Positions 1-64,000 of a stretch of 64,000 bases of DNA are shown piece after piece. Source of the DNA: Candidatus Iainarchaeum sp. GTDB taxonomy: Archaea > Iainarchaeota > Iainarchaeia > Iainarchaeales > JAFCCW01. The notes beneath the pieces are model-generated. The model was given only the letters and a program-made list of their open reading frames with translations, made no database searches and was not told the origin of the DNA. Within the stretch, counting starts at the first letter, position 1. The number at the start of each line of letters is the position of its first letter. A program made the translations under genes and the position numbers. The stretch lies in contig JAFCCW010000001.1 in NCBI GenBank assembly GCA_017609985.1, forward strand, positions 116,189-180,188, given 5' to 3'.

Positions 1-819
1 TACGTTGGCAGTGAATCACACCCCTATGCTGTGAAACCAACAGCATCAATTGTCTCTGACGCAATTGAAGCTGGTCCAGAACTAATGGCTGCTGATTTGG
101 AATTTGCCTGCAAGGCTGGCACAGCAGGAGTTCAAATGAATCTTGGGTTTGTAGAAGCAAGAATGATTGAATATGGTTTAGCAATCGGAACAGACACAGC
201 ACAGGGAAGACCAAATGATGCTCTTGAATTCACTGCCGGAAGCGGAGCTGGAGCAATAATTGTTGGAGACAAACGAAACGAAATAATCGCAACCTGCGAA
301 GATACTTATTCATTCACAACAGACACTCCTGACTTTTGGAGAAGACCAAAAGAAGACTTTCCAATGCACGCGGGAAGATTTACTGGAGAACCAGCTTACT
401 TCAAGCACGTGCTGAGTGCTTCAAGAGGAATTCTGGAAAAAACAAGTTACAAAACAAAAGACTTTGACCACGTAGTCTTTCATCAGCCAAATGCAAAATT
501 TCCTCTGAAAGCAGGCAAGATACTTGGATTTGAACGAGAAAAATTTGAAGCAGGACTAATGTGCCCAACAATAGGAAATACTTATTCAGGCGCAACAATG
601 GTTGGGTTGTGTGCAGTTCTTGACGTTGCAAAGCCAGGAGAGAGAATACTTGCAGTGTCTTACGGCAGCGGAGCAGGAAGCGATGCATTCATTTTTAAGA
701 CAACAAAAAACATTGAAAAGAAAAGAGGAAAAATAGCAGTAAAGGAAATGATTAAAGAAAAGCAATACATTGATTATGCAGAATACATAAAACACAGGAA
801 AAAGCTGAAGAGTTTGTAG
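1..819 (+). CDS. HMG-CoA synthase, archaeal type (5' end truncated by window edge)
   Basis: Frame open from nt 1 (YVGSESHPYAVKP...). Motifs HQPNAKFP and SYGSGAGSDAF. Followed by its known partners thiolase and DUF35. Confidence 0.85.
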   Translation, partial: YVGSESHPYAVKPTASIVSDAIEAGPELMAADLEFACKAGTAGVQMNLGFVEARMIEYGLAIGTDTAQGRPNDALEFTAGSGAGAIIVGDKRNEIIATCEDTYSFTTDTPDFWRRPKEDFPMHAGRFTGEPAYFKHVLSASRGILEKTSYKTKDFDHVVFHQPNAKFPLKAGKILGFEREKFEAGLMCPTIGNTYSGATMVGLCAVLDVAKPGERILAVSYGSGAGSDAFIFKTTKNIEKKRGKIAVKEMIKEKQYIDYAEYIKHRKKLKSL

Positions 820-827
820 GTGAAAAA

Positions 828-1994
828 ATGAGAAGTGTTAGCATTATCGGAGCCGGGCTGACAACATTCGGCGAGCACTGGGAAAAGAGCTTCAGGGAAC
901 TCATAGCAGAAGCAGGGATACAGGCAATCCAGGATGCTGGGGTTTCAGGCGGTCAGATAGAGGCAATTTATGGCGGGGCAATGGCTTCCGGAAGGTTTAT
1001 TGGTCAGGAGCACATCGGGGCACTGATAGCAGACCAGCTTGGGCTAAATCCGATTCCCTCAGTTCGTCTTGAAGCAGCCTGTGCTTCTGGAGGCGTGGCT
1101 TTGAGAAATGCTTATCTGGCAGTTGCAAGCGGAATGTACGACATTGTTGCAGTCGGCGGAGTAGAAAAAATGACAGAGGTTTCCACTGAAGACGCTGGAT
1201 TTGCTCTTGGCGGAGCCGGCGACCAGGAAACAGAGTTGTTCATGGGAGCAACCTTTCCAGCATTATACGCTTTGCTGGCACGCGCACACATGGAAGAATT
1301 TGGAACAACAGAAGAACAAATGGCGGCAGTAGCTGTAAAAAATCACAAGAACGCAGTGAACAATCCATTTGCCCAGTACAGGCGAGAAATAACAATCGAA
1401 GACGTAATGAAATCAGGATATGTTGCTTCTCCACTCAAACTTCTAGACTGCTCTCCAATAACTGACGGAGCAGCAGCAGTAATTATTGCCTCGAGCGATG
1501 TAGCAAAAAAAGTCTGTGAGAACCCGGTGGAAATACTGGCTTCAGAGCAAGCATCAGATTCACTTGCTCTATCAAAAAGAAAATCTTTAACCGAGCTTGA
1601 CGCAACCAAAGTAGCAGTAAAACAAGCCTATGAAAGAACAGGGCTGAAAGCAAAAGACATTGACTTTGCAGAAGTTCACGATTGCTTTACAATTAACGAA
1701 ATTCTTGCAACCGAAGACCTTGGTTTTTTCAAGAAGGGGGAAGGAGGCAAGGCAGTAGAAAAAGGAAAAACTGCTTTAGGTGGAGAAATTCCAGTAAACA
1801 CTTCTGGGGGTCTGAAAGCAAAAGGCCACCCAGTCGGAGCAACCGGGGTTGCCCAGGCAATTGAAGCCTACTGGCAGCTTCGCGGAGCAGCAGACAAGAG
1901 GCAGGTAAAAGATGCAGAATACGGATTAACCCACAATGTTGGCGGAAGCGGAGCCACAGCAGTAGTAAACATTTACAGGAGGCTGGAAAAATGA
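828..1994 (+). CDS. Acetyl-CoA C-acetyltransferase (thiolase)
   Basis: AGGTGA RBS upstream. Active-site context EAACASGG. C-terminal GHPVGATG and NVGGSGA thiolase motifs. Confidence 0.9.
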   Translation: MRSVSIIGAGLTTFGEHWEKSFRELIAEAGIQAIQDAGVSGGQIEAIYGGAMASGRFIGQEHIGALIADQLGLNPIPSVRLEAACASGGVALRNAYLAVASGMYDIVAVGGVEKMTEVSTEDAGFALGGAGDQETELFMGATFPALYALLARAHMEEFGTTEEQMAAVAVKNHKNAVNNPFAQYRREITIEDVMKSGYVASPLKLLDCSPITDGAAAVIIASSDVAKKVCENPVEILASEQASDSLALSKRKSLTELDATKVAVKQAYERTGLKAKDIDFAEVHDCFTINEILATEDLGFFKKGEGGKAVEKGKTALGGEIPVNTSGGLKAKGHPVGATGVAQAIEAYWQLRGAADKRQVKDAEYGLTHNVGGSGATAVVNIYRRLEK

Positions 1995-2395
1995 CTACTG
2001 GTTTTCCTCCATTGCTCTGGAGAAGGTTTCCGGAAAGATACACTCTTGCAGGAAACAAGTGCGAAACCTGCGGAACATCATACTTTCCAGCACGCAAAGT
2101 CTGTCCAAACTGCAGGAGACGAGGAAAACTTGTTGACGAGTCAATGCCGCGCAAGGGAAAAATAGTTTCATGGACACAATGCTTTGTTGGGCCAACAGGA
2201 TTTGAACACGAAACACCATACTTTGTTGCAATCATTGAACTCGAAAACAAGGTAAGACTTCTAGCCCAGCTTGTTGACAGCGATGAAAAGAAAGTTAAAA
2301 CAGGAGCCTGCGTGGAAAAAGTCTTCAGAAAAATAAACGACGCAGACAAATCCGGGCCAATAGCCTACGGCTACAAGTTTAAAATAGTTGGATGA
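1991..2395 (+). CDS. DUF35 OB-fold/Zn-ribbon protein (scaffold of thiolase/HMGS complex)
   Basis: ATGA overlap with thiolase stop. Zinc knuckles CETCG...CPNC followed by an OB-like C-terminus. Confidence 0.85.
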   Translation: MTTGFPPLLWRRFPERYTLAGNKCETCGTSYFPARKVCPNCRRRGKLVDESMPRKGKIVSWTQCFVGPTGFEHETPYFVAIIELENKVRLLAQLVDSDEKKVKTGACVEKVFRKINDADKSGPIAYGYKFKIVG

Positions 2396-2418
2396 ACCCA
2401 ATCTATTAAGGTGGTTTA

Positions 2419-3351
2419 ATGGGAGAAGGCATTGGATTTGGCAAGACAATTCTTTTCGGAGACCATTTTGTAGTGTATGGATTGCCGGGCATAGCAGCGG
2501 GTTTGAATAATTCAACCACTGCAAAGATTGAACCATCTGACAAATTCGAGTTTGAGGACAACCGTCCTCAGACACCAGGCTACAAGGAAAAGAAGAAATC
2601 CGAGATTCAGAGACAGCTGGATTCGCTTATTGAACAGTTTGACTTAAACATTGAAAAAACTCCTTTGAAGATAACTCTCTCCGGAAACCTTGTCTGTGCC
2701 TCAGGAATGGGAGCAAGCGCTGCTCTTGCGGCAAGCATTGCGCGTGCCCTCAGCAAAGAGTTTGGAAAAGAGCTGGATGATGAGCAGATAAACAAGATAG
2801 CTTATCTTGCAGAAGAAGCTGGGAGCGGAACTCCGTCCGGTATTGACAACACTTGTGCAGTGTATGGGGGATTTATTACTTTTGAGAAAAATCTTGAAGG
2901 TGGAGAAAACAAAATAGAGACTTTGCAGGTTGAAAATCCTGTTGAAATAGTTCTGGCAAATTCAGGCATAACACAGGAAACAAAAAAAGTAGTTGACGAT
3001 GTCAGAAAAGAAAAAGAAATCCGTTCAAAAGAGTTTGAAGAAATATTTGAAAAATATATGGAAACTTACAAACAAGCATTGCCTGCAATCAGGGAAGGGA
3101 ACTGGTCTGCGTTAGGAAAGCTGATGTCCAGAAACCACTCTTTCTTGCAAAAAATGACTGTTTCCTGCAAAGAACTTGACGAAATGCAGGCAACAGCTCT
3201 TGAAGCAGGTGCTTTTGGCGCAAAACTCACTGGAACCGGAAGAGGGGGGCTGCTTCTTGCACTAACCCCTGGCAAGGAATTGCAGGAAAAAGTTGCAAAA
3301 GCTCTTGAAGACCAAGGCTTCTCTTGCCTGCGCTCAAAGATAGGTGTGTAA
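2419..3351 (+). CDS. mvk: Mevalonate kinase
   Basis: AAGGTGG RBS. GKTILFGDHFVVYG and GHMP ATP loop SGMGASAALAAS. Confidence 0.9.
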   Translation: MGEGIGFGKTILFGDHFVVYGLPGIAAGLNNSTTAKIEPSDKFEFEDNRPQTPGYKEKKKSEIQRQLDSLIEQFDLNIEKTPLKITLSGNLVCASGMGASAALAASIARALSKEFGKELDDEQINKIAYLAEEAGSGTPSGIDNTCAVYGGFITFEKNLEGGENKIETLQVENPVEIVLANSGITQETKKVVDDVRKEKEIRSKEFEEIFEKYMETYKQALPAIREGNWSALGKLMSRNHSFLQKMTVSCKELDEMQATALEAGAFGAKLTGTGRGGLLLALTPGKELQEKVAKALEDQGFSCLRSKIGV

Positions 3352-3903
3352 ATGAAGCTCGTAGTTGCAATAACCGGCGCAAGCGGAGTAAGCTATTCTG
3401 TTTCCCTGCTCAAAGCATTGAAAAAAGCAGGAGTGGAGACACACTTGATTGTCTCCGAGTGGGCTGAAAAGCTGTTTGAAGAAGAAACAGATATTTCAGT
3501 TGCGGAAGTGAAAGCTCTTGCTTCGAAAACATATGGCTATAGGGAAATGGATGCAGCGATTTCCTCATCCAGCTTTTTAGTGGACGGAATGATTGTGATT
3601 CCAGCAAGCGTGAAAACTGTTTCAGACATTGCAAATGCAAGCACTGGCAATCTGATTTCACGCTCAGCAGACAACATGCTGAAAACAGGAAAAAAGCTCG
3701 TGGTTTGCGTGAGAGAAACTCCGCTGAGCGCTCCGTGCCTCAAGAATATGCACAATCTTGCGCTCTATGGGGCGATTGTAATGCCTTTGTCTCCCGGCTT
3801 CTATCACAAGCCAAAAACTATTAAGGATTTAGAAGCTTTTATTACTGGGAAAGTGCTGGATGCATTTGAAATAAAGAATGAAAACTTCAAGAGGTGGGGT
3901 TAA
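3352..3903 (+). CDS. ubiX: UbiX-type flavin prenyltransferase
   Basis: Starts directly after mvk stop (TAAATG). KLVVAITGASGVSY and VRETPLS motifs. Confidence 0.85.
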   Translation: MKLVVAITGASGVSYSVSLLKALKKAGVETHLIVSEWAEKLFEEETDISVAEVKALASKTYGYREMDAAISSSSFLVDGMIVIPASVKTVSDIANASTGNLISRSADNMLKTGKKLVVCVRETPLSAPCLKNMHNLALYGAIVMPLSPGFYHKPKTIKDLEAFITGKVLDAFEIKNENFKRWG

Positions 3904-5204
3904 TGGGATTTAGAGAATTTCTGGAAAAAATAGACAAAGAAACTGTTTCAAAGCCTGTTTCAAAAAAGCTAGAGGCAAGCGCAATCCTTGACCAGTTAGG
4001 AGAAAAAGCTGTACTTTTTGAAGACATTAAGGAAAGCGATTTCAGGGTTGGCGGAAACCTGTTCACAAGCAAGCAGAGAACAGCAGACTATCTTGGCTGC
4101 AAGGTAAGCGAGCTAATTCCCACTCTCACAAATGCAATTGACAACCCCTCAAAGCCGGAAGAGGTTTCAGGGGGAGAATGCCAGGAAGTCGAGCTGGATT
4201 CAGTTGACTTGGACAAGCTTCCGATTCTCTTTCACACAGAGGCAGACGGGGGAAACTATGTTTCTTCAGGAGTTGTTGTTTCCTCTTCCCCCGCGCACGG
4301 GCAAAACCTTGACTTTCACAGGTGCATGCAGATTTCCAAAAACAAGTTTTCAGTCCGAATCGTAAGCACTAGAAACTTTGATGAATTCCTGCAAAAGCAG
4401 GGGGAAATGCCTATTGCTGTTTGTGTCGGCAACGGAGCAAATACATTGATTGCAGCAGCTATCTCTGTTGAGATTGGAAAGAACGAGGAAGAGATTGCAA
4501 ACACGCTCTCACCCCTGCAGGTTACAAAGGCAAAAACCTCTGACCTGCTTGTTCCAGCTGATTCAGAATTCGTGCTGGAGGGGATAATCCGGCTTGCAGA
4601 CAAGTCAGACGAGGGGCCGTTTGTTGACTTAACCGAGACAGTTGATGTAGTAAGGCAGGAACCGGTTTTTGAAGTCAAGAAAATAACGCACCGCAAGGAC
4701 GCAATCTGGCAGGCACTGCTTCCAGGCAAGCTCGAGCACAAGCTCTTGATGGGAATGCCGCGCGAGCCCACGATGTTCAGGGAAGTGAATTCTGCTGGAG
4801 TCAAGTGCCTTGATGTGAACGTGAATCCCGGGGGCTGTTCTTGGCTGCATGGGCTTGTGAAAATTGACAAGCAAAGCGAGGAAGACGGGAAAAAGGCAAT
4901 TGAAGGAGCTTTCAAGGGGCACAAGTCATGCAAGCACATTTTCGTGGTTGACAAAGACATTGACATCTACAATCCATTGGAAGTAGAGTGGGCAATGGCT
5001 ACCCGTTTCCAGGCATCAGACGACTTTGTAATGAAGGAAAAAGAGCCAGGCAGTTCCCTTGATCCAAGTGCGGAGTCAAAAACAAAGATGACAAGCAAAT
5101 GCGGCTTTGATTGCACTGCCAAGCTTGAAGCAAAGGGAAAGAATTTTGGAAAAGCTGTTTTTCCAAAAGTTGAGTTGGAGAAGTTTTTGGGGGGAGAGCA
5201 ATGA
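3903..5204 (+). CDS. UbiD-family decarboxylase, probable anhydromevalonate-phosphate decarboxylase
   Basis: ATG in a TAATG overlap preceded by GAGGTGG (track start 3894 is a GTG). UbiD-like protein flanked by ubiX and AcnX genes. Confidence 0.75.
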   Translation: MGFREFLEKIDKETVSKPVSKKLEASAILDQLGEKAVLFEDIKESDFRVGGNLFTSKQRTADYLGCKVSELIPTLTNAIDNPSKPEEVSGGECQEVELDSVDLDKLPILFHTEADGGNYVSSGVVVSSSPAHGQNLDFHRCMQISKNKFSVRIVSTRNFDEFLQKQGEMPIAVCVGNGANTLIAAAISVEIGKNEEEIANTLSPLQVTKAKTSDLLVPADSEFVLEGIIRLADKSDEGPFVDLTETVDVVRQEPVFEVKKITHRKDAIWQALLPGKLEHKLLMGMPREPTMFREVNSAGVKCLDVNVNPGGCSWLHGLVKIDKQSEEDGKKAIEGAFKGHKSCKHIFVVDKDIDIYNPLEVEWAMATRFQASDDFVMKEKEPGSSLDPSAESKTKMTSKCGFDCTAKLEAKGKNFGKAVFPKVELEKFLGGEQ

Positions 5205-6373
5205 AACTGTCAAAAGAAGAGCAGGAAATGATTGAAGGAAAGCAGGGAAATGCAGTAAAGAAGAGCATGGAAATTTTAACTGCTCTTGGAGAAATTTTCG
5301 GAGCAGAAGAACTTGTGGATGTAAGCAGTGTCCAGATTGCCGGCGTCAGCTACCACAATCTTGGAGAAGCTGGATTGGAGTTTCTTGAAGAAATGGCAAA
5401 GGACGGCAAGACCAAAGTTCTTACAACACTAAACCCTGCAGGAATGGACTTGGAGAACTGGAAGGCTCTTGGAATTTCTCCAGAGTTTGCAAAACAGCAA
5501 GAACTTGTAATAGAAGCATTTGCAAAGATGGGGGTAATCACTACCTGCACTTGCACCCCATATTTCATTGGAAACACGCCACATTATGGAGAACATATTG
5601 CTTGGGCTGAGTCAAGCGCGGTATGCTATGCAAACTCTGTTCTTGGATTGAAAACAAACAGGGAAGGAGGGCCAAGCGCTCTTGCTTCCGCTCTCACAGG
5701 AAAGACTCCAAAGTTCGGCTTGCATCTTGAAGAAAACAGACAGGCAAAGGTTTTAGTTGAATTAAATGCAGAGCTGAAGAGCGTGCCGGACTTTGGCGCA
5801 CTGGGCTGGGCAGTTGGAAACAAAATCGGAAACAAGATTCCCCTGATTACTGGTGTGAAAAAAGCAAGCATTGAAGAACTCAAGAGCCTGTGCGCTAGCA
5901 TTGCAACCTATGGCGGAACAGCAATGTTTCACATGGAGGGAATTACTCCAAGCAAGACAACTGTTCCGGAAGAAAAGCTTGAGATTGAAGAAGCAGACCT
6001 TGAAGAGGCAAGAAAAACACTCAACGACGAGATTGAAATTGATTTAATTGCAATCGGCTGCCCGCACTGTTCTCTTGGAGAAATCCAGAAAATTGCCTCT
6101 CTTCTTGAAGGAAAAAAAGTCAAAAAAGAAATGTGGATTTGTTTAGCAAGGCCAATCAAAAAGATTGCAGACCAGATGGGCTATTCAAAGACAATAGAGG
6201 GCTCGGGAGCAAAGTTTGCCTGCGACACCTGCATGGCTGTTGCTCCTTTGAAGGGAAGATTCAAGGGGCTGGCGACTGATTCAGCAAAAGCCTGTTTTTA
6301 CGGCAGGGGAAAGAATTCTTTCAAAACCAAATTTATGCCATTGGAAGAGCTTGTAAAGGAGGCGACAGAATGA
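5201..6373 (+). CDS. Aconitase X large subunit (DUF521-type), probable phosphomevalonate dehydratase large subunit
   Basis: ATGA overlap. ~390 aa AcnX-like sequence followed by the cognate small subunit. Confidence 0.75.
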   Translation: MKLSKEEQEMIEGKQGNAVKKSMEILTALGEIFGAEELVDVSSVQIAGVSYHNLGEAGLEFLEEMAKDGKTKVLTTLNPAGMDLENWKALGISPEFAKQQELVIEAFAKMGVITTCTCTPYFIGNTPHYGEHIAWAESSAVCYANSVLGLKTNREGGPSALASALTGKTPKFGLHLEENRQAKVLVELNAELKSVPDFGALGWAVGNKIGNKIPLITGVKKASIEELKSLCASIATYGGTAMFHMEGITPSKTTVPEEKLEIEEADLEEARKTLNDEIEIDLIAIGCPHCSLGEIQKIASLLEGKKVKKEMWICLARPIKKIADQMGYSKTIEGSGAKFACDTCMAVAPLKGRFKGLATDSAKACFYGRGKNSFKTKFMPLEELVKEATE

Positions 6374-6759
6374 TTCTCAAAGGTCAGAAAGTCAGCGCTG
6401 GAAAAGCAGAGGGAGAAGCACTTGTCTCCACAGAAGGAATTTCTTTCTACGGCGGAGTAGAGCCGGAGATAGGAAAAATTGTTGAACAGGGGCACCCTCT
6501 TGAAGGAAAATCTGTTTCAGGAAAAATCCTTGTCTTTCCAGAGGGCAAGGGAAGCACTGTCGGCTCTTATACTTTGTACCAGATGAAAAAGTTCGGCACT
6601 GCGCCTGCAGCAATAGTCAACAAGCAGGCTGAAACAATTGTTGCAGTTGGAGCAATAATTTCAGAGATTCCAGCAGTCCACAAGATAGACATTGAAAGGA
6701 TAGAGAATGGAACAATGCTCAGAGTTGACGGAGACAAGGGAGAAGTTGAAATAAAATAG
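6370..6759 (+). CDS. Aconitase X small (swivel, DUF126-type) subunit, probable phosphomevalonate dehydratase small subunit
   Basis: ATGA overlap. 129 aa with GKAEGEALV...ISFYGGV...GKGSTVGSY pattern. Confidence 0.75.
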   Translation: MILKGQKVSAGKAEGEALVSTEGISFYGGVEPEIGKIVEQGHPLEGKSVSGKILVFPEGKGSTVGSYTLYQMKKFGTAPAAIVNKQAETIVAVGAIISEIPAVHKIDIERIENGTMLRVDGDKGEVEIK

Positions 6760-6775
6760 ACAGGATAGTGATTGA

Positions 6776-7567
6776 ATGCTCTATATTTTAAAAATTGGCG
6801 GAAGCGTTTGTACTGAAAAAGACGAGAACAATCTGCAGGCTAAAGAAGAAACCATCCAAAGAATCGCCCGCGAAATAAAACAGGCAATGGAAAATAAGAG
6901 ATTTCAGTTAATCCTTGTTCACGGAGCAGGTCCTTTTGGACACAAGCTTGTGACGGATTTTGAGATTGACAACGGACTGAAGAACGAAGAGGATTTCGCT
7001 AAATTCAAGAAAGTTCAGGAGTCAATGAAGCAGCTTAATGGCATTGTATTGAAAGAGTTTGAAAAAGAAGGAGTTGAACTGCATCCGCTTGTTCCACATG
7101 AAGTGATTAGGCAGGAGAACAAAAAGATAACAAGTTTTGATACACAAATTCTTGGACAATTTCTTTCCAATGGCAAGATTCCAACCCTCTATGGTGACAT
7201 GGTTCCAGACTCAAAATTAAAGGGAAGCGTTGTTTCTGGAGACTCAATAATTGCGTGGCTTTCACGTGAACTAAAAGCAGACACTGTATTCCTTGGCACA
7301 GATGTCGACGGAATCTATTCAGCTGACCCGAAGAAGGACAGCAATGCAAAGAGGTTTGACAGAATTAATGAAAGCAACTGGCTAGCGGTTGAGAAAGCAC
7401 TGGATGAAGCAAGCACTGTTGATGTCACAGGCGGAATGAAGGGAAAAATCGAAAAAATGCGAGAAAAATTCAAAGGCGGAAAAGTAATTGTCTTTGACGC
7501 AAACAAAGAAGAAAGCGTTTTCAAAGCATTAACTGGGCAAAAAATAGGAACCTTGATTGAGTTTTAA
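6776..7567 (+). CDS. Isopentenyl phosphate kinase
   Basis: LKIGGSVCTEK and HGAGPFGH amino-acid-kinase motifs typical of IPK. Confidence 0.85.
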   Translation: MLYILKIGGSVCTEKDENNLQAKEETIQRIAREIKQAMENKRFQLILVHGAGPFGHKLVTDFEIDNGLKNEEDFAKFKKVQESMKQLNGIVLKEFEKEGVELHPLVPHEVIRQENKKITSFDTQILGQFLSNGKIPTLYGDMVPDSKLKGSVVSGDSIIAWLSRELKADTVFLGTDVDGIYSADPKKDSNAKRFDRINESNWLAVEKALDEASTVDVTGGMKGKIEKMREKFKGGKVIVFDANKEESVFKALTGQKIGTLIEF

Positions 7568-7568
7568 C

Positions 7569-8093
7569 ATGTCTGAAGAAATATTCGAAGTAGTTGATGA
7601 CAACAACAATGTTGTCGGTCTTGAAAAAAGGTCAATAGTTCACAAAACTGGCTTGCCGCATCGCGGAGTATATGTTCTTCTTTTTAATAGCAGAAAAGAA
7701 CTGCTTTTGCAAAAACGAGCTTCCTCTAAAAAGATTGCTCCAAGCACGTGGGATGTTTCCAGTGCAGAACACCTGAAACCAGGAGAAAGCTTTGAAGAAG
7801 CAGCAAAACGTGGGCTAGAAGAGGAAGTAAAAATCTTCAATTCCGCTCCCAACCATGTTCTTGACTTTCGCTACACTCACGAATATAATGTTGGTTTGAA
7901 AGACGATGAATTCAATTCAGTTTTTGAACTAGTTTATGATGGGGCTTTTGCTCCAGACAAGGAAGAAGTTTCGGAAGCAAAATTTTTTTCGCTTGAACAG
8001 GTCAAAAAAATGCTTGAAGAAAATCCAGGACAGTTTGCTCCCTGGGTTGAAAAGGTTTTAAGACTCTATTTCGAGAAAAAGAAACTAGTTTAG
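7569..8093 (+). CDS. Nudix-fold protein related to type 1 IPP isomerase (catalytic Cys not conserved)
   Basis: ATG 1 nt after IPK stop (track start 7557 is TTG). HRGVYVLLFN...KRASSKK...WDVSSAEH...DDEFNSVF aligns by eye to E. coli Idi. Confidence 0.65.
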   Translation: MSEEIFEVVDDNNNVVGLEKRSIVHKTGLPHRGVYVLLFNSRKELLLQKRASSKKIAPSTWDVSSAEHLKPGESFEEAAKRGLEEEVKIFNSAPNHVLDFRYTHEYNVGLKDDEFNSVFELVYDGAFAPDKEEVSEAKFFSLEQVKKMLEENPGQFAPWVEKVLRLYFEKKKLV

Positions 8094-8106
8094 GACAAGC
8101 TAAATA

Positions 8107-8631
8107 TTATTTAAATTTTTTAAATTCGCTGCTTTCCCTGAAGACACGCATTGTTTCGTGAAACCAAGCAGGATAATCATCTGGTTTGCTTTTAAGCTCT
8201 TCAATAATTTCTGAAATACTTTTTTCTATTGGCTGAGATTCCATTTCATCCAAATTAGGTTTTATTTCTCCATCAAAAACTGCAACATTTACATAACAAA
8301 ACTCGTTTTCGCAGGTTCCGTCTTCATATCCTGCTTCGTATGAAAAACCAGGTAATTCCACAAATTCAATTTCTTCTCTGACTCCGTACTCGTTTTCCAA
8401 GCAACGCCTTGCAGCCTCTTTCTTTGTTTCCCCTGCAAGAATATGTGTAGTGGGAACGTCAAGAACATTGCCTCCAATTTTTCTGGAATGCCTATGGTGC
8501 ATTAACAGCTTTTTGTCACTGTTAAACAAAAGAACCTGCACTGCAAGATGCTTTGTTCCAGGGCTCTTGTGAGCCTCTTTTCGCGCAATAGACTGTCCGT
8601 CTGGCTGTCCTTGAGCATCACAAGTTGCCAT
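8107..8631 (-). CDS. Second IDI-like Nudix-fold protein (start uncertain)
   Basis: HLAVQVLLFNSDKKLLMHHR...THILAGETKKEAARRCLENEYGV resembles the upstream paralogue. First ATG after a hydrophobic, unlikely extension. Confidence 0.55.
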   Translation of the reverse strand: MATCDAQGQPDGQSIARKEAHKSPGTKHLAVQVLLFNSDKKLLMHHRHSRKIGGNVLDVPTTHILAGETKKEAARRCLENEYGVREEIEFVELPGFSYEAGYEDGTCENEFCYVNVAVFDGEIKPNLDEMESQPIEKSISEIIEELKSKPDDYPAWFHETMRVFRESSEFKKFK

Positions 8632-8705
8632 TAATTCATCTGGTTTGTCCTCAAGTTTTTTTCCGTTCACAGTAAAGCTTTTAGAGAAGATAATTATAAA
8701 ATATA

Positions 8706-9029
8706 ATGTTTGGAATGAGAAAAATAAGACACACACCGTTTACAAGAGCAGATTGGAAAAAATCAAAACAAGATATTTTTCACAAAGTAACTAACTGGGT
8801 TGACAGAAAATTAAGACCTGGAAGATACAAGCCAGTTATTTCCTCAGACCAGTATGCTGCAAAAATAGGTTATGCAAAATCAGCTGAAGAATATGAAAAA
8901 AGACACGGAGTAGTTACTAGACGGGATCTTCCAAGAGATGCAGAAATACAAGGAACTGTTCTAGACGATGGCTCAGTGGAAATATTGAGAATAAGGAAAA
9001 AAACCCCTTCACAAAGAAAAAAAAAGTAG
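8706..9029 (+). CDS. Hypothetical basic protein
   Basis: ORF only; no recognisable motif. Confidence 0.4.
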   Translation: MFGMRKIRHTPFTRADWKKSKQDIFHKVTNWVDRKLRPGRYKPVISSDQYAAKIGYAKSAEEYEKRHGVVTRRDLPRDAEIQGTVLDDGSVEILRIRKKTPSQRKKK

Positions 9030-9041
9030 TGTACAAGAAAA

Positions 9042-9842
9042 CTATTTATTCAAAATTTTCCTCACTCGCTTAACTGGCAGAGTCTGATTTTCAAGCACGC
9101 TCGCAATATTCTGCTTTTTCTTTCCCAATCCCTTCCAGTCAAGCACAATTGCTTCAATTTTTTCCCTGCTAGATTTGATTGCTTTTGCAAGAATTTCCCC
9201 TGAAAAATTTTCAAGATTGTACTCTGGGCAGATATGAGAAAAAGCATAATCTGTCCTTAACACTAACTTGGTGAACTCTCTTGGATAATGCTGGCCTCCG
9301 ACTCCAATGCAAGCCTTGTAATTTCCCTCGAGTGAAGTTGCTTTCACAATAGTTTCAGCAATTGCTTCTCCTGCCAGCTCATCACTCCACTGCTTTTCAC
9401 AGCTTCCCAGTTCAATAAAGACAGCTGGCTTTTCAAGAAACGGGCCATGGTGAGTGCATTCAAGAATAACTTCATAATCAAGCTTTTTCTCAGTCTTCTG
9501 GCTTTCCAGTTCCAGCAAATAGTTTTTCAGCAGGTTTGCTGATGTTAACACAATCTCTTTCTTTTTTCCGCCGTGACTATTGTCTTCCCCCCAATTGCCT
9601 ACTCCGTGCACTGTGAGAGTTGGCTTTTCTGACTTGGAAGCATGCTTGCTTGCAAAAACAAGCACATCTCCAGCACAATCATTTACGCTGTCTGCAAAAA
9701 TTTGGTTTTCTTCAATAAAAACAAGTTCAAAATCGGGAAATTCTCTGGATTTTCCAGTTTCAAATCCAAATTTTTTCTGCAGATGATTTGCAATATTCAT
9801 TCCAGCAGAATCTTGCTCAGAGACAATTATGGAAAACTTCAT
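9042..9842 (-). CDS. dtdA: D-aminoacyl-tRNA deacylase, archaeal DtdA type
   Basis: MKFSIIVSEQDSAGMNIANHL N-terminus and length typical of the archaeal tRNA_deacylase family. Confidence 0.8.
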   Translation of the reverse strand: MKFSIIVSEQDSAGMNIANHLQKKFGFETGKSREFPDFELVFIEENQIFADSVNDCAGDVLVFASKHASKSEKPTLTVHGVGNWGEDNSHGGKKKEIVLTSANLLKNYLLELESQKTEKKLDYEVILECTHHGPFLEKPAVFIELGSCEKQWSDELAGEAIAETIVKATSLEGNYKACIGVGGQHYPREFTKLVLRTDYAFSHICPEYNLENFSGEILAKAIKSSREKIEAIVLDWKGLGKKKQNIASVLENQTLPVKRVRKILNK

Positions 9843-9880
9843 ATGAAAAGAATTTAATACTCGGAAAGCATAAATTTATT

Positions 9881-10360
9881 ATGCGAAGAGAACGCATTAA
9901 TTTTGAGAGAAAACCTGGGTTTTTTCAGAGAGCCAAAGAAGGTGCTGTCAAAGCCTGGCGATGGGCAACAGCAGAAGATCTGGTTCAAGTACATGAAAAA
10001 AGCAGGAAAGCAAATGCTGAAAGACAATTGGAACAAGCAGAAGAAACAGCAAAAACAGAAATAAAAACAAAAATAGCAGAAATTCTTTTACGGCAAGAAG
10101 TTCCTTCTTTTCCGCAAGCAAAACAACAAATTGCTGTATTTGATTCCCTGATTGAAGCAAGGGATTTTGATGAAAAAGAAGAACGTCTTGCAAAGCTTGA
10201 ACTCAGACTTAATTTCAAAAGTCTTTTTTCGAGAAACGATCTTATCAGGGAACTATCTTCTGAAGGCCAAGCATACAGAGCAAAAGTCAGGAAATTGCTT
10301 GATTTAGACCGTTATACTACTCAGGCTGCTTTTGAAGCCCTAAAAAAACTAGGCAAATAA
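9881..10360 (+). CDS. Hypothetical charged helical protein
   Basis: ORF from first ATG (track start is upstream and overlaps dtdA). Confidence 0.45.
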   Translation: MRRERINFERKPGFFQRAKEGAVKAWRWATAEDLVQVHEKSRKANAERQLEQAEETAKTEIKTKIAEILLRQEVPSFPQAKQQIAVFDSLIEARDFDEKEERLAKLELRLNFKSLFSRNDLIRELSSEGQAYRAKVRKLLDLDRYTTQAAFEALKKLGK

Positions 10361-10834
10361 TTATTTTCCATAACTCTGTTTTAGTTGCTCCAAAACAGAG
10401 GATATATTTTCAATTGAATTGTTAATAGGCATTTTAATCCAGTAAGAAAAGCTTTCAGAAATATTTCCTCGCTCTCCCTCGGGAGCATGATTTAACTCAT
10501 ACTTATTTTTCTTTCTCACAATCAATCCAAGCTCAATCATTTTGTTCAAATGATAACGGAGTAGCTTCTCACTGACTCTTTTCTGGAATTTTTCAGAAAT
10601 AAATTTCTGAATTTCTTTAGTGGACGGAGCCCGGTGTTTTTCAAGAAGAAAACTAAAAAGAGCATCAAGCACGTTGAGCACAGTATCCCGGCTCTCCTTC
10701 TCCGAAATCAAGCCAAACGAGAGGGCAAACCATCTCAGCATAGATCTTCTAGTCAACTTCACGTCCGGAGGCAAGTCCATCTGCCTGATAGTGAATGTTT
10801 TCCTCACAAGACCTGATTCTGGAAATTCAGCCAT
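10361..10834 (-). CDS. Winged-helix transcriptional regulator (archaeal)
   Basis: STKEIQKFISE...LLRYHLNKMIELGLIVRKKNKYEL is wHTH-like. ATG at 10834 (track start is GTG). Confidence 0.6.
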   Translation of the reverse strand: MAEFPESGLVRKTFTIRQMDLPPDVKLTRRSMLRWFALSFGLISEKESRDTVLNVLDALFSFLLEKHRAPSTKEIQKFISEKFQKRVSEKLLRYHLNKMIELGLIVRKKNKYELNHAPEGERGNISESFSYWIKMPINNSIENISSVLEQLKQSYGK

Positions 10835-11071
10835 AAAAATCACGGAAAAAGTTTCTTTCCTTTCTATTAAAGTCTAATCTCATATTTATTCTTTTTCTGT
10901 GCCACGGCTTTGCTCTTAAATTAGGCGAAAAAGCTGAATAAAAGAGCAGAAAGAATAATTTAGGAGCAGATTTAAAAGGAGGTAAAATTTTGGAAACAAT
11001 ATTATGACAAAGCCCTGTGCCACCACACAATTTTTAAGAACAATCACACAATTCTGTTATTGGGGGATTTA

Positions 11072-11425
11072 ATGGAATTAGTTACTAGATTTACACCTTT
11101 TAGAATGAAACTTGCAAACAGAGAGCCGGTTCAATTATTTGTTGAAGTATTGAATGATGAAAAAGCAGACAAAATGCTTTCTCTTTCGATTTCTCTTGAC
11201 AGAACTCTTTCCTTTGACAAAGGCGGTTACAAAACAGATGCTTCCGAGCGCATTGAAAAACTTGCAGCTGGTCAGTCAAAAAGATTCTATTACGATCTCT
11301 TTCCAAAGCCAGGAATACGCCTTGGAAATACTCCAATCAAAGTAACTCTTACAGAGTATTACAACAGCTATGAATATGTTCAAAACCAGGTTGTAAAAAC
11401 TGTTGCACTCAAAGTAGAGGAATAG
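11072..11425 (+). CDS. Hypothetical protein (beta-rich)
   Basis: GGGGGA RBS then ATG 11072. Confidence 0.5.
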   Translation: MELVTRFTPFRMKLANREPVQLFVEVLNDEKADKMLSLSISLDRTLSFDKGGYKTDASERIEKLAAGQSKRFYYDLFPKPGIRLGNTPIKVTLTEYYNSYEYVQNQVVKTVALKVEE

Positions 11426-11456
11426 AATTAAATATTTCTAGTTCCTATTTATTTTC

Positions 11457-11876
11457 ATGCCTGGAAAAAGAAATCCAAAACCTGTTTCTCGTGCAGACCG
11501 TCTTCGTGACCCAAAAAGACCTCTTGCAGGCTGGCCAACGCTAGAAGATGTTCAAGCACACAAGGCTCCAACAAACAACAGGCTTCTTGAAATGCAGCAA
11601 GCCAAAGCTGTTGCAGAAGCAAGGTCTGTTCAAGAAGTTGTTGCAAGCATTAACAGAATCGGAGAACGAGCGCAAACAAAGCACAAAGCATGGCTTTCCA
11701 CACTTGAAATGCTTGAGCGAACAGCAAAAAAGGCAGCACCCGAACACCTGCCACAAGCACAGGAATTGATTAGATTGATTCAAAAAAATCAACTCACTGT
11801 TGCTGAGTGGGGCAAGTTAAGGGCAGAAGCAGAACAACTCTTTCAAAACCTAAAACCGCACATAATCCGCAAATAA
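11457..11876 (+). CDS. Hypothetical basic helical protein
   Basis: ORF only. Confidence 0.45.
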   Translation: MPGKRNPKPVSRADRLRDPKRPLAGWPTLEDVQAHKAPTNNRLLEMQQAKAVAEARSVQEVVASINRIGERAQTKHKAWLSTLEMLERTAKKAAPEHLPQAQELIRLIQKNQLTVAEWGKLRAEAEQLFQNLKPHIIRK

Positions 11877-11883
11877 TCTGGAG

Positions 11884-12324
11884 TCAGTGAACTATTCTGA
11901 ATTCCTCTGAATTGATTTCGACCAACAGGAAAGCGGTTTCCTTTGCTTTTGAGAGATGACTTCTTCTAAACATCCGTTCTAAGTCATCCAGTGAAAAATT
12001 CTTTGCCTTTCCAGACGTAATTATTACTGCATATCCTGGCTCAAGCTCTGCAAGCTTCCAGAGGCTGACCATTGCCTCTTCCCTGCTTCCAAAGCAAAGC
12101 TCAAAAGCAACAGCTGGATTGCTGGAATCAAGCCAGACACATTCAATGTTTCCATAATTCAACTTTCTTCGTTCTATTGGAAAATCTCTCCTGCTTTCAA
12201 ACCCAAGCTTTCCGCCAAGCTCATCATAATAATCTAAAATAAGCTCTTTGAACGGCGCATCCTTTCTGTTCACAAAATCTTGCAGAATTTCAAATGCAAG
12301 AATTTCCCTGATAAACGGTTCCAT
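11884..12324 (-). CDS. Hypothetical protein, possible restriction-endonuclease-like fold
   Basis: IECVWLDSSNPAVAFELCFG resembles a D...E core strand pair, but no canonical ExK. Confidence 0.45.
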   Translation of the reverse strand: MEPFIREILAFEILQDFVNRKDAPFKELILDYYDELGGKLGFESRRDFPIERRKLNYGNIECVWLDSSNPAVAFELCFGSREEAMVSLWKLAELEPGYAVIITSGKAKNFSLDDLERMFRRSHLSKAKETAFLLVEINSEEFRIVH

Positions 12325-12361
12325 ACAAAACTATTAAATTGCGAAAGACTTTAATGTAATT

Positions 12362-12961
12362 ATGGCTGGAGAGTTTTCAACAGAAGAAGCAAGCAAGCTC
12401 ATTTTCCTTGCAAGAAAATCCATTGAATATCATCTTGCTTCCGGAACTCTTCTGAAAGAGGAAACTAAAAACGCAAAATTCAAGGAAAAGAGAGGAGTTT
12501 TTATCACACTTAACTCATTTCCAGACAAACAACTTCGTGGTTGTATTGGTTTTCCAGAGCCGGTTTTTCCCCTCTGGAATGCGGTAATAGAAGCAAGTGT
12601 TTCAGCAGGCTTCAAAGACCCAAGGTTTCCCCCACTAAAAGCAAACGAACTAGAAGAAATAGTAATCGAGATTTCAATTCTCTCAGTTCCTGAATTGATT
12701 GACTGCAAGCCGGAAGAGCTTTCAAAAAACATGGACATTGGAGAAGATGGTTTGATTGTCAGAAGCTCTCGCACATCAGGATTGCTTCTTCCACAGGTTG
12801 CAACAGAGTATGGTTGGAGTGAAGAGGAATTTCTTGAGCACACTTGCATGAAAGCAGGCCTTGAGCAAAACTGCTGGAAGAATTCAAAAAACAAGTTTTA
12901 CAAGTTTCAAGCGCAGGTTTTTGGAGAAAAAGAACCTGCTGGTTTAATTGAAGAAGAATAA
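12362..12961 (+). CDS. AMMECR1 domain protein
   Basis: RGVFITL...LRGCIGFPEP...DPRFPPL signature. Confidence 0.85.
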   Translation: MAGEFSTEEASKLIFLARKSIEYHLASGTLLKEETKNAKFKEKRGVFITLNSFPDKQLRGCIGFPEPVFPLWNAVIEASVSAGFKDPRFPPLKANELEEIVIEISILSVPELIDCKPEELSKNMDIGEDGLIVRSSRTSGLLLPQVATEYGWSEEEFLEHTCMKAGLEQNCWKNSKNKFYKFQAQVFGEKEPAGLIEEE

Positions 12962-13004
12962 GAAAATTAACTAAACTAATAAAAATAAACAGAAAAAAAC
13001 CGCG

Positions 13005-13268
13005 CTAGCTTCCAATAAACTCTTTCAATGAATCTTCGCAGTTCTGCTTTTCAAGAATGCACTGGTTTGTTTCCTCATTCAGAATATTTTTTTCCTGAAC
13101 ACAATCAATATATCTTTTTTCAAAAGTTTTTTGAAGAGCTGGTTCAATCACATAATGCTGGAACAGGCTTCCAATAACAATGCCAATCAAAATCGCTACA
13201 ACAAGCATTATTTTTTGAGAATTCCAGAATTTTTCTCCGCCCAAGCTGTCTTTTCCAAAGTTAAACAT
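13005..13268 (-). CDS. Small single-pass membrane protein
   Basis: ATG 4 nt after taw1 stop. One TM (IMLVVAILIGIVIGSLF). Confidence 0.45.
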   Translation of the reverse strand: MFNFGKDSLGGEKFWNSQKIMLVVAILIGIVIGSLFQHYVIEPALQKTFEKRYIDCVQEKNILNEETNQCILEKQNCEDSLKEFIGS

Positions 13269-13272
13269 AACA

Positions 13273-14214
13273 TCACTTTTCCCAGTCAATTGCTTTTTCA
13301 GTCTTTCCGTCCCAGAGCATCAATGCCCTGCTTCTCTCTTCAAATCCACCAAGTTTATACCCGAGCTCATTATTAACCTTTTCGGCAAATTCTTTGATTT
13401 CTTCACTGCTTGGCATTCCACTGTAACCCAGTCGTTCTCTTGCAAAACCAATTGGCATAAATCCCTTGAATTCAACAAAAGAAGGTTTTGATTTTTTTAA
13501 AATCTCTGCATAGCCATTTGCATCTTCAAGATTAATTCCTTTTGTGCAGGTGATTCTTGCCACGCTTCTGTCAAATTTTCCAAGAAGGGAGAATGATTCC
13601 AATATTTTTTCCCAGCCATCGCTGATAAGCGGTTTGCAGGCTTTTTTATAAATTTCCTTGTTTGGGGCTGGAAGAGTCAAGTACATCTGAGTTGGCTGTT
13701 CTTTCAAAAGCTTTTCAATCATTTCAGGATAGGTTCCGTTGCTGACAATGAAAGAAATAATGTCTCTCTCCTTTAATTCTTTCACTAGTCCTGGAAGCTT
13801 TGGATAAGCTGTTGGTTCTCCGCTCAGAGAGATTGCAAACTGCAGTGGTTTCATTGATTCCTCAAATCGCTTTATGTTGCTTCCTTCAAATCCCTTAAAT
13901 CCCATTAACAGTTCTTTCTGGGCTTCAATGCATCCATCCACAATCTCTTTTGGTTCGTCAACTGGGCCAGTCCACTTCAGTTCAGTGTGATTTATGTCAC
14001 GCCAGCACCATTCGCATCTGTGGGTGCAGACATTCATTGAAGGAGTCATCTGCACACATCTCCAACTCCTCACGTTGTAAAAAGCTTGTTTATAGCAGAC
14101 TCCTTGGTTTCTGATGCTTTTTCTAACCCATTCGCATGTCTTGACTGCGGAGTGGTTTCCCACAAATCTATAACCTTGCTTTTCAAGCTCTTTCTTTTTT
14201 TCTTCGGAAATCAT
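13273..14214 (-). CDS. taw1: 4-demethylwyosine synthase (radical SAM, Taw1/TYW1)
   Basis: CTHRCEWCW radical-SAM cluster motif and YRFVGNHSAVKTCEW N-terminal motif. ATG at 14214 (track start is TTG). Confidence 0.85.
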   Translation of the reverse strand: MISEEKKKELEKQGYRFVGNHSAVKTCEWVRKSIRNQGVCYKQAFYNVRSWRCVQMTPSMNVCTHRCEWCWRDINHTELKWTGPVDEPKEIVDGCIEAQKELLMGFKGFEGSNIKRFEESMKPLQFAISLSGEPTAYPKLPGLVKELKERDIISFIVSNGTYPEMIEKLLKEQPTQMYLTLPAPNKEIYKKACKPLISDGWEKILESFSLLGKFDRSVARITCTKGINLEDANGYAEILKKSKPSFVEFKGFMPIGFARERLGYSGMPSSEEIKEFAEKVNNELGYKLGGFEERSRALMLWDGKTEKAIDWEK

Positions 14215-14332
14215 TTTAATCAACAAAACATCTAATTATTTTATGTATAATCTCTTTTTTTAACCTATTTTAAGAAAAATTTATAAACATGTAATGCATT
14301 TATGTATTAGCTTAATTTGGTTTGAAGGTGAA

Positions 14333-14608
14333 ATGATGTATAAGTACACAATTGCAAGGCAGCTTGCCACTAAGCGCGTTATCACAAACCGCGGAGATGA
14401 GGTTGGAAAACTATCTGATCTCATAGTTAATGAAAACAACGGGGAAATAGAAAATCTTCTTGTTGAAGTGGACAGAGACAGTAAACTATTGAAAAGAGTT
14501 CACTCAAAGGACAGGATAATTCAAATCCCTTACTCTGCGGTAACAGCTGTGAGTGATGTCTTTATAGTGGATGAGCGAGAACTTGAAACTGCACAGGCTG
14601 CTGAATAA
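14333..14608 (+). CDS. PRC-barrel domain protein
   Basis: GAAGGTGA RBS. V..RGDEVGKLSDLIVNENNGEIENLLV pattern. Confidence 0.7.
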   Translation: MMYKYTIARQLATKRVITNRGDEVGKLSDLIVNENNGEIENLLVEVDRDSKLLKRVHSKDRIIQIPYSAVTAVSDVFIVDERELETAQAAE

Positions 14609-14641
14609 ACTGCAGTTCCAACTTTCTTTTTCTTAATCTAT

Positions 14642-15754
14642 TTATTCAATTTCCAGAATTAGCTTTTTGGATTTTGCATCAAAATTTTTTATCTTATCAG
14701 ATACTGATTTAATCTTATACATAATCTCTTTTTCTTTTCCCCCTTTCTTCAATACCTCTCTTGCCTCTAAAATAATTCTGTTTATCTCCTGATAATTAGT
14801 GTAAATCAACTCTGCTTTTTCTTTTTGTTCAATTTCCAATTTTTTATAATTTTCAATGCCTGCTTTTTGTTCTTCCAAAGCTCGTTTCAAAGCCTCTATC
14901 TTTTTTCCATGCTTTTTTCCTGCTTCTTTTTCTTTTTTTCCTGAAGTAGCCTGCTTAGCTATGCTGGTTTCAATTGCCTGGCTAAAAGAATCAAATTCTT
15001 TGCAGTCTTTACTGCAAGCAAAACAAGGCAAAAGAATATTTCCTTTCTCTGTTTCCACAAGACAGGATTTTCCTTTTTTATTTTCGCTGTAAAAATCCTT
15101 TATTGTTTTATTTAATTCTTTTAGTTGTTTTTCTGAAAGACTTGAAACATCAACACTTTTTTCGATTCCTGATTTTTCACAAGCGGATTCAGCAACTGCC
15201 GGAGCAATATTAATGCTTCTGACAAGCAAGCCAGCAATTCCTCCTTCTTTTTCTTTAATTACTTTTTTGAATTCTCCAAATTCCGCAACAGGACTCAATC
15301 CGCGGGATTTCGGAAACAAATAGATTTCCCCTTTTTTTAGAACACGATCCTTCCACTTTTCTCTTCTGTAAACAGCTTCAATTTTTTTGTCTTCCAACAA
15401 TAACAGGTTTCCCTTTGCAAATAATTCAAACACTAATGTATAGTCTGCAAAGCAAATTTTTATTACTCTGTCAAATCCATTCTGGCTTACCTGTGTTACT
15501 TTCTTGTTTGCAAGCCTTTTTCTTAAAAGTGCTCCAAATCCGGAGCTCTGATGTTTTGCAGGAATTGAGTATGACGCAGTAAACAAAGCAGTGGGGGAAG
15601 CAATAACATCAACAAGCCCATTCTTTGTATTAAACTTCAGCTTCAGCCAATTGTTTGGCAGTTCTTGAACCTTTTTCAAGAACGCGCCCTGCAATAGCTC
15701 GTCAAGTTCCAACACAAGATGTTGAAGAGCAAGATTAGTTATCTTCAAGTCCAT
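14642..15754 (-). CDS. NFACT-N (FbpA/Rqc2-like) protein, short form
   Basis: N-terminal NFACT-N-like sequence followed by a Lys/Glu coiled coil. Ends without a DUF814/NFACT-R part. Confidence 0.65.
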   Translation of the reverse strand: MDLKITNLALQHLVLELDELLQGAFLKKVQELPNNWLKLKFNTKNGLVDVIASPTALFTASYSIPAKHQSSGFGALLRKRLANKKVTQVSQNGFDRVIKICFADYTLVFELFAKGNLLLLEDKKIEAVYRREKWKDRVLKKGEIYLFPKSRGLSPVAEFGEFKKVIKEKEGGIAGLLVRSINIAPAVAESACEKSGIEKSVDVSSLSEKQLKELNKTIKDFYSENKKGKSCLVETEKGNILLPCFACSKDCKEFDSFSQAIETSIAKQATSGKKEKEAGKKHGKKIEALKRALEEQKAGIENYKKLEIEQKEKAELIYTNYQEINRIILEAREVLKKGGKEKEIMYKIKSVSDKIKNFDAKSKKLILEIE

Positions 15755-15851
15755 GCAAAAACTATTGTTGGAAGAATATTAAATAGTTCTTATTCTTTTC
15801 AACACCTGTTTTTGGGAAAAAAATATTAATAACTTCTAATTTTATTTTTCA

Positions 15852-16088
15852 ATGAACAAAAAAAAACTTCAGTCGCGAGAAAGAAGCCTTTTCAAAGCAG
15901 TAAGTTTTAGAATCTGGGCTACTCTTCTTACTATGGTAATAGTTTATTTCTTTACTGGCGAGCTGGCTTTAATGGCTGGAATAGGGATAGCAGATTTTGT
16001 TTCAAAAATTTTCCTTTTCTACGCACACGAGCGTTTGTGGGAAAAAATAGGTTTTGGAAAAGAAAAAAGCACTATTTCAAGTACTTGA
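15852..16088 (+). CDS. DUF2061-type small membrane protein
   Basis: FKAVSFRIWATLLT...FYAHERLWEKI pattern. Confidence 0.6.
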   Translation: MNKKKLQSRERSLFKAVSFRIWATLLTMVIVYFFTGELALMAGIGIADFVSKIFLFYAHERLWEKIGFGKEKSTISST

Positions 16089-17190
16089 GCATAATCTTTG
16101 TAAGCCCAGGATACTTTATGAGCTTTTTTCCAACAATCTTTGCGCTCTCAATTAGCTCGCCCTCTGCAATCTTCAACACATCATCCCCGGTTAAACTGTT
16201 AACAAGTGTTTCAAGATTTTCATCACTCAATGATTCAAACAGATGACGTCTCTTAAGAATGCTCTTTAATTGGTTTCCGCGCTTTTCATACCAAATCGGA
16301 TTGTATTTCTGCAAAAACTTGTGAGAATAGTCTCCTGCATTGTGAGCCCCAATAGCAATATCTGAAGCAATCCTTGCCCCCTCCATTGCAAGACCAATGC
16401 CGCCTCCGTGAATTGGATTAACATGGTGAGCAGCATCTCCTGCTACAAGCAGGTTATCGGCAGTCATATCGTCAAGGAAACCACCTACTGGCACTGCCCC
16501 AGCATTAACCTCAACAATGCTTCCCTGCTTTAATCCAGGGTGGGATTCCACAAACTTGTCAAGATAACTCTTTGCCGTGCCCTCGGTTGTTCCATCTTCT
16601 CCAAAAAACAAGTTAATTAAGTCATCTCCCTCGTAGTCAATTCCAGCCATTTCATACTGGTAACCAGAGTCAATATCGTTAAGCTTGTTAACAGTATTCA
16701 AGCCAAGCATTCTAGCAGTTTGCGTTTCCACTCCATCGCATGCTAAAACAAGAGGAGCAGAATACTCTTCTTCATCTCCCCTGACGCCTGCTTCTATTTT
16801 CACTTTTCCATTTTCTCGGACAGCAGAAGTTACTGGATGCTTTACTCTAATTTTTGCACCAGCATTCACTGCCTGCTTTGCAAGCTCTTTTTCAAAAACA
16901 CGCCTTTCAAGAACATAGCCGGCTGTTTTACCAAATCTTAGCTCTAGCTTTTTTCCGCTCGGAGCATAAAGAGCAGCGCCCTCTATTTCCCGAACAGCCC
17001 ATCTCTTATCCGGCTTGATGCCAAGCCTTTCAAACCAGCCTCCGCCAAGACCCTCAGCACACCTCTTTGGTACACCAATCTCCTGCTTTTTCTCAAGGCA
17101 AATCACATTCATCTTTGCCTCAGCAAGCTTTCTAGCAGCAGCTAAACCAGCTGGACCAGCACCAACAATTATTGCGTCAAATTCCTGCAT
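16072..17190 (-). CDS. Geranylgeranyl reductase (digeranylgeranylglycerophospholipid reductase)
   Basis: FAD fingerprint DAIIVGAGPAGLAAARKLAE; ~370 aa GGR-like. Confidence 0.9.
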   Translation of the reverse strand: MQEFDAIIVGAGPAGLAAARKLAEAKMNVICLEKKQEIGVPKRCAEGLGGGWFERLGIKPDKRWAVREIEGAALYAPSGKKLELRFGKTAGYVLERRVFEKELAKQAVNAGAKIRVKHPVTSAVRENGKVKIEAGVRGDEEEYSAPLVLACDGVETQTARMLGLNTVNKLNDIDSGYQYEMAGIDYEGDDLINLFFGEDGTTEGTAKSYLDKFVESHPGLKQGSIVEVNAGAVPVGGFLDDMTADNLLVAGDAAHHVNPIHGGGIGLAMEGARIASDIAIGAHNAGDYSHKFLQKYNPIWYEKRGNQLKSILKRRHLFESLSDENLETLVNSLTGDDVLKIAEGELIESAKIVGKKLIKYPGLTKIMLKYLK

Positions 17191-17253
17191 TTAAGTCCCC
17201 ATTTCTCTTCTAAGTCTTTCTTTTCTTTTTGGATTTTTTTTAGGTCTAGGCAT
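17191..17253 (-). CDS. Possible 20-aa basic micro-ORF (MPRPKKNPKRKERLRREMGT)
   Basis: ATG 4 nt after ferredoxin stop, preceded by GGAGTGA. Its TAA overlaps the GGR ATG (TAAATG). Confidence 0.2.
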   Translation of the reverse strand: MPRPKKNPKRKERLRREMGT

Positions 17254-17257
17254 TCAA

Positions 17258-17437
17258 TCACTCCTTCTCCAGTTTCATCGCCCCAACAGGGCAGATTTTA
17301 ACACAAGCACCGCAATTAATGCACTTGCTTTCATCAATCACAATTCTTGTTTCTTCAAGTGTTATTGCTCCAGCAGGGCATACTCCAACGCAACCACCGC
17401 AGTAACAGCATTTTTCTGAATCATTTTTTGCAGGCAT
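17258..17437 (-). CDS. 2x[4Fe-4S] ferredoxin
   Basis: CCYCGGCVGVCP and CINCGACVKICP. Start taken at MPAKND rather than the long track extension. Confidence 0.85.
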   Translation of the reverse strand: MPAKNDSEKCCYCGGCVGVCPAGAITLEETRIVIDESKCINCGACVKICPVGAMKLEKE

Positions 17438-17470
17438 AGGAAAGGTAAATATAATAATCTTTAAAACTAA

Positions 17471-18504
17471 ATGTTTTTTATGGCTGTAATAAAACTGAGA
17501 AGAAAAGGCAAAACACCGGTTCCAATCAAAGGACATTGCACTCTTTCCCAGCTTGTTTCTGCAGCAAGAGAACACAGACCAGATATTTCTAAATCAACAG
17601 TGCATTCAAGAATAACTAATGGAAGATTTAGTTTGGTTAAAGCTGAAATGAGGGACAGCGGACAAAAAGTACTGCTTATTCCTGTTCCTGAAGCAAGGAG
17701 ATTTCTAACCTTAATTGCAAACGAGAGCAAAGCAAGAATTTATTATATTCTGCTCCACAGGTTGCAAAAATGCTTGGGCTAAAGCCAATCACGCTTAGAA
17801 CAAGTTCCAACAGGTCAGAAATAGGCCATGTTATAAGAGGCGAAAAATTCTATACTGAACGCGATATTGCAGAAATCAGAAAAACATTCATGGCCAAGCA
17901 AAGAAGACAGGCTGAAAAAGAGCTTGTTGGAGTTAAAGAAATTGCGGAAAAGAGCGGAGTAACTGAAAGAAGCATAAGAAATTGGGTTCAAAACGGTTCA
18001 ATTCAAGTAAATGGGGAAAGAATTCCAGTTACAACTCCTTTCATACAGTTTGGAGGAGAATATTTTTTTCCCAAACGCTGGAAAGAATTATCCCCTGCTG
18101 AACTTAAATCAAGACTTAAAGTAAGAATTCCAAAATCAAGGCTTCAAAAAGCTGAAAAAATTTCAGAGCTTATTGCTCAAGCAAAAATTCCGCTCACACA
18201 CCCTAATCCAGAGATTTTTGCAGCAGACCCTGATCTGGTTTTAAGAGTTCTTGAAGAAGTAACCAATAATCAATCATACAAAAATGCAAAACCAGCTCTT
18301 GCCAGATTTCTTCAGACTGCAGACCCACATGAAATAGAAATTGTTTTGCGCGAGGGGGTAAAAAAACCAGCGCCAGAATTTAGTGTTTTACTCTGGGCGT
18401 TCTCAAATTCAAATCTTACTTTAGCTAACCAAAGAATACTGTTGGAAAAATTGAAAAGAAATGAAGATGTGGATATCAGAAAATATGTTCTGGATAATAT
18501 TTAG
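17471..18504 (+). pseudogene. Triple-HTH (MerR/excisionase-like) protein split by a 1-nt frameshift near 17740-17750
   Basis: ORF 17471-17782 and ORF 17770-18504 overlap. The second frame is open from 17692 and encodes the missing first half of an HTH (YSAPQVAKMLGLKPITLR) with no start codon. Confidence 0.45.
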
Positions 18505-18539
18505 TAATAAATAAGTCTTTTTCGGAAGCAGATAATTCC

Positions 18540-18758
18540 ATGTGCCTTGCAGTTCCGGGAAAAGTAATTTCTGTTTCAGAAAAAGAAGCAGTTGTAGACT
18601 ATGGGCGAGAGCAAAGAAAAGTCAAGATTGCTGCTTCTAATTTTTCAAAAGGAGATTATGTCCTAGTCCAACAGGGCTTTGTTGTAGCAAAAGTTGAAGA
18701 AAGCGAAGCACTGGAAATGATTCAGGCATGGGAAGAAACAGGTTGCGAAATTCCATAA
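18540..18758 (+). CDS. hypC: Hydrogenase maturation chaperone HypC
   Basis: MCLAVPGKV N-terminus; GDYVLVQQGF. Confidence 0.9.
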   Translation: MCLAVPGKVISVSEKEAVVDYGREQRKVKIAASNFSKGDYVLVQQGFVVAKVEESEALEMIQAWEETGCEIP

Positions 18759-18799
18759 CAAGCCAAGTCTTTTCATAACAAATTATTCAATTTAGTTAT

Positions 18800-19117
18800 T
18801 CAACTAATTTCTTTTTCCAGCTTTTTTATCTCTGCTTCGATTCTTCTTTCTTCATCTGGAGAAAAAGCAGAACCTAATTTTTCTTCAAGTTCTTGAATTC
18901 TTTGAATAACTTTCTCACCACTAGTTTTTTTTCTTAATTCTGCAAGTCTTTCACCAAGCTCTTCTCTTCGTTCAGCTGCCATTCTTGAAGCAATTTCAAA
19001 TCGCGTGCTTGGTCTGTCTGGCGCGATAGGCGGAGCTGGTCTTGGAAACTCAAGTTTTTCAGGTTTGGCAGGTTTTCTTTCCAACATTCTTCTGAACACG
19101 TCTCTAATTCTTCTCAT
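18800..19117 (-). CDS. Hypothetical charged protein
   Basis: ORF only. Confidence 0.45.
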   Translation of the reverse strand: MRRIRDVFRRMLERKPAKPEKLEFPRPAPPIAPDRPSTRFEIASRMAAERREELGERLAELRKKTSGEKVIQRIQELEEKLGSAFSPDEERRIEAEIKKLEKEIS

Positions 19118-19127
19118 TTAATCGCCT

Positions 19128-19835
19128 CTATTTATTTACTGCTTCAAGATTTTTAAGAGTATATTTTTTCATTTCAGTGAACTCGTCTTTTGAAAGAATT
19201 TGCACTGCCTGTTTCCAGTGAACGGAAACAAGATCTCGCTCTCCTGCATCTAGTTTGTAAGGATTTTCAACTGTCTTAATCTTTTCTCTCATATTTAAGT
19301 CTCTTCCGTTCTTGAACAACTCAATTCCCTTAACTTTCAATCCCTTTATTGTAACATCCTTTACTTCTCCCCACTGCACTAGGCACTCTGAAAGATTTTT
19401 CACGATTGAAGAGAGTTCCCTATTCAAGAAATTTATGTGCAGTACATGAAACGAGTGGTGTGGAGTCATTCCCTCTTTGACTGCTGCTGCTTTTTCTTCT
19501 GCAATTTTTTTTGGAAGAAATCCTTTTCCAAGAAAATCCTTTAAAACAAGCCTTTGAAGGTCTCTTTTCTCCACCTGCTCAAGCAAACTGTTTCCAATCC
19601 AGTAAGCCTCTAAAACCTCTGAATCAAATGCACTTAATCCATTCTTGTTAGCAATCATGTTCAAGTAAGGCATTAGTGCGTGAAATTGCTCAAGAGCAGT
19701 TTTCACTTTTTCTTTGTCTGCATCTTCTGGACTATCAATGCATTCTTTAAGCAACGCAGAACAGTCTTGTGGTCCACAGTAGCCAAGCTTGTTTGGAGGC
19801 AAAGAATATCTGCAAACTAGTTCAAGAGAGTTCAT
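19128..19835 (-). CDS. Conserved hypothetical protein with N-terminal LGYCGP motif
   Basis: 235-aa ORF contiguous with the downstream EamA gene. Confidence 0.55.
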   Translation of the reverse strand: MNSLELVCRYSLPPNKLGYCGPQDCSALLKECIDSPEDADKEKVKTALEQFHALMPYLNMIANKNGLSAFDSEVLEAYWIGNSLLEQVEKRDLQRLVLKDFLGKGFLPKKIAEEKAAAVKEGMTPHHSFHVLHINFLNRELSSIVKNLSECLVQWGEVKDVTIKGLKVKGIELFKNGRDLNMREKIKTVENPYKLDAGERDLVSVHWKQAVQILSKDEFTEMKKYTLKNLEAVNK

Positions 19836-20759
19836 CTAAAAAGAGTGCTTGGAAGTGCTTAAATTCTTTGTTCTAATTCGTTCAAGAACACAACCTGCTC
19901 CAGCAATCACTGCAATTCCAGCAATCAATAATCCAAATCCAATTCCCTGCTCAACTGAAACAGGTTTTCCAACAAAAACAAAATTAAGCAAAGCTGTTAT
20001 TGGAAGTCCAAGAAGCAAAATGCTAGAAGCAACTGAAGCAGGCAGTCTCTTAAGCCCAGCATAATAACTTGCAACATACAAGAACAAAAGAAGCGAACCC
20101 GCAAAAACCCAGGCAATGTTTTCAAAGCCAAGGCTTGCAATTCCTGCAATCTCTCCTGTCATTGAAAGCCAGGCAAGAATAAATCCTGCTCCAAAAAACA
20201 TTCTTCCAAATGCAACAATTCTGCTGTTCAACTCTTTTAGCAGGCTCTTACTTAACACTGTTTCAGAAGCCCACAAAAGAGTAGCAACTAATATCATTGA
20301 ATCGGCAAAGGCAAAAGAGGAAATATTTATCCCAAAAAGAAGCACAATTCCGGCAAGAAGCAATCCTGCTCCAACCGCTACTTGCTTGTTAATTTTTTCC
20401 CTGAGAAAGAAAACAGCAAAGAGTGAAACCCAAACAAAAAGAGTTTTGTGAATAAAAGCAGCATTGACTGCACTTGTAATTTTCAAAGCATTAAAGAATA
20501 GCAGAAAAGGAATGCTCCCTCCAATTAAGCCAACTCCAACAAGCTTTGCCCACTGCTTTTTTGAAAGCGCTTTAAGGGCGGAAACTTCCCTGAAAAGAAC
20601 AATTGCTGAAATCAGGAAAACTGCTACTGCGCTGTTCTTCAGCAAAGCAAACAAGCTTGCATTAACTCCTGCAATCGCGAAGCTGTTCAAGAAAATAGAG
20701 AAACCGCTGACAAGAGCAGTAAACAATACAAGAAGTAATCCTGTTCTGTTTAATTTCAT
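19836..20759 (-). CDS. EamA/DMT family transporter
   Basis: About ten TM segments with two EamA-like halves. Start at MKLNRTG. Confidence 0.8.
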   Translation of the reverse strand: MKLNRTGLLLVLFTALVSGFSIFLNSFAIAGVNASLFALLKNSAVAVFLISAIVLFREVSALKALSKKQWAKLVGVGLIGGSIPFLLFFNALKITSAVNAAFIHKTLFVWVSLFAVFFLREKINKQVAVGAGLLLAGIVLLFGINISSFAFADSMILVATLLWASETVLSKSLLKELNSRIVAFGRMFFGAGFILAWLSMTGEIAGIASLGFENIAWVFAGSLLLFLYVASYYAGLKRLPASVASSILLLGLPITALLNFVFVGKPVSVEQGIGFGLLIAGIAVIAGAGCVLERIRTKNLSTSKHSF

Positions 20760-20811
20760 AGAAAACTTTTCTCCACAAAACCATTTAAAGCTTTTGCAGG
20801 AAAATTTCATA

Positions 20812-21138
20812 ATGAAAGCAGGAATTGAAGATATTTTTGAAAAACTCAAAAAGCTCAAAGAACAGAACGCGCACTTCTCTGTTCTCTCAGCTTATCAAGA
20901 AGAAGACGGATTTGTGCTAAACTATTCTCTGCTCAACGAAAAAAACAAGCCAATTGAAGTAGAGCTTAAAATAACAGAAAAAGAAATAGTTCCAAGCGTT
21001 CACGAACTCTTTCCTGGAGCAGCACTATACGAAACAGAAGCACATGAAATGCTTGGAGTAAAATTTGACAAGCTCCAGCGCGCAAAACTGTTTTTGCCTG
21101 ATTCAGCTCCAAAGCACCTGTGTCCTTTGAAGAAGTGA
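20812..21138 (+). CDS. NuoC/EchD-like hydrogenase subunit (orphan)
   Basis: FPGAALYETEAHEMLGVKFDKL matches the NuoC ERE..DM.G..F motif. The track N-terminal extension (20464-20811) is antisense to EamA. Confidence 0.7.
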   Translation: MKAGIEDIFEKLKKLKEQNAHFSVLSAYQEEDGFVLNYSLLNEKNKPIEVELKITEKEIVPSVHELFPGAALYETEAHEMLGVKFDKLQRAKLFLPDSAPKHLCPLKK

Positions 21139-21239
21139 AACCACAACAGGTGTTAACCTCATCATCGCCTATAGAGATGTATAGAGATTATATACTTTAA
21201 AGTTATGCGTTCTTGCTAGGGGTCAGGAAAATAACTTCT

Positions 21240-21965
21240 TTATTTCCAAAGCCAGCCCAATAATCCTTTGCTTTGCTTTTCTGCCTGCGCCAGTTGCTGC
21301 AGTCTGTTTTGCTCTTGTTCAATGTTTTGTATTTGTTCCTGCATTGTTGTCCTTACTGGTTCATCACAACTGCATTGTTCCTTTAGCTGTTTCAAGGTTT
21401 GTATTCTTTCCCTGTTTGTGTTTACCTCTTGTTCAATTTCTCCAGCTGCTTCTTCATCTCCACCGAACAAAAAACGCATGAACCAGTTTCTTTCCTGTAC
21501 CTTTTCCTCGGCTCTTACTGTTGTTTGAACAGAATTATTGAAATCTCTTGCAATTTCCCTGACTTGGGGTCCGATTCTCCCAACAAGGTCTTCCATTACA
21601 ATCAGGGAGTGAACTGCTAACCTTACTTTGTTTTGGTTTTGATAAATATTTTGTTGGCCTGTCTCAAGTCCCTGAAGCTCTTGGTTCATTTGCTGTTGCC
21701 TTTGCTGCATCATCTGACCTAATTCTGCCGAATTGCTGGCTCTCACTTGCTCTCTTTGTTGAATCGTTATTGTTTGTTTATCGCCATTGTTTTGTGTTTT
21801 CTGCTGTATTTGTTGCCCTTGGTCAGTTCCCTGGCCTGGCTGGTTCACATCAGCACCGATTCCTTTTTCCCCGTTGGACATGCCCTGGCTTTCTGCAAAA
21901 ACGCAAGTGCTTGCGAAAAATAGTACAACCAACACCAATAAACTAACACTAATCGTTTTTTTCAT
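21240..21965 (-). CDS. Secreted Gln-rich coiled-coil protein
   Basis: Signal peptide MKKTISVSLLVLVVLFFASTCVFA; Q-rich low-complexity region. Confidence 0.6.
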   Translation of the reverse strand: MKKTISVSLLVLVVLFFASTCVFAESQGMSNGEKGIGADVNQPGQGTDQGQQIQQKTQNNGDKQTITIQQREQVRASNSAELGQMMQQRQQQMNQELQGLETGQQNIYQNQNKVRLAVHSLIVMEDLVGRIGPQVREIARDFNNSVQTTVRAEEKVQERNWFMRFLFGGDEEAAGEIEQEVNTNRERIQTLKQLKEQCSCDEPVRTTMQEQIQNIEQEQNRLQQLAQAEKQSKGLLGWLWK

Positions 21966-21978
21966 TCACTTCACTCAT

Positions 21979-22008
21979 TACCATAATTGTCTGTACCATA
22001 ATTGTCTG
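21979..22008. repeat. 15-bp perfect tandem duplication (taccataattgtctg x2)
   Basis: Read directly; lies 14-43 nt upstream of the ATG of the Gln-rich protein gene. Confidence 0.9.
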
Positions 22009-22127
22009 TAATAAAGTAGTGCTTCATCCTTTTTAAATCTTATAGTTTTAGTGCTTGTTTAGATGAATGAAGCTATCAAATAGTACAATCCAGCGAGAAT
22101 GAATATTATTGCAGCTATTTTCCTGAA

Positions 22128-22759
22128 TCATTTTTCAAAGGTTTGGATTTTGCCGATTACTGTTCCGAGCTTTGTCGCACTGTACACCAAGATAAAAGAG
22201 AAGATTAGTACTGGGAGCCCTGTTGCAAATCCGAATACTGCGGGGAGTACAATCCAGTCTCCTGCTTGCAGTGCTATGGGTATGAACATTCCGAAGAACA
22301 GGACTGCACTGAAGGGGCAGAAAGCCAATGCAAAGATGGCTCCTAAAAGGAAGCTTCCAATAAATCCTTTGTTCGCAAGGTCCTCTTTCAGTTTGTTTAG
22401 CCTGTCACTCCCTTTAAAGAAATTGAATTTGATGACGTCAAGCATTATTATTCCAACTATTAGATTATTATTCCAACTATTAAAAGCAGTGGCCCGAGAG
22501 CTTTTTCGCTGTATTTTTGCAGGAACAGGGCAATGCTTTGGGTGTTTGTTCCAAACCAGATTATTAGGGCTGCAAGCAGAATGTATGTCGCCATTCTGCC
22601 TAAAGTGTATAAGGTTCCGACAAGAAGCGTTTGCTGTTTCCTATTCGTTTTGAAGTGTAAGCAATGGCTGTTATGTTTGTTGTTAGGGGGCACTGGGCTT
22701 ATTGCTGTCATCAAGCCTATGAAGAATGTCGCGATTATGGGAATGTTGCTTGTTCCCAT
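22128..22759 (-). pseudogene. DsbD_2/CcdA-like membrane protein (ArsG-family-like), disrupted
   Basis: Split into two ORFs by a 20-bp tandem duplication. The N-terminal SPC motif is recoverable only in another frame. The second Cys motif AFCPFS is intact. Confidence 0.7.
22444..22483. repeat. 20-bp tandem duplication (attattattccaactatta[g/a] x2) inside the DsbD_2-like gene
   Basis: Read directly; 19/20 identical. Both copies encode LIVGII in different frames. Confidence 0.9.
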
Positions 22760-22786
22760 GGCTTCATGAATGCCATTAAATCCATT

Positions 22787-23367
22787 TTAACTCAAGTCTC
22801 CTGCTAGTTTCTTTTCGATAACTCTCTTCAAATAATTTAGGTAATCCTGCTTGTTTCCTATTTTGTACCATACGCTAGTGTTTTGTTCTTTTTTGAATTT
22901 TCCGTCTGAAGTGTATGTTCCTATCCAGAGTGATGAGCCTGTTGCCTCGTGTTTTTTGACAAGGTTCTGGTTTTCAGGCAATTCTGCATTAATGTGGCCA
23001 AAGATTATTTTGCCTGATGCTAATTGTCTGCAAAGAAGGTGTTAAGCGTTTCCTCTGCGTAGGCTCCAACAGTAATGCATGAATAGCATTGGTTTGTTCC
23101 ATGAAAATGGTAGACTTCTATCTTTTCAATGTTCTCAGATTCTTTTAGTGTTTCTGTTTGTTCGATTGGTGACAAATTGCATGTATCTGAGTCGGTACAA
23201 TCTTCCGCTGCATTAGGGCTTGTGTTTGCATTGCCTACGCAACCTGAAAAAGCAACTGCCAAAATCAGGGCAATTGCAATCGCCCATTTTCCTAATGCAT
23301 TTTTCTTTTGCCATAAGCTGATTGTGTTTTTGCCAGCGTCTTTTTCTTTTGTAATTCTCTTGTGCAT
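22787..23367 (-). pseudogene. Membrane-anchored thioredoxin-fold CxxC protein (ArsF-family-like), frameshifted
   Basis: ...HGTNQCYSCITVG...TFFADN* continues in the -1 frame as (L)ASGKIIFGHINAELPENQ. The downstream ORF has only a TTG start. Confidence 0.65.
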
Positions 23368-23390
23368 TTTCTGCCCTCCAATAACCTGTT

Positions 23391-23621
23391 TTATTGCAAC
23401 ATTTTTTTTATTTCTTCAACGTCTGCCACTTTGCCAGAGCTCTTTATCTCGCCGTCAATGGCTAAGGCGGGTGTTGCCATTACTCCTGCTTCAATTATTT
23501 TGTTTATGTCCGTGACTTTTTCTATTTCCGCTTTTTTTCCAGTTTCTTCCAAAGCTTTTTTTACGTTTGCTTCAAGTTGCTTGCATTTCGGGCAACCGGT
23601 TCCCAATATTTCTATTTTCAT
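23391..23621 (-). CDS. Thioredoxin-fold protein (redox-active disulfide protein 2 type)
   Basis: MKIEILGTGCPKCK...VMATPALAIDGE. Confidence 0.85.
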   Translation of the reverse strand: MKIEILGTGCPKCKQLEANVKKALEETGKKAEIEKVTDINKIIEAGVMATPALAIDGEIKSSGKVADVEEIKKMLQ

Positions 23622-23632
23622 TTAATTCCTCC

Positions 23633-24718
23633 TTAAATCATTCCAAAAATTAATCCTGCAACAGAAGAATAAATCACAACTATTGTAATGTAAGCAATTG
23701 TTTTTTTGTTTCCGAGAACGCTCCTTATAACGAGAATTGCAGGCAGGCTCAATGATGGGCCTGCAAGCAATAATGCAAGTGCCGGGCCCTGGTTCATTCC
23801 CTTTGCAATAAGCGCCTGCATTATTGGCACTTCGGTCAGTGTTGAAAAGTACATGAATGCCCCGAATACTGATGCCAACAGATTTGCTTGGATTGTGTTT
23901 GAGCCGACCCATTGGATTATAATCTGTTCCGGAATGAGGGGCATTATGAACCCAACAACAAAAACGCCGATGAACAAATAAGGAATTAACAGTTTGCTTA
24001 TGCTCCAGGTTTCTGAAAGCCATTCGTTTCTTGTTTTGGTTTTGAATTTCAACAAAACAATTGCTATAGTAATCAATGCTAGGAAACCCATTATTGTCCA
24101 TTTTATTGTTGAATCAATTTGCAGGCCGTTCACTATGAGGATTCCAACCATTGTAGCAAAGAACAAGCCCATAAAAGTTTTTGAGATTTTTTGTTCGGTT
24201 TCTTCTTCTATTGCAATTTCTTGTTTTGCGTTTTTTTCCCTGAAAAGAAAGGCCATTGTCAGGCCAACAAGCCCTGCTAAAGCAATTGCTGAAATCGCTC
24301 TTGCCAATCCAATTTTGAATCCCAGAACGCTTGCAGTAAGAAAGATTGCTGCAATGTTTATTGCTGGGCCGGAGTAAAGGAATGCTATTGCTGGCCCAAG
24401 CCCTGCACCTCTTTTATAAATTCCTGCGAATAATGGGAGAATCGTGCAGCTGCAAACAGCAAGAACAGCTCCAGAAACAGATGCAATCGGGTAGGAAACA
24501 TATGGTTTTGCTTTTCCACCCAGATATTTCAGAACAGCCTGTTTTTTTACAAAAATTGTGATAGCTCCTGCGATAAAGAATGCTGGAACAAGGCAGGTTA
24601 GCACGTGCTGTGTTGCGTACTCGTGCAGTAATGCAAAACCACTTAGCAGTGCATTATTCAGCCACTGGCTTTCAATCGGCATGAAGTAGAATGCAAAGAA
24701 AACTGATACAATAATCAA
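23633..24718 (-). CDS. Permease of the ArsP/PF03773 type
   Basis: Polytopic membrane protein with the AVCSCTILPLFAG motif. Sits in the typical arsR-permease-thioredoxin context. Confidence 0.75.
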   Translation of the reverse strand: MIIVSVFFAFYFMPIESQWLNNALLSGFALLHEYATQHVLTCLVPAFFIAGAITIFVKKQAVLKYLGGKAKPYVSYPIASVSGAVLAVCSCTILPLFAGIYKRGAGLGPAIAFLYSGPAINIAAIFLTASVLGFKIGLARAISAIALAGLVGLTMAFLFREKNAKQEIAIEEETEQKISKTFMGLFFATMVGILIVNGLQIDSTIKWTIMGFLALITIAIVLLKFKTKTRNEWLSETWSISKLLIPYLFIGVFVVGFIMPLIPEQIIIQWVGSNTIQANLLASVFGAFMYFSTLTEVPIMQALIAKGMNQGPALALLLAGPSLSLPAILVIRSVLGNKKTIAYITIVVIYSSVAGLIFGMI

Positions 24719-24744
24719 AAAAATATTTTTTTCTTTTATTTATA

Positions 24745-25053
24745 TCACCTTTTTTTGTACTGCTTGCCGCACGTTTTTTTAATGCAGGATTTTGTGCAAT
24801 CCAAGGAGTTAAGGACACCGCAAACTACAGGGTTTGAAATACTGTAAATAACTTTTTTCCCATTTCTTTCGTGCTTTATTATTCCTGCTTTTTCAAGTTT
24901 TGCCAGGTGAATTGAAACAGTTGACTGAGTTCTTTTAACATGTGGGAAAATTTGGCATACACATCTTTCTCCATCTAAAAGCAGTCTAACTATTTCAAGT
25001 CTTGTTTTATCAGAAAGAGCCTTTAAAATTTTTAAGGTATTATCTTCACCCAT
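24745..25053 (-). CDS. arsR: ArsR/SmtB family metalloregulator
   Basis: wHTH with an ERCVCQI (CVC) metalloid-binding motif and a Cys-rich tail. Confidence 0.85.
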   Translation of the reverse strand: MGEDNTLKILKALSDKTRLEIVRLLLDGERCVCQIFPHVKRTQSTVSIHLAKLEKAGIIKHERNGKKVIYSISNPVVCGVLNSLDCTKSCIKKTCGKQYKKR

Positions 25054-25058
25054 AAAAC

Positions 25059-25115
25059 ATATTGGTGAACATCAATATTTAAAAACATATTGGCGTGTTC
25101 CAATATTTAATATTG
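25059..25115 (-). promoter_or_regulatory. Two 20-bp palindromic operators (ATATTGG-N6-CCAATAT type) plus a half-site, bracketing a TTTAAATA box
   Basis: 25059-25078 ATATTGGTGAACATCAATAT; 25087-25106 ATATTGGCGTGTTCCAATAT; half-site 25109-25115. Minus-strand TTTAAATA at 25076-25083, 23-30 nt from the arsR ATG. Confidence 0.55.
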
Positions 25116-25265
25116 AGCAGGGTTATTCTTTTGAATGCAGATCCTGCCTATTTCCTGTTCTTGATTTCTTCTGCCAGTTTGTTTAGAAATACTTGCCGCA
25201 GTGACCGCACTTTGCATTATCCATTATTTCACCTAATAAGATTCACTGGGAAACATATTAAAAAT

Positions 25266-25688
25266 TCAGGCTTTTTGAATAATTGAAACAGCTTCTTCAA
25301 CAGCTTTCCTTACCTCTTCACTCATTTCGTCGCCGAACTCAATGCTTTTTGCCTGAACAAGCAACAGCCTTACTTCCGGTATTTCTATTTCTTCTTTTAT
25401 GTATCTGACAAACTGTTCAATTGAAGTAGAGTGTGTTGACAGCACTATCTTGTCTGGCAATTTCTCTGTTTCTGTTATTTCTCCTGCTTTGCCTCCAAAT
25501 TCTGCTGCATCAACAATCCAAAGTTTTTCAATTTTTTTCCCTCTCAGTTTGTGCAAAACTCCTTCCGGTGAGTTTCCGCCCCATAAAAGCATTTTTTCAC
25601 TGCCCTGCCGTTCAAGCTCTTTCAGGACAAAGAATGCAAAGCCATCGTCTCCCTTTAGCTCGTTTCCGATGCCAACAACTGCTTCCAT
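25266..25688 (-). CDS. hycI: Hydrogenase maturation endopeptidase (HycI-like)
   Basis: VVGIGNELKGDDGFA motif; 140 aa. Confidence 0.8.
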   Translation of the reverse strand: MEAVVGIGNELKGDDGFAFFVLKELERQGSEKMLLWGGNSPEGVLHKLRGKKIEKLWIVDAAEFGGKAGEITETEKLPDKIVLSTHSTSIEQFVRYIKEEIEIPEVRLLLVQAKSIEFGDEMSEEVRKAVEEAVSIIQKA

Positions 25689-25739
25689 AAAGAGAGGGCA
25701 TACAAAAGGTATTTATGGATTACATTTTCTTAGTTATTT

Positions 25740-27485
25740 ATGGATAATTTGATTTTGTTGTTTGTTAGTGGTCAGGCTGTAATCATTGCTCCGCTCATAG
25801 CCTCTGCATTGCTTTTTTTGCTTGCGCTTGCAACTCCTAAAAAGCAACAGGGAAAGCTTGCCTGGGTTGGAGCAACAGCTGTCTTTCTGACCGGCATTGC
25901 AACATTTTTTGCAGAGCCTGTTTCAAACAGTTTCTTTCTTTTTGACCCGCTTTCAAAAGTATTCACATTTATTCTTGCAGTGATTGCCCCGCTTGTAATC
26001 GTGTATTCAGCAAAGTATATTGAAGTAAAGGAACAAAAGAGATATTTTTCAATAATCTATTTTTTCATTTTTTCAATGTTTTTGCTGGTAATGGCAAACA
26101 ATCTAATCCTTTTCTTTATTGCCTGGGAATTAGTCAGCATTGCTTCTTTCATGCTAATCTCTTTTGAATACAGGGAAAGAAAAGCTGTTTTTGCAGCAAA
26201 CAAGTGCTTTGCGCTAACCCAGCTAGGCGGACTTCTTGTATTAGCTGGTGTAGCCCTGCTTTCTTCAGGAAACATGTTTTCAATTTCAAGCCTTGTTGCA
26301 ATTTCCGGTTCAATCCCTGTTTCAATTGCTTTGCCAGCAGCTCTCTTGATTGCTGTTGGAGCACTATCCAAAAGCTCTATTTATCCATTTAACTGGCTTG
26401 CTGACGCAATGAAGGCTCCAACTCCAGTTTCTGCACTGCTTCACTCTGCTACAATGGTGAATGCTGGAATGTTTATTCTCTTCAAATTCTCTCCACTTTT
26501 CTCAAGATTCTCCGAGGTTTCAATGCTTATAATCGCGCTTGCATTTCTCAGCATGATTTATGCAGGTGTTTCCGCTTTAGTTGAGCGAGATTTCAAGCGC
26601 GTTCTTGCTTTCTCCACAATCCTAAACCTTGGCTATGTTGCAGCCACGTTAATGCTTTTCACTCCAGAGGCAACAGCAGCTGCCCTCTTCCACTTGGTTA
26701 ACCATGCGTTCTTCAAAGCAGGTTTGTTCCTTGCGGCAGGAATAATTATCCTGAAATCAGGAGACCACCTGCTTGACGACCTTGGCGGAGCAGCAATGAT
26801 GATGGGAAAATCAAAATATGCTCTTCTTTTCCTGATTTTTGCAGCTTCCTCTCTTCCAATCACAAACACTTTCTTGAGCAAATGGGCTGTTTACTCTATT
26901 TGGTTGCAAAAAATGCCTTTAGCTCTTCCAATAATTGCTGCTGGAACCATGATCCCGCTTGTTTACTATTCAAAAATTATTAATGTCTTGTTTTATCCAA
27001 AAAACTTCAAGAAAAAGAAGCTCAGCAAGTCATTAACTGTTCCGCTTGCAATAATTACTGGATTCTGCCTGCTGTTTGGAGTAAGCCTTGTGGGTTACAA
27101 CCTGCTTGTGGCTCCAGTAGTTCCTGTTCAACTTGCATTCCCCTTCGACGTAACCCTGGTTTTGTTGTTTGCTTCTCTCTTGCTTGGATTTGCTCTTAGC
27201 GCTGTGAAAAAGACAAGAATTGATTCAACTGGTCCTTTTACCGGGGGAGAAAAGCTTCAGCCAGCTGCGCAGACAATGTTCTTTTTTGGCAAAGACAAGC
27301 AATTTATTAAAAAGATTTCAGGCTTTATTGATATTGACCGGGTTTACTGGATTTTAATGAAATTCTTCTATTATGCTTTTAGAGCAGTAAACTGGCTTGA
27401 AGGATTATTTGAGGAAAAAACAGGAGCAGCGATTGCGGGCACTATTGCAGTAGTATTTGTAATATTCTTTACAGGGGTTTTCTGA
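25740..27485 (+). CDS. NuoL/MrpD/HyfB-like antiporter-type membrane subunit
   Basis: 581-aa polytopic protein with proton-antiporter-like TM core. Confidence 0.8.
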   Translation: MDNLILLFVSGQAVIIAPLIASALLFLLALATPKKQQGKLAWVGATAVFLTGIATFFAEPVSNSFFLFDPLSKVFTFILAVIAPLVIVYSAKYIEVKEQKRYFSIIYFFIFSMFLLVMANNLILFFIAWELVSIASFMLISFEYRERKAVFAANKCFALTQLGGLLVLAGVALLSSGNMFSISSLVAISGSIPVSIALPAALLIAVGALSKSSIYPFNWLADAMKAPTPVSALLHSATMVNAGMFILFKFSPLFSRFSEVSMLIIALAFLSMIYAGVSALVERDFKRVLAFSTILNLGYVAATLMLFTPEATAAALFHLVNHAFFKAGLFLAAGIIILKSGDHLLDDLGGAAMMMGKSKYALLFLIFAASSLPITNTFLSKWAVYSIWLQKMPLALPIIAAGTMIPLVYYSKIINVLFYPKNFKKKKLSKSLTVPLAIITGFCLLFGVSLVGYNLLVAPVVPVQLAFPFDVTLVLLFASLLLGFALSAVKKTRIDSTGPFTGGEKLQPAAQTMFFFGKDKQFIKKISGFIDIDRVYWILMKFFYYAFRAVNWLEGLFEEKTGAAIAGTIAVVFVIFFTGVF

Positions 27486-28624
27486 TGACGGACGAGAAAA
27501 GAGACAAAAAGCATGAAACAATTCTGCCAATTGGGCCATTCCACCCGCTCTTGAAGGAACCAGAATACTTCAAGGTTCACGTTGACGGAGAAAAAGTAAC
27601 AGACTTTGATTTCAGGCTTGGATTCAATCACAGGGGAATAGAGAAGATAGTGGAGAGCAAAACCTATTCAATGGCTACAACACTCTTAGGAAAAGTCTGC
27701 GGAATCTGCAATCAAGCTCATTCACTTGCTTTCTCAATTGGCGTAGAAAAAATAAACAAGATTACTGTTCCAAAGAGAGGAAAATACATAAGAACAATTA
27801 CTTTCGAATTAGAAAGAATTCAATCACACCTGCTCTGGCTTGGAGTCATGGCAGAAGCAATAGGTTTTGAAACAGTTTTCATGCATTCCTGGAGAGAACG
27901 AGAGAGAACAAACTATCTTTTTGAATTAATGACTGGAAACAGAATCGCAAAAGAAATGTCTGTTGTCGGAGGCTCTAAATGGGATCTTGACGAAAAAACA
28001 GGAAAAAAAGTTTTATCAGAGTTACCCAATTTAGTCAAGTTTGCTAACAACATGGAGCGAGTTTTTACAAAAGACAAGCTTGTTCACAAAAGACTCAAAG
28101 AAGTTGGAGTGCTTTCAAAAGAAGAAGCAAAGCATTTCGATGTTGTTGGCCCAGTTGCAAGAGCGTCTTCCCTTGACTTTGACATAAGAAAGAATTCCCC
28201 TTACGAAGTTTACAAAGATTTTGAATTCAATGTAATTGTGGGGGACGGAGCAGACTGTCTTGAAAGAACTCTTGTAAGAATCAGGGAAATCAAGGAAAGC
28301 GCTGAAATAATAAGGCAATGCATTGAATTACTGCCCGGTGGAGAGCACAGGCTCAAGTTCTTCAAAAGCGCGGAAGGAAAAACAACTTCTCGGGTTGAAG
28401 CTCCAAGAGGAGAGAACGCGCACTTTATGGTCACAGGCGAAATGAATCCAGTGCGACTGAAAATTCGAGCCCCAACCTATGCAAATATTCCTCCGCTCAA
28501 AACAATGCTTCTTAACCAAAAAATTGCTGATGTTCCGCCAATCATCATCAGCATTGACCCGTGCTTTTCTTGCACTGACAGAATAGCTGTTTACAAAAAA
28601 GGAGAACTGGTGAAGAGAGTATGA
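27485..28624 (+). CDS. Group 4 [NiFe]-hydrogenase large subunit (EchE/MbhL-like)
   Basis: N-terminal CGICNQAH and C-terminal DPCFSCTDR Ni-binding Cys pairs, plus a 13-aa C-terminal extension. Confidence 0.85.
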   Translation: MTDEKRDKKHETILPIGPFHPLLKEPEYFKVHVDGEKVTDFDFRLGFNHRGIEKIVESKTYSMATTLLGKVCGICNQAHSLAFSIGVEKINKITVPKRGKYIRTITFELERIQSHLLWLGVMAEAIGFETVFMHSWRERERTNYLFELMTGNRIAKEMSVVGGSKWDLDEKTGKKVLSELPNLVKFANNMERVFTKDKLVHKRLKEVGVLSKEEAKHFDVVGPVARASSLDFDIRKNSPYEVYKDFEFNVIVGDGADCLERTLVRIREIKESAEIIRQCIELLPGGEHRLKFFKSAEGKTTSRVEAPRGENAHFMVTGEMNPVRLKIRAPTYANIPPLKTMLLNQKIADVPPIIISIDPCFSCTDRIAVYKKGELVKRV

Positions 28625-29652
28625 TGGAAGCAGTCACAATTGAATCTGCAAGAATTCCTCTGGCTCTTGCACTTGCATTTGCAAGCATTTTTTCACTGCA
28701 ATTCAGCATATGGAAAAAAAGAGCAACAAGCTTTAGAACAATTTTTTACGCGGTTTTGTTTGCAGGAGTTATTGGAAGTGTTCTACTCAGGGGAATTTAC
28801 TCAGTTGCTTCAATGGAGTTAGCAGTTTATTCCGCAGGATTTCTTTTATACTTTGCAAACGGAAACAAAAAAACAGCTTTGCTTTACTTTGCTTCACAGG
28901 CTCTTGCAACAGCCATGATTATTCTCGGAGTTGTTCTGCCAGGATTCACTCCGCTTGTATTCATTGGATTTTTGCTCAAACTCGGGGCATTTCCTCTGCA
29001 TCTCTGGTTTCGCTCTGCTCTGGAAAACTCAACTGTTGGAACAGCAGCAATAATTTCTGCTTCACTCTCAACTTCAATTCTTTTCACAATGATTTCAAAC
29101 AGCATTGTTTCTGAATCATTTATTGCAATTGGACTAATCGGCGCATTTGCAGGAGCAATACTTGCTCTTGGTTCAAAAAGAGTTAGGGAAAAAACAGCTT
29201 ATATTGCAATGGCTGGAACAGGCCTTGCTCTTATTCCAATTGGGTTTGGAGGCGACTTGTTTGGAATAGCAATAGCTTTTATTTTTTCACTGCTTTTTGC
29301 AAAACAAGCTTTGTTTATTCTAGCAGGACTTGTTGAAGAAAAAGCTTCTTCAAATTTTGGAATAAACTCTGCAGCACTTTTAGCAGCTTCCTTTTCAATT
29401 GCCGGCCTTCCACTTACCGCTGGATTTATTTCCTTGCACGAACTATTGTTTCACGCAGCAAAACTTGAATTATTTAACTTTTTTGGAATACTTCTAGCAG
29501 CACTATTGTTCGTATTCTATGCCTGTCTTTCTAGCTACAAACAGCTTGCAGAAAGTGAAGGAGAAAGCAATGCTCGGGGAATTGAATCAATGCTTGCTCT
29601 CTCCACTATCTCAATGATTGCGCTTGGGCTGGTTTTTTGGGTGATTATGTAA
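28621..29652 (+). CDS. Short NuoN/MrpD-like membrane subunit
   Basis: ATGA overlap. GAFPLHLWF antiporter motif; 343 aa. Confidence 0.65.
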   Translation: MMEAVTIESARIPLALALAFASIFSLQFSIWKKRATSFRTIFYAVLFAGVIGSVLLRGIYSVASMELAVYSAGFLLYFANGNKKTALLYFASQALATAMIILGVVLPGFTPLVFIGFLLKLGAFPLHLWFRSALENSTVGTAAIISASLSTSILFTMISNSIVSESFIAIGLIGAFAGAILALGSKRVREKTAYIAMAGTGLALIPIGFGGDLFGIAIAFIFSLLFAKQALFILAGLVEEKASSNFGINSAALLAASFSIAGLPLTAGFISLHELLFHAAKLELFNFFGILLAALLFVFYACLSSYKQLAESEGESNARGIESMLALSTISMIALGLVFWVIM

Positions 29653-29662
29653 TGTTGGAGAC

Positions 29663-30079
29663 TTGGGTGATATTGTGACATTTGTAAAAAAGAGTCCCTG
29701 GATTTTTCATCTTAACACTGGAAGCTGCAACGGCTGTGACATAGAAGCAGTTGCATGCGTTACTCCTGGCTTTGATATTGAGAGATTGGGAGCAAAGCTT
29801 GTTGGCTCTCCAAGGCATGCAGATATAATACTTGTAACCGGTCCAGTGAACAAGCACAGTCTTGAAAGAATCAAGACAGTTGTGGAACAGGCTCCAAAAG
29901 GAAAAGTAATCGTTGGAATAGGGGCCTGCACTATTTCAGGAGGATTGTTCAAAGACAGCTACAATACAGACCCTCCTCTTGGAAAGCACATGCCAGTAAC
30001 AATGTACATTCCAGGATGCCCTCCAAAACCAGAGGCAATAATTGCTGGTTTAGCAAAAGCACTGGAGGCACTTAAATGA
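29663..30079 (+). CDS. Hydrogenase small subunit (NuoB/EchC-like)
   Basis: GSCNGCDIE...GACTISGG...PGCPP cluster ligands. Start is TTG 29663 or GTG 29675. Confidence 0.85.
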   Translation: MGDIVTFVKKSPWIFHLNTGSCNGCDIEAVACVTPGFDIERLGAKLVGSPRHADIILVTGPVNKHSLERIKTVVEQAPKGKVIVGIGACTISGGLFKDSYNTDPPLGKHMPVTMYIPGCPPKPEAIIAGLAKALEALK

Positions 30080-30924
30080 ATTACTTAAATCTTGCATTTG
30101 TTGGAATCGCAGCATTCCTCTTTGTCTGGATTGAGAGAAAAATTCTCGCATCATCTCAGTACAGAGTAGGGCCTCCGATTTTACAACCTGTTTATGATTT
30201 ACTAAAACTTCTTGAAAAAGAAACTATTAGAAATTTCTTTGCAAGCCCAATGCTTCCATTTGTTCCATTTGTTGGACTGTCTGCATTGCTTGTAGTAGCA
30301 GCTGGCCTCCCATTTGCAGGAATCCCAGCTTCAATAGACATTGTTACAACAATCTTTCTCCTGCTTCTTGTTTCAGTAGCTTATCCAATCGCAGGATTTC
30401 TCTCATTTTCGCCGTATGGATATATTTCCGCAAGGCGCGCAGCAATTCAGATACTAAGCTACGAACTCCCTCTCACTCTTTCAATTATTTCAGCAGCAAT
30501 ATTTCATCAGACACTTTCATTCAATAATTTGTCAGGTTTTTCATTTTATCTGCTTCCTGCGATGGCAGTTTTTTATGTCTGTGCTCTTGCAGCAATGCAC
30601 AAAAAACCATTTGATGTGCCAAACGCAGTTGAAGAGCTTGTTGCAGGAAGTGAAACAGAATTTTCAGGAATTCCACTTGCAGGATTCAAACTAATTGAAT
30701 GGATTGAAGGAGTTATTTTGGCAGAACTCTTCTTTTTGCTCTTTATTGGAATTCCAGATGCAATAACACACATTGTTTCAGTCACAGTGATTTTCTCATC
30801 TTTTGCAATAGTTGAGGCAGTTACTCCAAGGCTAAGAATAGACCATGTAACAGACTTTTTCATAAAATACATGGTTCCTCTTTCAATTGCAGGAGTGGTG
30901 ATAGCATGTTGCGTGAGGTTCTAA
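30076..30924 (+). CDS. NuoH/EchB/HyfC-like membrane subunit
   Basis: ATGA overlap. RKILASSQYRVGP N-terminal motif. Confidence 0.8.
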   Translation: MNYLNLAFVGIAAFLFVWIERKILASSQYRVGPPILQPVYDLLKLLEKETIRNFFASPMLPFVPFVGLSALLVVAAGLPFAGIPASIDIVTTIFLLLLVSVAYPIAGFLSFSPYGYISARRAAIQILSYELPLTLSIISAAIFHQTLSFNNLSGFSFYLLPAMAVFYVCALAAMHKKPFDVPNAVEELVAGSETEFSGIPLAGFKLIEWIEGVILAELFFLLFIGIPDAITHIVSVTVIFSSFAIVEAVTPRLRIDHVTDFFIKYMVPLSIAGVVIACCVRF

Positions 30925-31253
30925 GAAGCATTTTCAAAAAACCAGCTACTTCAAGTTTTCCATTCGAAGACCATGTTCCGGAAAATCACAGAGGAAAAAT
31001 TAAATGGATTCCAGAAAAATGCATTTACTGCAGACTGTGTGAGAGAAGCTGTCCAACAGGAGCATGCAAATTTATTCCTCCAAAAAAAGCAGGAGAAAAG
31101 GGAACAATCGAAATAGACATTGGAAAATGTGTTTTCTGTTATGAATGTGTTCTAGCCTGCCCAAAAGATGCTTTGGAAGGAACACTGGATTACAAGCTTG
31201 CATATATTTCAAAATCAGAAAAAGCAGATGAAAAATTAAGGAAAAAGAATTGA
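30906..31253 (+). CDS. 2x[4Fe-4S] subunit (NuoI/EchF-like)
   Basis: CIYCRLCERSCP and CVFCYECVLACP. Confidence 0.85.
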   Translation: MLREVLRSIFKKPATSSFPFEDHVPENHRGKIKWIPEKCIYCRLCERSCPTGACKFIPPKKAGEKGTIEIDIGKCVFCYECVLACPKDALEGTLDYKLAYISKSEKADEKLRKKN

Positions 31254-31349
31254 ACTAAAAAAAAGAGATTAATCAAAAAAAAAAATTGATAAATCAAAAA
31301 AACCAACAAAGAAAAAAAATTAATGAAAACGAAAACAGGGGGAAAAACA

Positions 31350-31652
31350 ATGCACGAACATCACACTCTTGCAATGATTGAATCAAAGCTTTCTGAAACA
31401 AGAGACAAAACAGCAGTTAAAAAAATCGTAGTGGGCAGAGACGAGGTTCATGATATAGAAACATTCAAGCAGAATGCAAAACAAATGCTTGAAGAAAAAT
31501 TTCCAGAAGCAAACACAGAAATCGAGGTTCGCGATCCAGAAATGATTTGTCCAGCCTGCGGCTACAAAACAAATGAAATGATTGAAATCTGCCCAGAATG
31601 CGAAACAAAAATGAATCTTGAAACAAACAAGGGGGTAAGATTGGAGTTTTAA
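31350..31652 (+). CDS. hypA: Hydrogenase nickel-insertion protein HypA
   Basis: AGGGGGA RBS. MHEHH N-terminus. CPACG...CPEC zinc site. Confidence 0.8.
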   Translation: MHEHHTLAMIESKLSETRDKTAVKKIVVGRDEVHDIETFKQNAKQMLEEKFPEANTEIEVRDPEMICPACGYKTNEMIEICPECETKMNLETNKGVRLEF

Positions 31653-31667
31653 GCTTTCTTTTCGGGT

Positions 31668-31967
31668 TTAAGGCTTTCTTTTAGGTTCTCTTTTTTCTTC
31701 TCTTTTCTTTCTCTGTTTTCTTTTTCTTTCAATAATTCTTTCCTTTATTTTCCTAAGCTGCCTGCTTCTTTCCTGGACTTCTTCAAGCCTTGCTTTTTTT
31801 GATTCATGGTCTTTTAATGCATCCTGATACTCGCTTGAATCTCGCTCAAAACCTTCTTCAACAATCAGTTCCAGATGCCTTCTTACAGAATCATAAATTT
31901 GGGATCTTATGCCAATCTCTTTTGCAACTCTCTTTAACTCTTGATTGACATTGTCGAGGTTAACCAT
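31668..31967 (-). CDS. Hypothetical Lys/Arg/Glu-rich coiled-coil protein
   Basis: ORF only. Confidence 0.45.
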   Translation of the reverse strand: MVNLDNVNQELKRVAKEIGIRSQIYDSVRRHLELIVEEGFERDSSEYQDALKDHESKKARLEEVQERSRQLRKIKERIIERKRKQRKKREEKREPKRKP

Positions 31968-31974
31968 AAACTCA

Positions 31975-33159
31975 CTACTTTAATACTTCAAGCCCAGGCA
32001 ATTCTTCGCTCGCGAGATACTTCAACAAAGCCTTTCCAGAAAGCGATATGTGAGAAAAATCCTTTTCCTTAAATCCAAGCTTGGTTAGTGCTGTTTCAGT
32101 GTCTCCCCCGCCCAGCAAAGAAAAAGCCTTGCTCTTGGAAATAACTCCTAGCAATTTTTTAGTGCCCAAACTAAAATTCTTTTCTTCAAATACTCCAACA
32201 GGCCCATTGAATACAACAAGTCCTGCTCTGTTAATCTTTCTTGAGAATTCTTCAACAGTTTTTTCTCCAATATCTTTTGCAAGAGCTGTTTCAGGGGTGT
32301 GTTCAACATCTGTTTCCATTCTTTTGCCTGCTTCTTCAAAAGCAATATCTTGTGGAATAAACACGGACTGGTGAAATTTTTCCATTATTTCTTTTGCATC
32401 TTTTCCAACTTCACTTAATCCTTTCTTTTTCAAAAATTCAATAGTTTTTCCTTTGATAATATTTTTTGAAGCAAGAGCCATTTCTCCAGGCACGCCTCCA
32501 AGCAAAACATCGTCTGCTCTGCCGTGCTCCATCATGCTTTTGGCAAGACTGATGCTGTCCTCTGGTTTTGCACCTCCAAGAACAAGAACTTTTCTTCCAT
32601 CGTTTTTGTCAACTTCTTCAAGTGCTTTGAGTTCGCATTCAAGAACCGGGCCTATAAAGCTTGGCACAGTGCAAAAACCAACAACTGACGCGTGGCTTCT
32701 GTGACAAACACTTAAAGCATCTTGAACAAAAATGTCAGCTCTTTGAGCAAGCTTTTCAACATAGCTATGTCTTGCGTGTTCTATTGGCTTTTTTGTCTTT
32801 GTTTCTTCTTTCTGAAAACGAGTGTTTTCGAGAAGCAAAATCTCTCTGTTTTTCATAGAGTCAATTTCTTCAAGATAGTCAGAGTTCCAGTCACAAAACA
32901 TTATTTCTGTTCCAACAAGCTTGGAAATAAGTCTTGCGTGCTGTTTGAGAGAAATAAAGTCATCCTGCCCTTTTCTTCCCTGGTGTGCTAAGACAACAAG
33001 CTTGCAATCTCTTTCATGAAGATACTTGATTGTTTTAGCATGCTCTCTAATTCTTTTGTTCAAAACAGGTTTTTCTTCCTGAACATTGCTGTTAAGGTCT
33101 GCTCTCAGGAAAACATGCTTGTCCTCTATATTCTCGTAACGCAAAACTTTGTAATTCAT
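31975..33159 (-). CDS. pgk: Phosphoglycerate kinase (archaeal type)
   Basis: FLRADLNS...VLAHQGRKGQDDFISL N-terminal pattern; ~394 aa. Confidence 0.9.
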   Translation of the reverse strand: MNYKVLRYENIEDKHVFLRADLNSNVQEEKPVLNKRIREHAKTIKYLHERDCKLVVLAHQGRKGQDDFISLKQHARLISKLVGTEIMFCDWNSDYLEEIDSMKNREILLLENTRFQKEETKTKKPIEHARHSYVEKLAQRADIFVQDALSVCHRSHASVVGFCTVPSFIGPVLECELKALEEVDKNDGRKVLVLGGAKPEDSISLAKSMMEHGRADDVLLGGVPGEMALASKNIIKGKTIEFLKKKGLSEVGKDAKEIMEKFHQSVFIPQDIAFEEAGKRMETDVEHTPETALAKDIGEKTVEEFSRKINRAGLVVFNGPVGVFEEKNFSLGTKKLLGVISKSKAFSLLGGGDTETALTKLGFKEKDFSHISLSGKALLKYLASEELPGLEVLK

Positions 33160-33219
33160 TCAATCACTTTCACACAATTTTTATACAATTTCTTTTCTGC
33201 AATGCTTTGTCAGATTCTG

Positions 33220-34212
33220 TTATTTTGCAATAAAATCCAAGAATTCAGCCATTCTTGAACTATAACCCCATTCATTGTCGTACCATCCGAGAACCTTGAA
33301 CATTTTTCCAGCGCACATTGTCTGCTTGCTGTCAAACACACAGCTGTGTGCATTGCCCACGATGTCTGAGGAGACAAGCTCTTCTTCGCTGTATTCAAGA
33401 ATTCCCTTTAATTTTCCATTGCCTGCTTTTTTAAACTCTGAATTAATTTCTTCAATGCTTGTTTCTTTTTCAAGCACTCCTACAAAGTCAGTAAGGCTCC
33501 CATCAGGCACTGGAACACGAACAGCAATTCCATCAAGTCTTCCTTCAAGCTCGGGCATAACTTTGGTTACTGCCTTGGCTGCCCCAGTGGTTGTTGGAAT
33601 AATATTAACTGCTGCAGCTCTAGCCCGTCTCAAATCACTGTGCGGAAGGTCAAGAATTTTTTGGTCATTGGTGTAGGCATGAATTGTTGAAATAAATCCC
33701 TGCTCTATTCCAAATGCATTTTGCAAAACAAAAGCCATTGGCGCAAGGGAATTAGTAGTGCAGGAAGCCATTGAAACAATTTCTTCTCCTGCATAAGATT
33801 TGTCGTTTACGCCCGGTACAATTTGAGGAATGCCATCATCTTTTGGCGGAGCACTCAAAGCAACTTTTTTTGCTCCTGCCCTGAGATGTTTTCCAGCACT
33901 ATCCTTTGTTCTAAATACTCCGGTGCTTTCAAGAACAACGTCTACTCCGAGCTTTTTCCAAGGAAGTTTTTCCGGGTCTCTCTCGGAAAAAACATTGATT
34001 TTATTGCTTCCGACAAAAATACTGTTCTCGTCAGAGCTTATTTCTTCTTCGATAATTCCATGAATTGAATCATACTTCAATAAATGTGCAAGAGTTCCAG
34101 AATCAGTTAAATCATTAATTGCGACAAATTCAAGCTTGCTCTTGTTCTTCAAAGCAGCTCTTAAAACATTTCTTCCAATTCTTCCAAATCCATTGATAGC
34201 AATTCTAATCAT
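33220..34212 (-). CDS. gap: Glyceraldehyde-3-phosphate dehydrogenase, class I (bacterial type)
   Basis: INGFGRIGR and ASCTTNSLAP. GGAGGT RBS before ATG 34212. Confidence 0.9.
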   Translation of the reverse strand: MIRIAINGFGRIGRNVLRAALKNKSKLEFVAINDLTDSGTLAHLLKYDSIHGIIEEEISSDENSIFVGSNKINVFSERDPEKLPWKKLGVDVVLESTGVFRTKDSAGKHLRAGAKKVALSAPPKDDGIPQIVPGVNDKSYAGEEIVSMASCTTNSLAPMAFVLQNAFGIEQGFISTIHAYTNDQKILDLPHSDLRRARAAAVNIIPTTTGAAKAVTKVMPELEGRLDGIAVRVPVPDGSLTDFVGVLEKETSIEEINSEFKKAGNGKLKGILEYSEEELVSSDIVGNAHSCVFDSKQTMCAGKMFKVLGWYDNEWGYSSRMAEFLDFIAK

Positions 34213-34232
34213 TTTATGACCTCCAATCAAAT

Positions 34233-35633
34233 TTACTTCTTCAAACTATTTAAATCAAGTTCCTTGAATTCTTCAAGAATTGAAACAACCTTCTTTCTAA
34301 TTTCTGAGAGATTCTCTTCACTGTCAGCTTCCATTCTCACTTTAATGTTTGGTGCTGTATTGCTTGCTCTGACAAGCGCCCAGCCGTTTTCAAAATTCAT
34401 TCTTGCTCCGTCAATTCCAATAAAACTGATTTCTGCCTTAGTTAGTTTTTTCTTTATTTCTTCAATTATCTTGAATTTCGTGTCATCACTGCATTCAATT
34501 GAGTAGTCAGGAGTAGAAACCGGTTTTGGAAGAGAATCAATATATTGCGCAAAATCTTCTTTCTCGGAAGTGATTTCGGCAAGCTTGCAAGCAGCAAAAA
34601 TCGCATCATCGAAAGGAAAGTATTCCTTCATAAAAAACACATGCCCGGTTGTTTCCCCCCCAAAAATCGCATTTTGTTTTTCTGATTCTGCAAGAATAAA
34701 AGGATAACCAGCTTCTGCAAGCACAATATTTGCTCCTTTTTTTATAAGATAGTTGATTACTGCTTGAGAAGTTCTTACTTCAAAAACAATGTTTTTTCCA
34801 TTTTCCTTTTTCTTCTCCAGCGCGTTCTCTGAAAACAGCAAAAGCAGGTTGTCGAAAGAAACAAGCCTTCCTTGATTGTCCACAGCTCCGATTCTGTCAA
34901 CATCTCCGTCAAATCCTATTCCTAAATCAGCTTTTTCTTCCTTAACCTTATTCATTAAATCATCCATTGTTCCGTGAGTAAGAGCTTCATATGGGTCAGG
35001 AACATGATTTGGGAAAGAATCATCCAATTCAGTGAACAGTTCAATTACTTCACAGCCAAGTTTCCTGAAAACCAGACCCGGGATCTTTCCAGCAGTTCCA
35101 TTTCCGCAATCAACAACAATCTTAAGCTTTTTTTTCAGTTTAATCTTGCCAGAAACATATTCTACATAATCATTTATTATGTCTTTTTTTGAAATATTTC
35201 CTTTTTTCTCTGCTTTTTTCAGGTTTCCTGCCTGGATTATTTTCTTTATTTCCTCTTGTGGATTTAGTTCAGTGAAGGTTCTTGCGTATTTTCCCTTTAG
35301 TTTGAAGCCATTGTATTCTGAAGGGAGATGAGAACCAGTTATTTGGATGCAGCCATCTTTTTTCTGGCTTGCCGCAGTAAAGTAAACAAGAGGCGTTGGA
35401 GCAGTTCCTATATCAATAACCTCTTTTCCCCCATCAACAAGGCCTTTTATTAGTGCTTCTTTAAGTTCTTTTCCTGATTTGCGTAGGTCTTTTCCTACAA
35501 CAATTTCTTTTGAGTCTTTCATAAAATTCGCATATGCTAATCCGATAATTTCTGCCAGCTCTGGATTGATTTGCTGTGGGATTGTCCCTCTTATATCATA
35601 TGCTCTGAAAATATTCCAATCTATCTTATACAT
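34233..35633 (-). CDS. Phosphoglucomutase/phosphomannomutase
   Basis: TGSHLPSEYNG phosphoserine loop, GFDGDVDR metal loop, GGETTGH. Confidence 0.85.
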   Translation of the reverse strand: MYKIDWNIFRAYDIRGTIPQQINPELAEIIGLAYANFMKDSKEIVVGKDLRKSGKELKEALIKGLVDGGKEVIDIGTAPTPLVYFTAASQKKDGCIQITGSHLPSEYNGFKLKGKYARTFTELNPQEEIKKIIQAGNLKKAEKKGNISKKDIINDYVEYVSGKIKLKKKLKIVVDCGNGTAGKIPGLVFRKLGCEVIELFTELDDSFPNHVPDPYEALTHGTMDDLMNKVKEEKADLGIGFDGDVDRIGAVDNQGRLVSFDNLLLLFSENALEKKKENGKNIVFEVRTSQAVINYLIKKGANIVLAEAGYPFILAESEKQNAIFGGETTGHVFFMKEYFPFDDAIFAACKLAEITSEKEDFAQYIDSLPKPVSTPDYSIECSDDTKFKIIEEIKKKLTKAEISFIGIDGARMNFENGWALVRASNTAPNIKVRMEADSEENLSEIRKKVVSILEEFKELDLNSLKK

Positions 35634-35637
35634 AATA

Positions 35638-36561
35638 TCATTTCCTCCAATTTTCCCTATAAACCTCTGCTGCTTCCTCTGGCAAAACCGAGTTTACTGA
35701 AACACCAGTCATGAACTCAAAACCAGCCCAAGTCGCAAGGCGCGGAAGCAATTCAACATAACAATGAAATTCTCCTTTTTTTCGATTATGGAACAAAATA
35801 TTGTAGGGTGCTCTTATTTTTGACATGGTTTTTGTGGATTTTTTAAGAATTTTTCCAAGCTCAAGAAATTCTTCTTCACTAAATTCCGTGAAAGAATTCT
35901 TATGTTCTTTTGGCACAATCATTAATTCATAACAAAATCTTGAAGCATATGGGGCCAGAGCAATAAATTTGTCTCCTTCAAAGACTATTCTTTCTTTTTT
36001 TTGCTTTTCTTGTTCCAAAGCACTGCATAGAGGGCATTTCTTGTTTTTTAATTTATATGATTCAAAAGCAGAATATTCCTCTTTTGCTGGTTTTGGGACG
36101 AATGAGAGAGCAACAAGCTGGCTGTGCTCGTGGTGGAGCGAGGCACCACTTCCATTTCCTGAGTTTTTGAAGACTGCTACAAAAGAAATCCCTATTTTTT
36201 TTTCAAGACTAATGCATCTTTTTGAAAGAAGAGACAAAATTGAAGCAATTTTTGCAGTTCCAAATTCATGAAATCTTTCCCCATGCGCTCTTGTTTCAAC
36301 AACCACTTCGTGAAAGCCTCGCGCTTTGCTGTGAAGAGAAACTGTTGGAAACTTGTTTGGAAAAACTCTCATAATCCATTTTTCCTGCTCTTCAATTCTC
36401 TCTGTTTCTGGAGGAGTCATTGCCTCGTTTCCCGGGCAAAAAGGACAGTCACTGCTTTTTTCCACTGGTTTTGGTTCTTTCAGGTCTTTTGGTCTTTTTG
36501 TTCTTTTCCCAGCAATAACTACTTTTCTGGGCAGAAAGTAATGTTCTCTGAATTCAGGCAT
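35638..36561 (-). CDS. galT: Galactose-1-phosphate uridylyltransferase (HIT family)
   Basis: CPFCPGNE zinc motif and SLHHEHSQ (HxHxQ). Start at MPEFREH. Confidence 0.8.
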   Translation of the reverse strand: MPEFREHYFLPRKVVIAGKRTKRPKDLKEPKPVEKSSDCPFCPGNEAMTPPETERIEEQEKWIMRVFPNKFPTVSLHSKARGFHEVVVETRAHGERFHEFGTAKIASILSLLSKRCISLEKKIGISFVAVFKNSGNGSGASLHHEHSQLVALSFVPKPAKEEYSAFESYKLKNKKCPLCSALEQEKQKKERIVFEGDKFIALAPYASRFCYELMIVPKEHKNSFTEFSEEEFLELGKILKKSTKTMSKIRAPYNILFHNRKKGEFHCYVELLPRLATWAGFEFMTGVSVNSVLPEEAAEVYRENWRK

Positions 36562-36585
36562 AGAAAAGATAATGCTGGAAGGGAA

Positions 36586-36635
36586 TTTAAATATAGAGTT
36601 GCGGAAACTGCACCACAGAGAAACAAATTTAAATA
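36586..36635. promoter_or_regulatory. Divergent promoter pair: TTTAAATA boxes at 36586-36593 (for galT, minus) and 36628-36635 (for PfkB kinase, plus)
   Basis: Each box lies about 20-30 nt from its ATG with no SD, suggesting leaderless transcripts. Confidence 0.4.
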
Positions 36636-36654
36636 ACTCTTGCCTTATTCCTGC

Positions 36655-37593
36655 ATGGACATTATTTGCATTGGAAACGCTACAAGAGATGTTTTTGTAC
36701 ACCTTAGACAAGGACACAAATGCAGTAACAAAGTGCTCTGTCTTGAAGAGGGAAGCAAGCAGGAAGTTGACAAAATAAAATACGACACTGGAGGAGGGGC
36801 AGTTAATTCTGCTGTTGCTTTGTCACGTCTTGGCCTGAAAACAGGAATTCTTGCAGCTGTTGGAAGAGATGATTCTGGGAAAGCAATAATTCAAGAACTC
36901 AGGAAGGAAAAGATTTCAACAGCTCTTCTAAAGAAGTTGGACTACAGCACAGCCTATTCTGCAATAGTTACTGGAAAAGGGTTTGACAGAATTATTTTTA
37001 CTTATGGGGGAGCAACATCTCATTTGGAAGCACTCTCTGCTTCTGACTGGAAATTGCTTGAGAAAGCAGACTGGTTTCACGTAAGCTCTTTTCATTCAAG
37101 ACCAAAGCTGTTAAGCGAAATTTTTTCTTTTGCAAAAAAGAAAAAAAAGAAAATTTCATTCAATCCAGGCAGAAGCGAGCTTGCATTTGGATTTGAAAAA
37201 TTAAAACCATTGATTTCAAAGTCAGATGTATTTTTTGTGAATTTAGCAGAGGCAAGAATGCTTCTTGGAAAAAAATCAGTCAAGGAAATGCTGGAAATAT
37301 TCCAACAATACTCTTCAATAACAGTAATTACTGCTGGAAAAAAAGGAGTGCATTGCTTTGACGGAAAAAAGCATTTCTTCAAGAACACATATTCCATTGG
37401 AGAAGTTGATACAACTGGTGCAGGAGACGCATTCAACTCTGGTTTCACTGCAGCGCTAGTTTTTGAAAAAGAAATTGAAGACGCGATGAGCTGGGGAATG
37501 GCTGAAGCTCAAAGTGTAATAGAACATCTTGGAGCAAAAGAAAAACTTCTCTCAAGAAACAGTTTGCTAAAATATATCAAGCAGCACGAGTGA
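36655..37593 (+). CDS. PfkB-family carbohydrate kinase
   Basis: MDIICIGNATRD and DTTGAGDAF motifs. Confidence 0.85.
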   Translation: MDIICIGNATRDVFVHLRQGHKCSNKVLCLEEGSKQEVDKIKYDTGGGAVNSAVALSRLGLKTGILAAVGRDDSGKAIIQELRKEKISTALLKKLDYSTAYSAIVTGKGFDRIIFTYGGATSHLEALSASDWKLLEKADWFHVSSFHSRPKLLSEIFSFAKKKKKKISFNPGRSELAFGFEKLKPLISKSDVFFVNLAEARMLLGKKSVKEMLEIFQQYSSITVITAGKKGVHCFDGKKHFFKNTYSIGEVDTTGAGDAFNSGFTAALVFEKEIEDAMSWGMAEAQSVIEHLGAKEKLLSRNSLLKYIKQHE

Positions 37594-37647
37594 ATTTTTA
37601 CGAGTTTTATGGGTGAGTTCTTTTTTGTGTTTATATGTAAAGATAGC

Positions 37648-37655
37648 TTTAAATA
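37648..37655 (+). promoter_or_regulatory. TATA box (TTTAAATA) upstream of pilus ATPase gene
   Basis: 34-41 nt upstream of ATG 37689. GAGG RBS at 37678-37681. Confidence 0.35.
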
Positions 37656-37688
37656 ATACAAAGATATTTTATTGTTCGAGGCAAAAAA

Positions 37689-40600
37689 ATGGCAAAAGAC
37701 TACTTAAAGGACCTTATGAAAAAGGTTAAGGAAAAAAAAGAAGAAGAGGCAGAGCCCTCTGAAAAGCAAGACAAACAAGCACGTGTTTCTTCACCCAACT
37801 CTGGTTCTGAAGCTGAGCAAGTAAAAGAAGAGCTTGCTAAAAAAATGAAAATACTTTCCTCTCCTTCAAAAGACACTGAAACACCAGCCCCGGACGCAAG
37901 CCTTAAAGCGCCAACAATTGAACCAGAAGCTGAATCAGCACAGTCTCTGGAAGAAACAGTTGTTCCTGACAAAAGCGAAGTTGAAAAAGAAATAGAAGAA
38001 GCTCCCAAAAAAATAGAAATTGCTTCATATGGAAAAGTTAAGATTTTTAAGATTCCAGGCAAGGAAATGCTTTACTACTATGTTCCAGTGCCGCGCCCAA
38101 CCCGGGCTGAAAGAAACGTAATCAACACAATCAAAGAAGCAGCAACAAGACTGATAAGTATTGCGCCCTACAAGATACGCGATCCAGACCAGAGAAGAGT
38201 TGTTTACAGACAAAAAATAATTGAAATCCTTAAGGCTTCACCAGAACTTCACATCCCCCAGCACAGGTTTGAATTTTATGCAGAATCTGTTGTGCGAGAA
38301 ATGGTTGGATATGGATTAATTGATTCTCTTGTAAGCGATGACAGGCTTGAAGAAATAATGGTTATCGGTCCTGGAAAACCAGTTTACATTTTTCACAGAG
38401 ATTACGAAATGATGGCTTCAAACATTGAATTCTTTTCCGAAGACGAAGTACAAGATTTGATTAACAGAATAGCAAGGCAGATAGGGAGAAGAGTTGACAT
38501 TAGTTCGCCGCTTCTTGATTCTCGTCTGCCGGATGGAAGCAGAGTAAACGCAACTATTCCTCCTGCTTCAGTAAGCGGTTCTACTTTGACAATCAGAAAA
38601 TTCAGAGCAGATCCCTACTCCATGATTGACTTAATTAACATGGGTTCTCTTGGAACAGAGCTTGCTGCTTTTCTCTGGATGGCTGTAGAGGGACTGGGGG
38701 CAAGACCAGCAAATATTCTCATAGCTGGCGGAACCGGGAGTGGAAAAACAACCACGCTTAATGTTCTCGCATCATTTATTTCCGCAAGCGAAAGGATAGT
38801 TACGATTGAGGACACAGCTGAACTCAATCTTCCAATGCAGCACTGGATTAGAATGGAAGCAAGGCCACCTGGGCTTGAAGGAAAAGGAGAGTTAACACTT
38901 GACATTCTCACAAAAAATTCTTTAAGAATGAGACCTGACAGGATAATTGTCGGAGAAGTAAGACATGACGAAGCATTTTCTCTGTTCACTGCAATGAATA
39001 CAGGTCATGACGGAGCATTGACTAGCGATTCCTTAATTCAGCTTTCAGATGGCAACCTAGTTGAAATAGGGGAAATAGTTGAAAAGTCTTTTTCCCAAAA
39101 AAAGCCAACTTCAGAAAATGAATTTGAATTTGTTGAATTGTCAGAAAAAATAAAAGTTCCTTCCCTGAACAAGAAATCACTCAAGATTGAGCACAAGAAC
39201 ATTACTCATTGCTGGAGAAAAAAAACAAAAGAAAATATGATTAGAATAAAATTAAGAAGTGGAAAAGAAATTTGTCTCACAAAAGACCACCCGGTTTACA
39301 AAATTTTTAACGGAATTCAGGAAATAAACTCTTGCGATGCAAAAAAGGGAGACTATCTTGCAATTCCGAAGAAAATCTCTGTTGAATCAAAAGCAGAAGT
39401 TCCAATCCCATATCTTGTGGGGATGGTTCTTGGAGACGGGCATTTAAGGCACGGTCTTGTTGAATTTGTCAATACTGAAGATTCTTTGATTGATGCATTT
39501 TGCAATGAAATTTCTCCGTTAACAAACAATAAGGTTTCAGTAAAAGATTATGGTAATTTTTCACGAGTAAAAGTAAACGATACAAAATTGTCTAAAGAAT
39601 TAAACAAAAAATATTCTATTCCTTTTGGCAATAAAACAAAAAAATTTAAGATTGACAAAAAATTGTTAAAATCAACAAATGAAACAATTTCAGATGCTGT
39701 TAAAGCATTGTTTGATTGCGAAGCTCATGTGAACACAAAAGCAAATTGTATTCAGTTCTCAACAGCAAACAAGGATCTTGCTTTAAAAGTGCCACTTATT
39801 CTTATGCGATTTGGAATTCATTCTTCTTTCTATTCTCAAGAAAAAGATGGAAAAGGAAACAAAGGACCCTATTATTGGATTTCAATTTATGGGAGAGACA
39901 ATTTGGAAAAATTTAGAAAACATATTTGTTTCAGACATGAAAAGAAGAAAACCAAGCTTAATGAATTAATCAAAAAGTCAAAGAATGGTCTTGATTTGTT
40001 TCCGAATATTTCAAATATAATGCGAGATGCGAGAATTGAAAACAGAATTACTCAAAAAGAACTAAGCAGTCTTTTGGGAACGCAAACACGAAGTACTGTT
40101 CAATCTTATGAAACAAAAGCTAGAGCACCATCTAGAAAAAAACTTAAACAGATTGCGGGAATGCTCTCAGGAGAAACAGCCATGCAATTAAACTTGTTGT
40201 CTGATTCAGAAACATGTTTTGAAGAGATTGTTTCAATTGAAGAAGAAAAATTTGAAGGTTATGTGTATGATTTAACTGTTGAAGACAATCACAACTATAT
40301 TGCAAACGGATTTATAGTCTCAAATTGTCTGGGAACAGTCCATGCAAACTCGCCGCAGGAAACAATCATAAGAGTTACAAATCCTCCAATGAATGTTCCT
40401 GAAGTAATGATGTCCGGTCTTGATTTAATAATTATCCAGCACAGACTTCACTCCAAAAAGCAGGGAACAATAAGGCGCTTTACTGAAGTTGCAGAGGTTT
40501 CAGGAGTGCTGGAAGGCAAGACTCAGACTCAAACACTTTTTGACAGAGACCCGGTTGCAGACGATATTGTGAGAACAAATATTCCCAGCAATTACCTCAG

Positions 40601-40760
40601 AAAACTTCAAAACTTCACTGGAATGACAAAAAAGCAGATTGAAAAAGAATTAAGCGAAAGGGAAAGGTTTTTATCTATGCTCGCTAAAAAAGAAATAAGG
40701 TCTCTTGAAGAAGTCTCAAGAATGTGCGGAGAATTTCTAACAGAGAGGAAGGGAGAATAA
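37689..40760 (+). CDS. Type IV filament/secretion ATPase (TadA/EpdL/KlbA/VirB11 family), intein-containing
   Basis: Walker A GGTGSGKTTTLN, Walker B RPDRIIVGEVR, His box AMNTGHDG interrupted by 437 aa, then CLGTVHANSP. Acidic disordered ~115-aa N-terminus. Confidence 0.9.
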   Translation: MAKDYLKDLMKKVKEKKEEEAEPSEKQDKQARVSSPNSGSEAEQVKEELAKKMKILSSPSKDTETPAPDASLKAPTIEPEAESAQSLEETVVPDKSEVEKEIEEAPKKIEIASYGKVKIFKIPGKEMLYYYVPVPRPTRAERNVINTIKEAATRLISIAPYKIRDPDQRRVVYRQKIIEILKASPELHIPQHRFEFYAESVVREMVGYGLIDSLVSDDRLEEIMVIGPGKPVYIFHRDYEMMASNIEFFSEDEVQDLINRIARQIGRRVDISSPLLDSRLPDGSRVNATIPPASVSGSTLTIRKFRADPYSMIDLINMGSLGTELAAFLWMAVEGLGARPANILIAGGTGSGKTTTLNVLASFISASERIVTIEDTAELNLPMQHWIRMEARPPGLEGKGELTLDILTKNSLRMRPDRIIVGEVRHDEAFSLFTAMNTGHDGALTSDSLIQLSDGNLVEIGEIVEKSFSQKKPTSENEFEFVELSEKIKVPSLNKKSLKIEHKNITHCWRKKTKENMIRIKLRSGKEICLTKDHPVYKIFNGIQEINSCDAKKGDYLAIPKKISVESKAEVPIPYLVGMVLGDGHLRHGLVEFVNTEDSLIDAFCNEISPLTNNKVSVKDYGNFSRVKVNDTKLSKELNKKYSIPFGNKTKKFKIDKKLLKSTNETISDAVKALFDCEAHVNTKANCIQFSTANKDLALKVPLILMRFGIHSSFYSQEKDGKGNKGPYYWISIYGRDNLEKFRKHICFRHEKKKTKLNELIKKSKNGLDLFPNISNIMRDARIENRITQKELSSLLGTQTRSTVQSYETKARAPSRKKLKQIAGMLSGETAMQLNLLSDSETCFEEIVSIEEEKFEGYVYDLTVEDNHNYIANGFIVSNCLGTVHANSPQETIIRVTNPPMNVPEVMMSGLDLIIIQHRLHSKKQGTIRRFTEVAEVSGVLEGKTQTQTLFDRDPVADDIVRTNIPSNYLRKLQNFTGMTKKQIEKELSERERFLSMLAKKEIRSLEEVSRMCGEFLTERKGE
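39015..40325 (+). mobile_element. Intein (437 aa) with Ala1, LAGLIDADG homing-endonuclease domain and XRE-type HTH
   Basis: Block A ALTSDSLIQLSDGN, block B LTKDHPV, LAGLIDADG motifs LVGMVLGDGHL and ALFDCEAHV, blocks F/G YVYDLTVEDNHNYIANGFIVSN followed by +1 Cys. Confidence 0.85.
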
Positions 40761-41899
40761 TGTCTGACTTAAATTTTCTCAAAAAGAAAAAGAAAAAGTT
40801 TTCTTCAGTGGAAAGTGTCGACATGGAACAGGTTGATGACATAGTCAAAAAGATGAAGCAAAAATACAGAGACCAAGGAGTAGAGTTTGAAGAAGTTGGC
40901 GGCAGGCTAAGAGAGTTAAGGGGAATAATTGCTGATGGAAAAGCAGCAGAACTTCAGGTTCAAAGAGTAGAGGACTTAAAAGAATTCAAAAATCCATTAG
41001 TAAAAAATCTTGGTTCACTTTATCTAAAAATCAGATCCGTCAGCGAACCAATCTCAAACTTTTTGAGAAAATTGCCAGGAGTCAGAGAAATAGATTATTA
41101 TCTTTACTCAGCAAACATGCATTATTCAGTCAATCAATATCTTGCAATAACAACTGCTGCTGCACTGGTTATAACCGTGCTTGGATTTATTGGACTGGCA
41201 CTTCTTTTAGCAGTTGCAGGAGTAGACTTGATAACAGCCGCAATTCTTTTGCCATTGTTTACTTTCTTTGTATTTGTTTTGTCTGCAGCAATAGTCCTGC
41301 TTATTCCCAGACGAAACGCAAAAACAAGAGGAGATCTTGTAAGCAGGGAATTGCCGTTTGCATTAAGGCACATGGCAACAGAACTCAAATCAGGAATAGG
41401 TCTTTACAGAACAATTCAAGCAATAGCTTCTGCCGGATATGGTCCTTTGTCAGAAGAGTTTGCTGGAATGATTACTGAAGTGGAAGAGGGAACTGACACA
41501 AAACTTGCGTTAAGGCATCTTGCACTAAAAACACAGTCAATGGCTTTGAGAAATGCGTTACTGCACATAATCAGGGCAATGAAAACAGGAGGAAATCTCT
41601 CAGAAGTGATGAATGAAATTGCAGAAGATGTTTCATTTGAACTCAGAATGAAGATGCGGGAATTTTCTCAAAAGATGAACTTCTTTGGAGTGCTCTATAT
41701 TTTTATTGCAATTGTTATGCCAGTCATGCTTGCAGTGCTTGGGGGAATTAGAAATTCTCCAGTTGGAACAAGCGGAATATCAATGTTTTCTGCACTGCCT
41801 TTGACACTCGATGTTCTTGCAGTGCTCTTCCTATTCTTGCTTCCGCTCGTGTTTATATTGCTAATTGCATATTTGATGATGGCTCAGCCAAAGGTTTAG
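40760..41899 (+). CDS. Pilus platform membrane protein (TadB/EpdJ-like, T2SSF domain)
   Basis: TAATG overlap with the ATPase stop. LPFALRHMATELKSGIGL motif with flanking TMs. Confidence 0.8.
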   Translation: MSDLNFLKKKKKKFSSVESVDMEQVDDIVKKMKQKYRDQGVEFEEVGGRLRELRGIIADGKAAELQVQRVEDLKEFKNPLVKNLGSLYLKIRSVSEPISNFLRKLPGVREIDYYLYSANMHYSVNQYLAITTAAALVITVLGFIGLALLLAVAGVDLITAAILLPLFTFFVFVLSAAIVLLIPRRNAKTRGDLVSRELPFALRHMATELKSGIGLYRTIQAIASAGYGPLSEEFAGMITEVEEGTDTKLALRHLALKTQSMALRNALLHIIRAMKTGGNLSEVMNEIAEDVSFELRMKMREFSQKMNFFGVLYIFIAIVMPVMLAVLGGIRNSPVGTSGISMFSALPLTLDVLAVLFLFLLPLVFILLIAYLMMAQPKV

Positions 41900-41907
41900 G
41901 TGAAAAA

Positions 41908-42846
41908 ATGAAAAAAGAAATCAGACCATTAAATTTGCTGGAAAAATACAACAGGATTCTTGACCAAGCAGACATGAAGGCAAAAGCTGAACACTGGATT
42001 TTTGGTTCACTAGCAATATCAGTTGCTCTTGGCTTGGTTACATTTCTGATACTTTTCGCACTAAACACAGTAGTGTCCCCGTTTATGGGGTTAGTTATTT
42101 TTATTGCTGTTCTTGACCTGTCTCTTGGATATCCTTATCTCAGAGCAGAAGCCAGAATTGACAAAATTGAAGCAGCTCTGCCTGACACACTAAAGCAAAT
42201 TGCTGACACTCTAAAGGCGGGGGGAACATATGAATTTGCTCTAAGAGAAGTTGCAATTTCACAGTATGGTCCTCTCTCTGACGAAATGAACAATGTGCTT
42301 AGAAAGCTAGAGGAAGGAGAAAATCTTGAAAACTCTCTTAGAACACTTTCAGACAATATTGATTCAAGAATAGTTAAGAGAAGCATGGAAATAATTATTG
42401 ACTCAATCAAAGCAGGAGCAGGACTCGCAGATGTGCTTGACTCTATTGCAGACGATGTAAGTGCAATGCACCAGATAAAGAGGGGGAGAAAAGCACAGAC
42501 ACTAATGCAGTTTTTGTTTTTGCTTCTAGCAGGAGCAGCAGTTGCTCCGGCAATAATTGGGCTTGTCACGACTGTTATTTCCCTGTTCATAAAAAGTGCT
42601 TCAACAGGATTCATGGGTGGAGAAGAAGCAGTCAAGCAAGCTCTTGAATCAAGGGATATTATGGCATTGCTAATGCAAGTATACTTGTTTATTGAAATTA
42701 TTGCAACAGGAGTAATGATTTCCCTGATGAGGACAGGAAAGATAACCAAAAGTATTTTATATATCCCAATACTACTATTAATCGCTTATATATCTTACTA
42801 TGGAGCATTAATACTTTCCTCTATCGCAGTTGGAGGGGTTATATAA
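41908..42846 (+). CDS. Pilus platform membrane protein (TadC/EpdK-like, T2SSF domain)
   Basis: AGGTGA RBS. LPDTLKQIADTLKAGG motif with flanking TMs. Confidence 0.8.
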   Translation: MKKEIRPLNLLEKYNRILDQADMKAKAEHWIFGSLAISVALGLVTFLILFALNTVVSPFMGLVIFIAVLDLSLGYPYLRAEARIDKIEAALPDTLKQIADTLKAGGTYEFALREVAISQYGPLSDEMNNVLRKLEEGENLENSLRTLSDNIDSRIVKRSMEIIIDSIKAGAGLADVLDSIADDVSAMHQIKRGRKAQTLMQFLFLLLAGAAVAPAIIGLVTTVISLFIKSASTGFMGGEEAVKQALESRDIMALLMQVYLFIEIIATGVMISLMRTGKITKSILYIPILLLIAYISYYGALILSSIAVGGVI

Positions 42847-43007
42847 TGGATGAAAAAGGACAGGCATCAACAGAAGTATTAATCCTGATAGCAGGAGCAG
42901 TTGTTGCAGCAATCGCTGTCGGACTGTATCTGAAAGAAGCTTCAAAAACAATTGAAACTCAGGCACACAATGTTTCTGCTAACATAGTAAATGACTTAGG
43001 TAATTGA
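42846..43007 (+). CDS. Mini-pilin 1 (53 aa, class III signal peptide)
   Basis: Not in ORF track. ATG overlaps the previous TAA. MDEKG|QASTEVLILIAGAVVAAIAVGLY... Confidence 0.75.
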   Translation: MDEKGQASTEVLILIAGAVVAAIAVGLYLKEASKTIETQAHNVSANIVNDLGN

Positions 43008-43033
43008 ATACGTTAATACGGAGGTATGATAAA

Positions 43034-43210
43034 ATGGATGAAAAAGGACAAGGAGCATTAGAATACTTGCTATTAATTGCAGGAGCAGTATTAGTCGCAG
43101 CAGTCGTAATATACTTGTTGAGTACAATGGCTGGAGAAGGAAAAGAGGCTTCAACTAATAGTCTTAATACTGCAACCGGTGGATTGGAAAGCATAAAAAA
43201 TAATATTTAA
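43034..43210 (+). CDS. Mini-pilin 2 (58 aa)
   Basis: GGAGGT RBS. MDEKG|QGALEYLLLIAGAVLVAAVVIY. The track start 43004 adds an unconserved extension. Confidence 0.8.
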   Translation: MDEKGQGALEYLLLIAGAVLVAAVVIYLLSTMAGEGKEASTNSLNTATGGLESIKNNI

Positions 43211-43231
43211 TTGTGTTTCATTGGTGTAAAA

Positions 43232-43402
43232 ATGGATGAAAAAGGACAAGGTGCAATAGAGTATCTCTTGCTGATTGCCGCAGCAGTGCTTGTAGCAGCA
43301 GTAGTAATCTACACAATGGCAAACATTCTTGCGCCGACAAAAAATACAATCAATGAAGAGCTCAATCACGGGCTTGGGCATTTTACTACTGGTTCGCCAT
43401 AA
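43232..43402 (+). CDS. Mini-pilin 3 (56 aa)
   Basis: GGTG RBS. MDEKG|QGAIEYLLLIAAAVLVAAVVIY. Confidence 0.8.
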   Translation: MDEKGQGAIEYLLLIAAAVLVAAVVIYTMANILAPTKNTINEELNHGLGHFTTGSP

Positions 43403-43411
43403 GGGATTGCA

Positions 43412-43582
43412 ATGGATGAAAAAGGGCAAGTAAGTTTTGAATACCTCCTCACTGTTCTCTTTGGAATAGTGCTGGCTTTTGCAGCATTCTTGCTTGCCCA
43501 ATACGTCTTTGTGCTTTCAGGAATTGCTCAGGTCAAGGTTTCAAATGCAAGTACTGACGCGATTTCAACAATGATGGGATAG
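43412..43582 (+). CDS. Mini-pilin 4 (56 aa)
   Basis: Not in ORF track. MDEKG|QVSFEYLLTVLFGIVLAFAAFLL (QxSxE motif). Confidence 0.75.
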   Translation: MDEKGQVSFEYLLTVLFGIVLAFAAFLLAQYVFVLSGIAQVKVSNASTDAISTMMG

Positions 43583-44719
43583 GTGATTAAAATATCCCAA
43601 CAGCTTCTTTTTTTCGAAATTGCTTATTTTTCTCTTGTGTTTACGGGAATCGCAATAGCAACCTTCACAGACCTTAAAGAGAGAATAATTCCAAACAAGC
43701 TGACCTATTCAATGATTGCAGTGGGTTTGCTTTTGCATCTTGCAGAATCAATTTTGCTTCAAAATTTTAATCCGATTCTGTTCAGTGCAATAATAACTGT
43801 TGCAACTTTTGGAGGCTCTTGGCTTTTGTGGAAAGCAGGAGTCTGGGCTGGTGGAGATGTAAAACTGTTCACAGGAATTGCTGCCTTGCTTCCTTATCTT
43901 CCATCAATTTCAGCTTCCAGTTCAGCTCTGAATTTTTTGCCGCAAGAGCTCACTTTCCTGCTGTCCTTTGTTCCACTAACGCTCTTTGTTCTATCAATTT
44001 TCTCAGCACTCCCCTATGGTGTGCTGATTAGTATTCACGCAATCTCCAAAAAGAGGGAATTCCAAAAACAGATTGTTCAAGATTTCAAAAAAAGATTTTT
44101 GCAAACAGCAGTGTTCTCGTTTCTTGTGGCTGGGTTAAGCTTTGCTCTTGTCGAGCTCTCAATTCCAGACCTGCTGTTGCTTCCAGTGCTTATAGTCACA
44201 GGATTTATTCCGGCAAAGGCAAGAAAGCTTGGGGCAATAGTCTTGTTTGCAGCAGCAGTTATTTTTCAAGGCACAACAGCAGTTATTGCTTTTTTTTCAG
44301 TTCTGATTCCACTCTCTATTCTTTATGCTTTGATAAAACTTTTCCTTGTTTCAAGGAAAGCCCTCAAAGAAGAAGTTAAAATTTCTGAAATCGAAGAAGG
44401 GACAATTCCTGCTGAAACAATTCTTGAAGTAGACGGAGTTGTTAAAAGAGTTGAAGGAATTTCAATAAAAACAATTATAAATAACATAAAGAATAATAAA
44501 ATGCAGGAAGCACTTGAAGAACTCGTGCCAAAAGGCAGGGAAATTGTTTCTGCAAAAAAAGCAAGAGGAGTCACAGACGAAGAAATTGCAGAACTAAAAA
44601 AGCTTGTGAAAGAGGGCAAAATTGAACCAGTCATGAAAGTCAAAAAAAGCATGCCCTTTGTTCCCACTGTCTTGATTGGTTTTATTGTGCTTATTGCATG
44701 GGTGATGTTATTTGGCTAA
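43583..44719 (+). CDS. Prepilin/preflagellin peptidase (A24 aspartic protease, FlaK/EppA-like)
   Basis: Catalytic Asp contexts FTDLKERIIPN and WAGGDVKLF. Soluble insert before the last TM. GTG start. Confidence 0.85.
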   Translation: MIKISQQLLFFEIAYFSLVFTGIAIATFTDLKERIIPNKLTYSMIAVGLLLHLAESILLQNFNPILFSAIITVATFGGSWLLWKAGVWAGGDVKLFTGIAALLPYLPSISASSSALNFLPQELTFLLSFVPLTLFVLSIFSALPYGVLISIHAISKKREFQKQIVQDFKKRFLQTAVFSFLVAGLSFALVELSIPDLLLLPVLIVTGFIPAKARKLGAIVLFAAAVIFQGTTAVIAFFSVLIPLSILYALIKLFLVSRKALKEEVKISEIEEGTIPAETILEVDGVVKRVEGISIKTIINNIKNNKMQEALEELVPKGREIVSAKKARGVTDEEIAELKKLVKEGKIEPVMKVKKSMPFVPTVLIGFIVLIAWVMLFG

Positions 44720-45152
44720 AATTGGAAAAAAAGGACAGGTTTCAATAGAATTCATGCTCTTGGTTGTAATGATGCTGATATATGGACACTTTCTTATCAC
44801 AAACCATGTGGAACCATCAGAGCTAGCAATCAATGACACTGCACAAGCAGCTCAAACAAGAATTGCTGCTGAAAGAATAGCAAACTCAATCAAAGAAGTT
44901 TCAGCCTCGTTTGGAGATGCAAAAAAAACAGTTCACATAAACATGCCTTCTGACTCAGAGCTAATTTGCAATCCTCCGGAAATGAATTTTAATGTTCTTG
45001 AAGAGGATAGTGTTTCAATAAAATATTCTGGTGTTGTTAATGCAGGCACATCATTCACCTGTTTGCCGGGCTCTGGCGTGAATTTAAAAGGCCCTTATTC
45101 TGTTGAAATAATCAAAACAGGTTCGGGAACAAATGTAATATTTAATGGATAA
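44712..45152 (+). CDS. Pilin-like protein (class III signal peptide)
   Basis: M(A)KIGKKG|QVSIEFMLLVV. TTG start overlapping the peptidase stop. Confidence 0.7.
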   Translation: MAKIGKKGQVSIEFMLLVVMMLIYGHFLITNHVEPSELAINDTAQAAQTRIAAERIANSIKEVSASFGDAKKTVHINMPSDSELICNPPEMNFNVLEEDSVSIKYSGVVNAGTSFTCLPGSGVNLKGPYSVEIIKTGSGTNVIFNG

Positions 45153-45169
45153 TTGGAAAAGGTGCTTTT

Positions 45170-45526
45170 GTGGAAAAAAAAGCTCAGGCAAGTTTTGAAA
45201 TGCTTTTCATAGCTCTTATAGTTCTCTCTGGAGCATTTGCTCTCACTAGCTTTTATTTTATTGAAGCAGACAGTCTTGGTTCACAATCAATCGCAAGAGC
45301 AGAGTATTCAAGAGTCTTTTCTGAACTAGCTGAGCAAAGAGGAATTTACTGCAGTTTGGACAGCATGAATTACAGTGGTTCAGGAGCAGGAGCAGATTTG
45401 ATTATCTATGTTTACCCGCCCAATAACTCTGAGTGCAAAACAATCTGTTCTTCCAATAGCTCAGAAATTGAAAGAATGATTGAAGAGAATACTTCTCTTG
45501 TAGCAATAAATATTTCCTGCTCATAG
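45170..45526 (+). CDS. Pilin-like protein (class III signal peptide)
   Basis: MEKKA|QASFEMLFIALIVL. GTG start after GGTG. Several N-x-S/T sequons. Confidence 0.7.
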   Translation: MEKKAQASFEMLFIALIVLSGAFALTSFYFIEADSLGSQSIARAEYSRVFSELAEQRGIYCSLDSMNYSGSGAGADLIIYVYPPNNSECKTICSSNSSEIERMIEENTSLVAINISCS

Positions 45527-45588
45527 CAAGAATTCAGAACAAACTTAGAAGAATTTTTAACAATTTTTATCTATTTCTTTATTGTTGA

Positions 45589-45948
45589 ATGCTAAATAGA
45601 GAGTTGGCTGCTAGAACAGCTCTTGCAATATCTATTGCAGGGATAGCCTTGCTTTTTATAGCCACTGCATTGGATTCTCCAAAAGAAATAATTCTGGGGG
45701 AAATTTCTCAAGAGCTTGTTGGCAAGCAGGTTAGAACAAAAGCTCTTGTTCAATGGACTTCACTCTCTTCCGGCATTCTATTGTTTGGATTGTACGATGG
45801 AAACACTGTCAAAGTAGTCAAATTCAACCCATCTCCTGAAGAAAAAGCAATTGTTTCAAAAGGACTATTTGTTTCAGTCAGCGGGGTAGTGCAGGACTAC
45901 AAGGGAGAGATTGAAATAGTTGCGGAAAGGATTGAAAAATATGGCTGA
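45589..45948 (+). CDS. Membrane-anchored OB-fold protein
   Basis: One N-terminal TM, then an OB-like V..V.GVVQDYKGEIEI pattern. Confidence 0.55.
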   Translation: MLNRELAARTALAISIAGIALLFIATALDSPKEIILGEISQELVGKQVRTKALVQWTSLSSGILLFGLYDGNTVKVVKFNPSPEEKAIVSKGLFVSVSGVVQDYKGEIEIVAERIEKYG

Positions 45949-47170
45949 TGTGCTTGAACTTCTTGTATATGTTGTTGGGGGGAGCATTGCAGGAGTATTC
46001 ACTGGACTCTGCCCTGGAGTGCATGTAAACACTGTTGCAATGCTGGCAGTAGCATTTTCAATTACTGGAAAACAAGAACTGTCTCTTGCAGTTATTTCAA
46101 TGGCTGTGACTCATTCAATAGTTGACTTTGTTCCAAGTGTATTACTTGGTGCGCCAAATTCATCAGAATTTCTATCAGTCCTGCCAGGCCATGAGCTTCT
46201 TTTGAAGGGAAAGGCAATGGAAGCAGTCAATTTAAGCGCATTAGGTGCTCTTTTTGGTGGCTTGGGGGCAATATTGCTTGGATTTGCTGTCTCAGAATTA
46301 GCAATTCAGTCAGCAGAAGTTCTTCAATTTTCAATTCCGTTTATTCTCTTAGCTGTTCTGATATTGATGGTTTTTGGAGAAGAAAGCAGGGTTCAGAGAA
46401 AAAGAGCTTTTCTTGTCGCGCTTCTTTCATCACTGCTTGGAATAATTGCATTGTCTTCTGCTACTTTAGCTTCTTCAAATTCTTCGGCTTTTTCGTCTTC
46501 TTCAAAGATGCTCTTTCCTCTTGTTACTGGTTTTTTCGGAGTTTCCAATCTTTTGCACTCAATTGGAAAAAACTCAAAAATTCCAAAACAAAAACCTTTC
46601 TCTGGAAAAACAAGCAGGAAACTTGTTTTTGAAGGCTGTGGAACAGGAATTATTGCAAGTGCTCTGGTTTCAATAATCCCATCTATCGGGCCTTCGCAGG
46701 CAGCCTTTCTTTTGAAGCACTTTGTTGGCTCAATCAAGAGAGAAAGCTATCTTGTCCTGCTTGGAGCAGTAGGCACAGCAAACACTGTTTTTTCATATTT
46801 TGTGTTCTTTTCGACAGGAAAAATAAGGACTGGTGTGGCAGCAGCAATTTCTGAGTTGGGGGCAGAACAAAACATCTTATACATAATCTCTGCTGTGTTT
46901 GTTTCCCTCGGAATCGGCTATTTTTTCTCACTCTATTTCTCTAAAAAAATTCTTTGCATTGTTCAAAAAGTAAATTATTCTGCTTTAAGCTCTGGAATAG
47001 CAGTGTTTCTCTCAATTCTTGTTGTGCTGTTTTCTGGAACAACAGGATTTCTTGTATTTGTGACAGCAACAGCAATCGGATACTATTCAATAGCTCGCGG
47101 AATAAAGAGAATCAACACCATGGCTTTTTTGATGGTGCCTACTATACTGATTTATTTGAATGCCTTCTAA
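45941..47170 (+). CDS. Polytopic membrane protein, TctA/DUF112-like
   Basis: GLCPGVHVNTVA motif and >=10 TM segments. ATG 45941 (track start is TTG). Confidence 0.55.
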   Translation: MADVLELLVYVVGGSIAGVFTGLCPGVHVNTVAMLAVAFSITGKQELSLAVISMAVTHSIVDFVPSVLLGAPNSSEFLSVLPGHELLLKGKAMEAVNLSALGALFGGLGAILLGFAVSELAIQSAEVLQFSIPFILLAVLILMVFGEESRVQRKRAFLVALLSSLLGIIALSSATLASSNSSAFSSSSKMLFPLVTGFFGVSNLLHSIGKNSKIPKQKPFSGKTSRKLVFEGCGTGIIASALVSIIPSIGPSQAAFLLKHFVGSIKRESYLVLLGAVGTANTVFSYFVFFSTGKIRTGVAAAISELGAEQNILYIISAVFVSLGIGYFFSLYFSKKILCIVQKVNYSALSSGIAVFLSILVVLFSGTTGFLVFVTATAIGYYSIARGIKRINTMAFLMVPTILIYLNAF

Positions 47171-47178
47171 GATATGTA

Positions 47179-47577
47179 ATGGATTTCAAAGATTTCAATC
47201 ATTTCAAAGCCACCAAGATAAAAGAATCAACTCTTGAAGACATTCTTGAAGCTTCGCGCAATACTTACCCAAACGAGTTCATGGCATTGCTTGGGGGAGA
47301 TAAGAAAGCAGGAGTTGTGGATGAAATAGTTATTGTTCCCGCAACCTATGGGCGAGAGCACGCAATAATTCACACAAACCAGGTTCCAATGGATTTTAGG
47401 ATAATGGGCAGTGTTCACTCTCATCCGTCTCCAAATGCTTTCCCTTCAAAAGGGGACTTGCGCACTTTTCCACGACTTGGAGAGATACATTTTATAATCG
47501 CTTACCCCTTTGATTTAAACAGTACAAGAGCCTTTGACTCTGCGGGAAATGAAATAGAATTTGAGGTAATTGAATAA
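47179..47577 (+). CDS. JAMM/MPN+ metalloprotease domain protein
   Basis: Exact HxHx7Sx2D motif: HSHPSPNAFPSKGD, with upstream E (NEFMALLGG). Confidence 0.8.
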   Translation: MDFKDFNHFKATKIKESTLEDILEASRNTYPNEFMALLGGDKKAGVVDEIVIVPATYGREHAIIHTNQVPMDFRIMGSVHSHPSPNAFPSKGDLRTFPRLGEIHFIIAYPFDLNSTRAFDSAGNEIEFEVIE

Positions 47578-47603
47578 AGGAAAAAAAAGCTCAAGGGATT
47601 TGA

Positions 47604-49145
47604 ATGAATCAAAAAGAAAAAATTGTTCTCATTGTAATGGATGGCTGGGGAATTGCGCCTGCTGGAAAAGGAAACTGCATTTCTCAGGCAAGCACTCCAA
47701 ACTATGACAGATTTATTGCAAACTATCCAAACTGTGAAAATAAGGCATCTGGGAAAGCAGTTGGTTTGCCAGAGGGAAGTCAGGGAAACAGTGAGGTTGG
47801 ACATCTTCACATGGGCGCAGGCAGGATTGTCTGGCAACCGTTTCAAAAAATAAACAACGAGATTGAAAAAGGAAGTTTTTTCAAGAATCCTGCTTTGCTT
47901 AAGGCAATCAAAGAAGCAAGAGAAAACAAAACTATTCTTCACTTAATGGGATTGTGCTCTGATGAAGGAGTGCATGCGCACATTGCTCATCTGTTTGCAT
48001 TGCTTGAGATGGCAAAAAAAGAGGGCTTGGAAAAAGAACAGGTTCTGATTCACTTTTTTGCAGACGGTCGGGATGTTCCTGAAAAAAGTGCTTCAAAATA
48101 TATCACGCAAATTGAAAGCAAGTGCAAAGAGCTTGGCATAGGAATGATCGCAAGTCTTATTGGAAGATATTATTCAATGGACAGAGACAACAACTGGAAA
48201 AGAACAAAAAAAGCATATAAAATGTTAACGTTTGGAAAAGGATTCAAAGCAAAGAATGCCTTGTCCGCAGTTAAAGAATCTTACGAGCGCGGAGACAAAA
48301 CAGACTACTATATTCAGCCGACTGTGATTGAAAATGCATTCAAACCAGTTAAAGACAAGGACTCAATAATTTTCTTCAATTTTAGAACAGACAGACCAAG
48401 ACAGCTGACAAAAGCTTTTTTGCTCAAAGACTTTAAAGAATTCAAAAGAGAAAAAAAGCCAAGCGTATTGTTTACAACATTTACTCAGTATGATAAAAGC
48501 GTAAAAACTGGAGTCGCATTTGAAGAAGAACAAGTTTCAGTCACTCTTGGAGGCGTGATTGCTGAAGCTGGATTAAAACAGCTTCGCATTGCGGAAACAG
48601 AAAAATATGCTCATGTAACCTATTTTTTTAATTCTCAAAATGAAAATCCCTATCCTGGAGAGGAAAGAAAGCTTGTTCCCTCTCCAAAAGTCTCAAGCTA
48701 TGATCAAAAGCCGGAAATGTCTGCCTACGAGCTTGCGGAAGAAACAGAAAAAGCAATTTATTCAAAAAAATACGACTTTGTTCTGTTAAACTTTGCAAAC
48801 TGCGATCTTGTAGGACACTCTGCAGTTATTCCTGCAATAATCAAGTGTGTTGAAGTAGTTGACGAGTGTGTGGGGAGAGTAGTGAAGAAAGCATTAGAAA
48901 ATGGGTATAGCTGCCTGCTCACCGCAGACCATGGGAGTGCAGAAGAAAAATTATATCCAAACGGCGAGCCAAATCCAGCTCACACTACAAATCCTGTTCC
49001 ATTTATTCTTGTTTCGAATAATCCTGCACTGAAAAAAGTCAAGCTTGCGAACGGAGGCCAAAAAGATGTTGCTCCAACAGTAATTGAATTAATGGGGCTA
49101 AAAAAGCCAGGTGAAATGACTGGCGAGAGCCTTATTGAAGACTAA
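47604..49145 (+). CDS. gpmI: 2,3-bisphosphoglycerate-independent phosphoglycerate mutase (bacterial GpmI type)
   Basis: IVMDGWG, GNSEVGH, TADHGSAE motifs; 513 aa. Confidence 0.9.
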   Translation: MNQKEKIVLIVMDGWGIAPAGKGNCISQASTPNYDRFIANYPNCENKASGKAVGLPEGSQGNSEVGHLHMGAGRIVWQPFQKINNEIEKGSFFKNPALLKAIKEARENKTILHLMGLCSDEGVHAHIAHLFALLEMAKKEGLEKEQVLIHFFADGRDVPEKSASKYITQIESKCKELGIGMIASLIGRYYSMDRDNNWKRTKKAYKMLTFGKGFKAKNALSAVKESYERGDKTDYYIQPTVIENAFKPVKDKDSIIFFNFRTDRPRQLTKAFLLKDFKEFKREKKPSVLFTTFTQYDKSVKTGVAFEEEQVSVTLGGVIAEAGLKQLRIAETEKYAHVTYFFNSQNENPYPGEERKLVPSPKVSSYDQKPEMSAYELAEETEKAIYSKKYDFVLLNFANCDLVGHSAVIPAIIKCVEVVDECVGRVVKKALENGYSCLLTADHGSAEEKLYPNGEPNPAHTTNPVPFILVSNNPALKKVKLANGGQKDVAPTVIELMGLKKPGEMTGESLIED

Positions 49146-49197
49146 TTTTACTTATCGAACACTAATTTTATATACAGAATAAACTATTAATATCATC

Positions 49198-49575
49198 ATG
49201 AAAAGAGGACAAGTAAGCTTTGATGCAATGCTTGCATTAGTTGCAATGATTGTGTTTCTAAGCATGTTGTTTGTAATTTTTGGGTCTGTTGAAAGCGCTT
49301 CACAAGAATCAGCCATGAAAGCACAGGCAAAATTGATCCTGGGTTCAACAGCAGATGCAATAGCAGCAAAGCAAATACTGAGAGACGGAAGCAACAAGAT
49401 TTATTTTGAGGTTCCAGACCTGCCAAACTCTGAGCCAGGCTCTTGTCAGGTTACTGTTTCTGGAGGCCAGGCAACAGTAAGCTATGAATACAAAGGAGTG
49501 ATTGAACAAGTAAGCACTCCAGTTGTTGGTTCGCATAGTCTTAGTCAAGTATGTGGGAGCAGTGAAGTTATATGA
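49198..49575 (+). CDS. Pilin-like protein
   Basis: MKRG|QVSFDAMLALVAMIVFL. Confidence 0.65.
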   Translation: MKRGQVSFDAMLALVAMIVFLSMLFVIFGSVESASQESAMKAQAKLILGSTADAIAAKQILRDGSNKIYFEVPDLPNSEPGSCQVTVSGGQATVSYEYKGVIEQVSTPVVGSHSLSQVCGSSEVI

Positions 49576-50060
49576 ATCGAAAAGCCCAGATTTTCTCACT
49601 TGACTTTCTTTTCTCTCTAGCAATAATGGTTTTAGTAATTGGATTTATTCTAATGTTCCTAGACCTTTCGCTTGCAGCACAAAAAGATGAAATGATTTGG
49701 ACAGAGTTGAAGGAGACCGGAAACACTGCATCAAACCTGTTAGTGGGAAATCCAAAAATAACCTGTGATTTGGTTGATGTCTCCGGCGACAAAATAATGG
49801 AGATGCCAAACTGCGTTAACAAAAGTGCTTCATTTTCAAGAACAGATTTAGGAATTCCATCTGCATCTGAAGGCTATCAATGCAGGATAACAATTGGAAG
49901 CTGGGTTGCACCAGCCTGCAATACATCACCTCCATCCTCAGCTTCAAATATTTATTCAACTCAAAGAATTGTGATTTCAAGCAATGGAGATGTAAGAAAA
50001 GATTCAATTCCTTCAAATCATGAAATAGCAGAAATAAAAGTCTGGAGGTCACTAGCTTGA
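49572..50060 (+). CDS. Pilin-like protein
   Basis: ATGA overlap. MNRKA|QIFSLDFLFSLAIMVLVIGF. Confidence 0.6.
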   Translation: MNRKAQIFSLDFLFSLAIMVLVIGFILMFLDLSLAAQKDEMIWTELKETGNTASNLLVGNPKITCDLVDVSGDKIMEMPNCVNKSASFSRTDLGIPSASEGYQCRITIGSWVAPACNTSPPSSASNIYSTQRIVISSNGDVRKDSIPSNHEIAEIKVWRSLA

Positions 50061-50335
50061 AGAAAGGATTTATTTTCTCGCTTGACGCAGCTCTGGCAGC
50101 AATGCTTGCTCTCTCGCTTGTAACAGTGGGCTTGCTTATTATTGCTTGGGGCGAAGCAAACAATTTCAGTGAAGTGCAAAAATATGCAGCAGACGCAGCA
50201 ATTGTTTCATCATACACTCTTGAAGAGCCAGGAGAATTCTCTTCAGAAGGAATTAACCAAGCGATTTCAAACAGTTCAGAAAACGGAGCCTGCTTTAGCT
50301 ATTCAGGAAAAAACTATTGCAGTGAGACAGGATGA
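50057..50335 (+). CDS. Pilin-like protein
   Basis: TTGA overlap. MKKG|FIFSLDAALAAMLALSLV. Confidence 0.55.
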   Translation: MKKGFIFSLDAALAAMLALSLVTVGLLIIAWGEANNFSEVQKYAADAAIVSSYTLEEPGEFSSEGINQAISNSSENGACFSYSGKNYCSETG

Positions 50336-50799
50336 AAAAAGGATTTTACACAGCAGCAGTTGCTATTGCAGCAATAATGATACTTTCAGCAGTTTCTTTT
50401 TACACTCTTTCAGTAACTCAAACAGAGTCAACTCATCTGTCACAGGATGCTGCAATACTCAAAGGAGAATGGGTAAAATCAGCAAGGCTTATTGATTACG
50501 AGATAGCGCAGATGATTTACAATAATCCAGCAGGATGTGATTGTGCAGGCGCGGTTAACGTAGCAGGGCTTCAAACAGCACTCAACACTGCAAAAATAAA
50601 CTGTGCTGTCGGAGCAGGTCTTGACTATGTCTGTTCAGGAAACACTGCAACAGCAACAGTTCCAATCAAATGCTATTTTTCAGGAATGGAATATGAAAAA
50701 ACAGTTGATTATGAAAAACAGGTTTTGACTGGAGCAGGGTGTGAAGTTCTTGATGTGCAAAGCAACTCTGTTCAAAGCAATGGAACTATTTGGGATTAA
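50332..50799 (+). CDS. Pilin-like protein
   Basis: ATGA overlap. MKKG|FYTAAVAIAAIMILSAVSF. Cys-rich C-terminal domain. Confidence 0.55.
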   Translation: MKKGFYTAAVAIAAIMILSAVSFYTLSVTQTESTHLSQDAAILKGEWVKSARLIDYEIAQMIYNNPAGCDCAGAVNVAGLQTALNTAKINCAVGAGLDYVCSGNTATATVPIKCYFSGMEYEKTVDYEKQVLTGAGCEVLDVQSNSVQSNGTIWD

Positions 50800-50884
50800 A
50801 TAAGTTGTATAATTAAATAATTCATGTAATTAAATAATTTATAAAAGTCTGAATAATCTATTTGAAAATAATTTATTTAAAACA

Positions 50885-51625
50885 CTAAATAATCTTCTTC
50901 AATTCCTTCGCAATCCCTGAATCATACTGCATTGCCTTCTTTTTTTCGAAAGCGATTTCTTTTGGAATTCCAATTTCAAGCGCAAGCTCTCTGAGCGCGC
51001 GCTTTCTCAGCAAGTCATCTTCTCCTTCAATGTTTTTTTCTGCTCCAATCGTCAATGCTTCTTTAACAAAGTTTTCTTCAAGGAAAGGATAATGCACTTG
51101 CACTCCAGTACTCTCAGCAAGTTTTTTCTCCATTTTCAACTGGTCTTCAAGCGCTTTGATTGACTTCTCTCTTCTCTCCTCACTTAAATCCTCTCTGAAA
51201 TAGTCATAGCCAAAGAAGAGCTCGTCAGCTCCCTGGCCCAAGAAAACATGCTTGCATTCCAATTCTCTTGCTGTTCTGAATCCTGCTAGCTCTGGCACTG
51301 CAATAGACAGCCTTACAAATCCTTTTTCCCCAGTTATTTTTTTTGCATCTTCAAGCAAGTTTTTCAGGCTTTCTCTTTCAACAACATTGCTTGCAAGTTT
51401 GAGGCAGAGCTTTTCTGAGGCAACCGAGGCTCGTTTAAGCACAGGCGAGTTTTCAAGCCCAACAGCAATGCAGGTGCCAGAAATTTTGCCTAAAACAAGT
51501 CTTGCAACAATGCTTGAGTCAACTCCGCCGGAGAACATGACGCAAGCTTTCGGTAATCCAGAGCATTCTTTTTCAACTGCTTTTTCAAGCTTTTCCTTTA
51601 GTTTCTTCAGTTCCTTTAATTCCAT
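50885..51625 (-). CDS. PP-loop ATP pyrophosphatase, asparagine-synthase C-terminal-domain-like (no GATase domain)
   Basis: VMFSGGVDSS PP-loop and LGQGADELFFGY. Confidence 0.7.
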   Translation of the reverse strand: MELKELKKLKEKLEKAVEKECSGLPKACVMFSGGVDSSIVARLVLGKISGTCIAVGLENSPVLKRASVASEKLCLKLASNVVERESLKNLLEDAKKITGEKGFVRLSIAVPELAGFRTARELECKHVFLGQGADELFFGYDYFREDLSEERREKSIKALEDQLKMEKKLAESTGVQVHYPFLEENFVKEALTIGAEKNIEGEDDLLRKRALRELALEIGIPKEIAFEKKKAMQYDSGIAKELKKII

Positions 51626-51795
51626 TCAAACACCTTAGGCTTTGCCCTAACAAAAACAAAAATCACTTATAAAGTCCAGTTAAAATATTTTTATGCTAAA
51701 AATTTTCATAATAAAGAGAATCATGTTTCTTGCATTTGTGTTTGCAGTTCTCTTCTTTTTAACCCAGTTTCTTTTAGGTTCTGGAACAGAGTGCA

Positions 51796-53592
51796 CTATA
51801 GTGAGTAATAATATTCTCCCTTCTTTTTCTGCTCAGTGTCCTTAACCGAATCAATCTTGTTTGCTCTTGGTCGCCCAGTGGATGTGTCGCGCCTGAAAGA
51901 AACATCCATGCTTTTAAGGAAAGAATTCATTCCCTCGTGCATTTCAACTGGTGCGCGGCCAATTCCCTTAACGCTCTGCTCTCCTTCAAAAACCATTAAC
52001 CTGTCGCTCACATAATCCTGGAACAGGATATCATGGTCTACAACAAGAGAAACGCGCTTTTTCTTTTCAGACACGCTTTTGATGAGTTCAGCAACCTCTA
52101 GCCTGTCTTCCACGTCAATGAATGCAGATGGCTCGTCCAAAAGCATCAGCTGAGAGTCTCTGCAGAGGGCGCTGGCAACAGCAACTTTTTGCAATTCTCC
52201 TCCGCTTAATTCTTCAAGCTTCATTGGGAAGAGTCTCTTGATTGAAAGCTTTCTTTCAATCTCTGATTCAAACAGGCCACTATCAATCTCGTCTTCGGAA
52301 AACAGTTCTTCAACAGTTTTTCCTTTTTCGGGAACAAGATACTGGGGTTTGTAAGAAACCTTTAGATTCAAATCAATCCTGCCCAAGTCAGGCTTTTCAA
52401 CACCGGCAAGCATTTTGACAAAAGTTGTCTTGCCGATAGCGTTTGGCCCGAGGATTCCTATTACTTCTCCTTCCCTGAAATAGCCAGATTCTGTTTCAAG
52501 TTCAAATCCTTTAAAACTCTTTTTTAGTACAGGGAACTTTGCAATCTTTTTTTTCTTTGTAAGTTCTCCAGGTGGCTTGACTTCAAACCTGAGTTCTTCT
52601 CCTCTGAACTTAATGTTTTCATCCCTTAAAAAACCATCTAAAAATTCATTGATTCCGTTTCTGACACTTTTCTTTGCAGAAATTACTCCATAAACATTTG
52701 GTTTTCCAAAGAGCACGTTAATGTAATCGCTTAAGTAATCAAGCACGCTCAAGTCATGCTCTACAACAATTACTGCAGTGTTTTCATCAGCAAGCTCTCT
52801 GATTAACATTGCTGTTCTTAGTCTCTGCCTTACGTCAAGATAGCTTGTTGGCTCGTCAAAGAAATAAATATCTGCTTTTTTCAGCATTGCAGCGGCAATT
52901 GCAATTCTCTGTAGTTCCCCCCCTGAAACAGAGGAAATATCTTGTTCTAAAATTCCGTCAATTTCAAGCTCTTTCGCTGTTTTCTTCAGTAATCCTTTTT
53001 CATCTGCTTTTTTAAGCAAGTCAATTACCCTGCCCTTAAATTTTTTTGGAATGCTGTCAACTTGCTGTGGCTTGTAAGAAAGCTTTATTTTTTTCTCTGA
53101 AACCTGTTCAATAAATTCAAAAATTTCTTTTCCCCTGAAATGCTCAAGCACGCTTTCCCAGCTTGCTTCAGTGTCTAAATTTCCAAGATTTGGAATAATG
53201 TTTCCTGAAAGAATATTTAGAAGAGTGCTTTTTCCAATTCCGTTTCTTCCAATTAATCCAATTACTGCTCCCTTCTCTGGCTGAAGATGTTTGTACACGC
53301 GAAACATGTTTTCCCCATACTGGTGCAGTGGCTCTGCAAGCCTAGCTGTAAGATTAACTATGGAAATTGCCTCGAAAGGGCACTTGTGAGGGCAGATGCC
53401 ACAGCCAGTGCAGAGTTCTTCAGAAATAAGAGGCTTTTTTCCCTGCTCATCCTGCACAATACATTCCTTGCTTTGCCTGTTAACTGGACACATTCTAATG
53501 CAAAGCCAATTGCATTTCTCCGGCTGGCACTTGTCATAGTCAATGACTGCAATCCTTACAGCTTTGTGCTGTTCAATATTTTTCTTTGCCAT
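51796..53592 (-). CDS. abce1: ABCE1 (RNase L inhibitor homologue), ribosome recycling factor
   Basis: N-terminal CxxC-rich 2x[4Fe-4S] domain (CIRMCPV, CTGCGICPHKCP) plus two ABC cassettes. Confidence 0.95.
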   Translation of the reverse strand: MAKKNIEQHKAVRIAVIDYDKCQPEKCNWLCIRMCPVNRQSKECIVQDEQGKKPLISEELCTGCGICPHKCPFEAISIVNLTARLAEPLHQYGENMFRVYKHLQPEKGAVIGLIGRNGIGKSTLLNILSGNIIPNLGNLDTEASWESVLEHFRGKEIFEFIEQVSEKKIKLSYKPQQVDSIPKKFKGRVIDLLKKADEKGLLKKTAKELEIDGILEQDISSVSGGELQRIAIAAAMLKKADIYFFDEPTSYLDVRQRLRTAMLIRELADENTAVIVVEHDLSVLDYLSDYINVLFGKPNVYGVISAKKSVRNGINEFLDGFLRDENIKFRGEELRFEVKPPGELTKKKKIAKFPVLKKSFKGFELETESGYFREGEVIGILGPNAIGKTTFVKMLAGVEKPDLGRIDLNLKVSYKPQYLVPEKGKTVEELFSEDEIDSGLFESEIERKLSIKRLFPMKLEELSGGELQKVAVASALCRDSQLMLLDEPSAFIDVEDRLEVAELIKSVSEKKKRVSLVVDHDILFQDYVSDRLMVFEGEQSVKGIGRAPVEMHEGMNSFLKSMDVSFRRDTSTGRPRANKIDSVKDTEQKKKGEYYYSL

Positions 53593-53667
53593 GCAAGAAA
53601 TTAATCTGAAAAGCCTTTAAAAAGTGTTTTAACTGATTTTTGCCTGCTTGCTTTTGGAAAAAAATTC

Positions 53668-53943
53668 CTATTTATAGGCATTGTCGTGGTGTTCCAGTTT
53701 GACTAATACTGCTTCTTTCTTTTTTTCATCAATTTTGTAAAGCAGAACAAAGCTTTTGAGTAAGTGAACTCGTCTAAATTCTTGCAGAGGTCTGCGCATT
53801 GGTTTGAATCTGAAAGGATTTTCCAGTATTTGAAAAATCTTTTTTTCAATTGCTTTTTTGAATTCAGGGTTTTTCTTTGCAAGTTTTATAAAATTCCTGT
53901 TAAAATTAGATATGGTGTGCAGTTCAAAAACCATGGATTTCAC
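53668..53943 (-). CDS. RelE/ParE-family toxin
   Basis: ...ENPFRFKPMRRPLQEFRRVHLLKSFVLLYKIDEKKKEAVLVKLEHHDNAY. 4-nt overlap with the upstream gene. Confidence 0.7.
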   Translation of the reverse strand: MKSMVFELHTISNFNRNFIKLAKKNPEFKKAIEKKIFQILENPFRFKPMRRPLQEFRRVHLLKSFVLLYKIDEKKKEAVLVKLEHHDNAYK

Positions 53944-54248
53944 TTCAGCAAGTCCTCAAGGCACTCAACTTTCTTTGACCTGCTCTTATCTGAATCTAAT
54001 ACTGTTTTAACAAATTTGGAATTATATTCTTTTTCGTCAACCGGGTGCCAGTCTATCTTGTCCATCCATAACCAGTCTTCTTTGCTAATAGGTTTCTTCT
54101 CAAGATATTTTTCCAGAATTTCAATCTTCTTCAATTTAACAGCTTCTTCTCTGATTGCATTTCTCGCAATTTCAGTCCATTTAATGTGCTTGTATTCTTT
54201 GACGAGCTCTTCGAGCCCGCCACTAATTGACATTGTAAGATTCAACAA
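53940..54248 (-). CDS. Putative antitoxin (possible RHH N-terminus)
   Basis: Position and overlap with the toxin. MSISGGLEELVKEYKHIKWTEIARNAIRE is strand-helix-helix-like. Confidence 0.5.
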   Translation of the reverse strand: MLNLTMSISGGLEELVKEYKHIKWTEIARNAIREEAVKLKKIEILEKYLEKKPISKEDWLWMDKIDWHPVDEKEYNSKFVKTVLDSDKSRSKKVECLEDLLK

Positions 54249-54391
54249 ATCACCATAAATATGTTAACAACATAATTATTTAAATATATTCTTGAGTGGA
54301 TTTTGAATAGTTTGTTAAGCGAAGTTATTGTTTTTCTTAGGAAAAAACAACTAAAAACCATTTAAAAACTCTTTCAGAGCTAATTAATTCC

Positions 54392-55435
54392 ATGCAAATC
54401 CTAAAAATGGACTTTAAGGAAAGCATTCTCGAACTTGTTCCTGACTCTCTTGATGACCTGTGGCATCTTGAAAAAGTTATTGAGTCCGGCGACAGGGTTA
54501 GCGGAAGCTCTACCCGCAAGATAAAGCCAAAGCATGAGGGAGACAAAGCAGAGAGAATTCACGTATTCATAAAGCTTGAGACAGAGCAGGCAGAATTTCA
54601 CAAGTTTTCAGGAAAGCTCCGTGTTTCAGGAATCATTTTAGAGGGAAAGCCGGAAGAGCTTGTTGAGCTAAAGTCACATCATTCAATTGAATTTGAACCA
54701 GGAACAAAAATCAGAATTGAGAAAGATAAAATAAAAAAATACCAGGCTGAGCGGCTGGAGAAAGCAAGAAAGGCTTCTGGAAGAGCATCAATTATTGTTG
54801 TTTTGCTGGATGATGAAACAGCATCTGTTTATTCAATCAAAGAGTTTGGGTCAGAGGAACGGGCAAAAATTCTCGCAGAAAAGCAGGGAAAGAGATATGA
54901 TTCCGAAGAAAACAATTCCTTTTTTGACGAAATAATTTCCAAGGTTACTGAATTAGAACCAGAAATTGTGATTATTGCAGGGCCTGGTTTTACTCGAGAA
55001 AAAATCAAGAAAAAGATTGATGAAACAGGATGCAAATTCAAAATCTTTTCCTGTGCTACAAATTCTGTGGGAAAAACAGGTTTAAGCGAGTTACTGAAAA
55101 GTGATGTTGTTGGAGAAGCAGTCAGCGAAACAGTTCTTGCAAAAGAAGAGAAAGTTATTGAAAAACTTTTTGAAGAAATTGGGAAAGGGCAAGGAAAAGC
55201 AGTTTATGGAATAAGTGAAGTTGAAAACGCAGCAGAGCTTGGAGCTGTTGAAGTATTGCTTGTGAATGAAAAAAATCTTTTAGAGACAAGGGAAAGAATT
55301 GAAAAAATTATGGAAGTTTCTGAAAAAATGCAGGGGCAAATTCACATAGTGTCACAGGAAAACGAGGCAGGACAAAAACTTGAATCTATTGGCGGAGTAG
55401 CAGCTATTCTTCGCTATGCTGTCTCAGCACAATAA
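54392..55435 (+). CDS. pelA: Pelota (Dom34 homologue)
   Basis: LVPDSLDDLWHLEKVI N-terminal motif; eRF1-like length. Confidence 0.9.
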   Translation: MQILKMDFKESILELVPDSLDDLWHLEKVIESGDRVSGSSTRKIKPKHEGDKAERIHVFIKLETEQAEFHKFSGKLRVSGIILEGKPEELVELKSHHSIEFEPGTKIRIEKDKIKKYQAERLEKARKASGRASIIVVLLDDETASVYSIKEFGSEERAKILAEKQGKRYDSEENNSFFDEIISKVTELEPEIVIIAGPGFTREKIKKKIDETGCKFKIFSCATNSVGKTGLSELLKSDVVGEAVSETVLAKEEKVIEKLFEEIGKGQGKAVYGISEVENAAELGAVEVLLVNEKNLLETRERIEKIMEVSEKMQGQIHIVSQENEAGQKLESIGGVAAILRYAVSAQ

Positions 55436-58304
55436 AAAGAGCAAGAAGCCCCACAATCACAATTCCCAGTAAGTTGATGTCTGGAACAGAGATTGAGCCT
55501 GGGCCAACAGAAACTGCGAAATATTTCTCATAAGTTACTCCTCCAGAGGAAATGACTACATGCCCTGTTCCGCCATTTCCAACAATACTGCTGTTTATTG
55601 CAAGCTCATTGTTTCTGCCAATGATTACTGGGCTGTATTTACTCACGTTTGCAACAGAACCGCTAAAGTTCTTCACAAGAACTTCTTCCCTGCCTGATTC
55701 TCGGTAATACAATCTTCCATTAAATCCTGCTGGAAGAGAATAAGGATTCCAAACAGGAACATGCACTATTGCATCATCTCCTGAAGAAAGAGGACAATTA
55801 TTGCAGAAAGCATCAAATCCAAACATTGCTTTTTCAACTCTTGCATTAACCTGCAGAGCCTGTGACACGCTTGAATTTTCAAGCTGTGTTGAAACAAGAC
55901 TGATTGAATTGTTTCCATTGGATGCTGTTGACGGAATCTTCACGATTGCAGTTATTCCAGTTAATTCTCCTGGTTCAATCAGACTTCCAATCACGCTGTA
56001 GCCTGGGATAATAACTTCTGAAATTTCATTTCCTGAACTGTCAACAAATCTTGTCAGAGACGAGTTGGATGAAAGCAAATAAGTTTTTTCACTCTCAAAT
56101 GGATTCTTTAACAAAATTTCTATTTCTCTGCTTTCTCCCGGGCTTATTAAAAAATCTTCGTCGTCAGCAAAAACAAGCTCTATCAGGGCTGGGAATTCAT
56201 AGCTTGTGTTGATTGCAGAAAATGCCTGGTGAGCAAAACCTGTCTGGCTTTCCTCTAAATAAAGAAGTTCTTTTGAAAGCAGGCTGTTCCAGTTGTTTGG
56301 CACTGAGTCAAGATCGTATTTTACAAAGCTTCTGATTTTTGTTGTTCCAAAAACATTTGAAATATCATATCCTGGGTCAGAAATTTCCACAGTAAATTTT
56401 TCTCCAGCAGGAATTAGTGATTCAATTGAATAACTTCTTTCATAATTTGGAGTAGAAGAATTTCCTCTGAAAAAATGCACTTCTAGTTTTAATGGATACA
56501 TTGTTCCTTCTCCAAGGTCACGGTCAGAAAAATCATTCCTGATGGTTGCTTCTATTTTTAGCGGAGTTCCAAGTCCAGTAAAATATAGTTCAGGGAATAC
56601 GTGGCTGATTATGGGCATTGGTCCCTTTATCAGTTCTGCTTCAGGTTGGGCATAAAAAGAAGAGCCAGGAGGCCAAGTATTTGGAGTAAAACAGTCAATT
56701 CCCTCGCCGCTATAACAGATATTTATTCCATCATTCCAGGTAAAGTTTCCTGGCCAAAGAGGATAAAGACATCTTTTATTATCAGAACCATATGGTAAAC
56801 CAAAAGTTTTTGATTCAATCAAATCAAGCGCAAAAAAGTCAATAAACCTATCAAGCCCCCCTTTGGAGCACATTTGATTAACTCTTGCTCCAACCAAGAT
56901 ATCAAATCCTTCATTGCAAAAGTCAATTCCTCTGTGCACAGAGTCATAAAAACCAGGGTTTGTCACAGAACTAACCCAAACTCTTGGCACGCTTCCAGTC
57001 AGATAAGAATAAGTTGTACTGTAACAAATTTCTTCGCCCACTTCATAAATATTTGAAGGGTCCATTGAAAAGCTTCCGGAAACTCTTGCCCAGCCTCCTG
57101 ACCCTGATTCAATGTTTTCATAAAATGGAACAATTCTTTCACTTTGAGGATTGTCAAAATTGTGGTTCCAGCTTCTGTCAAACATAACTTTTGCATAAGT
57201 ACTGCCTCCTTTCTGGTGCTCTGGGAAATCCTCTGCAGGATAGAAAACACTTCCTGAAAAGCTTTCTCCTGGAGCAAGAGGCGGTGGCTGAAGATGAATC
57301 CAATGAGTTTTGGAACCATTGTTTTTCGTAAAATATCTCTCAGAATTGTAAACACGGATAGTGGAATTGGAAATAGTGTAAGAGCCACAGTTTTCAACAG
57401 TTAAATAAACCCCCATTATGGATTGTTCTGGAATTTTAAAGTTCAGCTGAGACTGAGTTGAATAATTTACAACTCCTGTTTCCTCAAGTTTTGAAATAAT
57501 CTTTCCTGGTCCTCTAGAACAATCCTGAAGTGAAGAATACTGGGGGTGGGTTGGGGAAATATTTGACCAACAATACTCAAGGAAATTAAATTTTCCACAG
57601 ACTGCTTCATCAGCACTTGCTCCGGGAACAAGCAAGATGCAAAGCATTAGAGAAAGCAGAATCGAGAAAGCAAAACCTGTTTTTTTAAACTTGATGAAAG
57701 CCCCTGCTAAAAGAAGAGCAACTGCGATGAATCCAAGAGCAAACAAAACAGCTGACAGGTCTCCCTGCTCTGACCCAACTTCAACAATACTGCCTTCGCC
57801 AGCATTGTTTTCGCCTTGGCCTTCTTCACTCCCTTCTGAAATTTTTGACTCGTTTCTAGCACTAGTTGTTTCACCAGTTGCTGTGTCTGTTACACTGTAC
57901 TGGAATTCAGGATTTTCATTTGACTCAATTTCCTGAACATCTGCAAAAAACCAGCTTCCGATTGTTCTTGAAATTCCAATAGGGGAAAGCCCAAGATTTG
58001 TTTTCTCAGAAATCTCAAGAAGTTCTTTCGAGACAAGCTCGTGCTTTTGTTTTGCTAAAATACTATTTTTTGATTCAATTGCAGAAATCATTTCAGAATA
58101 ATTTTTTTTCAAAGACTCAAGTCTTGAAAAAATCATGCTCTCCACAGGCAAAACCTGTTCACCCTGCACAATTTCCTCCAATTCAACCATTGATTTAAAG
58201 CTGTCAATTGCATTATTGAATCTTGTTTTTTCTTCACCATAGTCTGTTGCAAAAGAGCAGGGCAAAAGAAGAAGCAAAAGCAAGACAATGATTTTTTGAT
58301 TCAT
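55404..58304 (-). CDS. Large Cys-rich surface protein with signal peptide, internal TM hairpin and C-terminal TM anchor
   Basis: 966 aa. N-terminal signal, TM pair at residues 183-229, C-terminal LLGIVIVGLLALFIVLRQHSEE. Confidence 0.7.
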   Translation of the reverse strand: MNQKIIVLLLLLLLPCSFATDYGEEKTRFNNAIDSFKSMVELEEIVQGEQVLPVESMIFSRLESLKKNYSEMISAIESKNSILAKQKHELVSKELLEISEKTNLGLSPIGISRTIGSWFFADVQEIESNENPEFQYSVTDTATGETTSARNESKISEGSEEGQGENNAGEGSIVEVGSEQGDLSAVLFALGFIAVALLLAGAFIKFKKTGFAFSILLSLMLCILLVPGASADEAVCGKFNFLEYCWSNISPTHPQYSSLQDCSRGPGKIISKLEETGVVNYSTQSQLNFKIPEQSIMGVYLTVENCGSYTISNSTIRVYNSERYFTKNNGSKTHWIHLQPPPLAPGESFSGSVFYPAEDFPEHQKGGSTYAKVMFDRSWNHNFDNPQSERIVPFYENIESGSGGWARVSGSFSMDPSNIYEVGEEICYSTTYSYLTGSVPRVWVSSVTNPGFYDSVHRGIDFCNEGFDILVGARVNQMCSKGGLDRFIDFFALDLIESKTFGLPYGSDNKRCLYPLWPGNFTWNDGINICYSGEGIDCFTPNTWPPGSSFYAQPEAELIKGPMPIISHVFPELYFTGLGTPLKIEATIRNDFSDRDLGEGTMYPLKLEVHFFRGNSSTPNYERSYSIESLIPAGEKFTVEISDPGYDISNVFGTTKIRSFVKYDLDSVPNNWNSLLSKELLYLEESQTGFAHQAFSAINTSYEFPALIELVFADDEDFLISPGESREIEILLKNPFESEKTYLLSSNSSLTRFVDSSGNEISEVIIPGYSVIGSLIEPGELTGITAIVKIPSTASNGNNSISLVSTQLENSSVSQALQVNARVEKAMFGFDAFCNNCPLSSGDDAIVHVPVWNPYSLPAGFNGRLYYRESGREEVLVKNFSGSVANVSKYSPVIIGRNNELAINSSIVGNGGTGHVVISSGGVTYEKYFAVSVGPGSISVPDINLLGIVIVGLLALFIVLRQHSEE

Positions 58305-58335
58305 CGAAATAAGATAATATTTAATGTATAAAAAG

Positions 58336-58698
58336 CTATTCTATTCTGAATTCCAGCCAGTCAACTTTTTTGTCTTTCACAAGCTGTCTGATTTTTTTCT
58401 GCTTTGGGCTTAGCTGAGAACTTGCTGCTTTAAATTCACACAATACAATTTTGTCTTCCTCAAAACTTACTCCGTCGATTGGAGAACCAAGAAATCTAAA
58501 ATTTCCCGCGTCAAGAGGAAAATCTTTTGCAAAAGGAATCCATTGCTCTGCAATTTTTCCATATTTTGAGCTTTGGCTCTGTTTAGAGAACCTTGAGCTC
58601 TCCAGTAATTCTTCAAGTTCGGAATTCTTTTTCAAAACCAATGCAAGAGCTAATGCAAGAACAAGAACAACAACAAAAAGAACAATTTCAAGCATCAA
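58336..58698 (-). CDS. Membrane-anchored PD-(D/E)xK nuclease related to archaeal Holliday junction resolvase
   Basis: N-terminal TM. Motif PIDGVSFEEDKIVLCEFK (D...ExK). Confidence 0.6.
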   Translation of the reverse strand: MMLEIVLFVVVLVLALALALVLKKNSELEELLESSRFSKQSQSSKYGKIAEQWIPFAKDFPLDAGNFRFLGSPIDGVSFEEDKIVLCEFKAASSQLSPKQKKIRQLVKDKKVDWLEFRIE

Positions 58699-58704
58699 AA
58701 TCAG

Positions 58705-59055
58705 TTAATAAGTTTTAAGTCCTTCTCCAGTTAAAATAACAACCTTGAACTCTTTTTTAGATTCTCGCAAAGCAGCTATGAGAGCAGTGTGTTCTTTTCC
58801 AGAACCTGAAATCAGGCTGACGTGAAGATCTCCTTCAGGCAGGCCTTTTTTGATTTCATCCTTTAAAATTTCAAAACCAAGCCTGTTGTTAACCATTAAC
58901 CAGTCAGTTTCCTTGCTTGGAGCAAAATTTTCTTTACCCCATTCATTTGAAATAAGCAGGATTTGATCCCATTCTTCTTCAGCAATAATTCTAGCAACAT
59001 GGCCCCAGCTACCCTTTCCCAGTCCAAGAATTGCTATAAAAATTTTCTTCATCAA
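58705..59055 (-). CDS. Small Rossmann-like protein, possibly CARF-like
   Basis: KIFIAILGLGKGSWGHV (strand-Gly loop) and HVSLISGSGKEHTALIAAL resemble CARF motifs. 6-nt gap to the nuclease gene. Confidence 0.3.
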   Translation of the reverse strand: MMKKIFIAILGLGKGSWGHVARIIAEEEWDQILLISNEWGKENFAPSKETDWLMVNNRLGFEILKDEIKKGLPEGDLHVSLISGSGKEHTALIAALRESKKEFKVVILTGEGLKTY

Positions 59056-59270
59056 AAATCACTACCTATCAAAATTTACCGTGTTTCAAGCATACTATAT
59101 ACTATAAATAATATACTTACTCTTATATTTATAAAAGCTTCACAAAGCATTGAAAATTTTCATTTTCTAAAAAAAGATTGGTTTTCTTAATTTTTAGTTG
59201 TTGTTTCTGCTTTGCTGATTTTTTCCTGATTTTTTTATTGTTTTTCTGATTTTCTTGACTCGCCCTTATC

Positions 59271-59585
59271 TTATTCATCAATTGCGGAAAACTGGCTTTT
59301 TGCTTTTTTATATTTTTCCAAAAAGTTTTCTCCAAGGCTTTCAAGATAGTAGAGTTCTTTGTCCAAGACATTAATCTTTTTGAGAACCCTGACTTTCTCA
59401 AGAGATTTTACAATAAGGTCAAGGTCTTCTGATTCAATCGATGAAAATTCTGAGTACAGCTCGTTAATGCTTTTAGCATTTTCTGAAATAGACTTAATTA
59501 TTGAAATATAAAGTCCTGATTTGGAAATTGGGTGAAGTTCAGGATGCTCTTCAAGAAAAAGAAAAAATTCTTCGTGTGCCTTCAT
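59271..59585 (-). CDS. Hypothetical small protein (possible wHTH)
   Basis: ORF only. Confidence 0.4.
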   Translation of the reverse strand: MKAHEEFFLFLEEHPELHPISKSGLYISIIKSISENAKSINELYSEFSSIESEDLDLIVKSLEKVRVLKKINVLDKELYYLESLGENFLEKYKKAKSQFSAIDE

Positions 59586-59602
59586 TCAAGAAATACTGTT
59601 TT

Positions 59603-61159
59603 TCAAGTATTTAACTCTTTTGAAAGATAAGCTCCTTTGTCAGAAAAGCCAAGCTTCCGGTAATATTCTTTTACTCCAATTCCGCTCAAAACAGCAAGAT
59701 TTTGTTTTCCTTTCGAGACAGCAATTTTTTCTGCTTGTTCCAAAAGTTTTTTGCCAAGCCCGTGGTGCTGTATTTTATCCTTATTTTTTAAACTAAATTC
59801 AGCTGGTTCTCCAAGAACTCTTAATTCTCTGACAATAGCAGTATTCTTTCCAAGCTCTTTTCTGAACGGGTTGTGAATAAAACGCATTCTCAAAAAACCA
59901 AACAAGGTTTTTTGTTTTTTGTCTTCAAAGGAAATAAAAAATTCTTTTCCCTTGCTTGCAGTGTATTCTTCAACAAAAAGTTCTGCCTTGTCGTAATCTT
60001 CATTCTCCTTTAATCCAGCTTCCCTGCACCTAATGCAATTGCATTGCTCTGCTTTTTCAAGCGCAAGCTGTCGTAAATTGCTTTTTTTTACTCCTGCAGT
60101 TATTGAGGGAGCGGGAATATCTCTTTGAACACGCATTATTCTAGTCCAGCGCGGAACAATATTCTTTATTTTAGCAACAAGCTCTGCAGCAGTTTCTGAA
60201 TCAAGAGGAGTGTATTTTCCTGCTTTCCACAATTTGCATAGAACAGTTTTTTCTACAACAAGAGTTGGATAAATTTTTAGCATGTCTGGTTTGAAATCAG
60301 GGCTGGAGAAAATCTTTTTTGCAAGCTCTAAATCTTTTAGGGGAGAAGAACCCGGGAGGCCGAGCATTAAATGATAACAGACCTTAAAGCCAGCGTCCTT
60401 GAGCAAAGCAGTTGCAGAAACAACATCTTTCACTGAATGACCTCTTTTGATTATTTTGTAAATTTTATCCGAAGGCATTTGCACCCCAAGCTCGCACCTG
60501 GTTCCTCCAAGGTCAAGCATCATATCAACATGCGCTTTTCTGCAATAGTCAGGTCTTGTTTCAAAAGTAATTCCAGTGATTCTTTGTTCTGATTTTTCAG
60601 CAAACTTTTTTGCCTGCTCAATGCTTTCTCCATTGCTTTTGGAAACAGCATTAATACAGTCTTTCATGAATTCTTTTTGTTCTTTGACAGGTTTTGCAGG
60701 GAATGTGCCACCCATTATGATGAGCTCAATTTTTCCAGTCTTGTGTCCAGAGTGACCAAGCTGCTCAATTCTTTTCCTGGTTTGCTTTTTTCCATCAAAA
60801 TCCATTGCAAGAGCTCGCATTGTAGCAGGTTCTCCGCCAGTATAACTTTTTGGAGTTTTCTTTTCAGTCAAAGACCCAGGGCAGTAAATGCATTCTCCTG
60901 GACAGTTGTCTGGTTTACCCATTACTGCAACAACAGCGATTCCGCTCTTTGTTCTGGTTGGCTTTGCTTTAAGCAGGTTAATAGTCTTTTTTTTTGGAGA
61001 GACAGCACAGGCAAGAATATCTGGATTGGTTGGAAGTTTCTTTATTCCATGTTTTTTGCAGAGCCTGTTTTTCAGATTGTTCAACTCTACTCTGTTCTGA
61101 ACCTTGTCTGATTCAATCGCTGCAATGATTTCCTTTGAAAAATTCTCAATCTTTTTCAT
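59603..61159 (-). CDS. elp3: Elp3 (radical SAM + GNAT) tRNA uridine-34 modification enzyme
   Basis: CPGECIYCPG cluster motif and C-terminal GNAT (HHGLGKKLLEQAE). ATG 61159 follows the upstream stop. Confidence 0.9.
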   Translation of the reverse strand: MKKIENFSKEIIAAIESDKVQNRVELNNLKNRLCKKHGIKKLPTNPDILACAVSPKKKTINLLKAKPTRTKSGIAVVAVMGKPDNCPGECIYCPGSLTEKKTPKSYTGGEPATMRALAMDFDGKKQTRKRIEQLGHSGHKTGKIELIIMGGTFPAKPVKEQKEFMKDCINAVSKSNGESIEQAKKFAEKSEQRITGITFETRPDYCRKAHVDMMLDLGGTRCELGVQMPSDKIYKIIKRGHSVKDVVSATALLKDAGFKVCYHLMLGLPGSSPLKDLELAKKIFSSPDFKPDMLKIYPTLVVEKTVLCKLWKAGKYTPLDSETAAELVAKIKNIVPRWTRIMRVQRDIPAPSITAGVKKSNLRQLALEKAEQCNCIRCREAGLKENEDYDKAELFVEEYTASKGKEFFISFEDKKQKTLFGFLRMRFIHNPFRKELGKNTAIVRELRVLGEPAEFSLKNKDKIQHHGLGKKLLEQAEKIAVSKGKQNLAVLSGIGVKEYYRKLGFSDKGAYLSKELNT

Positions 61160-61181
61160 TAAAACACTCTCTTTCAATCTT

Positions 61182-61967
61182 TCAAGAAACAAGAGCAAGA
61201 AAGCTGTTCACAAAATAGTAGGGGAGAAGAGAGATGTTAAAAAACGGAAAACCATAGAACACAGAAGTATATTTTCCCGAGAGAGTCTGAAAAACAAGAA
61301 GTTTTGCATCAAACATCTTTGAAAAATCATTCAATTTTGATTCAATTCTGAAAGAAAATTCTCTTGGGCCGTAAGAGCGGGGAACAAGCTCTAACTCAAA
61401 AACAGTTGTGTCCATTGCAGGAATTTCAAGAACAATGTCTTCAAACCAGTAACTCGGAAGAGTGCTGGACACAAAGAGCCGGTGGTCAGCAATTGAATTA
61501 TTTGAAACAGAGAGCCCAAATTTAGTTGGTGCGCCAACCATTGTCTCCTGTGACAAATTCACCATATCCACTGAGAGAAGCTGTTTTTTTACTGAAACGC
61601 GTGCATTGAGAAAAGCAGGAGCAAAAATATCCTCATCAGAAGAAAGCCCTATTTTTAGCAATTGAGTGCTTTCAACAGCATTTTCCGGAACAGAAACAAG
61701 AATTATGAGGGAATCGCGCTGTTGTTCCCAGCTAAAACTCCAGCCAGCAGGAACACTGCTTTGCTCTTCAACAATTTTGTCCCAATAAAAGTCTCCAAAA
61801 CGTCTTTTGACGATTATTTCAATTGTTTCTCCGCATGAAACACTTCCGAGTTCTAGAATGCCCTCATCTGCAACATCTGCCTTAACAGGTTCCAAAACAC
61901 TTATATCAGAATACGCTGATGACACAAAGAGAAGTAAAACAAGAGCAAGTAAAAGCCTTTTAAACAT
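61182..61967 (-). CDS. Secreted beta-sandwich protein with C-terminal hydrophobic anchor
   Basis: Signal peptide MFKRLLLALVLLLFVSSAYS. Confidence 0.6.
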   Translation of the reverse strand: MFKRLLLALVLLLFVSSAYSDISVLEPVKADVADEGILELGSVSCGETIEIIVKRRFGDFYWDKIVEEQSSVPAGWSFSWEQQRDSLIILVSVPENAVESTQLLKIGLSSDEDIFAPAFLNARVSVKKQLLSVDMVNLSQETMVGAPTKFGLSVSNNSIADHRLFVSSTLPSYWFEDIVLEIPAMDTTVFELELVPRSYGPREFSFRIESKLNDFSKMFDAKLLVFQTLSGKYTSVFYGFPFFNISLLPYYFVNSFLALVS

Positions 61968-62017
61968 TCCAATCCCCGTAATAAATTACTGCTCAAGAAA
62001 CTTAAAAGGCTTTTGTT

Positions 62018-62146
62018 ATGAAAATACTCGCAATATCAGATATCCATTCACATTTAAACAAGATTTTGGAACTCCTGAAACACGCAGGAAAACCTGACTT
62101 GTATATAGTTTTTGAAAATGTTTTTTTTTTTTTGAAAATTCTTTAA
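62018..62146 (+). pseudogene. Remnant of a metallophosphoesterase gene (N-terminal 28 codons only)
   Basis: MKILAISDIHSHLNKILELLKHAGKPDL is calcineurin-like motif I. The reading then runs into a T13 tract and stops. Confidence 0.4.
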
Positions 62147-62166
62147 AATAGACAAACAGTGTTAAA

Positions 62167-64000
62167 TTATTTTATCTTTCTTCTGCCAACAATTTTTGTT
62201 ATTTTATCCAATTCTTCGTGAATCTTTTTTTCAGATTTAACAAATGTATTGTCCTCCAACAAGCCATTTGAATGCAGTTTCTTCAATTCTTTCAATGCTT
62301 TTTTCAATTCCTCGCTTTCTTTAAGCAATTCTGGCTTAGTTTTCAGAACTTTTGTAATCTCCGCAAGCTTTTTTCCTATTGCTTTTTTTGATTCATTGAA
62401 AGCCTCTTCAGGCAAGAGTTTTTTTGAATGCATTTCCTTTAATGCTTCAAAGTTTTTTTGCAATTCTGCTTTTTTCTTTAGCAACTGCTTCTTTGTCTTT
62501 AAACTGAGGTCTTTTAAACCCTCTAATTCTTTTTCCTGCTCTGCAACTTTTTTATCTACAGCTTCAAATTCGTTTCCTAAAACAAGCATTTTCTCTTTTT
62601 TATGGACATCTTTCCCAATGTTTGCTTTTTTTACTGCATTATCTTTTATTGCATTTTCTTTGGTTTCATCAGCTTTTGCCTTTGCTTCAGCACTGGTTTT
62701 TTTTTCATTTGCGTCTTTAACCTTATTTTTTGTTATCTTTTCTCTTGAAACAATCATATCTTCAATCTTCTTTTTCCAAGCAAAACTATCACTTAATTCT
62801 TTCAGTTCAAATGTAAAAATTTCCTCTTCTTCCCTGTCCCTTGCATTGACTACAACACCGAATGTTTTCCCGGTTATTTCAATATTCTTTATTTCAAATA
62901 CTTCCTCTGGTTCAGAGTTTAACTTTTTCTTTGCTTTTGATTTCATTAAACTTATTTTCCTGTGAACCTTCTTTCTTCTCTTGGCAAAGAATACTATTAA
63001 AGCGAACAGTGCTATTGCAATAACAGCGACAAAAAACCATTTGCTTGGGAATATCCAAACAGTAAACGGCTTTTCAGGAGCATGAACTATTACAAGAAGC
63101 TCTTTGAATAACTTGTTTTCTCCATTATCTGCAAATATTAAACCATCCCTGCTTTTAACTGTTAAAACAAGATTTTGCACTCCACTCCGATAAGAAGTTT
63201 TTACTTTAAATTTTAATCTTTTCTGTTGCCCAGCTTTAAGCAACAAACAAGTCTTGTTTTTTTCAATTTCCCAATCAAGAGGAGTAAGCAGTGAAACATC
63301 CAAATTCAAATCCCTTAGACTATTGTTGAACAGCACAACATCAATTTCTCCAGAGCCTCCAACCATCATTCTTGAAATGTGAATATTTCTAAATCTTATC
63401 TCTGCCAAGCTTTTCTTCATAACTCTTAAAACACTTTTCACTTCCTCAGAATCATTTTTGCTTAAAACCTTAAATTTAATTAAATGGTCTTTAACCTCTG
63501 CATTTAAAGGAACAGAAACTTTTACAATAAATGAAACCTCCTCATTAGGAGCTAAAGAAAACTTATCCTGCTCAACCGCATACCACTCTAAAAGCAATCC
63601 ATCAATGCTTAACTTTAAATCTGTTAAATTTCCTTCCCCCACATTTCTTGCTTTAACCAAAAAGAATTCAACTGCTTCCTGCTTTACAACCATCTCGCTT
63701 GGAAACTCTTCAATAGAAATTTTTCCAACAAGCCCAGGCAAAGTAATTAAAGCACTTGCACCGCCTCCACTTCCTGACCCGTTGCCTGTGTCAATGTCCG
63801 GCTCTGTTTCTTCTTCAGATTCATCTGTTGCAACAAACTGTCTTGAAGCAGCACTTGTTTCAGCTCCATAATAAACCTTTACCTTAAACCAATATGTCCC
63901 AGCTGAAGCAACACTCAAGTTCAAATCAGTATTCCAACTTTCCCCTGCAACAATAAACTTTGCTCCTGAAGCATAACTTTCATCATCACCCCTGCCACAC
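62167..64000 (-). CDS. Surface protein with CARDB/COG1470-like beta-sandwich repeats, one TM and a cytoplasmic coiled-coil tail with two SHOCT-like repeats (5' end outside window)
   Basis: Frame stays open to nt 64000. TM WFFVAVIAIALFALIVFFAKRRKK. Tail repeats LKEMHSKKLLPEEAF... and LKKLHSNGLLEDNTF... Confidence 0.7.
   Translation of the reverse strand, partial: CGRGDDESYASGAKFIVAGESWNTDLNLSVASAGTYWFKVKVYYGAETSAASRQFVATDESEEETEPDIDTGNGSGSGGGASALITLPGLVGKISIEEFPSEMVVKQEAVEFFLVKARNVGEGNLTDLKLSIDGLLLEWYAVEQDKFSLAPNEEVSFIVKVSVPLNAEVKDHLIKFKVLSKNDSEEVKSVLRVMKKSLAEIRFRNIHISRMMVGGSGEIDVVLFNNSLRDLNLDVSLLTPLDWEIEKNKTCLLLKAGQQKRLKFKVKTSYRSGVQNLVLTVKSRDGLIFADNGENKLFKELLVIVHAPEKPFTVWIFPSKWFFVAVIAIALFALIVFFAKRRKKVHRKISLMKSKAKKKLNSEPEEVFEIKNIEITGKTFGVVVNARDREEEEIFTFELKELSDSFAWKKKIEDMIVSREKITKNKVKDANEKKTSAEAKAKADETKENAIKDNAVKKANIGKDVHKKEKMLVLGNEFEAVDKKVAEQEKELEGLKDLSLKTKKQLLKKKAELQKNFEALKEMHSKKLLPEEAFNESKKAIGKKLAEITKVLKTKPELLKESEELKKALKELKKLHSNGLLEDNTFVKSEKKIHEELDKITKIVGRRKIK

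Follow-up and report, generated by a model that had tools for sequence, protein, structure and literature searches.

The window, which is the whole 64-kb stretch of DNA analysed here, contains an open reading frame at 37689..40760 (+). Its translation is a 1023-aa T2SSE-family ATPase precursor, and the frame runs for 3 kb free of frameshifts and stops. The parts of this gene, including the intein that interrupts it, and the genes that follow are listed below.

37689..39014, + strand: N-extein of the T2SSE/PilB/TadA-like ATPase, residues 1-442 (Pfam T2SSE 147 bits; translation)
39015..40325, + strand: entire intein, 437 aa, from Ala1 to Ser436-Asn437
39015..39380, + strand: N-terminal splicing (HINT) half, intein aa 1-122 (aligns to 2JMZ residues 8-134; beta-strands 7-118 in the model)
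39396..39989, + strand: nested LAGLIDADG homing endonuclease domain, approximately intein aa 128-325 (Pfam, model and fold matches)
40011..40202, + strand: XRE-type helix-turn-helix accessory domain, approximately intein aa 333-396 (HTH_3; model helices 333-396)
40203..40325, + strand: C-terminal splicing half, intein aa 397-437 (alignment and DNA)
40326..40760 including the stop codon, + strand: C-extein from Cys+1, CLGTVHANSP…, completing the His box
40724-41899 and 41908-42846, + strand: two T2SSF (TadB/TadC/FlaJ-like) membrane platform genes (Pfam T2SSF 74.9 and 55.9 bits)
43583..44719, + strand: archaeal prepilin (class III signal) peptidase of the A24 family (Peptidase_A24 55.8 bits, Arc_PepC 54.1 bits)
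44712..50799, + strand: stretch with six small pilin-like ORFs, starting at 44712, 45170, 49198, 49572, 50057 and 50332

The N-extein carries the Walker A motif GGTGSGKTT, and its final residues, …AMNTGHDG, make up the N-terminal half of the His box. The T2SSF pair lies immediately 3' of the interrupted ATPase gene. The N-termini of the six pilin-like ORFs, as read from the translations, consist of basic residues, Gly/Ala and a hydrophobic helix; two of these ORFs gave Class_IIIsignal Pfam scores of 20.6 and 16.9 bits, below the cut-off of 23.7, and the other four were recognised by reading only. Unrelated genes are interspersed among them, such as a phosphoglycerate mutase-like gene at 47604-49145. 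The features expected of an ATPase that assembles archaeal Tad/Epd-like type IV pili, namely T2SSE, Walker A, His box, T2SSF and A24 peptidase, were all found. Judged only by its gene neighbourhood, the host protein is probably the ATPase of a pilus rather than that of another type IV filament. The names of the nearest homologues suggest that the host is a DPANN-like (Iainarchaeota/Diapherotrites-like), mesophile-like, low-G+C archaeon. Rfam and tRNA scans of the entire window gave no matches.

The insert separates the histidines of the His box (NTGHDG/…/CLGTVHANS, where the slash marks a junction) and extends from residue 443 (ALTSDSLIQ…) to the residue before 880 (CLGTVHANSP). At the DNA level the junctions read …CAT GAC GGA / GCA TTG ACT… and …GTC TCA AAT / TGT CTG GGA…. 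A preliminary description of this DNA had placed a 437-aa insert splitting the His box at 39015-40325, and its coordinates and length proved exact on translation. The T2SSE Pfam match of the unspliced ATPase ends at residue 445; when the exteins were joined, the score rose from 147 to 167 bits and the match ran unbroken across the junction (residues 210-483).

Splicing blocks and class assignment

The motifs quoted in the preliminary description for blocks A, B and F/G and for the LAGLIDADG endonuclease were all present, and those of blocks A, B and F/G each align with the corresponding blocks of the Mja KlbA intein. Block A is ALTSDSLIQLSDGN, with the Ala1 codon GCA at 39015-39017. Block B, LTKDHPV, contains Thr89 (B:7, 39279-39281) and His92 (B:10, 39288-39290). 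Block F/G, YVYDLTVEDNHNYIANGFIVSN, includes Asp419 (F:4, 40269-40271), His426 (F:13) and Tyr428 (F:15), and block G holds Ser436 (G:6, 40320-40322) and Asn437 (G:7, 40323-40325), followed by the Cys+1 codon TGT (40326-40328). The alignment of 15 sequences (A1) revealed His92, Tyr418, Asp419, Leu420 and Thr421 as invariant and Thr89 as nearly invariant.

Homology was established by the Pfam Intein_splicing match (102 bits against a cut-off of 35.8) and by a search of the PDB. Alignment to KlbA had been proposed beforehand as a check; the top PDB match was indeed 2JMZ, the Mja KlbA intein, which aligned across both splicing halves (E 3.4e-27), with PI-PkoII as runner-up (4.9e-19). Because the Pfam scores lie above their cut-offs and the 2JMZ match has this E value, the insert is not a chance match.

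Class 2 was a very small group in 2009, with five archaeal orthologues known (PMC2807308, PMC4031507). According to PMC4031507, every class 2 intein is an orthologue of the Mja KlbA intein, begins with Ala1, has Ser at G:6 and relies on Thr B:7, His B:10 and Asp F:4. The Mja KlbA intein (MJ0781; PDB 2JMZ/2JNQ) is the prototype of the class. It has the host family and the site GHDG/C-x-G-T-x-H-A-N in common with the present intein and shares Ala1, Thr B:7, His B:10, Asp F:4, Tyr F:15, Ser G:6, Asn G:7 and Cys+1. The sequence marks of class 2 were found together here, that is, the site, Ala1, Ser G:6/Asn G:7/Cys+1, Thr B:7/His B:10/Asp F:4, an aromatic residue at F:15 and KlbA orthology. The class 2 (Ala1, KlbA-type) assignment made earlier is therefore in accordance with these hallmarks and with the best solved relative being the Mja KlbA intein. 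On sequence grounds, 39015-40325 is very probably (probability about 0.9) a class 2 intein of this type, interrupting the His box of an ATPase of the archaeal type IV pilus type. The Ser-Asn ending had been read correctly but taken for an oddity, which it is not, as every class 2 intein ends in this way (PMC4031507).

A non-nucleophilic residue 1 together with a missing penultimate His would disable a class 1 intein. Apart from this, nothing specific suggests a decayed, non-splicing intein whose ATPase gene is functionally dead or whose precursor has another role, and such decay is very improbable. The pair Ala1 and Ser G:6 is exactly that of the Mja KlbA intein, for which splicing has been shown by experiment (PMC4031507, PMC2807308); Thr B:7, His B:10, Asp F:4, Tyr F:15, Asn G:7 and Cys+1 are retained, the 3 kb contain no frameshift or stop, and the gene stands at the head of an otherwise intact pilus locus. 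Another splicing route, for instance class 3 via a block F Cys, or an acyl shift of the class 1 kind at a neighbouring Ser/Thr, for example Thr3 or Ser4, appears even more remote. Class 3 inteins are also non-nucleophilic at residue 1, but they are defined by the triplet Trp B:12/Cys F:4/Thr G:5 (PMC2807308), and this WCT triplet is absent here, the residues read from the sequence being B:12 Val, F:4 Asp and G:5 Val. Thr3, Ser4 and Ser6 lie close to the N-terminus, yet they are unconserved, with A/K/I/G in the relatives, and direct attack by Cys+1 has been reported for the KlbA lineage (PMC2807308, PMC4031507).

Nested endonuclease, accessory domain and predicted fold

The full LAGLIDADG endonuclease domain claimed earlier was supported by Pfam (LAGLIDADG_3, PF14528, 52.1 bits against a cut-off of 22.5), by the structural model and by both acidic residues, Asp141 (39435-39437, block C, LVGMVLGDGHL) and Glu236 (39720-39722, block E, ALFDCEAHV). 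The domain layout given at that time, HINT with LAGLIDADG, was correct, but the XRE-type helix-turn-helix domain had been missed. It is positioned after the endonuclease and before the C-terminal splicing blocks, and scored 27.7-28.4 bits with HTH_3 against a cut-off of 23 over aa 337-382. Accessory domains resembling an HTH are on record in the TliVMA intein and in PI-TkoII (PMC8966425).

The AlphaFold model of the intein alone had a mean pLDDT of 93.4 and a pTM of 0.91, and revealed two LAGLIDADG helices (132-140 and 222-236) with strands after each. The HINT fold, which the preliminary description had expected in a structure prediction, was found with a Foldseek probability of 1.00 against intein HINT domains including 2JMZ, at 43% identity to 2JMZ. 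The endonuclease fold matched PI-PfuI, the TliVMA intein, I-DmoI and I-Tsp061I, and the best Foldseek matches overall were the endonuclease-bearing inteins TliVMA 7QSS (TM 0.79), PI-PfuI 1DQ3 (TM 0.74) and PI-PkoII. The same HINT/LAGLIDADG/accessory layout is seen in TliVMA (7QSS), PI-PfuI (1DQ3) and PI-TkoII/PkoII (2CW7), with TM values of 0.69-0.79 and the accessory domain following the endonuclease and preceding the C-terminal HINT half, as here. These inteins differ in having Cys1, which makes them class 1, and in their hosts (V-ATPase, RNR and DNA polymerase), and are 15-21% identical.

Two acidic LAGLIDADG residues are the criterion for an active endonuclease (PMC8966425). Asp141, Glu236 and many other endonuclease positions were invariant against the four closest full-length relatives at 52-56% identity (alignment A2), the invariant runs being GNKTK, DGKGN, GPY and FDCExHVN. 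In every endonuclease-bearing relative of alignment A1, down to 37% identity, the Asp of block C was present, as was an acidic residue in block E. The nested endonuclease is probably active and would cut the intein-less allele.

Same-site inteins, empty alleles and base composition

The KlbA-type intein family was described in 2000, reportedly by Southworth and colleagues. The intein of Methanocaldococcus sp. P0008, near-identical to that of Mja KlbA, is 43-55% identical to the present one over both splicing halves and has the junctions NTGHDG/ALAYDEP…AVSN/CSGTLHANS. It stands at the identical position and so represents the same insertion allele, as had been proposed for KlbA. The Mja KlbA intein is a mini-intein of ~168 aa without an endonuclease in a hyperthermophilic methanogen, whereas the present intein has 437 aa, carries LAGLIDADG and HTH domains after block B and belongs, from homologue names, to a mesophile-like DPANN-type archaeon.

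The presence of an endonuclease on a KlbA intein had been stated correctly, but it is not a novelty, as such inteins are already known from P. horikoshii. The P. horikoshii KlbA intein (BAA29741.1 / WP_010884748.1; 520 aa) shares the site, Ala1, Ser-Asn/Cys+1 and a DOD/LAGLIDADG endonuclease, its cluster has the junctions NTGHDG/ALYDFS…LVSN/CMGTIHSN, and the orthologue is named DOD-type homing endonuclease domain-containing protein by one source. Its overall identity is 27%; it exceeds the present intein by 83 aa and has additional sequence ahead of the first LAGLIDADG helix. The P. yayanosii protein has the same insertion site. The cluster P0131, which has 24 members and represents a 978-aa ATPase of uncultured Methanococcales-like origin, carries at the same site an intein, also of 437 aa, with the order HINT-LAGLIDADG-HTH-HINT and 44% identity over the full length, endonuclease included. 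Its splicing blocks are Mja-type (…HTYIAGKYGGFIISN) with a 3-residue loop before block G, whereas the DPANN clade is without this loop.

The closest orthologues (59-75% identity) were compared for the state of the His box. It was contiguous in 111 of the 120, some of which read exactly NTGHDG/CLGTVHAN, the predicted spliced product, and an insert at the His-box site, either full-length or mini-intein, was found in the remaining nine. As the 111 are uninterrupted, the segment does not belong to the host protein as a domain but is a mobile element of sporadic occurrence. The preliminary description had named homologues as the place where a conserved non-excised accessory domain of the ATPase family would become visible; that explanation has no supporting points and a negligible probability, being already refuted by the orthologue comparison. 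The predicted HINT and LAGLIDADG fold also argues against it, as does the T2SSE match, which the segment breaks and its removal restores.

About 30 same-site inteins were gathered, including Cys1…Gly-Asn/Ser+1 forms, and these relatives place further members of the KlbA-type family in Iainarchaeota, Micrarchaeota, MSBL1 and Hadarchaeales. The patterns of the genome scan, taken from a 5-sequence alignment, fell in the endonuclease, so the relatives it retrieved are endonuclease-bearing only. Residue 1 of the same-site inteins is Ala, Met, Val, Ser or Cys, and the penultimate residue varies to His and Gly in relatives. Cys+1 was present in all of those with a non-nucleophilic residue 1 (Ala, Met, Val), while in the empty alleles the +1 position is occupied by Cys, Ser or Thr; the Cys+1 pattern fits a thiol requirement at +1. 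The family profile, run against all six-frame ORFs of the window in search of a second intein, recovered this gene alone. A literature search on DPANN inteins returned nothing on this insertion site, which does not show the site to be undescribed.

The G+C content was 31.8% for the intein overall, 41.6% for the N-extein, 40.0% for the C-extein and 38.9% for the window, in which only 0.4% of 1311-nt windows reach the low value of the intein. Hand counts at 39531-39680 and 38681-38820 had been taken as a sign of foreign origin. The counts were accurate (21.3% and 49.3%), both sub-windows being extremes, but the argument is weak. The G+C of the intein tracks that of the locus over 12 related loci (r = 0.99, 25-61%), and part of the deficit is due to a Lys/Asn-rich composition; low G+C was therefore rejected as evidence of recent import. 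The tracking suggests that the intein has been in place for a long time and is not a newcomer. Another low-G+C patch, at ~61750-62300, is an intergenic spacer with a Lys-rich protein tail and holds no intein.

The same tracking would also suit a splicing-competent KlbA-type intein whose endonuclease no longer homes, that is, a long-resident, vertically inherited element late in the homing cycle. Mini-inteins without endonuclease in the close orthologues P0005, P0080 and P0100, together with P. yayanosii P0195, which retains the HTH only, favour this as well. An exact 30-nt search of JGI metagenome contigs for the empty allele gave no match, hence no immediate evidence that the element is still homing in this population. 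However, the ORF is intact, the four closest full-length relatives share both acidic residues and long runs of the endonuclease without change, and the acidic residues persist in more distant ones. The patchy occurrence, with ~9 occupied against 111 empty close orthologues, is moreover as active gain and loss would give. Loss of homing is thus possible but unlikely.

Proposed splicing route and its meaning for the pilus

A mechanism for the putative class 2 intein was drawn by homology with the Mja KlbA intein. The 1023-aa precursor would first fold. As residue 1 is without a nucleophile, the Cys+1 thiol would then attack the Gly-1/Ala1 peptide bond directly, with Thr89, His92 and Asp419 activating the junction, and yield the block G branched thioester. 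Cyclisation of Asn437 would free the intein, and an S-to-N acyl shift would join the exteins into a 586-aa ATPase with the intact His box NTGHDG-CLGTVHAN, the predicted spliced-junction peptide being …NTGHDGCLGTVHANSPQ…. The conserved residues suggest that the intein does splice, and by this class 2 route. In homing, the LAGLIDADG endonuclease and the helix-turn-helix domain would cut the intein-less allele, at the deduced empty target site GCAATGAATACAGGTCATGACGGA / TGTCTGGGAACAGTCCATGCAAAC, copying the element in.

The intein accounts for an ATPase of 1023 aa that is ~440 aa over length, the predicted mature product being a normal 586-aa pilus ATPase. The unspliced precursor is probably inactive, which would make pilus assembly dependent on splicing. 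Because a single thiol, Cys+1, performs the first splicing step, the intein might even act as a redox-sensitive post-translational switch, in which oxidation or modification of Cys+1 would keep the ATPase as an inactive precursor; this idea is speculative and rather improbable. The pilus is thought to serve such organisms for host attachment, and if the idea is true, splicing would control its assembly.

The intein of the window is itself canonical and unsurprising to a specialist. What would be new is a clear full-length endonuclease-bearing class 2 member from a DPANN-like lineage. Given the variety at residue 1 (Ala, Met, Val, Ser, Cys), the same-site inteins may form a natural series across the boundary between class 1 and class 2, and the variants at the first and penultimate residues would offer natural material for understanding how direct amide attack is made possible.

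The insert and its host gene

Translation of the ATPase reading frame placed an insert of 437 aa at exactly the coordinates and with the length given in the preliminary description. The sequence ALTSDSLIQ begins at residue 443 of the frame and CLGTVHANSP at residue 880. The junction DNA reads CAT GAC GGA / GCA TTG ACT upstream and GTC TCA AAT / TGT CTG GGA downstream (junctions marked by a stroke).

Features of the ATPase gene, its insert and the genes downstream
37689-40760, + strand, ATPase reading frame carrying the insert, 1023 aa (translation)
39015-40325, + strand, insert (intein), 437 aa (translation)
40724-41899, downstream of the ATPase, first T2SSF platform gene
41908-42846, downstream of the ATPase, second T2SSF platform gene
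43583-44719, downstream of the ATPase, archaeal A24 prepilin peptidase
Starts at 44712, 45170, 49198, 49572, 50057 and 50332, six small reading frames with pilin-like N-termini (sequence reading)

The Pfam match of the host protein to T2SSE, the type II/IV secretion system ATPase (147 bits, residues 210-445), stopped at the insert; after the exteins were joined in silico the match spanned the junction (residues 210-483) and its score rose to 167 bits. The insert itself matched Intein_splicing (102 bits, cut-off 35.8), LAGLIDADG_3 (52 bits, cut-off 22.5) and HTH_3 (27.7 bits, cut-off 23), the last of which had been overlooked earlier. The genes at 40724-50799 fit a type IV pilus-like locus. Class_IIIsignal matches were obtained for two of the six small frames, both weak and sub-threshold, and the other four were recognised by reading the sequence. 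The label pilus ATPase is reasonable for the host protein, another type IV filament being also possible. The closest orthologues, at 59-75% identity, carry the names Candidatus Diapherotrites, Iainarchaeum or Nanoarchaeota MAGs, which makes a DPANN archaeon the probable source of the window; the window contains neither rRNA nor tRNA that could confirm it.

The view that the insert is a conserved host domain which is never excised is excluded, as the His box is uninterrupted in 111 of the 120 orthologues that best match the joined exteins. Several of these read exactly NTGHDG / CLGTVHAN, which is the predicted spliced product. The remaining nine, with the window's own protein counted in, are interrupted at this site.

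Splicing class and predicted mechanism

The insert belongs to the KlbA lineage of inteins. Its top match among all PDB sequences was the M. jannaschii MJ0781 (KlbA) intein precursor 2JMZ/2JNQ (E 3.4e-27), aligned over both splicing halves (N-terminal aa 1-122 and C-terminal aa 402-431), followed by PI-PkoII (E 4.9e-19). Inteins occupy the same place in the Methanocaldococcus sp. orthologue P0008 (166 aa, NTGHDG / ALAYDEP…AVSN / CSGTLHANS), in P. horikoshii (520 aa; BAA29741.1, labelled by one source as a DOD-type homing endonuclease domain-containing protein) and in P. yayanosii (236 aa), which bears out the earlier suggestion of the same insertion allele as in M. jannaschii. In the yayanosii intein (P0195), which aligns to aa 318-437 of the window intein, the LAGLIDADG domain is lost and the HTH accessory domain is retained between the splicing halves.

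All class 2 inteins known to Mills, Johnson and Perler (PMC4031507) were orthologues of Mja KlbA, with Ala1 and Ser at G:6 in common, and their N-terminal junction amide, activated by Thr B:7, His B:10 and Asp F:4, is attacked directly by Cys+1. Tori et al. (PMC2807308) described what Asp147 (F:4) and Tyr156 (F:15) do in Mja KlbA. The window intein has Ala1, Thr89, His92, Asp419, His426, Tyr428, Ser436 and Asn437, followed by Cys+1. The Ser-Asn end is thus present as first described, but it belongs to the class 2 definition and is not a second oddity. A dead intein is unlikely, since this catalytic set is complete and the 3-kb frame is intact. Splicing by another route is likewise improbable: class 3 inteins are defined by a Trp/Cys/Thr triplet (PMC2807308), which was not found in the window intein (B:12 is Val, F:4 is Asp and G:5 is Val), and the Ser/Thr residues near the junction that a cryptic class 1 route could use are unconserved.

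In the class 2 mechanism, as derived from the work on Mja KlbA (PMC4031507, PMC2807308), Cys+1 would attack the Gly-1/Ala1 amide to give a branched thioester, cyclisation of Asn437 would free the intein and an S-to-N shift would yield the ATPase of 586 aa. The unspliced precursor is very likely inactive because the insert falls between the two histidines of a motif that every one of the 111 uninterrupted orthologues shares, and pilus assembly would therefore depend on splicing.

Modules, endonuclease and base composition

An AlphaFold model of the intein, built from a 15-sequence alignment of same-site inteins, reached a mean pLDDT of 93.4 and a pTM of 0.91.

Modules of the intein in the AlphaFold model
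Residues 7-118 and 400-435, beta-rich HINT halves
Residues 132-321, two alpha-beta-beta-alpha-beta-beta-alpha LAGLIDADG halves
Residues 333-396, helical bundle

Endonuclease-bearing inteins ranked first in the Foldseek search against PDB (TliVMA intein 7QSS, TM 0.79; PI-PfuI 1DQ3, TM 0.74; also PI-PkoII 2CW7 and PI-SceI), with mini-inteins including 2JMZ (43% identity) and the free-standing I-DmoI lower. Beyer and Iwaï (PMC8966425) described this very layout of three modules, with HINT, endonuclease and an accessory domain between the latter and the C-terminal HINT half, the accessory domains of TliVMA and PI-TkoII resembling helix-turn-helix DNA binders. The HTH_3 domain of the window intein fits this description and most likely helps the endonuclease to bind DNA.

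Inactivity of the PhoVMA endonuclease was ascribed to lost acidic residues at the block C and block E helix ends (PMC8966425). Both are present here (Asp141 in LGDGHL, Glu236 in FDCEAHV) and are invariant across the four closest full-length relatives (52-56% identity), as are long endonuclease stretches (GNKTK, DGKGN, GPY, HVN). In the 15-sequence alignment A1, every endonuclease-bearing relative has the block C Asp and an acidic block E residue. This invariance argues for selection acting on the endonuclease and falls short of proving activity; a resident intein with a spent endonuclease is the one serious alternative, though rather unlikely. An exact search of metagenome contigs gave no match to the empty allele. 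LAGLIDADG relatives with 28-34% identity to the endonuclease part were seen in two Nanoarchaeota MAG loci, L015 (3001-3552) and L016 (651-908, with the FDCEAHVN motif). The matched stretches had no flanking KlbA-type splicing blocks, and these relatives of the nested endonuclease may stand alone or have a different host.

The earlier hand counts of G+C were confirmed, at 21.3% (39531-39680) and 49.3% (38681-38820), but both sub-windows are extreme. G+C amounts to 31.8% over the whole intein, compared with 41.6% in the N-extein, 40.0% in the C-extein and 38.9% in the window; among stretches of the intein's length in the 64 kb, only 0.4% have so low a value. GC3 is 24.7% for the intein against 33.1% for the exteins, and Lys and Asn are far more abundant in the intein. 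Across 12 related loci (25%-61% G+C) intein G+C tracks locus G+C (r = 0.99, mean difference -2 points), and these inteins are largely adapted to host base composition. The deficit that had been read as a sign of foreign origin is real, but weak evidence of recent import. The only other stretch as G+C-poor (about 61750-62300, 31-32%) consists of the spacer that separates two genes on the minus strand, together with the C-terminal tail, rich in Lys, of a putative surface or membrane protein of 585 aa, and was ruled out as an intein or endonuclease.

Relatives at the same site

The interrupted orthologues include 437-aa relatives (P0043, P0064 and P0065; 52-56% identity) and mini-inteins of 181-183 aa which have lost the endonuclease (P0080, P0083, P0084 and P0100); a separate intein search gave another of 183 aa (P0005). 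A one-genome-per-species scan added 14 full-length relatives (39-60% identity) in Iainarchaeum, Micrarchaeota/Micrarchaeia and other archaeal MAGs. When 1.8 billion representatives were searched with a profile, ATPase-borne relatives ranked on top, with MSBL1, Hadarchaeales, Diapherotrites, Micrarchaeota and Pyrococcus among their sources, followed by inteins in other host proteins; splicing blocks of the Methanococcales type were seen in the cluster P0131. Such a mixture of empty alleles, full-length inteins and mini-inteins is typical of a homing cycle.

The first residue is Met in P0004, P0080, P0083, P0084 and P0136, Val in P0133 and P0149 and Ser in locus L002 (intein at 3001-4314). These inteins are clearly homologous to that of the window (33-58% identity) and keep Ser-Asn / Cys+1. 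At the penultimate position P0003 (MSBL1) has His and P0043 has Gly. Every same-site intein that starts with Ala, Met or Val is followed by Cys+1, and empty alleles have Cys, Ser or Thr at the +1 position, a pattern which is consistent with a thiol requirement. The L002 contig (JAFCBY010000013.1), which carries an archaeal-type pilus ATPase with the intein in a bin labelled Candidatus Falkowbacteria (CPR bacterium), is probably archaeal and was placed in the wrong bin. Between the HTH and C-terminal splicing blocks, P0004 and P0136 (inteins of 532-536 aa) as well as P0133 and P0149 (565 aa) have about 100 additional residues, apparently helical and without a Pfam call among the listed domains. 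In the close ATPase orthologues P0057, P0146 and P0154 the identical site holds class 1-like inteins (Cys1 … Gly-Asn / Ser+1) of 461-464 aa with the same HINT-LAGLIDADG-HTH layout and about 25-28% identity. The best PDB matches of P0057 were the PI-PfuI, CDC21 and KlbA inteins with similar scores, not specifically KlbA, and these three may represent either a sister lineage that has diverged or a separate invasion of the site.

KlbA inteins with an endonuclease have been represented in databases from the Pyrococcus genomes onwards, and the HTH accessory domain is an already described module (PMC8966425). The window intein is a new member of this known family, and it is the variety of first and penultimate residues among its relatives, together with the Cys1 … Gly-Asn / Ser+1 inteins at the same site, rather than the window intein itself, which goes slightly beyond the reviews.

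Follow-up and report, generated by a model that had tools for sequence, protein, structure and literature searches.

A compact operon with four mini-pilin genes, probably encoding an Epd-like type IV pilus, in Candidatus Iainarchaeum

The window, which is the whole 64,000-nucleotide stretch of Candidatus Iainarchaeum DNA analyzed here, contains four very small genes in tandem between type IV pilus platform genes and a prepilin peptidase gene. The features of the locus, all on the forward strand and with predicted cleavage sites marked by a slash, are as follows.

37689..40760 (+), pilus assembly ATPase of the T2SSE family, TadA/CpaF/EpdL-like (Pfam T2SSE, Intein_splicing and LAGLIDADG_3)
40724..41899 (+), platform protein 1, TadB-like (Pfam T2SSF, 74.9 bits, in one stretch; kept in loci L001-L023 of the comparison)
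41908..42846 (+), platform protein 2, TadC-like (Pfam T2SSF, 55.9 bits, in one stretch)
42846..43007 (+), mini-pilin p1, 53 aa; predicted leader MDEKG and mature product of 48 aa starting QASTEV, helix ending GLYLK; "first" class
43034..43210 (+), mini-pilin p2, 58 aa; predicted leader MDEKG and mature product of 53 aa starting QGALEYLLLIAGAVLVAAVV; "middle" class
43232..43402 (+), mini-pilin p3, 56 aa; predicted leader MDEKG and mature product of 51 aa starting QGAIEY; "middle" class
43412..43582 (+), mini-pilin p4, 56 aa; predicted leader MDEKG and mature product of 51 aa starting QVSFEYLLT and ending STMMG; "last" class
43583..44719 (+), prepilin peptidase, A24 aspartyl protease of the large EppA-like type (Pfam Peptidase_A24 and Arc_PepC)
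44712..45152 (+), larger pilin-like protein, 146 aa; predicted leader MAKIGKKG/QVSIEF; PF04021, 20.6 bits; putative minor pilin
45170..45526 (+), larger pilin-like protein, 118 aa; predicted leader MEKKA/QASFEM; weak PF04021 match; putative minor pilin

A sequence-only reading of the window had described four tandem small open reading frames, each beginning with MDEKG followed by Gln, with Glu at position +5 of a mature product of 48-53 aa. Each of these points was borne out: the four frames encode 53, 58, 56 and 56 aa, the mature ends read QASTE, QGALE, QGAIE and QVSFE, and the predicted mature lengths of p1 to p4 are 48, 53, 51 and 51 aa. Its further statement that two of the genes are invisible to an open reading frame track holds only under a cut-off of at least 60 aa, which p1 and p4 fall short of and which p2 and p3 pass by way of an upstream in-frame TTG.

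The four mini-pilin genes are real and conserved. The exact protein sequences of p1 to p4 are all present in the NCBI and JGI gene-call collections, positional orthologues were found in 20 or more loci from other genomes, and a profile search with the mini-pilin family recovered 1364 cluster representatives at E<=1e-3. Within the phylum, 213/215 genomes carry the family, among them all of the high-quality ones (58/58). That p1 to p4 are chance open reading frames was ruled out by this conservation and by the omega values given below.

Strong Shine-Dalgarno sequences precede p1 (GGAGGGG, -10.9 kcal/mol) and p2 (GGAGGT, -10.3 kcal/mol), and the second pilin gene likewise has a strong one (-8.1 to -10.7) in the loci with listed values. 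All four genes are identical over their first 18-20 nt. A nucleotide-level element was rejected as the cause, since the leader codons vary synonymously between genomes, and we prefer codon preference together with short gene-conversion tracts. Single N-glycosylation sequons occur in p1 (NVS) and p4 (NAS), and AglB is encoded; the sequons are not conserved in the aligned orthologues, and we make no claim of N-glycosylation.

We then compared the helix and tail parts of the genes. Over the first 27 codons, p2 and p3 differ by 12 synonymous and 2 nonsynonymous changes and share 13 identical codons, so that the count in the sequence-only reading was exact. Its conclusion that the paralogues are old and under purifying selection also stood, with saturated dS, an omega of about 0.07 for the p2/p3 helix and 1:1 positional orthologues elsewhere. 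Gene conversion has nevertheless touched this old paralogy, since middle-class paralogues in several genomes have homogenised 5' ends.

Strong purifying selection acts on the N-terminal helix, and the tails change rapidly. Omega ranges from 0.01 to 0.15 in the helix, where dS is saturated, and from 0.3 to >1 in the tail. The heterogeneity of Nd/Sd between helix and tail gave a Fisher p of 4e-6 for p2 of the window versus p2 of locus L020, and of 2e-4 for p2 of L020 versus L023. The p2 helix is identical to that of the relatives P0008, P0010 and P0011, and the tails differ. For p3, the tail is related to that of its orthologue (P0002/L019 gene 3).

The four genes belong to three old, position-specific classes: first (p1), middle (p2 and p3) and last (p4). 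On the tree of the family, the position classes account for 5 label changes, compared with 22.2 in shuffled labels, and none of 200 shuffles was as low. The p1 gene falls together with the genes that occupy the first position in other loci (SH-aLRT 91), and 11 of the 12 members of the last class, which is always the final pilin before the peptidase, form a clade (SH-aLRT 89). Across distant genomes the first and last classes are single copy, fixed in position and marked by their own helix signatures (QxSxEV..GLYLK and QVSFEYLLT, respectively). Copy number changes in the middle class alone, from 1 to 3.

It was proposed that the unrelated tails provide alternative filament surfaces. The paralogue tails are indeed unalignable (pN 0.48-0.66). 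If all four proteins were interchangeable major pilins, they would form alternative or mixed filaments whose tails give different surfaces toward hosts or substrates or in virus evasion. The unalignable tails fit this proposal, as do the p2-type tails that vary between close strains around an identical helix and a tail omega of about 1-2 for the closest pair, L020 and L023, although the values >1 rest on fewer than 10 substitutions. However, single-copy first and last classes with fixed positions and private helix signatures are the pattern of specialised minor pilins, and a copy number that varies in the middle class only also argues against interchangeability, which we consider unlikely. Since each tail is kept in its positional orthologue and the three classes are ancient, a division of labour between major and minor pilins is at least as likely as alternative surfaces.

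To classify the signal peptides, we used the Pfam model PF04021 (Class_IIIsignal, formerly DUF361). Relative to its gathering threshold of 23.7 bits, p3 (37.9 bits) and p2 (34.6 bits) score above and p1 (22.6 bits) and p4 (14.7 bits) below, and within the last class, that of p4, only 5 of 12 members match at E<=0.1. All four mini-pilins have Lys at -2, Gly at -1, Gln at +1 and Glu at +5. Ser is found at +3 only in p1 and p4, where p2 and p3 have Ala, and +6 is Tyr in p2 to p4 and Val in p1. Among 159 matched family members (13 initial matches plus the top matches of the profile search), Lys or Arg occupies -2 in 152, Gly or Ala occupies -1 in all 159 and Tyr occupies +6 in 157; 108 of them have a leader of 5 aa. 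The PF04021 matches, the K-G/Q site and the adjacent peptidase that aligns with EppA support the reading of p1 to p4 as predicted class III signal proteins and likely EppA-type substrates. With TIGR04205, an archaeosortase-associated class III protein, p1 scored 26.6 bits; the cut-off of that model is 65, and membership was rejected.

A Kyte-Doolittle scan shows a hydrophobic stretch of 24-33 residues in all four proteins, running from +2 to +25..+34. The AlphaFold2 model of p3 is one continuous helix over residues 3-53 (pLDDT 82.6), so that, together with the mature lengths, the Flp-like size and single-helix shape suggested by the sequence-only reading hold in the model. A Foldseek search of the PDB with this model returned 0 matches, an outcome that carries no information when the model is a single helix.

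These properties also bear on whether p1 to p4 might instead be small single-pass membrane proteins, for example accessory subunits of the platform, that are neither cleaved nor polymerised. The hydrophobic stretch of p4 is unusually long (to about +34) and its PF04021 match is poor, and the MDEKG leader is net acidic, whereas classic class III leaders are basic. On the other hand, the invariant [KR][GA]/Q...E-Y signature and the position between platform and peptidase genes in 13 other MAG loci are both hallmarks of prepilins, and the predicted single long helix is like that of the solved Tad pilin (PMC10710030). Such an identity therefore appears highly improbable.

We also analyzed the genes surrounding the array. 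An intein interrupts the pilus ATPase gene at about 39015-40325. Among solved structures, the spliced extein best matches the bacterial Tad ATPase CpaF (PDB 8RKD, 265 bits), ahead of the A. fulgidus GspE-like protein (2OAP, 241 bits) and FlaI (204 bits); against NCBIfam, the FlaI model is the top match and the TadA family the second. The ATPase ATG is preceded, at a distance of about 35 nt, by a TTTAAATA box. The true start of platform protein 1 is likely the ATG at 40760, and the stop of platform protein 2 overlaps the start of p1 by 1 nt.

The peptidase (378 aa) has predicted catalytic residues Asp30 and Asp92 (GGD), both of which align with those of FlaK (3S0X). Its best NCBIfam model is EppA, with residues 13-374 aligned to positions 4-332 of 334. 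Since the score is 50 bits against an equivalog cut-off of 450, "EppA-like" refers here to architecture, not orthology. A crude hydropathy scan gave about 8-10 hydrophobic segments; system-1 peptidases of the EppA type are large (about 9 TM), in contrast to the 6-TM FlaK/PibD type.

The 146-aa pilin-like protein is kept after the peptidase in 8 loci. Its AlphaFold2 model consists of a helix (residues 5-65) and a beta domain (pLDDT 69), and Foldseek of the model returned nothing below E=0.3. The gene for the 118-aa protein is the last of the operon and is followed by a T-rich spacer.

The gene order is identical in 13 of 18 loci from other MAGs, three close metagenome contigs carry the same pilin array and platform genes, and the operon recurs with 3-5 mini-pilins in Iainarchaeum and Micrarchaeota MAGs. 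In many relatives the synteny of the operon extends to genes for a membrane-anchored OB-fold protein of nucleic-acid-binding type, a large membrane protein resembling TctA/DUF112 and a protein with a JAB domain. The genome of 1.16 Mb encodes four T2SSE ATPases and two A24 peptidases, the second of which (271 aa) lies elsewhere, so that cross-talk with other systems is possible. No archaellin was found in the genome.

The system was compared with the Epd pilus of Methanococcus maripaludis as published. Substrates of EppA have leaders of 5-13 aa ending in Gly, with Gln at +1 and Glu at +5, and the major pilin MMP1685 (EpdE) has 62 mature residues (PMC3875500). The Epd pilins processed by EppA are EpdE/MMP1685 (major), EpdD/MMP1283, MMP0528 and MMP0903, and the tabulated processing sites of EpdB-E are K-G/Q, as in p1 to p4 (PMC4371748). 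By this description, both systems share the class III leader ending in Gly, the K-G/Q site, Glu at +5, and small pilins without a globular domain (54-63 mature residues in Epd and 48-53 in the window). Each system also has its own large A24 peptidase, a pair of platform genes and some larger pilins, which are putative minor pilins in the window and minor pilins of 130-156 aa in Epd (PMC3875500, PMC4371748, PMC4858521).

The differences lie in layout and in distance. While the window holds one compact operon (ATPase, two platform genes, four pilins, peptidase and two pilins), in M. maripaludis the genes occupy four or more separate loci, and those for the small pilins stand alone. The window leader is net acidic, and the window peptidase is only distantly related to EppA, as its score indicates. 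In M. maripaludis, single deletions of EpdB, EpdC or EpdD abolish piliation.

Bacterial Tad/Flp pili have been proposed to descend from the Epd-like "system 1" pilus, and Tad and Epd-like systems have short pilins and a split platform in common (PMC6668835). In Flp pilins the cleavage site is followed by a hydrophobic motif, G/xxxxEY (PMC10710030). PilA of Caulobacter crescentus (PDB 8U1K), with 45 mature residues, is a single helix without a C-terminal domain, and the window mini-pilins are predicted to be alike. Glu5-Tyr6 is common to the window (GAIEYLLLIAA) and the Flp pilin (TAIEYGLIVAL), with Val at +6 in p1; Gly7 of the Flp motif is Leu in the window, and the window has Gln at +1. In both systems the pilin genes adjoin the peptidase gene and the platform is split into TadB and TadC. 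Bacterial Flp leaders are longer. No TadZ-like gene was found in the operon, and to our knowledge a secretin is not expected in an archaeon.

Judged by motif, a mature length of 40-60 aa and a predicted helix-only shape, p1 to p4 fit the Flp description, with EY in p2 to p4 and EV in p1. However, the Flp family models were not matched: p3, the only mini-pilin with a score, gave 12.8 bits against a threshold of 32.2 for Flp_Fap (PF04964) and 13.7 against 33.5 for Flp1_like (PF16982). Alignment with 8U1K PilA by hhalign covered 11 columns at 7% probability, so Flp homology is not demonstrated, and the family profile searched against PDB sequences found chance transmembrane-helix matches only and did not reach 8U1K. 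The mini-pilins thus resemble Flp pilins in motif, size and predicted helix, and by these sequence comparisons are not members of the Flp family.

We propose, with a probability of about 0.85, that p1 to p4 are prepilins of an archaeal type IV pilus of the Epd-like kind ("system 1", related to Tad). Each prepilin would enter the membrane through its one hydrophobic helix, and the EppA-like A24 protease encoded in cis (Asp30/Asp92) would cut off the five-residue leader after Gly5 (K-G/Q). The TadA/CpaF-like ATPase and the split TadB/TadC-like platform would then pull out the subunits of 48-53 residues and assemble them as a thin all-helix filament. The conserved N-terminal residues, about 21 in number (QGALEYLLLIAGAVLVAAVVI), would form the core of this filament, and the polar, fast-evolving C-terminal residues, about 25, its surface. 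The middle class would supply the bulk subunit or subunits, with p2 as the best-translated candidate major subunit, and the p1 and p4 classes together with the 146- and 118-aa pilins would be low-abundance pilins for priming, tip or anchoring, an allocation whose whole basis is Shine-Dalgarno strength and the conservation pattern. In this DPANN archaeon, whose 1.16 Mb genome has no archaellins, the pilus most likely serves adhesion to surfaces or host cells.

The same machine could, on the other hand, build a short pseudopilus or endopilus for DNA uptake or protein export, in which the mini-pilins act as a piston. The syntenic OB-fold, TctA/DUF112-like and JAB-domain genes lend this some weight, as does the reliance of small-genome DPANN archaea on nucleotides and DNA taken up from outside. 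However, fast evolution of the tails argues for exposure to the outside, and the closest systems, Epd and Tad, function in adhesion (PMC6668835). We regard a pseudopilus as improbable and retain the Epd-like pilus as the preferred reading.

Components of Epd-like system 1 have been described in DPANN archaea, including MIA14_0170-0177 of Micrarchaeon Mia14 (PMC5498576), and a 2026 survey lists 1990 Nanobdellati genomes with system-1 pilins (PMC13705601). In that survey, DPANN loci are rarely ordered and pilins are scattered, whereas the window and 13 of the 18 MAG loci have one ordered operon. The last pilin class, which is largely missed by PF04021, may contribute to under-detection in DPANN surveys.

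The system of the window is an ordinary, well-preserved member of a pilus type described in methanogens and surveyed in DPANN, and the mini-pilin operon leaves the current picture of type IV filaments unchanged. Helix-only tiny pilins are the feature that links archaeal Epd to bacterial Tad/Flp pili. From Glu5-Tyr6 in the pilins and an ATPase that is closest to CpaF among solved structures, one might suppose that, of living archaeal systems, the compact DPANN operon stands nearest to the ancestor from which bacterial Tad pili arose, with an all-helical pilus built from three obligatory pilin classes and tails that set the host or surface specificity of an episymbiont; we consider this speculative and rather doubtful, as we do the further idea that the OB-fold, TctA-like and JAB genes in synteny with the operon link its pilus to nucleic-acid uptake. 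For archaeal pili of this type, neither the PDB nor the literature searched yielded a high-resolution structure. The window provides a complete single-operon example, near-universal in the phylum, of a frozen core and a variable surface. Since the operon is complete and has three conserved classes with this core and surface, it lends itself reasonably to heterologous reconstitution and to cryo-EM, and it should be useful for asking how DPANN cells attach to their hosts.

We found four successive ORFs (p1-p4) on the + strand at 42846-43582. Their 5' ends all read ATG GAT GAA AAA GG(A/G) CA(A/G), encoding MDEKGQ, and Gly5 is followed by QASTE in p1, QGALE in p2, QGAIE in p3 and QVSFE in p4. The MDEKG leader, with Gln at +1 (the first mature residue) and Glu at +5, is therefore present in all four, as the sequence-only reading had described. 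The predicted mature products have 48, 53, 51 and 51 residues, each with a single hydrophobic stretch from +2 to between +25 and +34 and then a polar tail. An AlphaFold2 model of p3, made with the family alignment, is one continuous helix (residues 3-53, mean pLDDT 82.6), matching the earlier description of products of about 48-53 aa with one hydrophobic helix and a short tail; a Foldseek search with this model returned nothing usable. The claim that two of the four are invisible to the ORF track held for the 60-aa track, because p1 and p4 are shorter than 60 aa and p2 and p3 exceed it only via upstream in-frame TTG codons. Yet the exact proteins of all four, MDEKG start included, are already in the NCBI and JGI gene-call collections.

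The mini-pilin genes lie within one tightly packed operon, laid out as follows (a slash marks the predicted cleavage site).

37689-40760: ATPase of the T2SSE family, intein-bearing
40724-41899: platform gene, TadB-like, one T2SSF domain
41908-42846: platform gene, TadC-like, one T2SSF domain, its stop overlapped by 1 nt by the p1 start
42846-43007, + strand: p1, 53 codons
43034-43210, + strand: p2, 58 codons
43232-43402, + strand: p3, 56 codons
43412-43582, + strand: p4, 56 codons
43583-44719: A24 prepilin peptidase, 378 aa, Arc_PepC domain, directly after the p4 stop
after the peptidase, in the closing pair: larger pilin-like gene, 146 aa, MAKIGKKG/QVSIEF
in the closing pair, up to 45526: larger pilin-like gene, 118 aa, MEKKA/QASFEM

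A TTTAAATA box stands upstream of the ATPase gene, and a T-rich spacer follows 45526. The mini-pilin genes are 26, 21 and 9 nt apart. Their Shine-Dalgarno strengths are -10.9 (p1) and -10.3 (p2) versus -5.4 (p3) and -6.0 (p4) kcal/mol, and in every relative with values listed the second array gene has a strong GGAGG-type site. These strengths tentatively make p2 the leading candidate for major subunit, with p1 and p4 perhaps being specialised minor pilins.

Aligned with FlaK (3S0X), the peptidase retains the two catalytic residues Asp30 and Asp92 (GGD). Its best NCBIfam model is EppA, the prepilin peptidase of Methanococcus maripaludis, aligned over the full length at 50 bits versus an equivalog cut-off of 450. 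With the intein removed, the ATPase scored 265 bits against CpaF (8RKD), the bacterial Tad ATPase, 241 against the archaeal 2OAP and 204 against FlaI; judged from such scores it appears closer to CpaF than to the solved archaeal homologues, in agreement with a proposed Tad/Epd-like clade. The 146-aa protein was modelled by AlphaFold2, at pLDDT 69, as a pilin-like "lollipop" with a helix over residues 5-65 and a beta domain, and Foldseek with this model also gave nothing usable. The genome (1.16 Mb, 37 contigs, about 87% complete) encodes four T2SSE ATPases, two A24 peptidases and one AglB, and no archaellin was found in it.

In M. maripaludis, EppA substrates carry Gly-ended leaders of 5-13 aa with +1 Gln and +5 Glu, and the mature pilins MMP0528, MMP0903 and MMP1283 have 54-63 aa and the major pilin MMP1685 62 aa (PMC3875500). 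The processing sites are KGQI, KGQV and KGQL, and EppA requires the +1 Gln (PMC4371748). Clade 1 systems combine a pair of platform genes with a 9-TM EppA and major pilins of about 70 aa (Makarova et al., PMC4858521). Denise et al. placed Tad and Epd-like systems, whose pilins are short and whose platform is split, in one clade and traced bacterial Tad back to an archaeal system of that type (PMC6668835). A "Methanococci-group" pilus locus was reported in Micrarchaeon Mia14 (PMC5498576), and a 2026 survey counted 1990 DPANN genomes with system-1 pilins and called ordered loci rare in DPANN (PMC13705601). Thus, p1-p4 add one more case, very tidy and with still shorter pilins, to a known kind of pilus.

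The likeness to bacterial Flp pilins proposed from sequence extends to size, the single helix, Glu5-Tyr6 and a gene beside the peptidase. However, neither the Flp family models nor a profile alignment to PilA (8U1K) recognised p1-p4, which were therefore not assigned to the Flp family. By analogy, p1-p4 may still work like Flp pilins. How they relate to Methanococcus Epd and bacterial Tad was judged from best-hit scores.

Pfam PF04021 (Class_IIIsignal) matches all four proteins; p2 and p3 pass its gathering threshold, and p1 and p4 fall short. A word-based search gave 12 relatives, one named "class III signal peptide-containing protein" by NCBI, and scanning 1.84 billion cluster representatives with a profile gave 1364 family members at E<=1e-3. 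We pooled 160 sequences (13 word-search matches and the best matches of the 1364). QxxxE is present in 159/160, Tyr at +6 in 157/160 and a mature length of <=60 residues in 68/160; the five-residue leader, found in 108/160, is the family norm. The family consensus reads M-[DEN]-x-[KR]-[GA]/QGALEYLLLIGGAVLVAA. Many family members, p1 (leader at 42846-42860) among them, have a five-residue leader of net acidic or neutral charge (D/E at position -4 in 101/159 and N in 32/159), and its only basic position is the K/R at -2; classic class III leaders are basic. This raises the question of a link to membrane topology or N-terminal modification.

Relatives occur at 18 loci in species-representative genomes, whose titles name Candidatus Iainarchaeum, Micrarchaeota, "Hadarchaeota" (one) and unclassified archaea. 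Thirteen of the 18 share the order ATPase, TadB, TadC, three to five small or pilin-like genes, peptidase, usually with larger pilin-like genes next. Within the phylum of the window, the family is found in 213/215 genomes, including 58/58 high-quality ones, and tandem arrays are common.

The array recurs in three close relatives (loci L019, L020 and L023), gene for gene in 1:1 positional orthology. Among 51 mini-pilins from arrays of at least three genes, array position predicts sequence class. The first class has the signature …E[VY]L.L..G….GLYLK; the middle class, in 1-3 copies, QGA[LI]EYLLLIAGAVLVAA; and the last class QV[SA]FEYLLT… with a tail ending …LM[QGS]. The tree requires 5 position-label changes versus 22.2 in shuffles (0/200 as low), with 11/12 last-class members in one clade (SH-aLRT 89) and ten first-class genes in another (SH-aLRT 91); the paralogy therefore predates the divergence of these lineages. 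PF04021 mostly misses the last class (5/12 members match at E<=0.1).

The earlier count between p2 and p3 was exact: the first 27 codons comprise 13 identical, 12 synonymous and 2 non-synonymous. Nei-Gojobori analysis gave saturated dS; omega was 0.01-0.15 over codons 1-30, and in the tails it ranged from 0.3 to >1 (Fisher test of the helix/tail contrast, p=4e-6 for window versus L020 p2 and p=2e-4 for L020 versus L023 p2). The p2-type tails vary between strains sharing identical helices. Position classes, saturated dS and low helix omega bear out the view of the paralogues as old and under purifying selection, but middle-class 5' ends are identical within genomes, over 20 nt in the window (43034-43053 versus 43232-43251), 32 nt in L019 and L020, 38 in L001, 74 in L006 and at least 99 in L018, while synonymous differences separate one genome from another in that stretch. 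This pattern indicates short gene-conversion tracts or recent extra duplications atop the old paralogy.

In the mechanism we propose, the prepilins would insert into the membrane and be cut at K-G/Q by the EppA-like peptidase, after which the ATPase and split platform would assemble the mature helices as a filament. Its core would consist of the invariant ~21 residues at the N-terminus and its surface of the variable tail, a layout likened to that of the solved Caulobacter Tad pilus (PMC10710030).

Downstream of the operon (45589-47577 and 49198-50799) are genes for an OB-fold protein anchored in the membrane (Pfam tRNA_anti-codon OB fold), a membrane protein resembling TctA/DUF112 and a JAB/MPN protein, as well as four pilin-like genes that make up a second cluster. 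These are syntenic with the pilus operon in homologous loci L001, L004-L008, L010, L012, L017 and L018; in relatives the pilin-like genes directly follow the JAB gene, and in the window an iPGM gene (47604-49145) lies between. They may be pilus partners, for example in nucleic-acid binding or uptake.

Elsewhere in the genome, a stand-alone A24 peptidase of 271 aa with both catalytic Asp motifs (G000:C25:78931-79746) adjoins SRP-type genes; together with the 378-aa enzyme it recalls the pairing of FlaK and EppA in methanococci. The 271-aa enzyme could act on two second-cluster proteins (50057-50799) in which Phe replaces Gln at +1. The contig of the window also carries, on the - strand at G000:C25:8560-9152, a 58-aa mini-pilin (MSLELDSKA/QISVEL...) and then a 139-aa pilin-like protein (MRA/QVSLEY...). 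A stand-alone 38-codon ORF at G000:C27:30895-31011, MFLKKG/QGTTEYLVILALIVVIVLIVFGVMGWFPGLSS, is preceded by a GGTGG Shine-Dalgarno and scores 23.4 bits, a borderline value, with PF04021; the mature product, should the gene be real, would have 32 residues, below the 40-60 quoted for Tad pilins (PMC10710030).

Modestly new are the complete single-operon organisation in DPANN, the three ancient position-specific mini-pilin classes, the last of them largely outside the reach of PF04021, the net-acidic leader, the kept synteny with the OB-fold, TctA-like and JAB genes and the second pilin cluster, and the near-universal presence of the family in the phylum.
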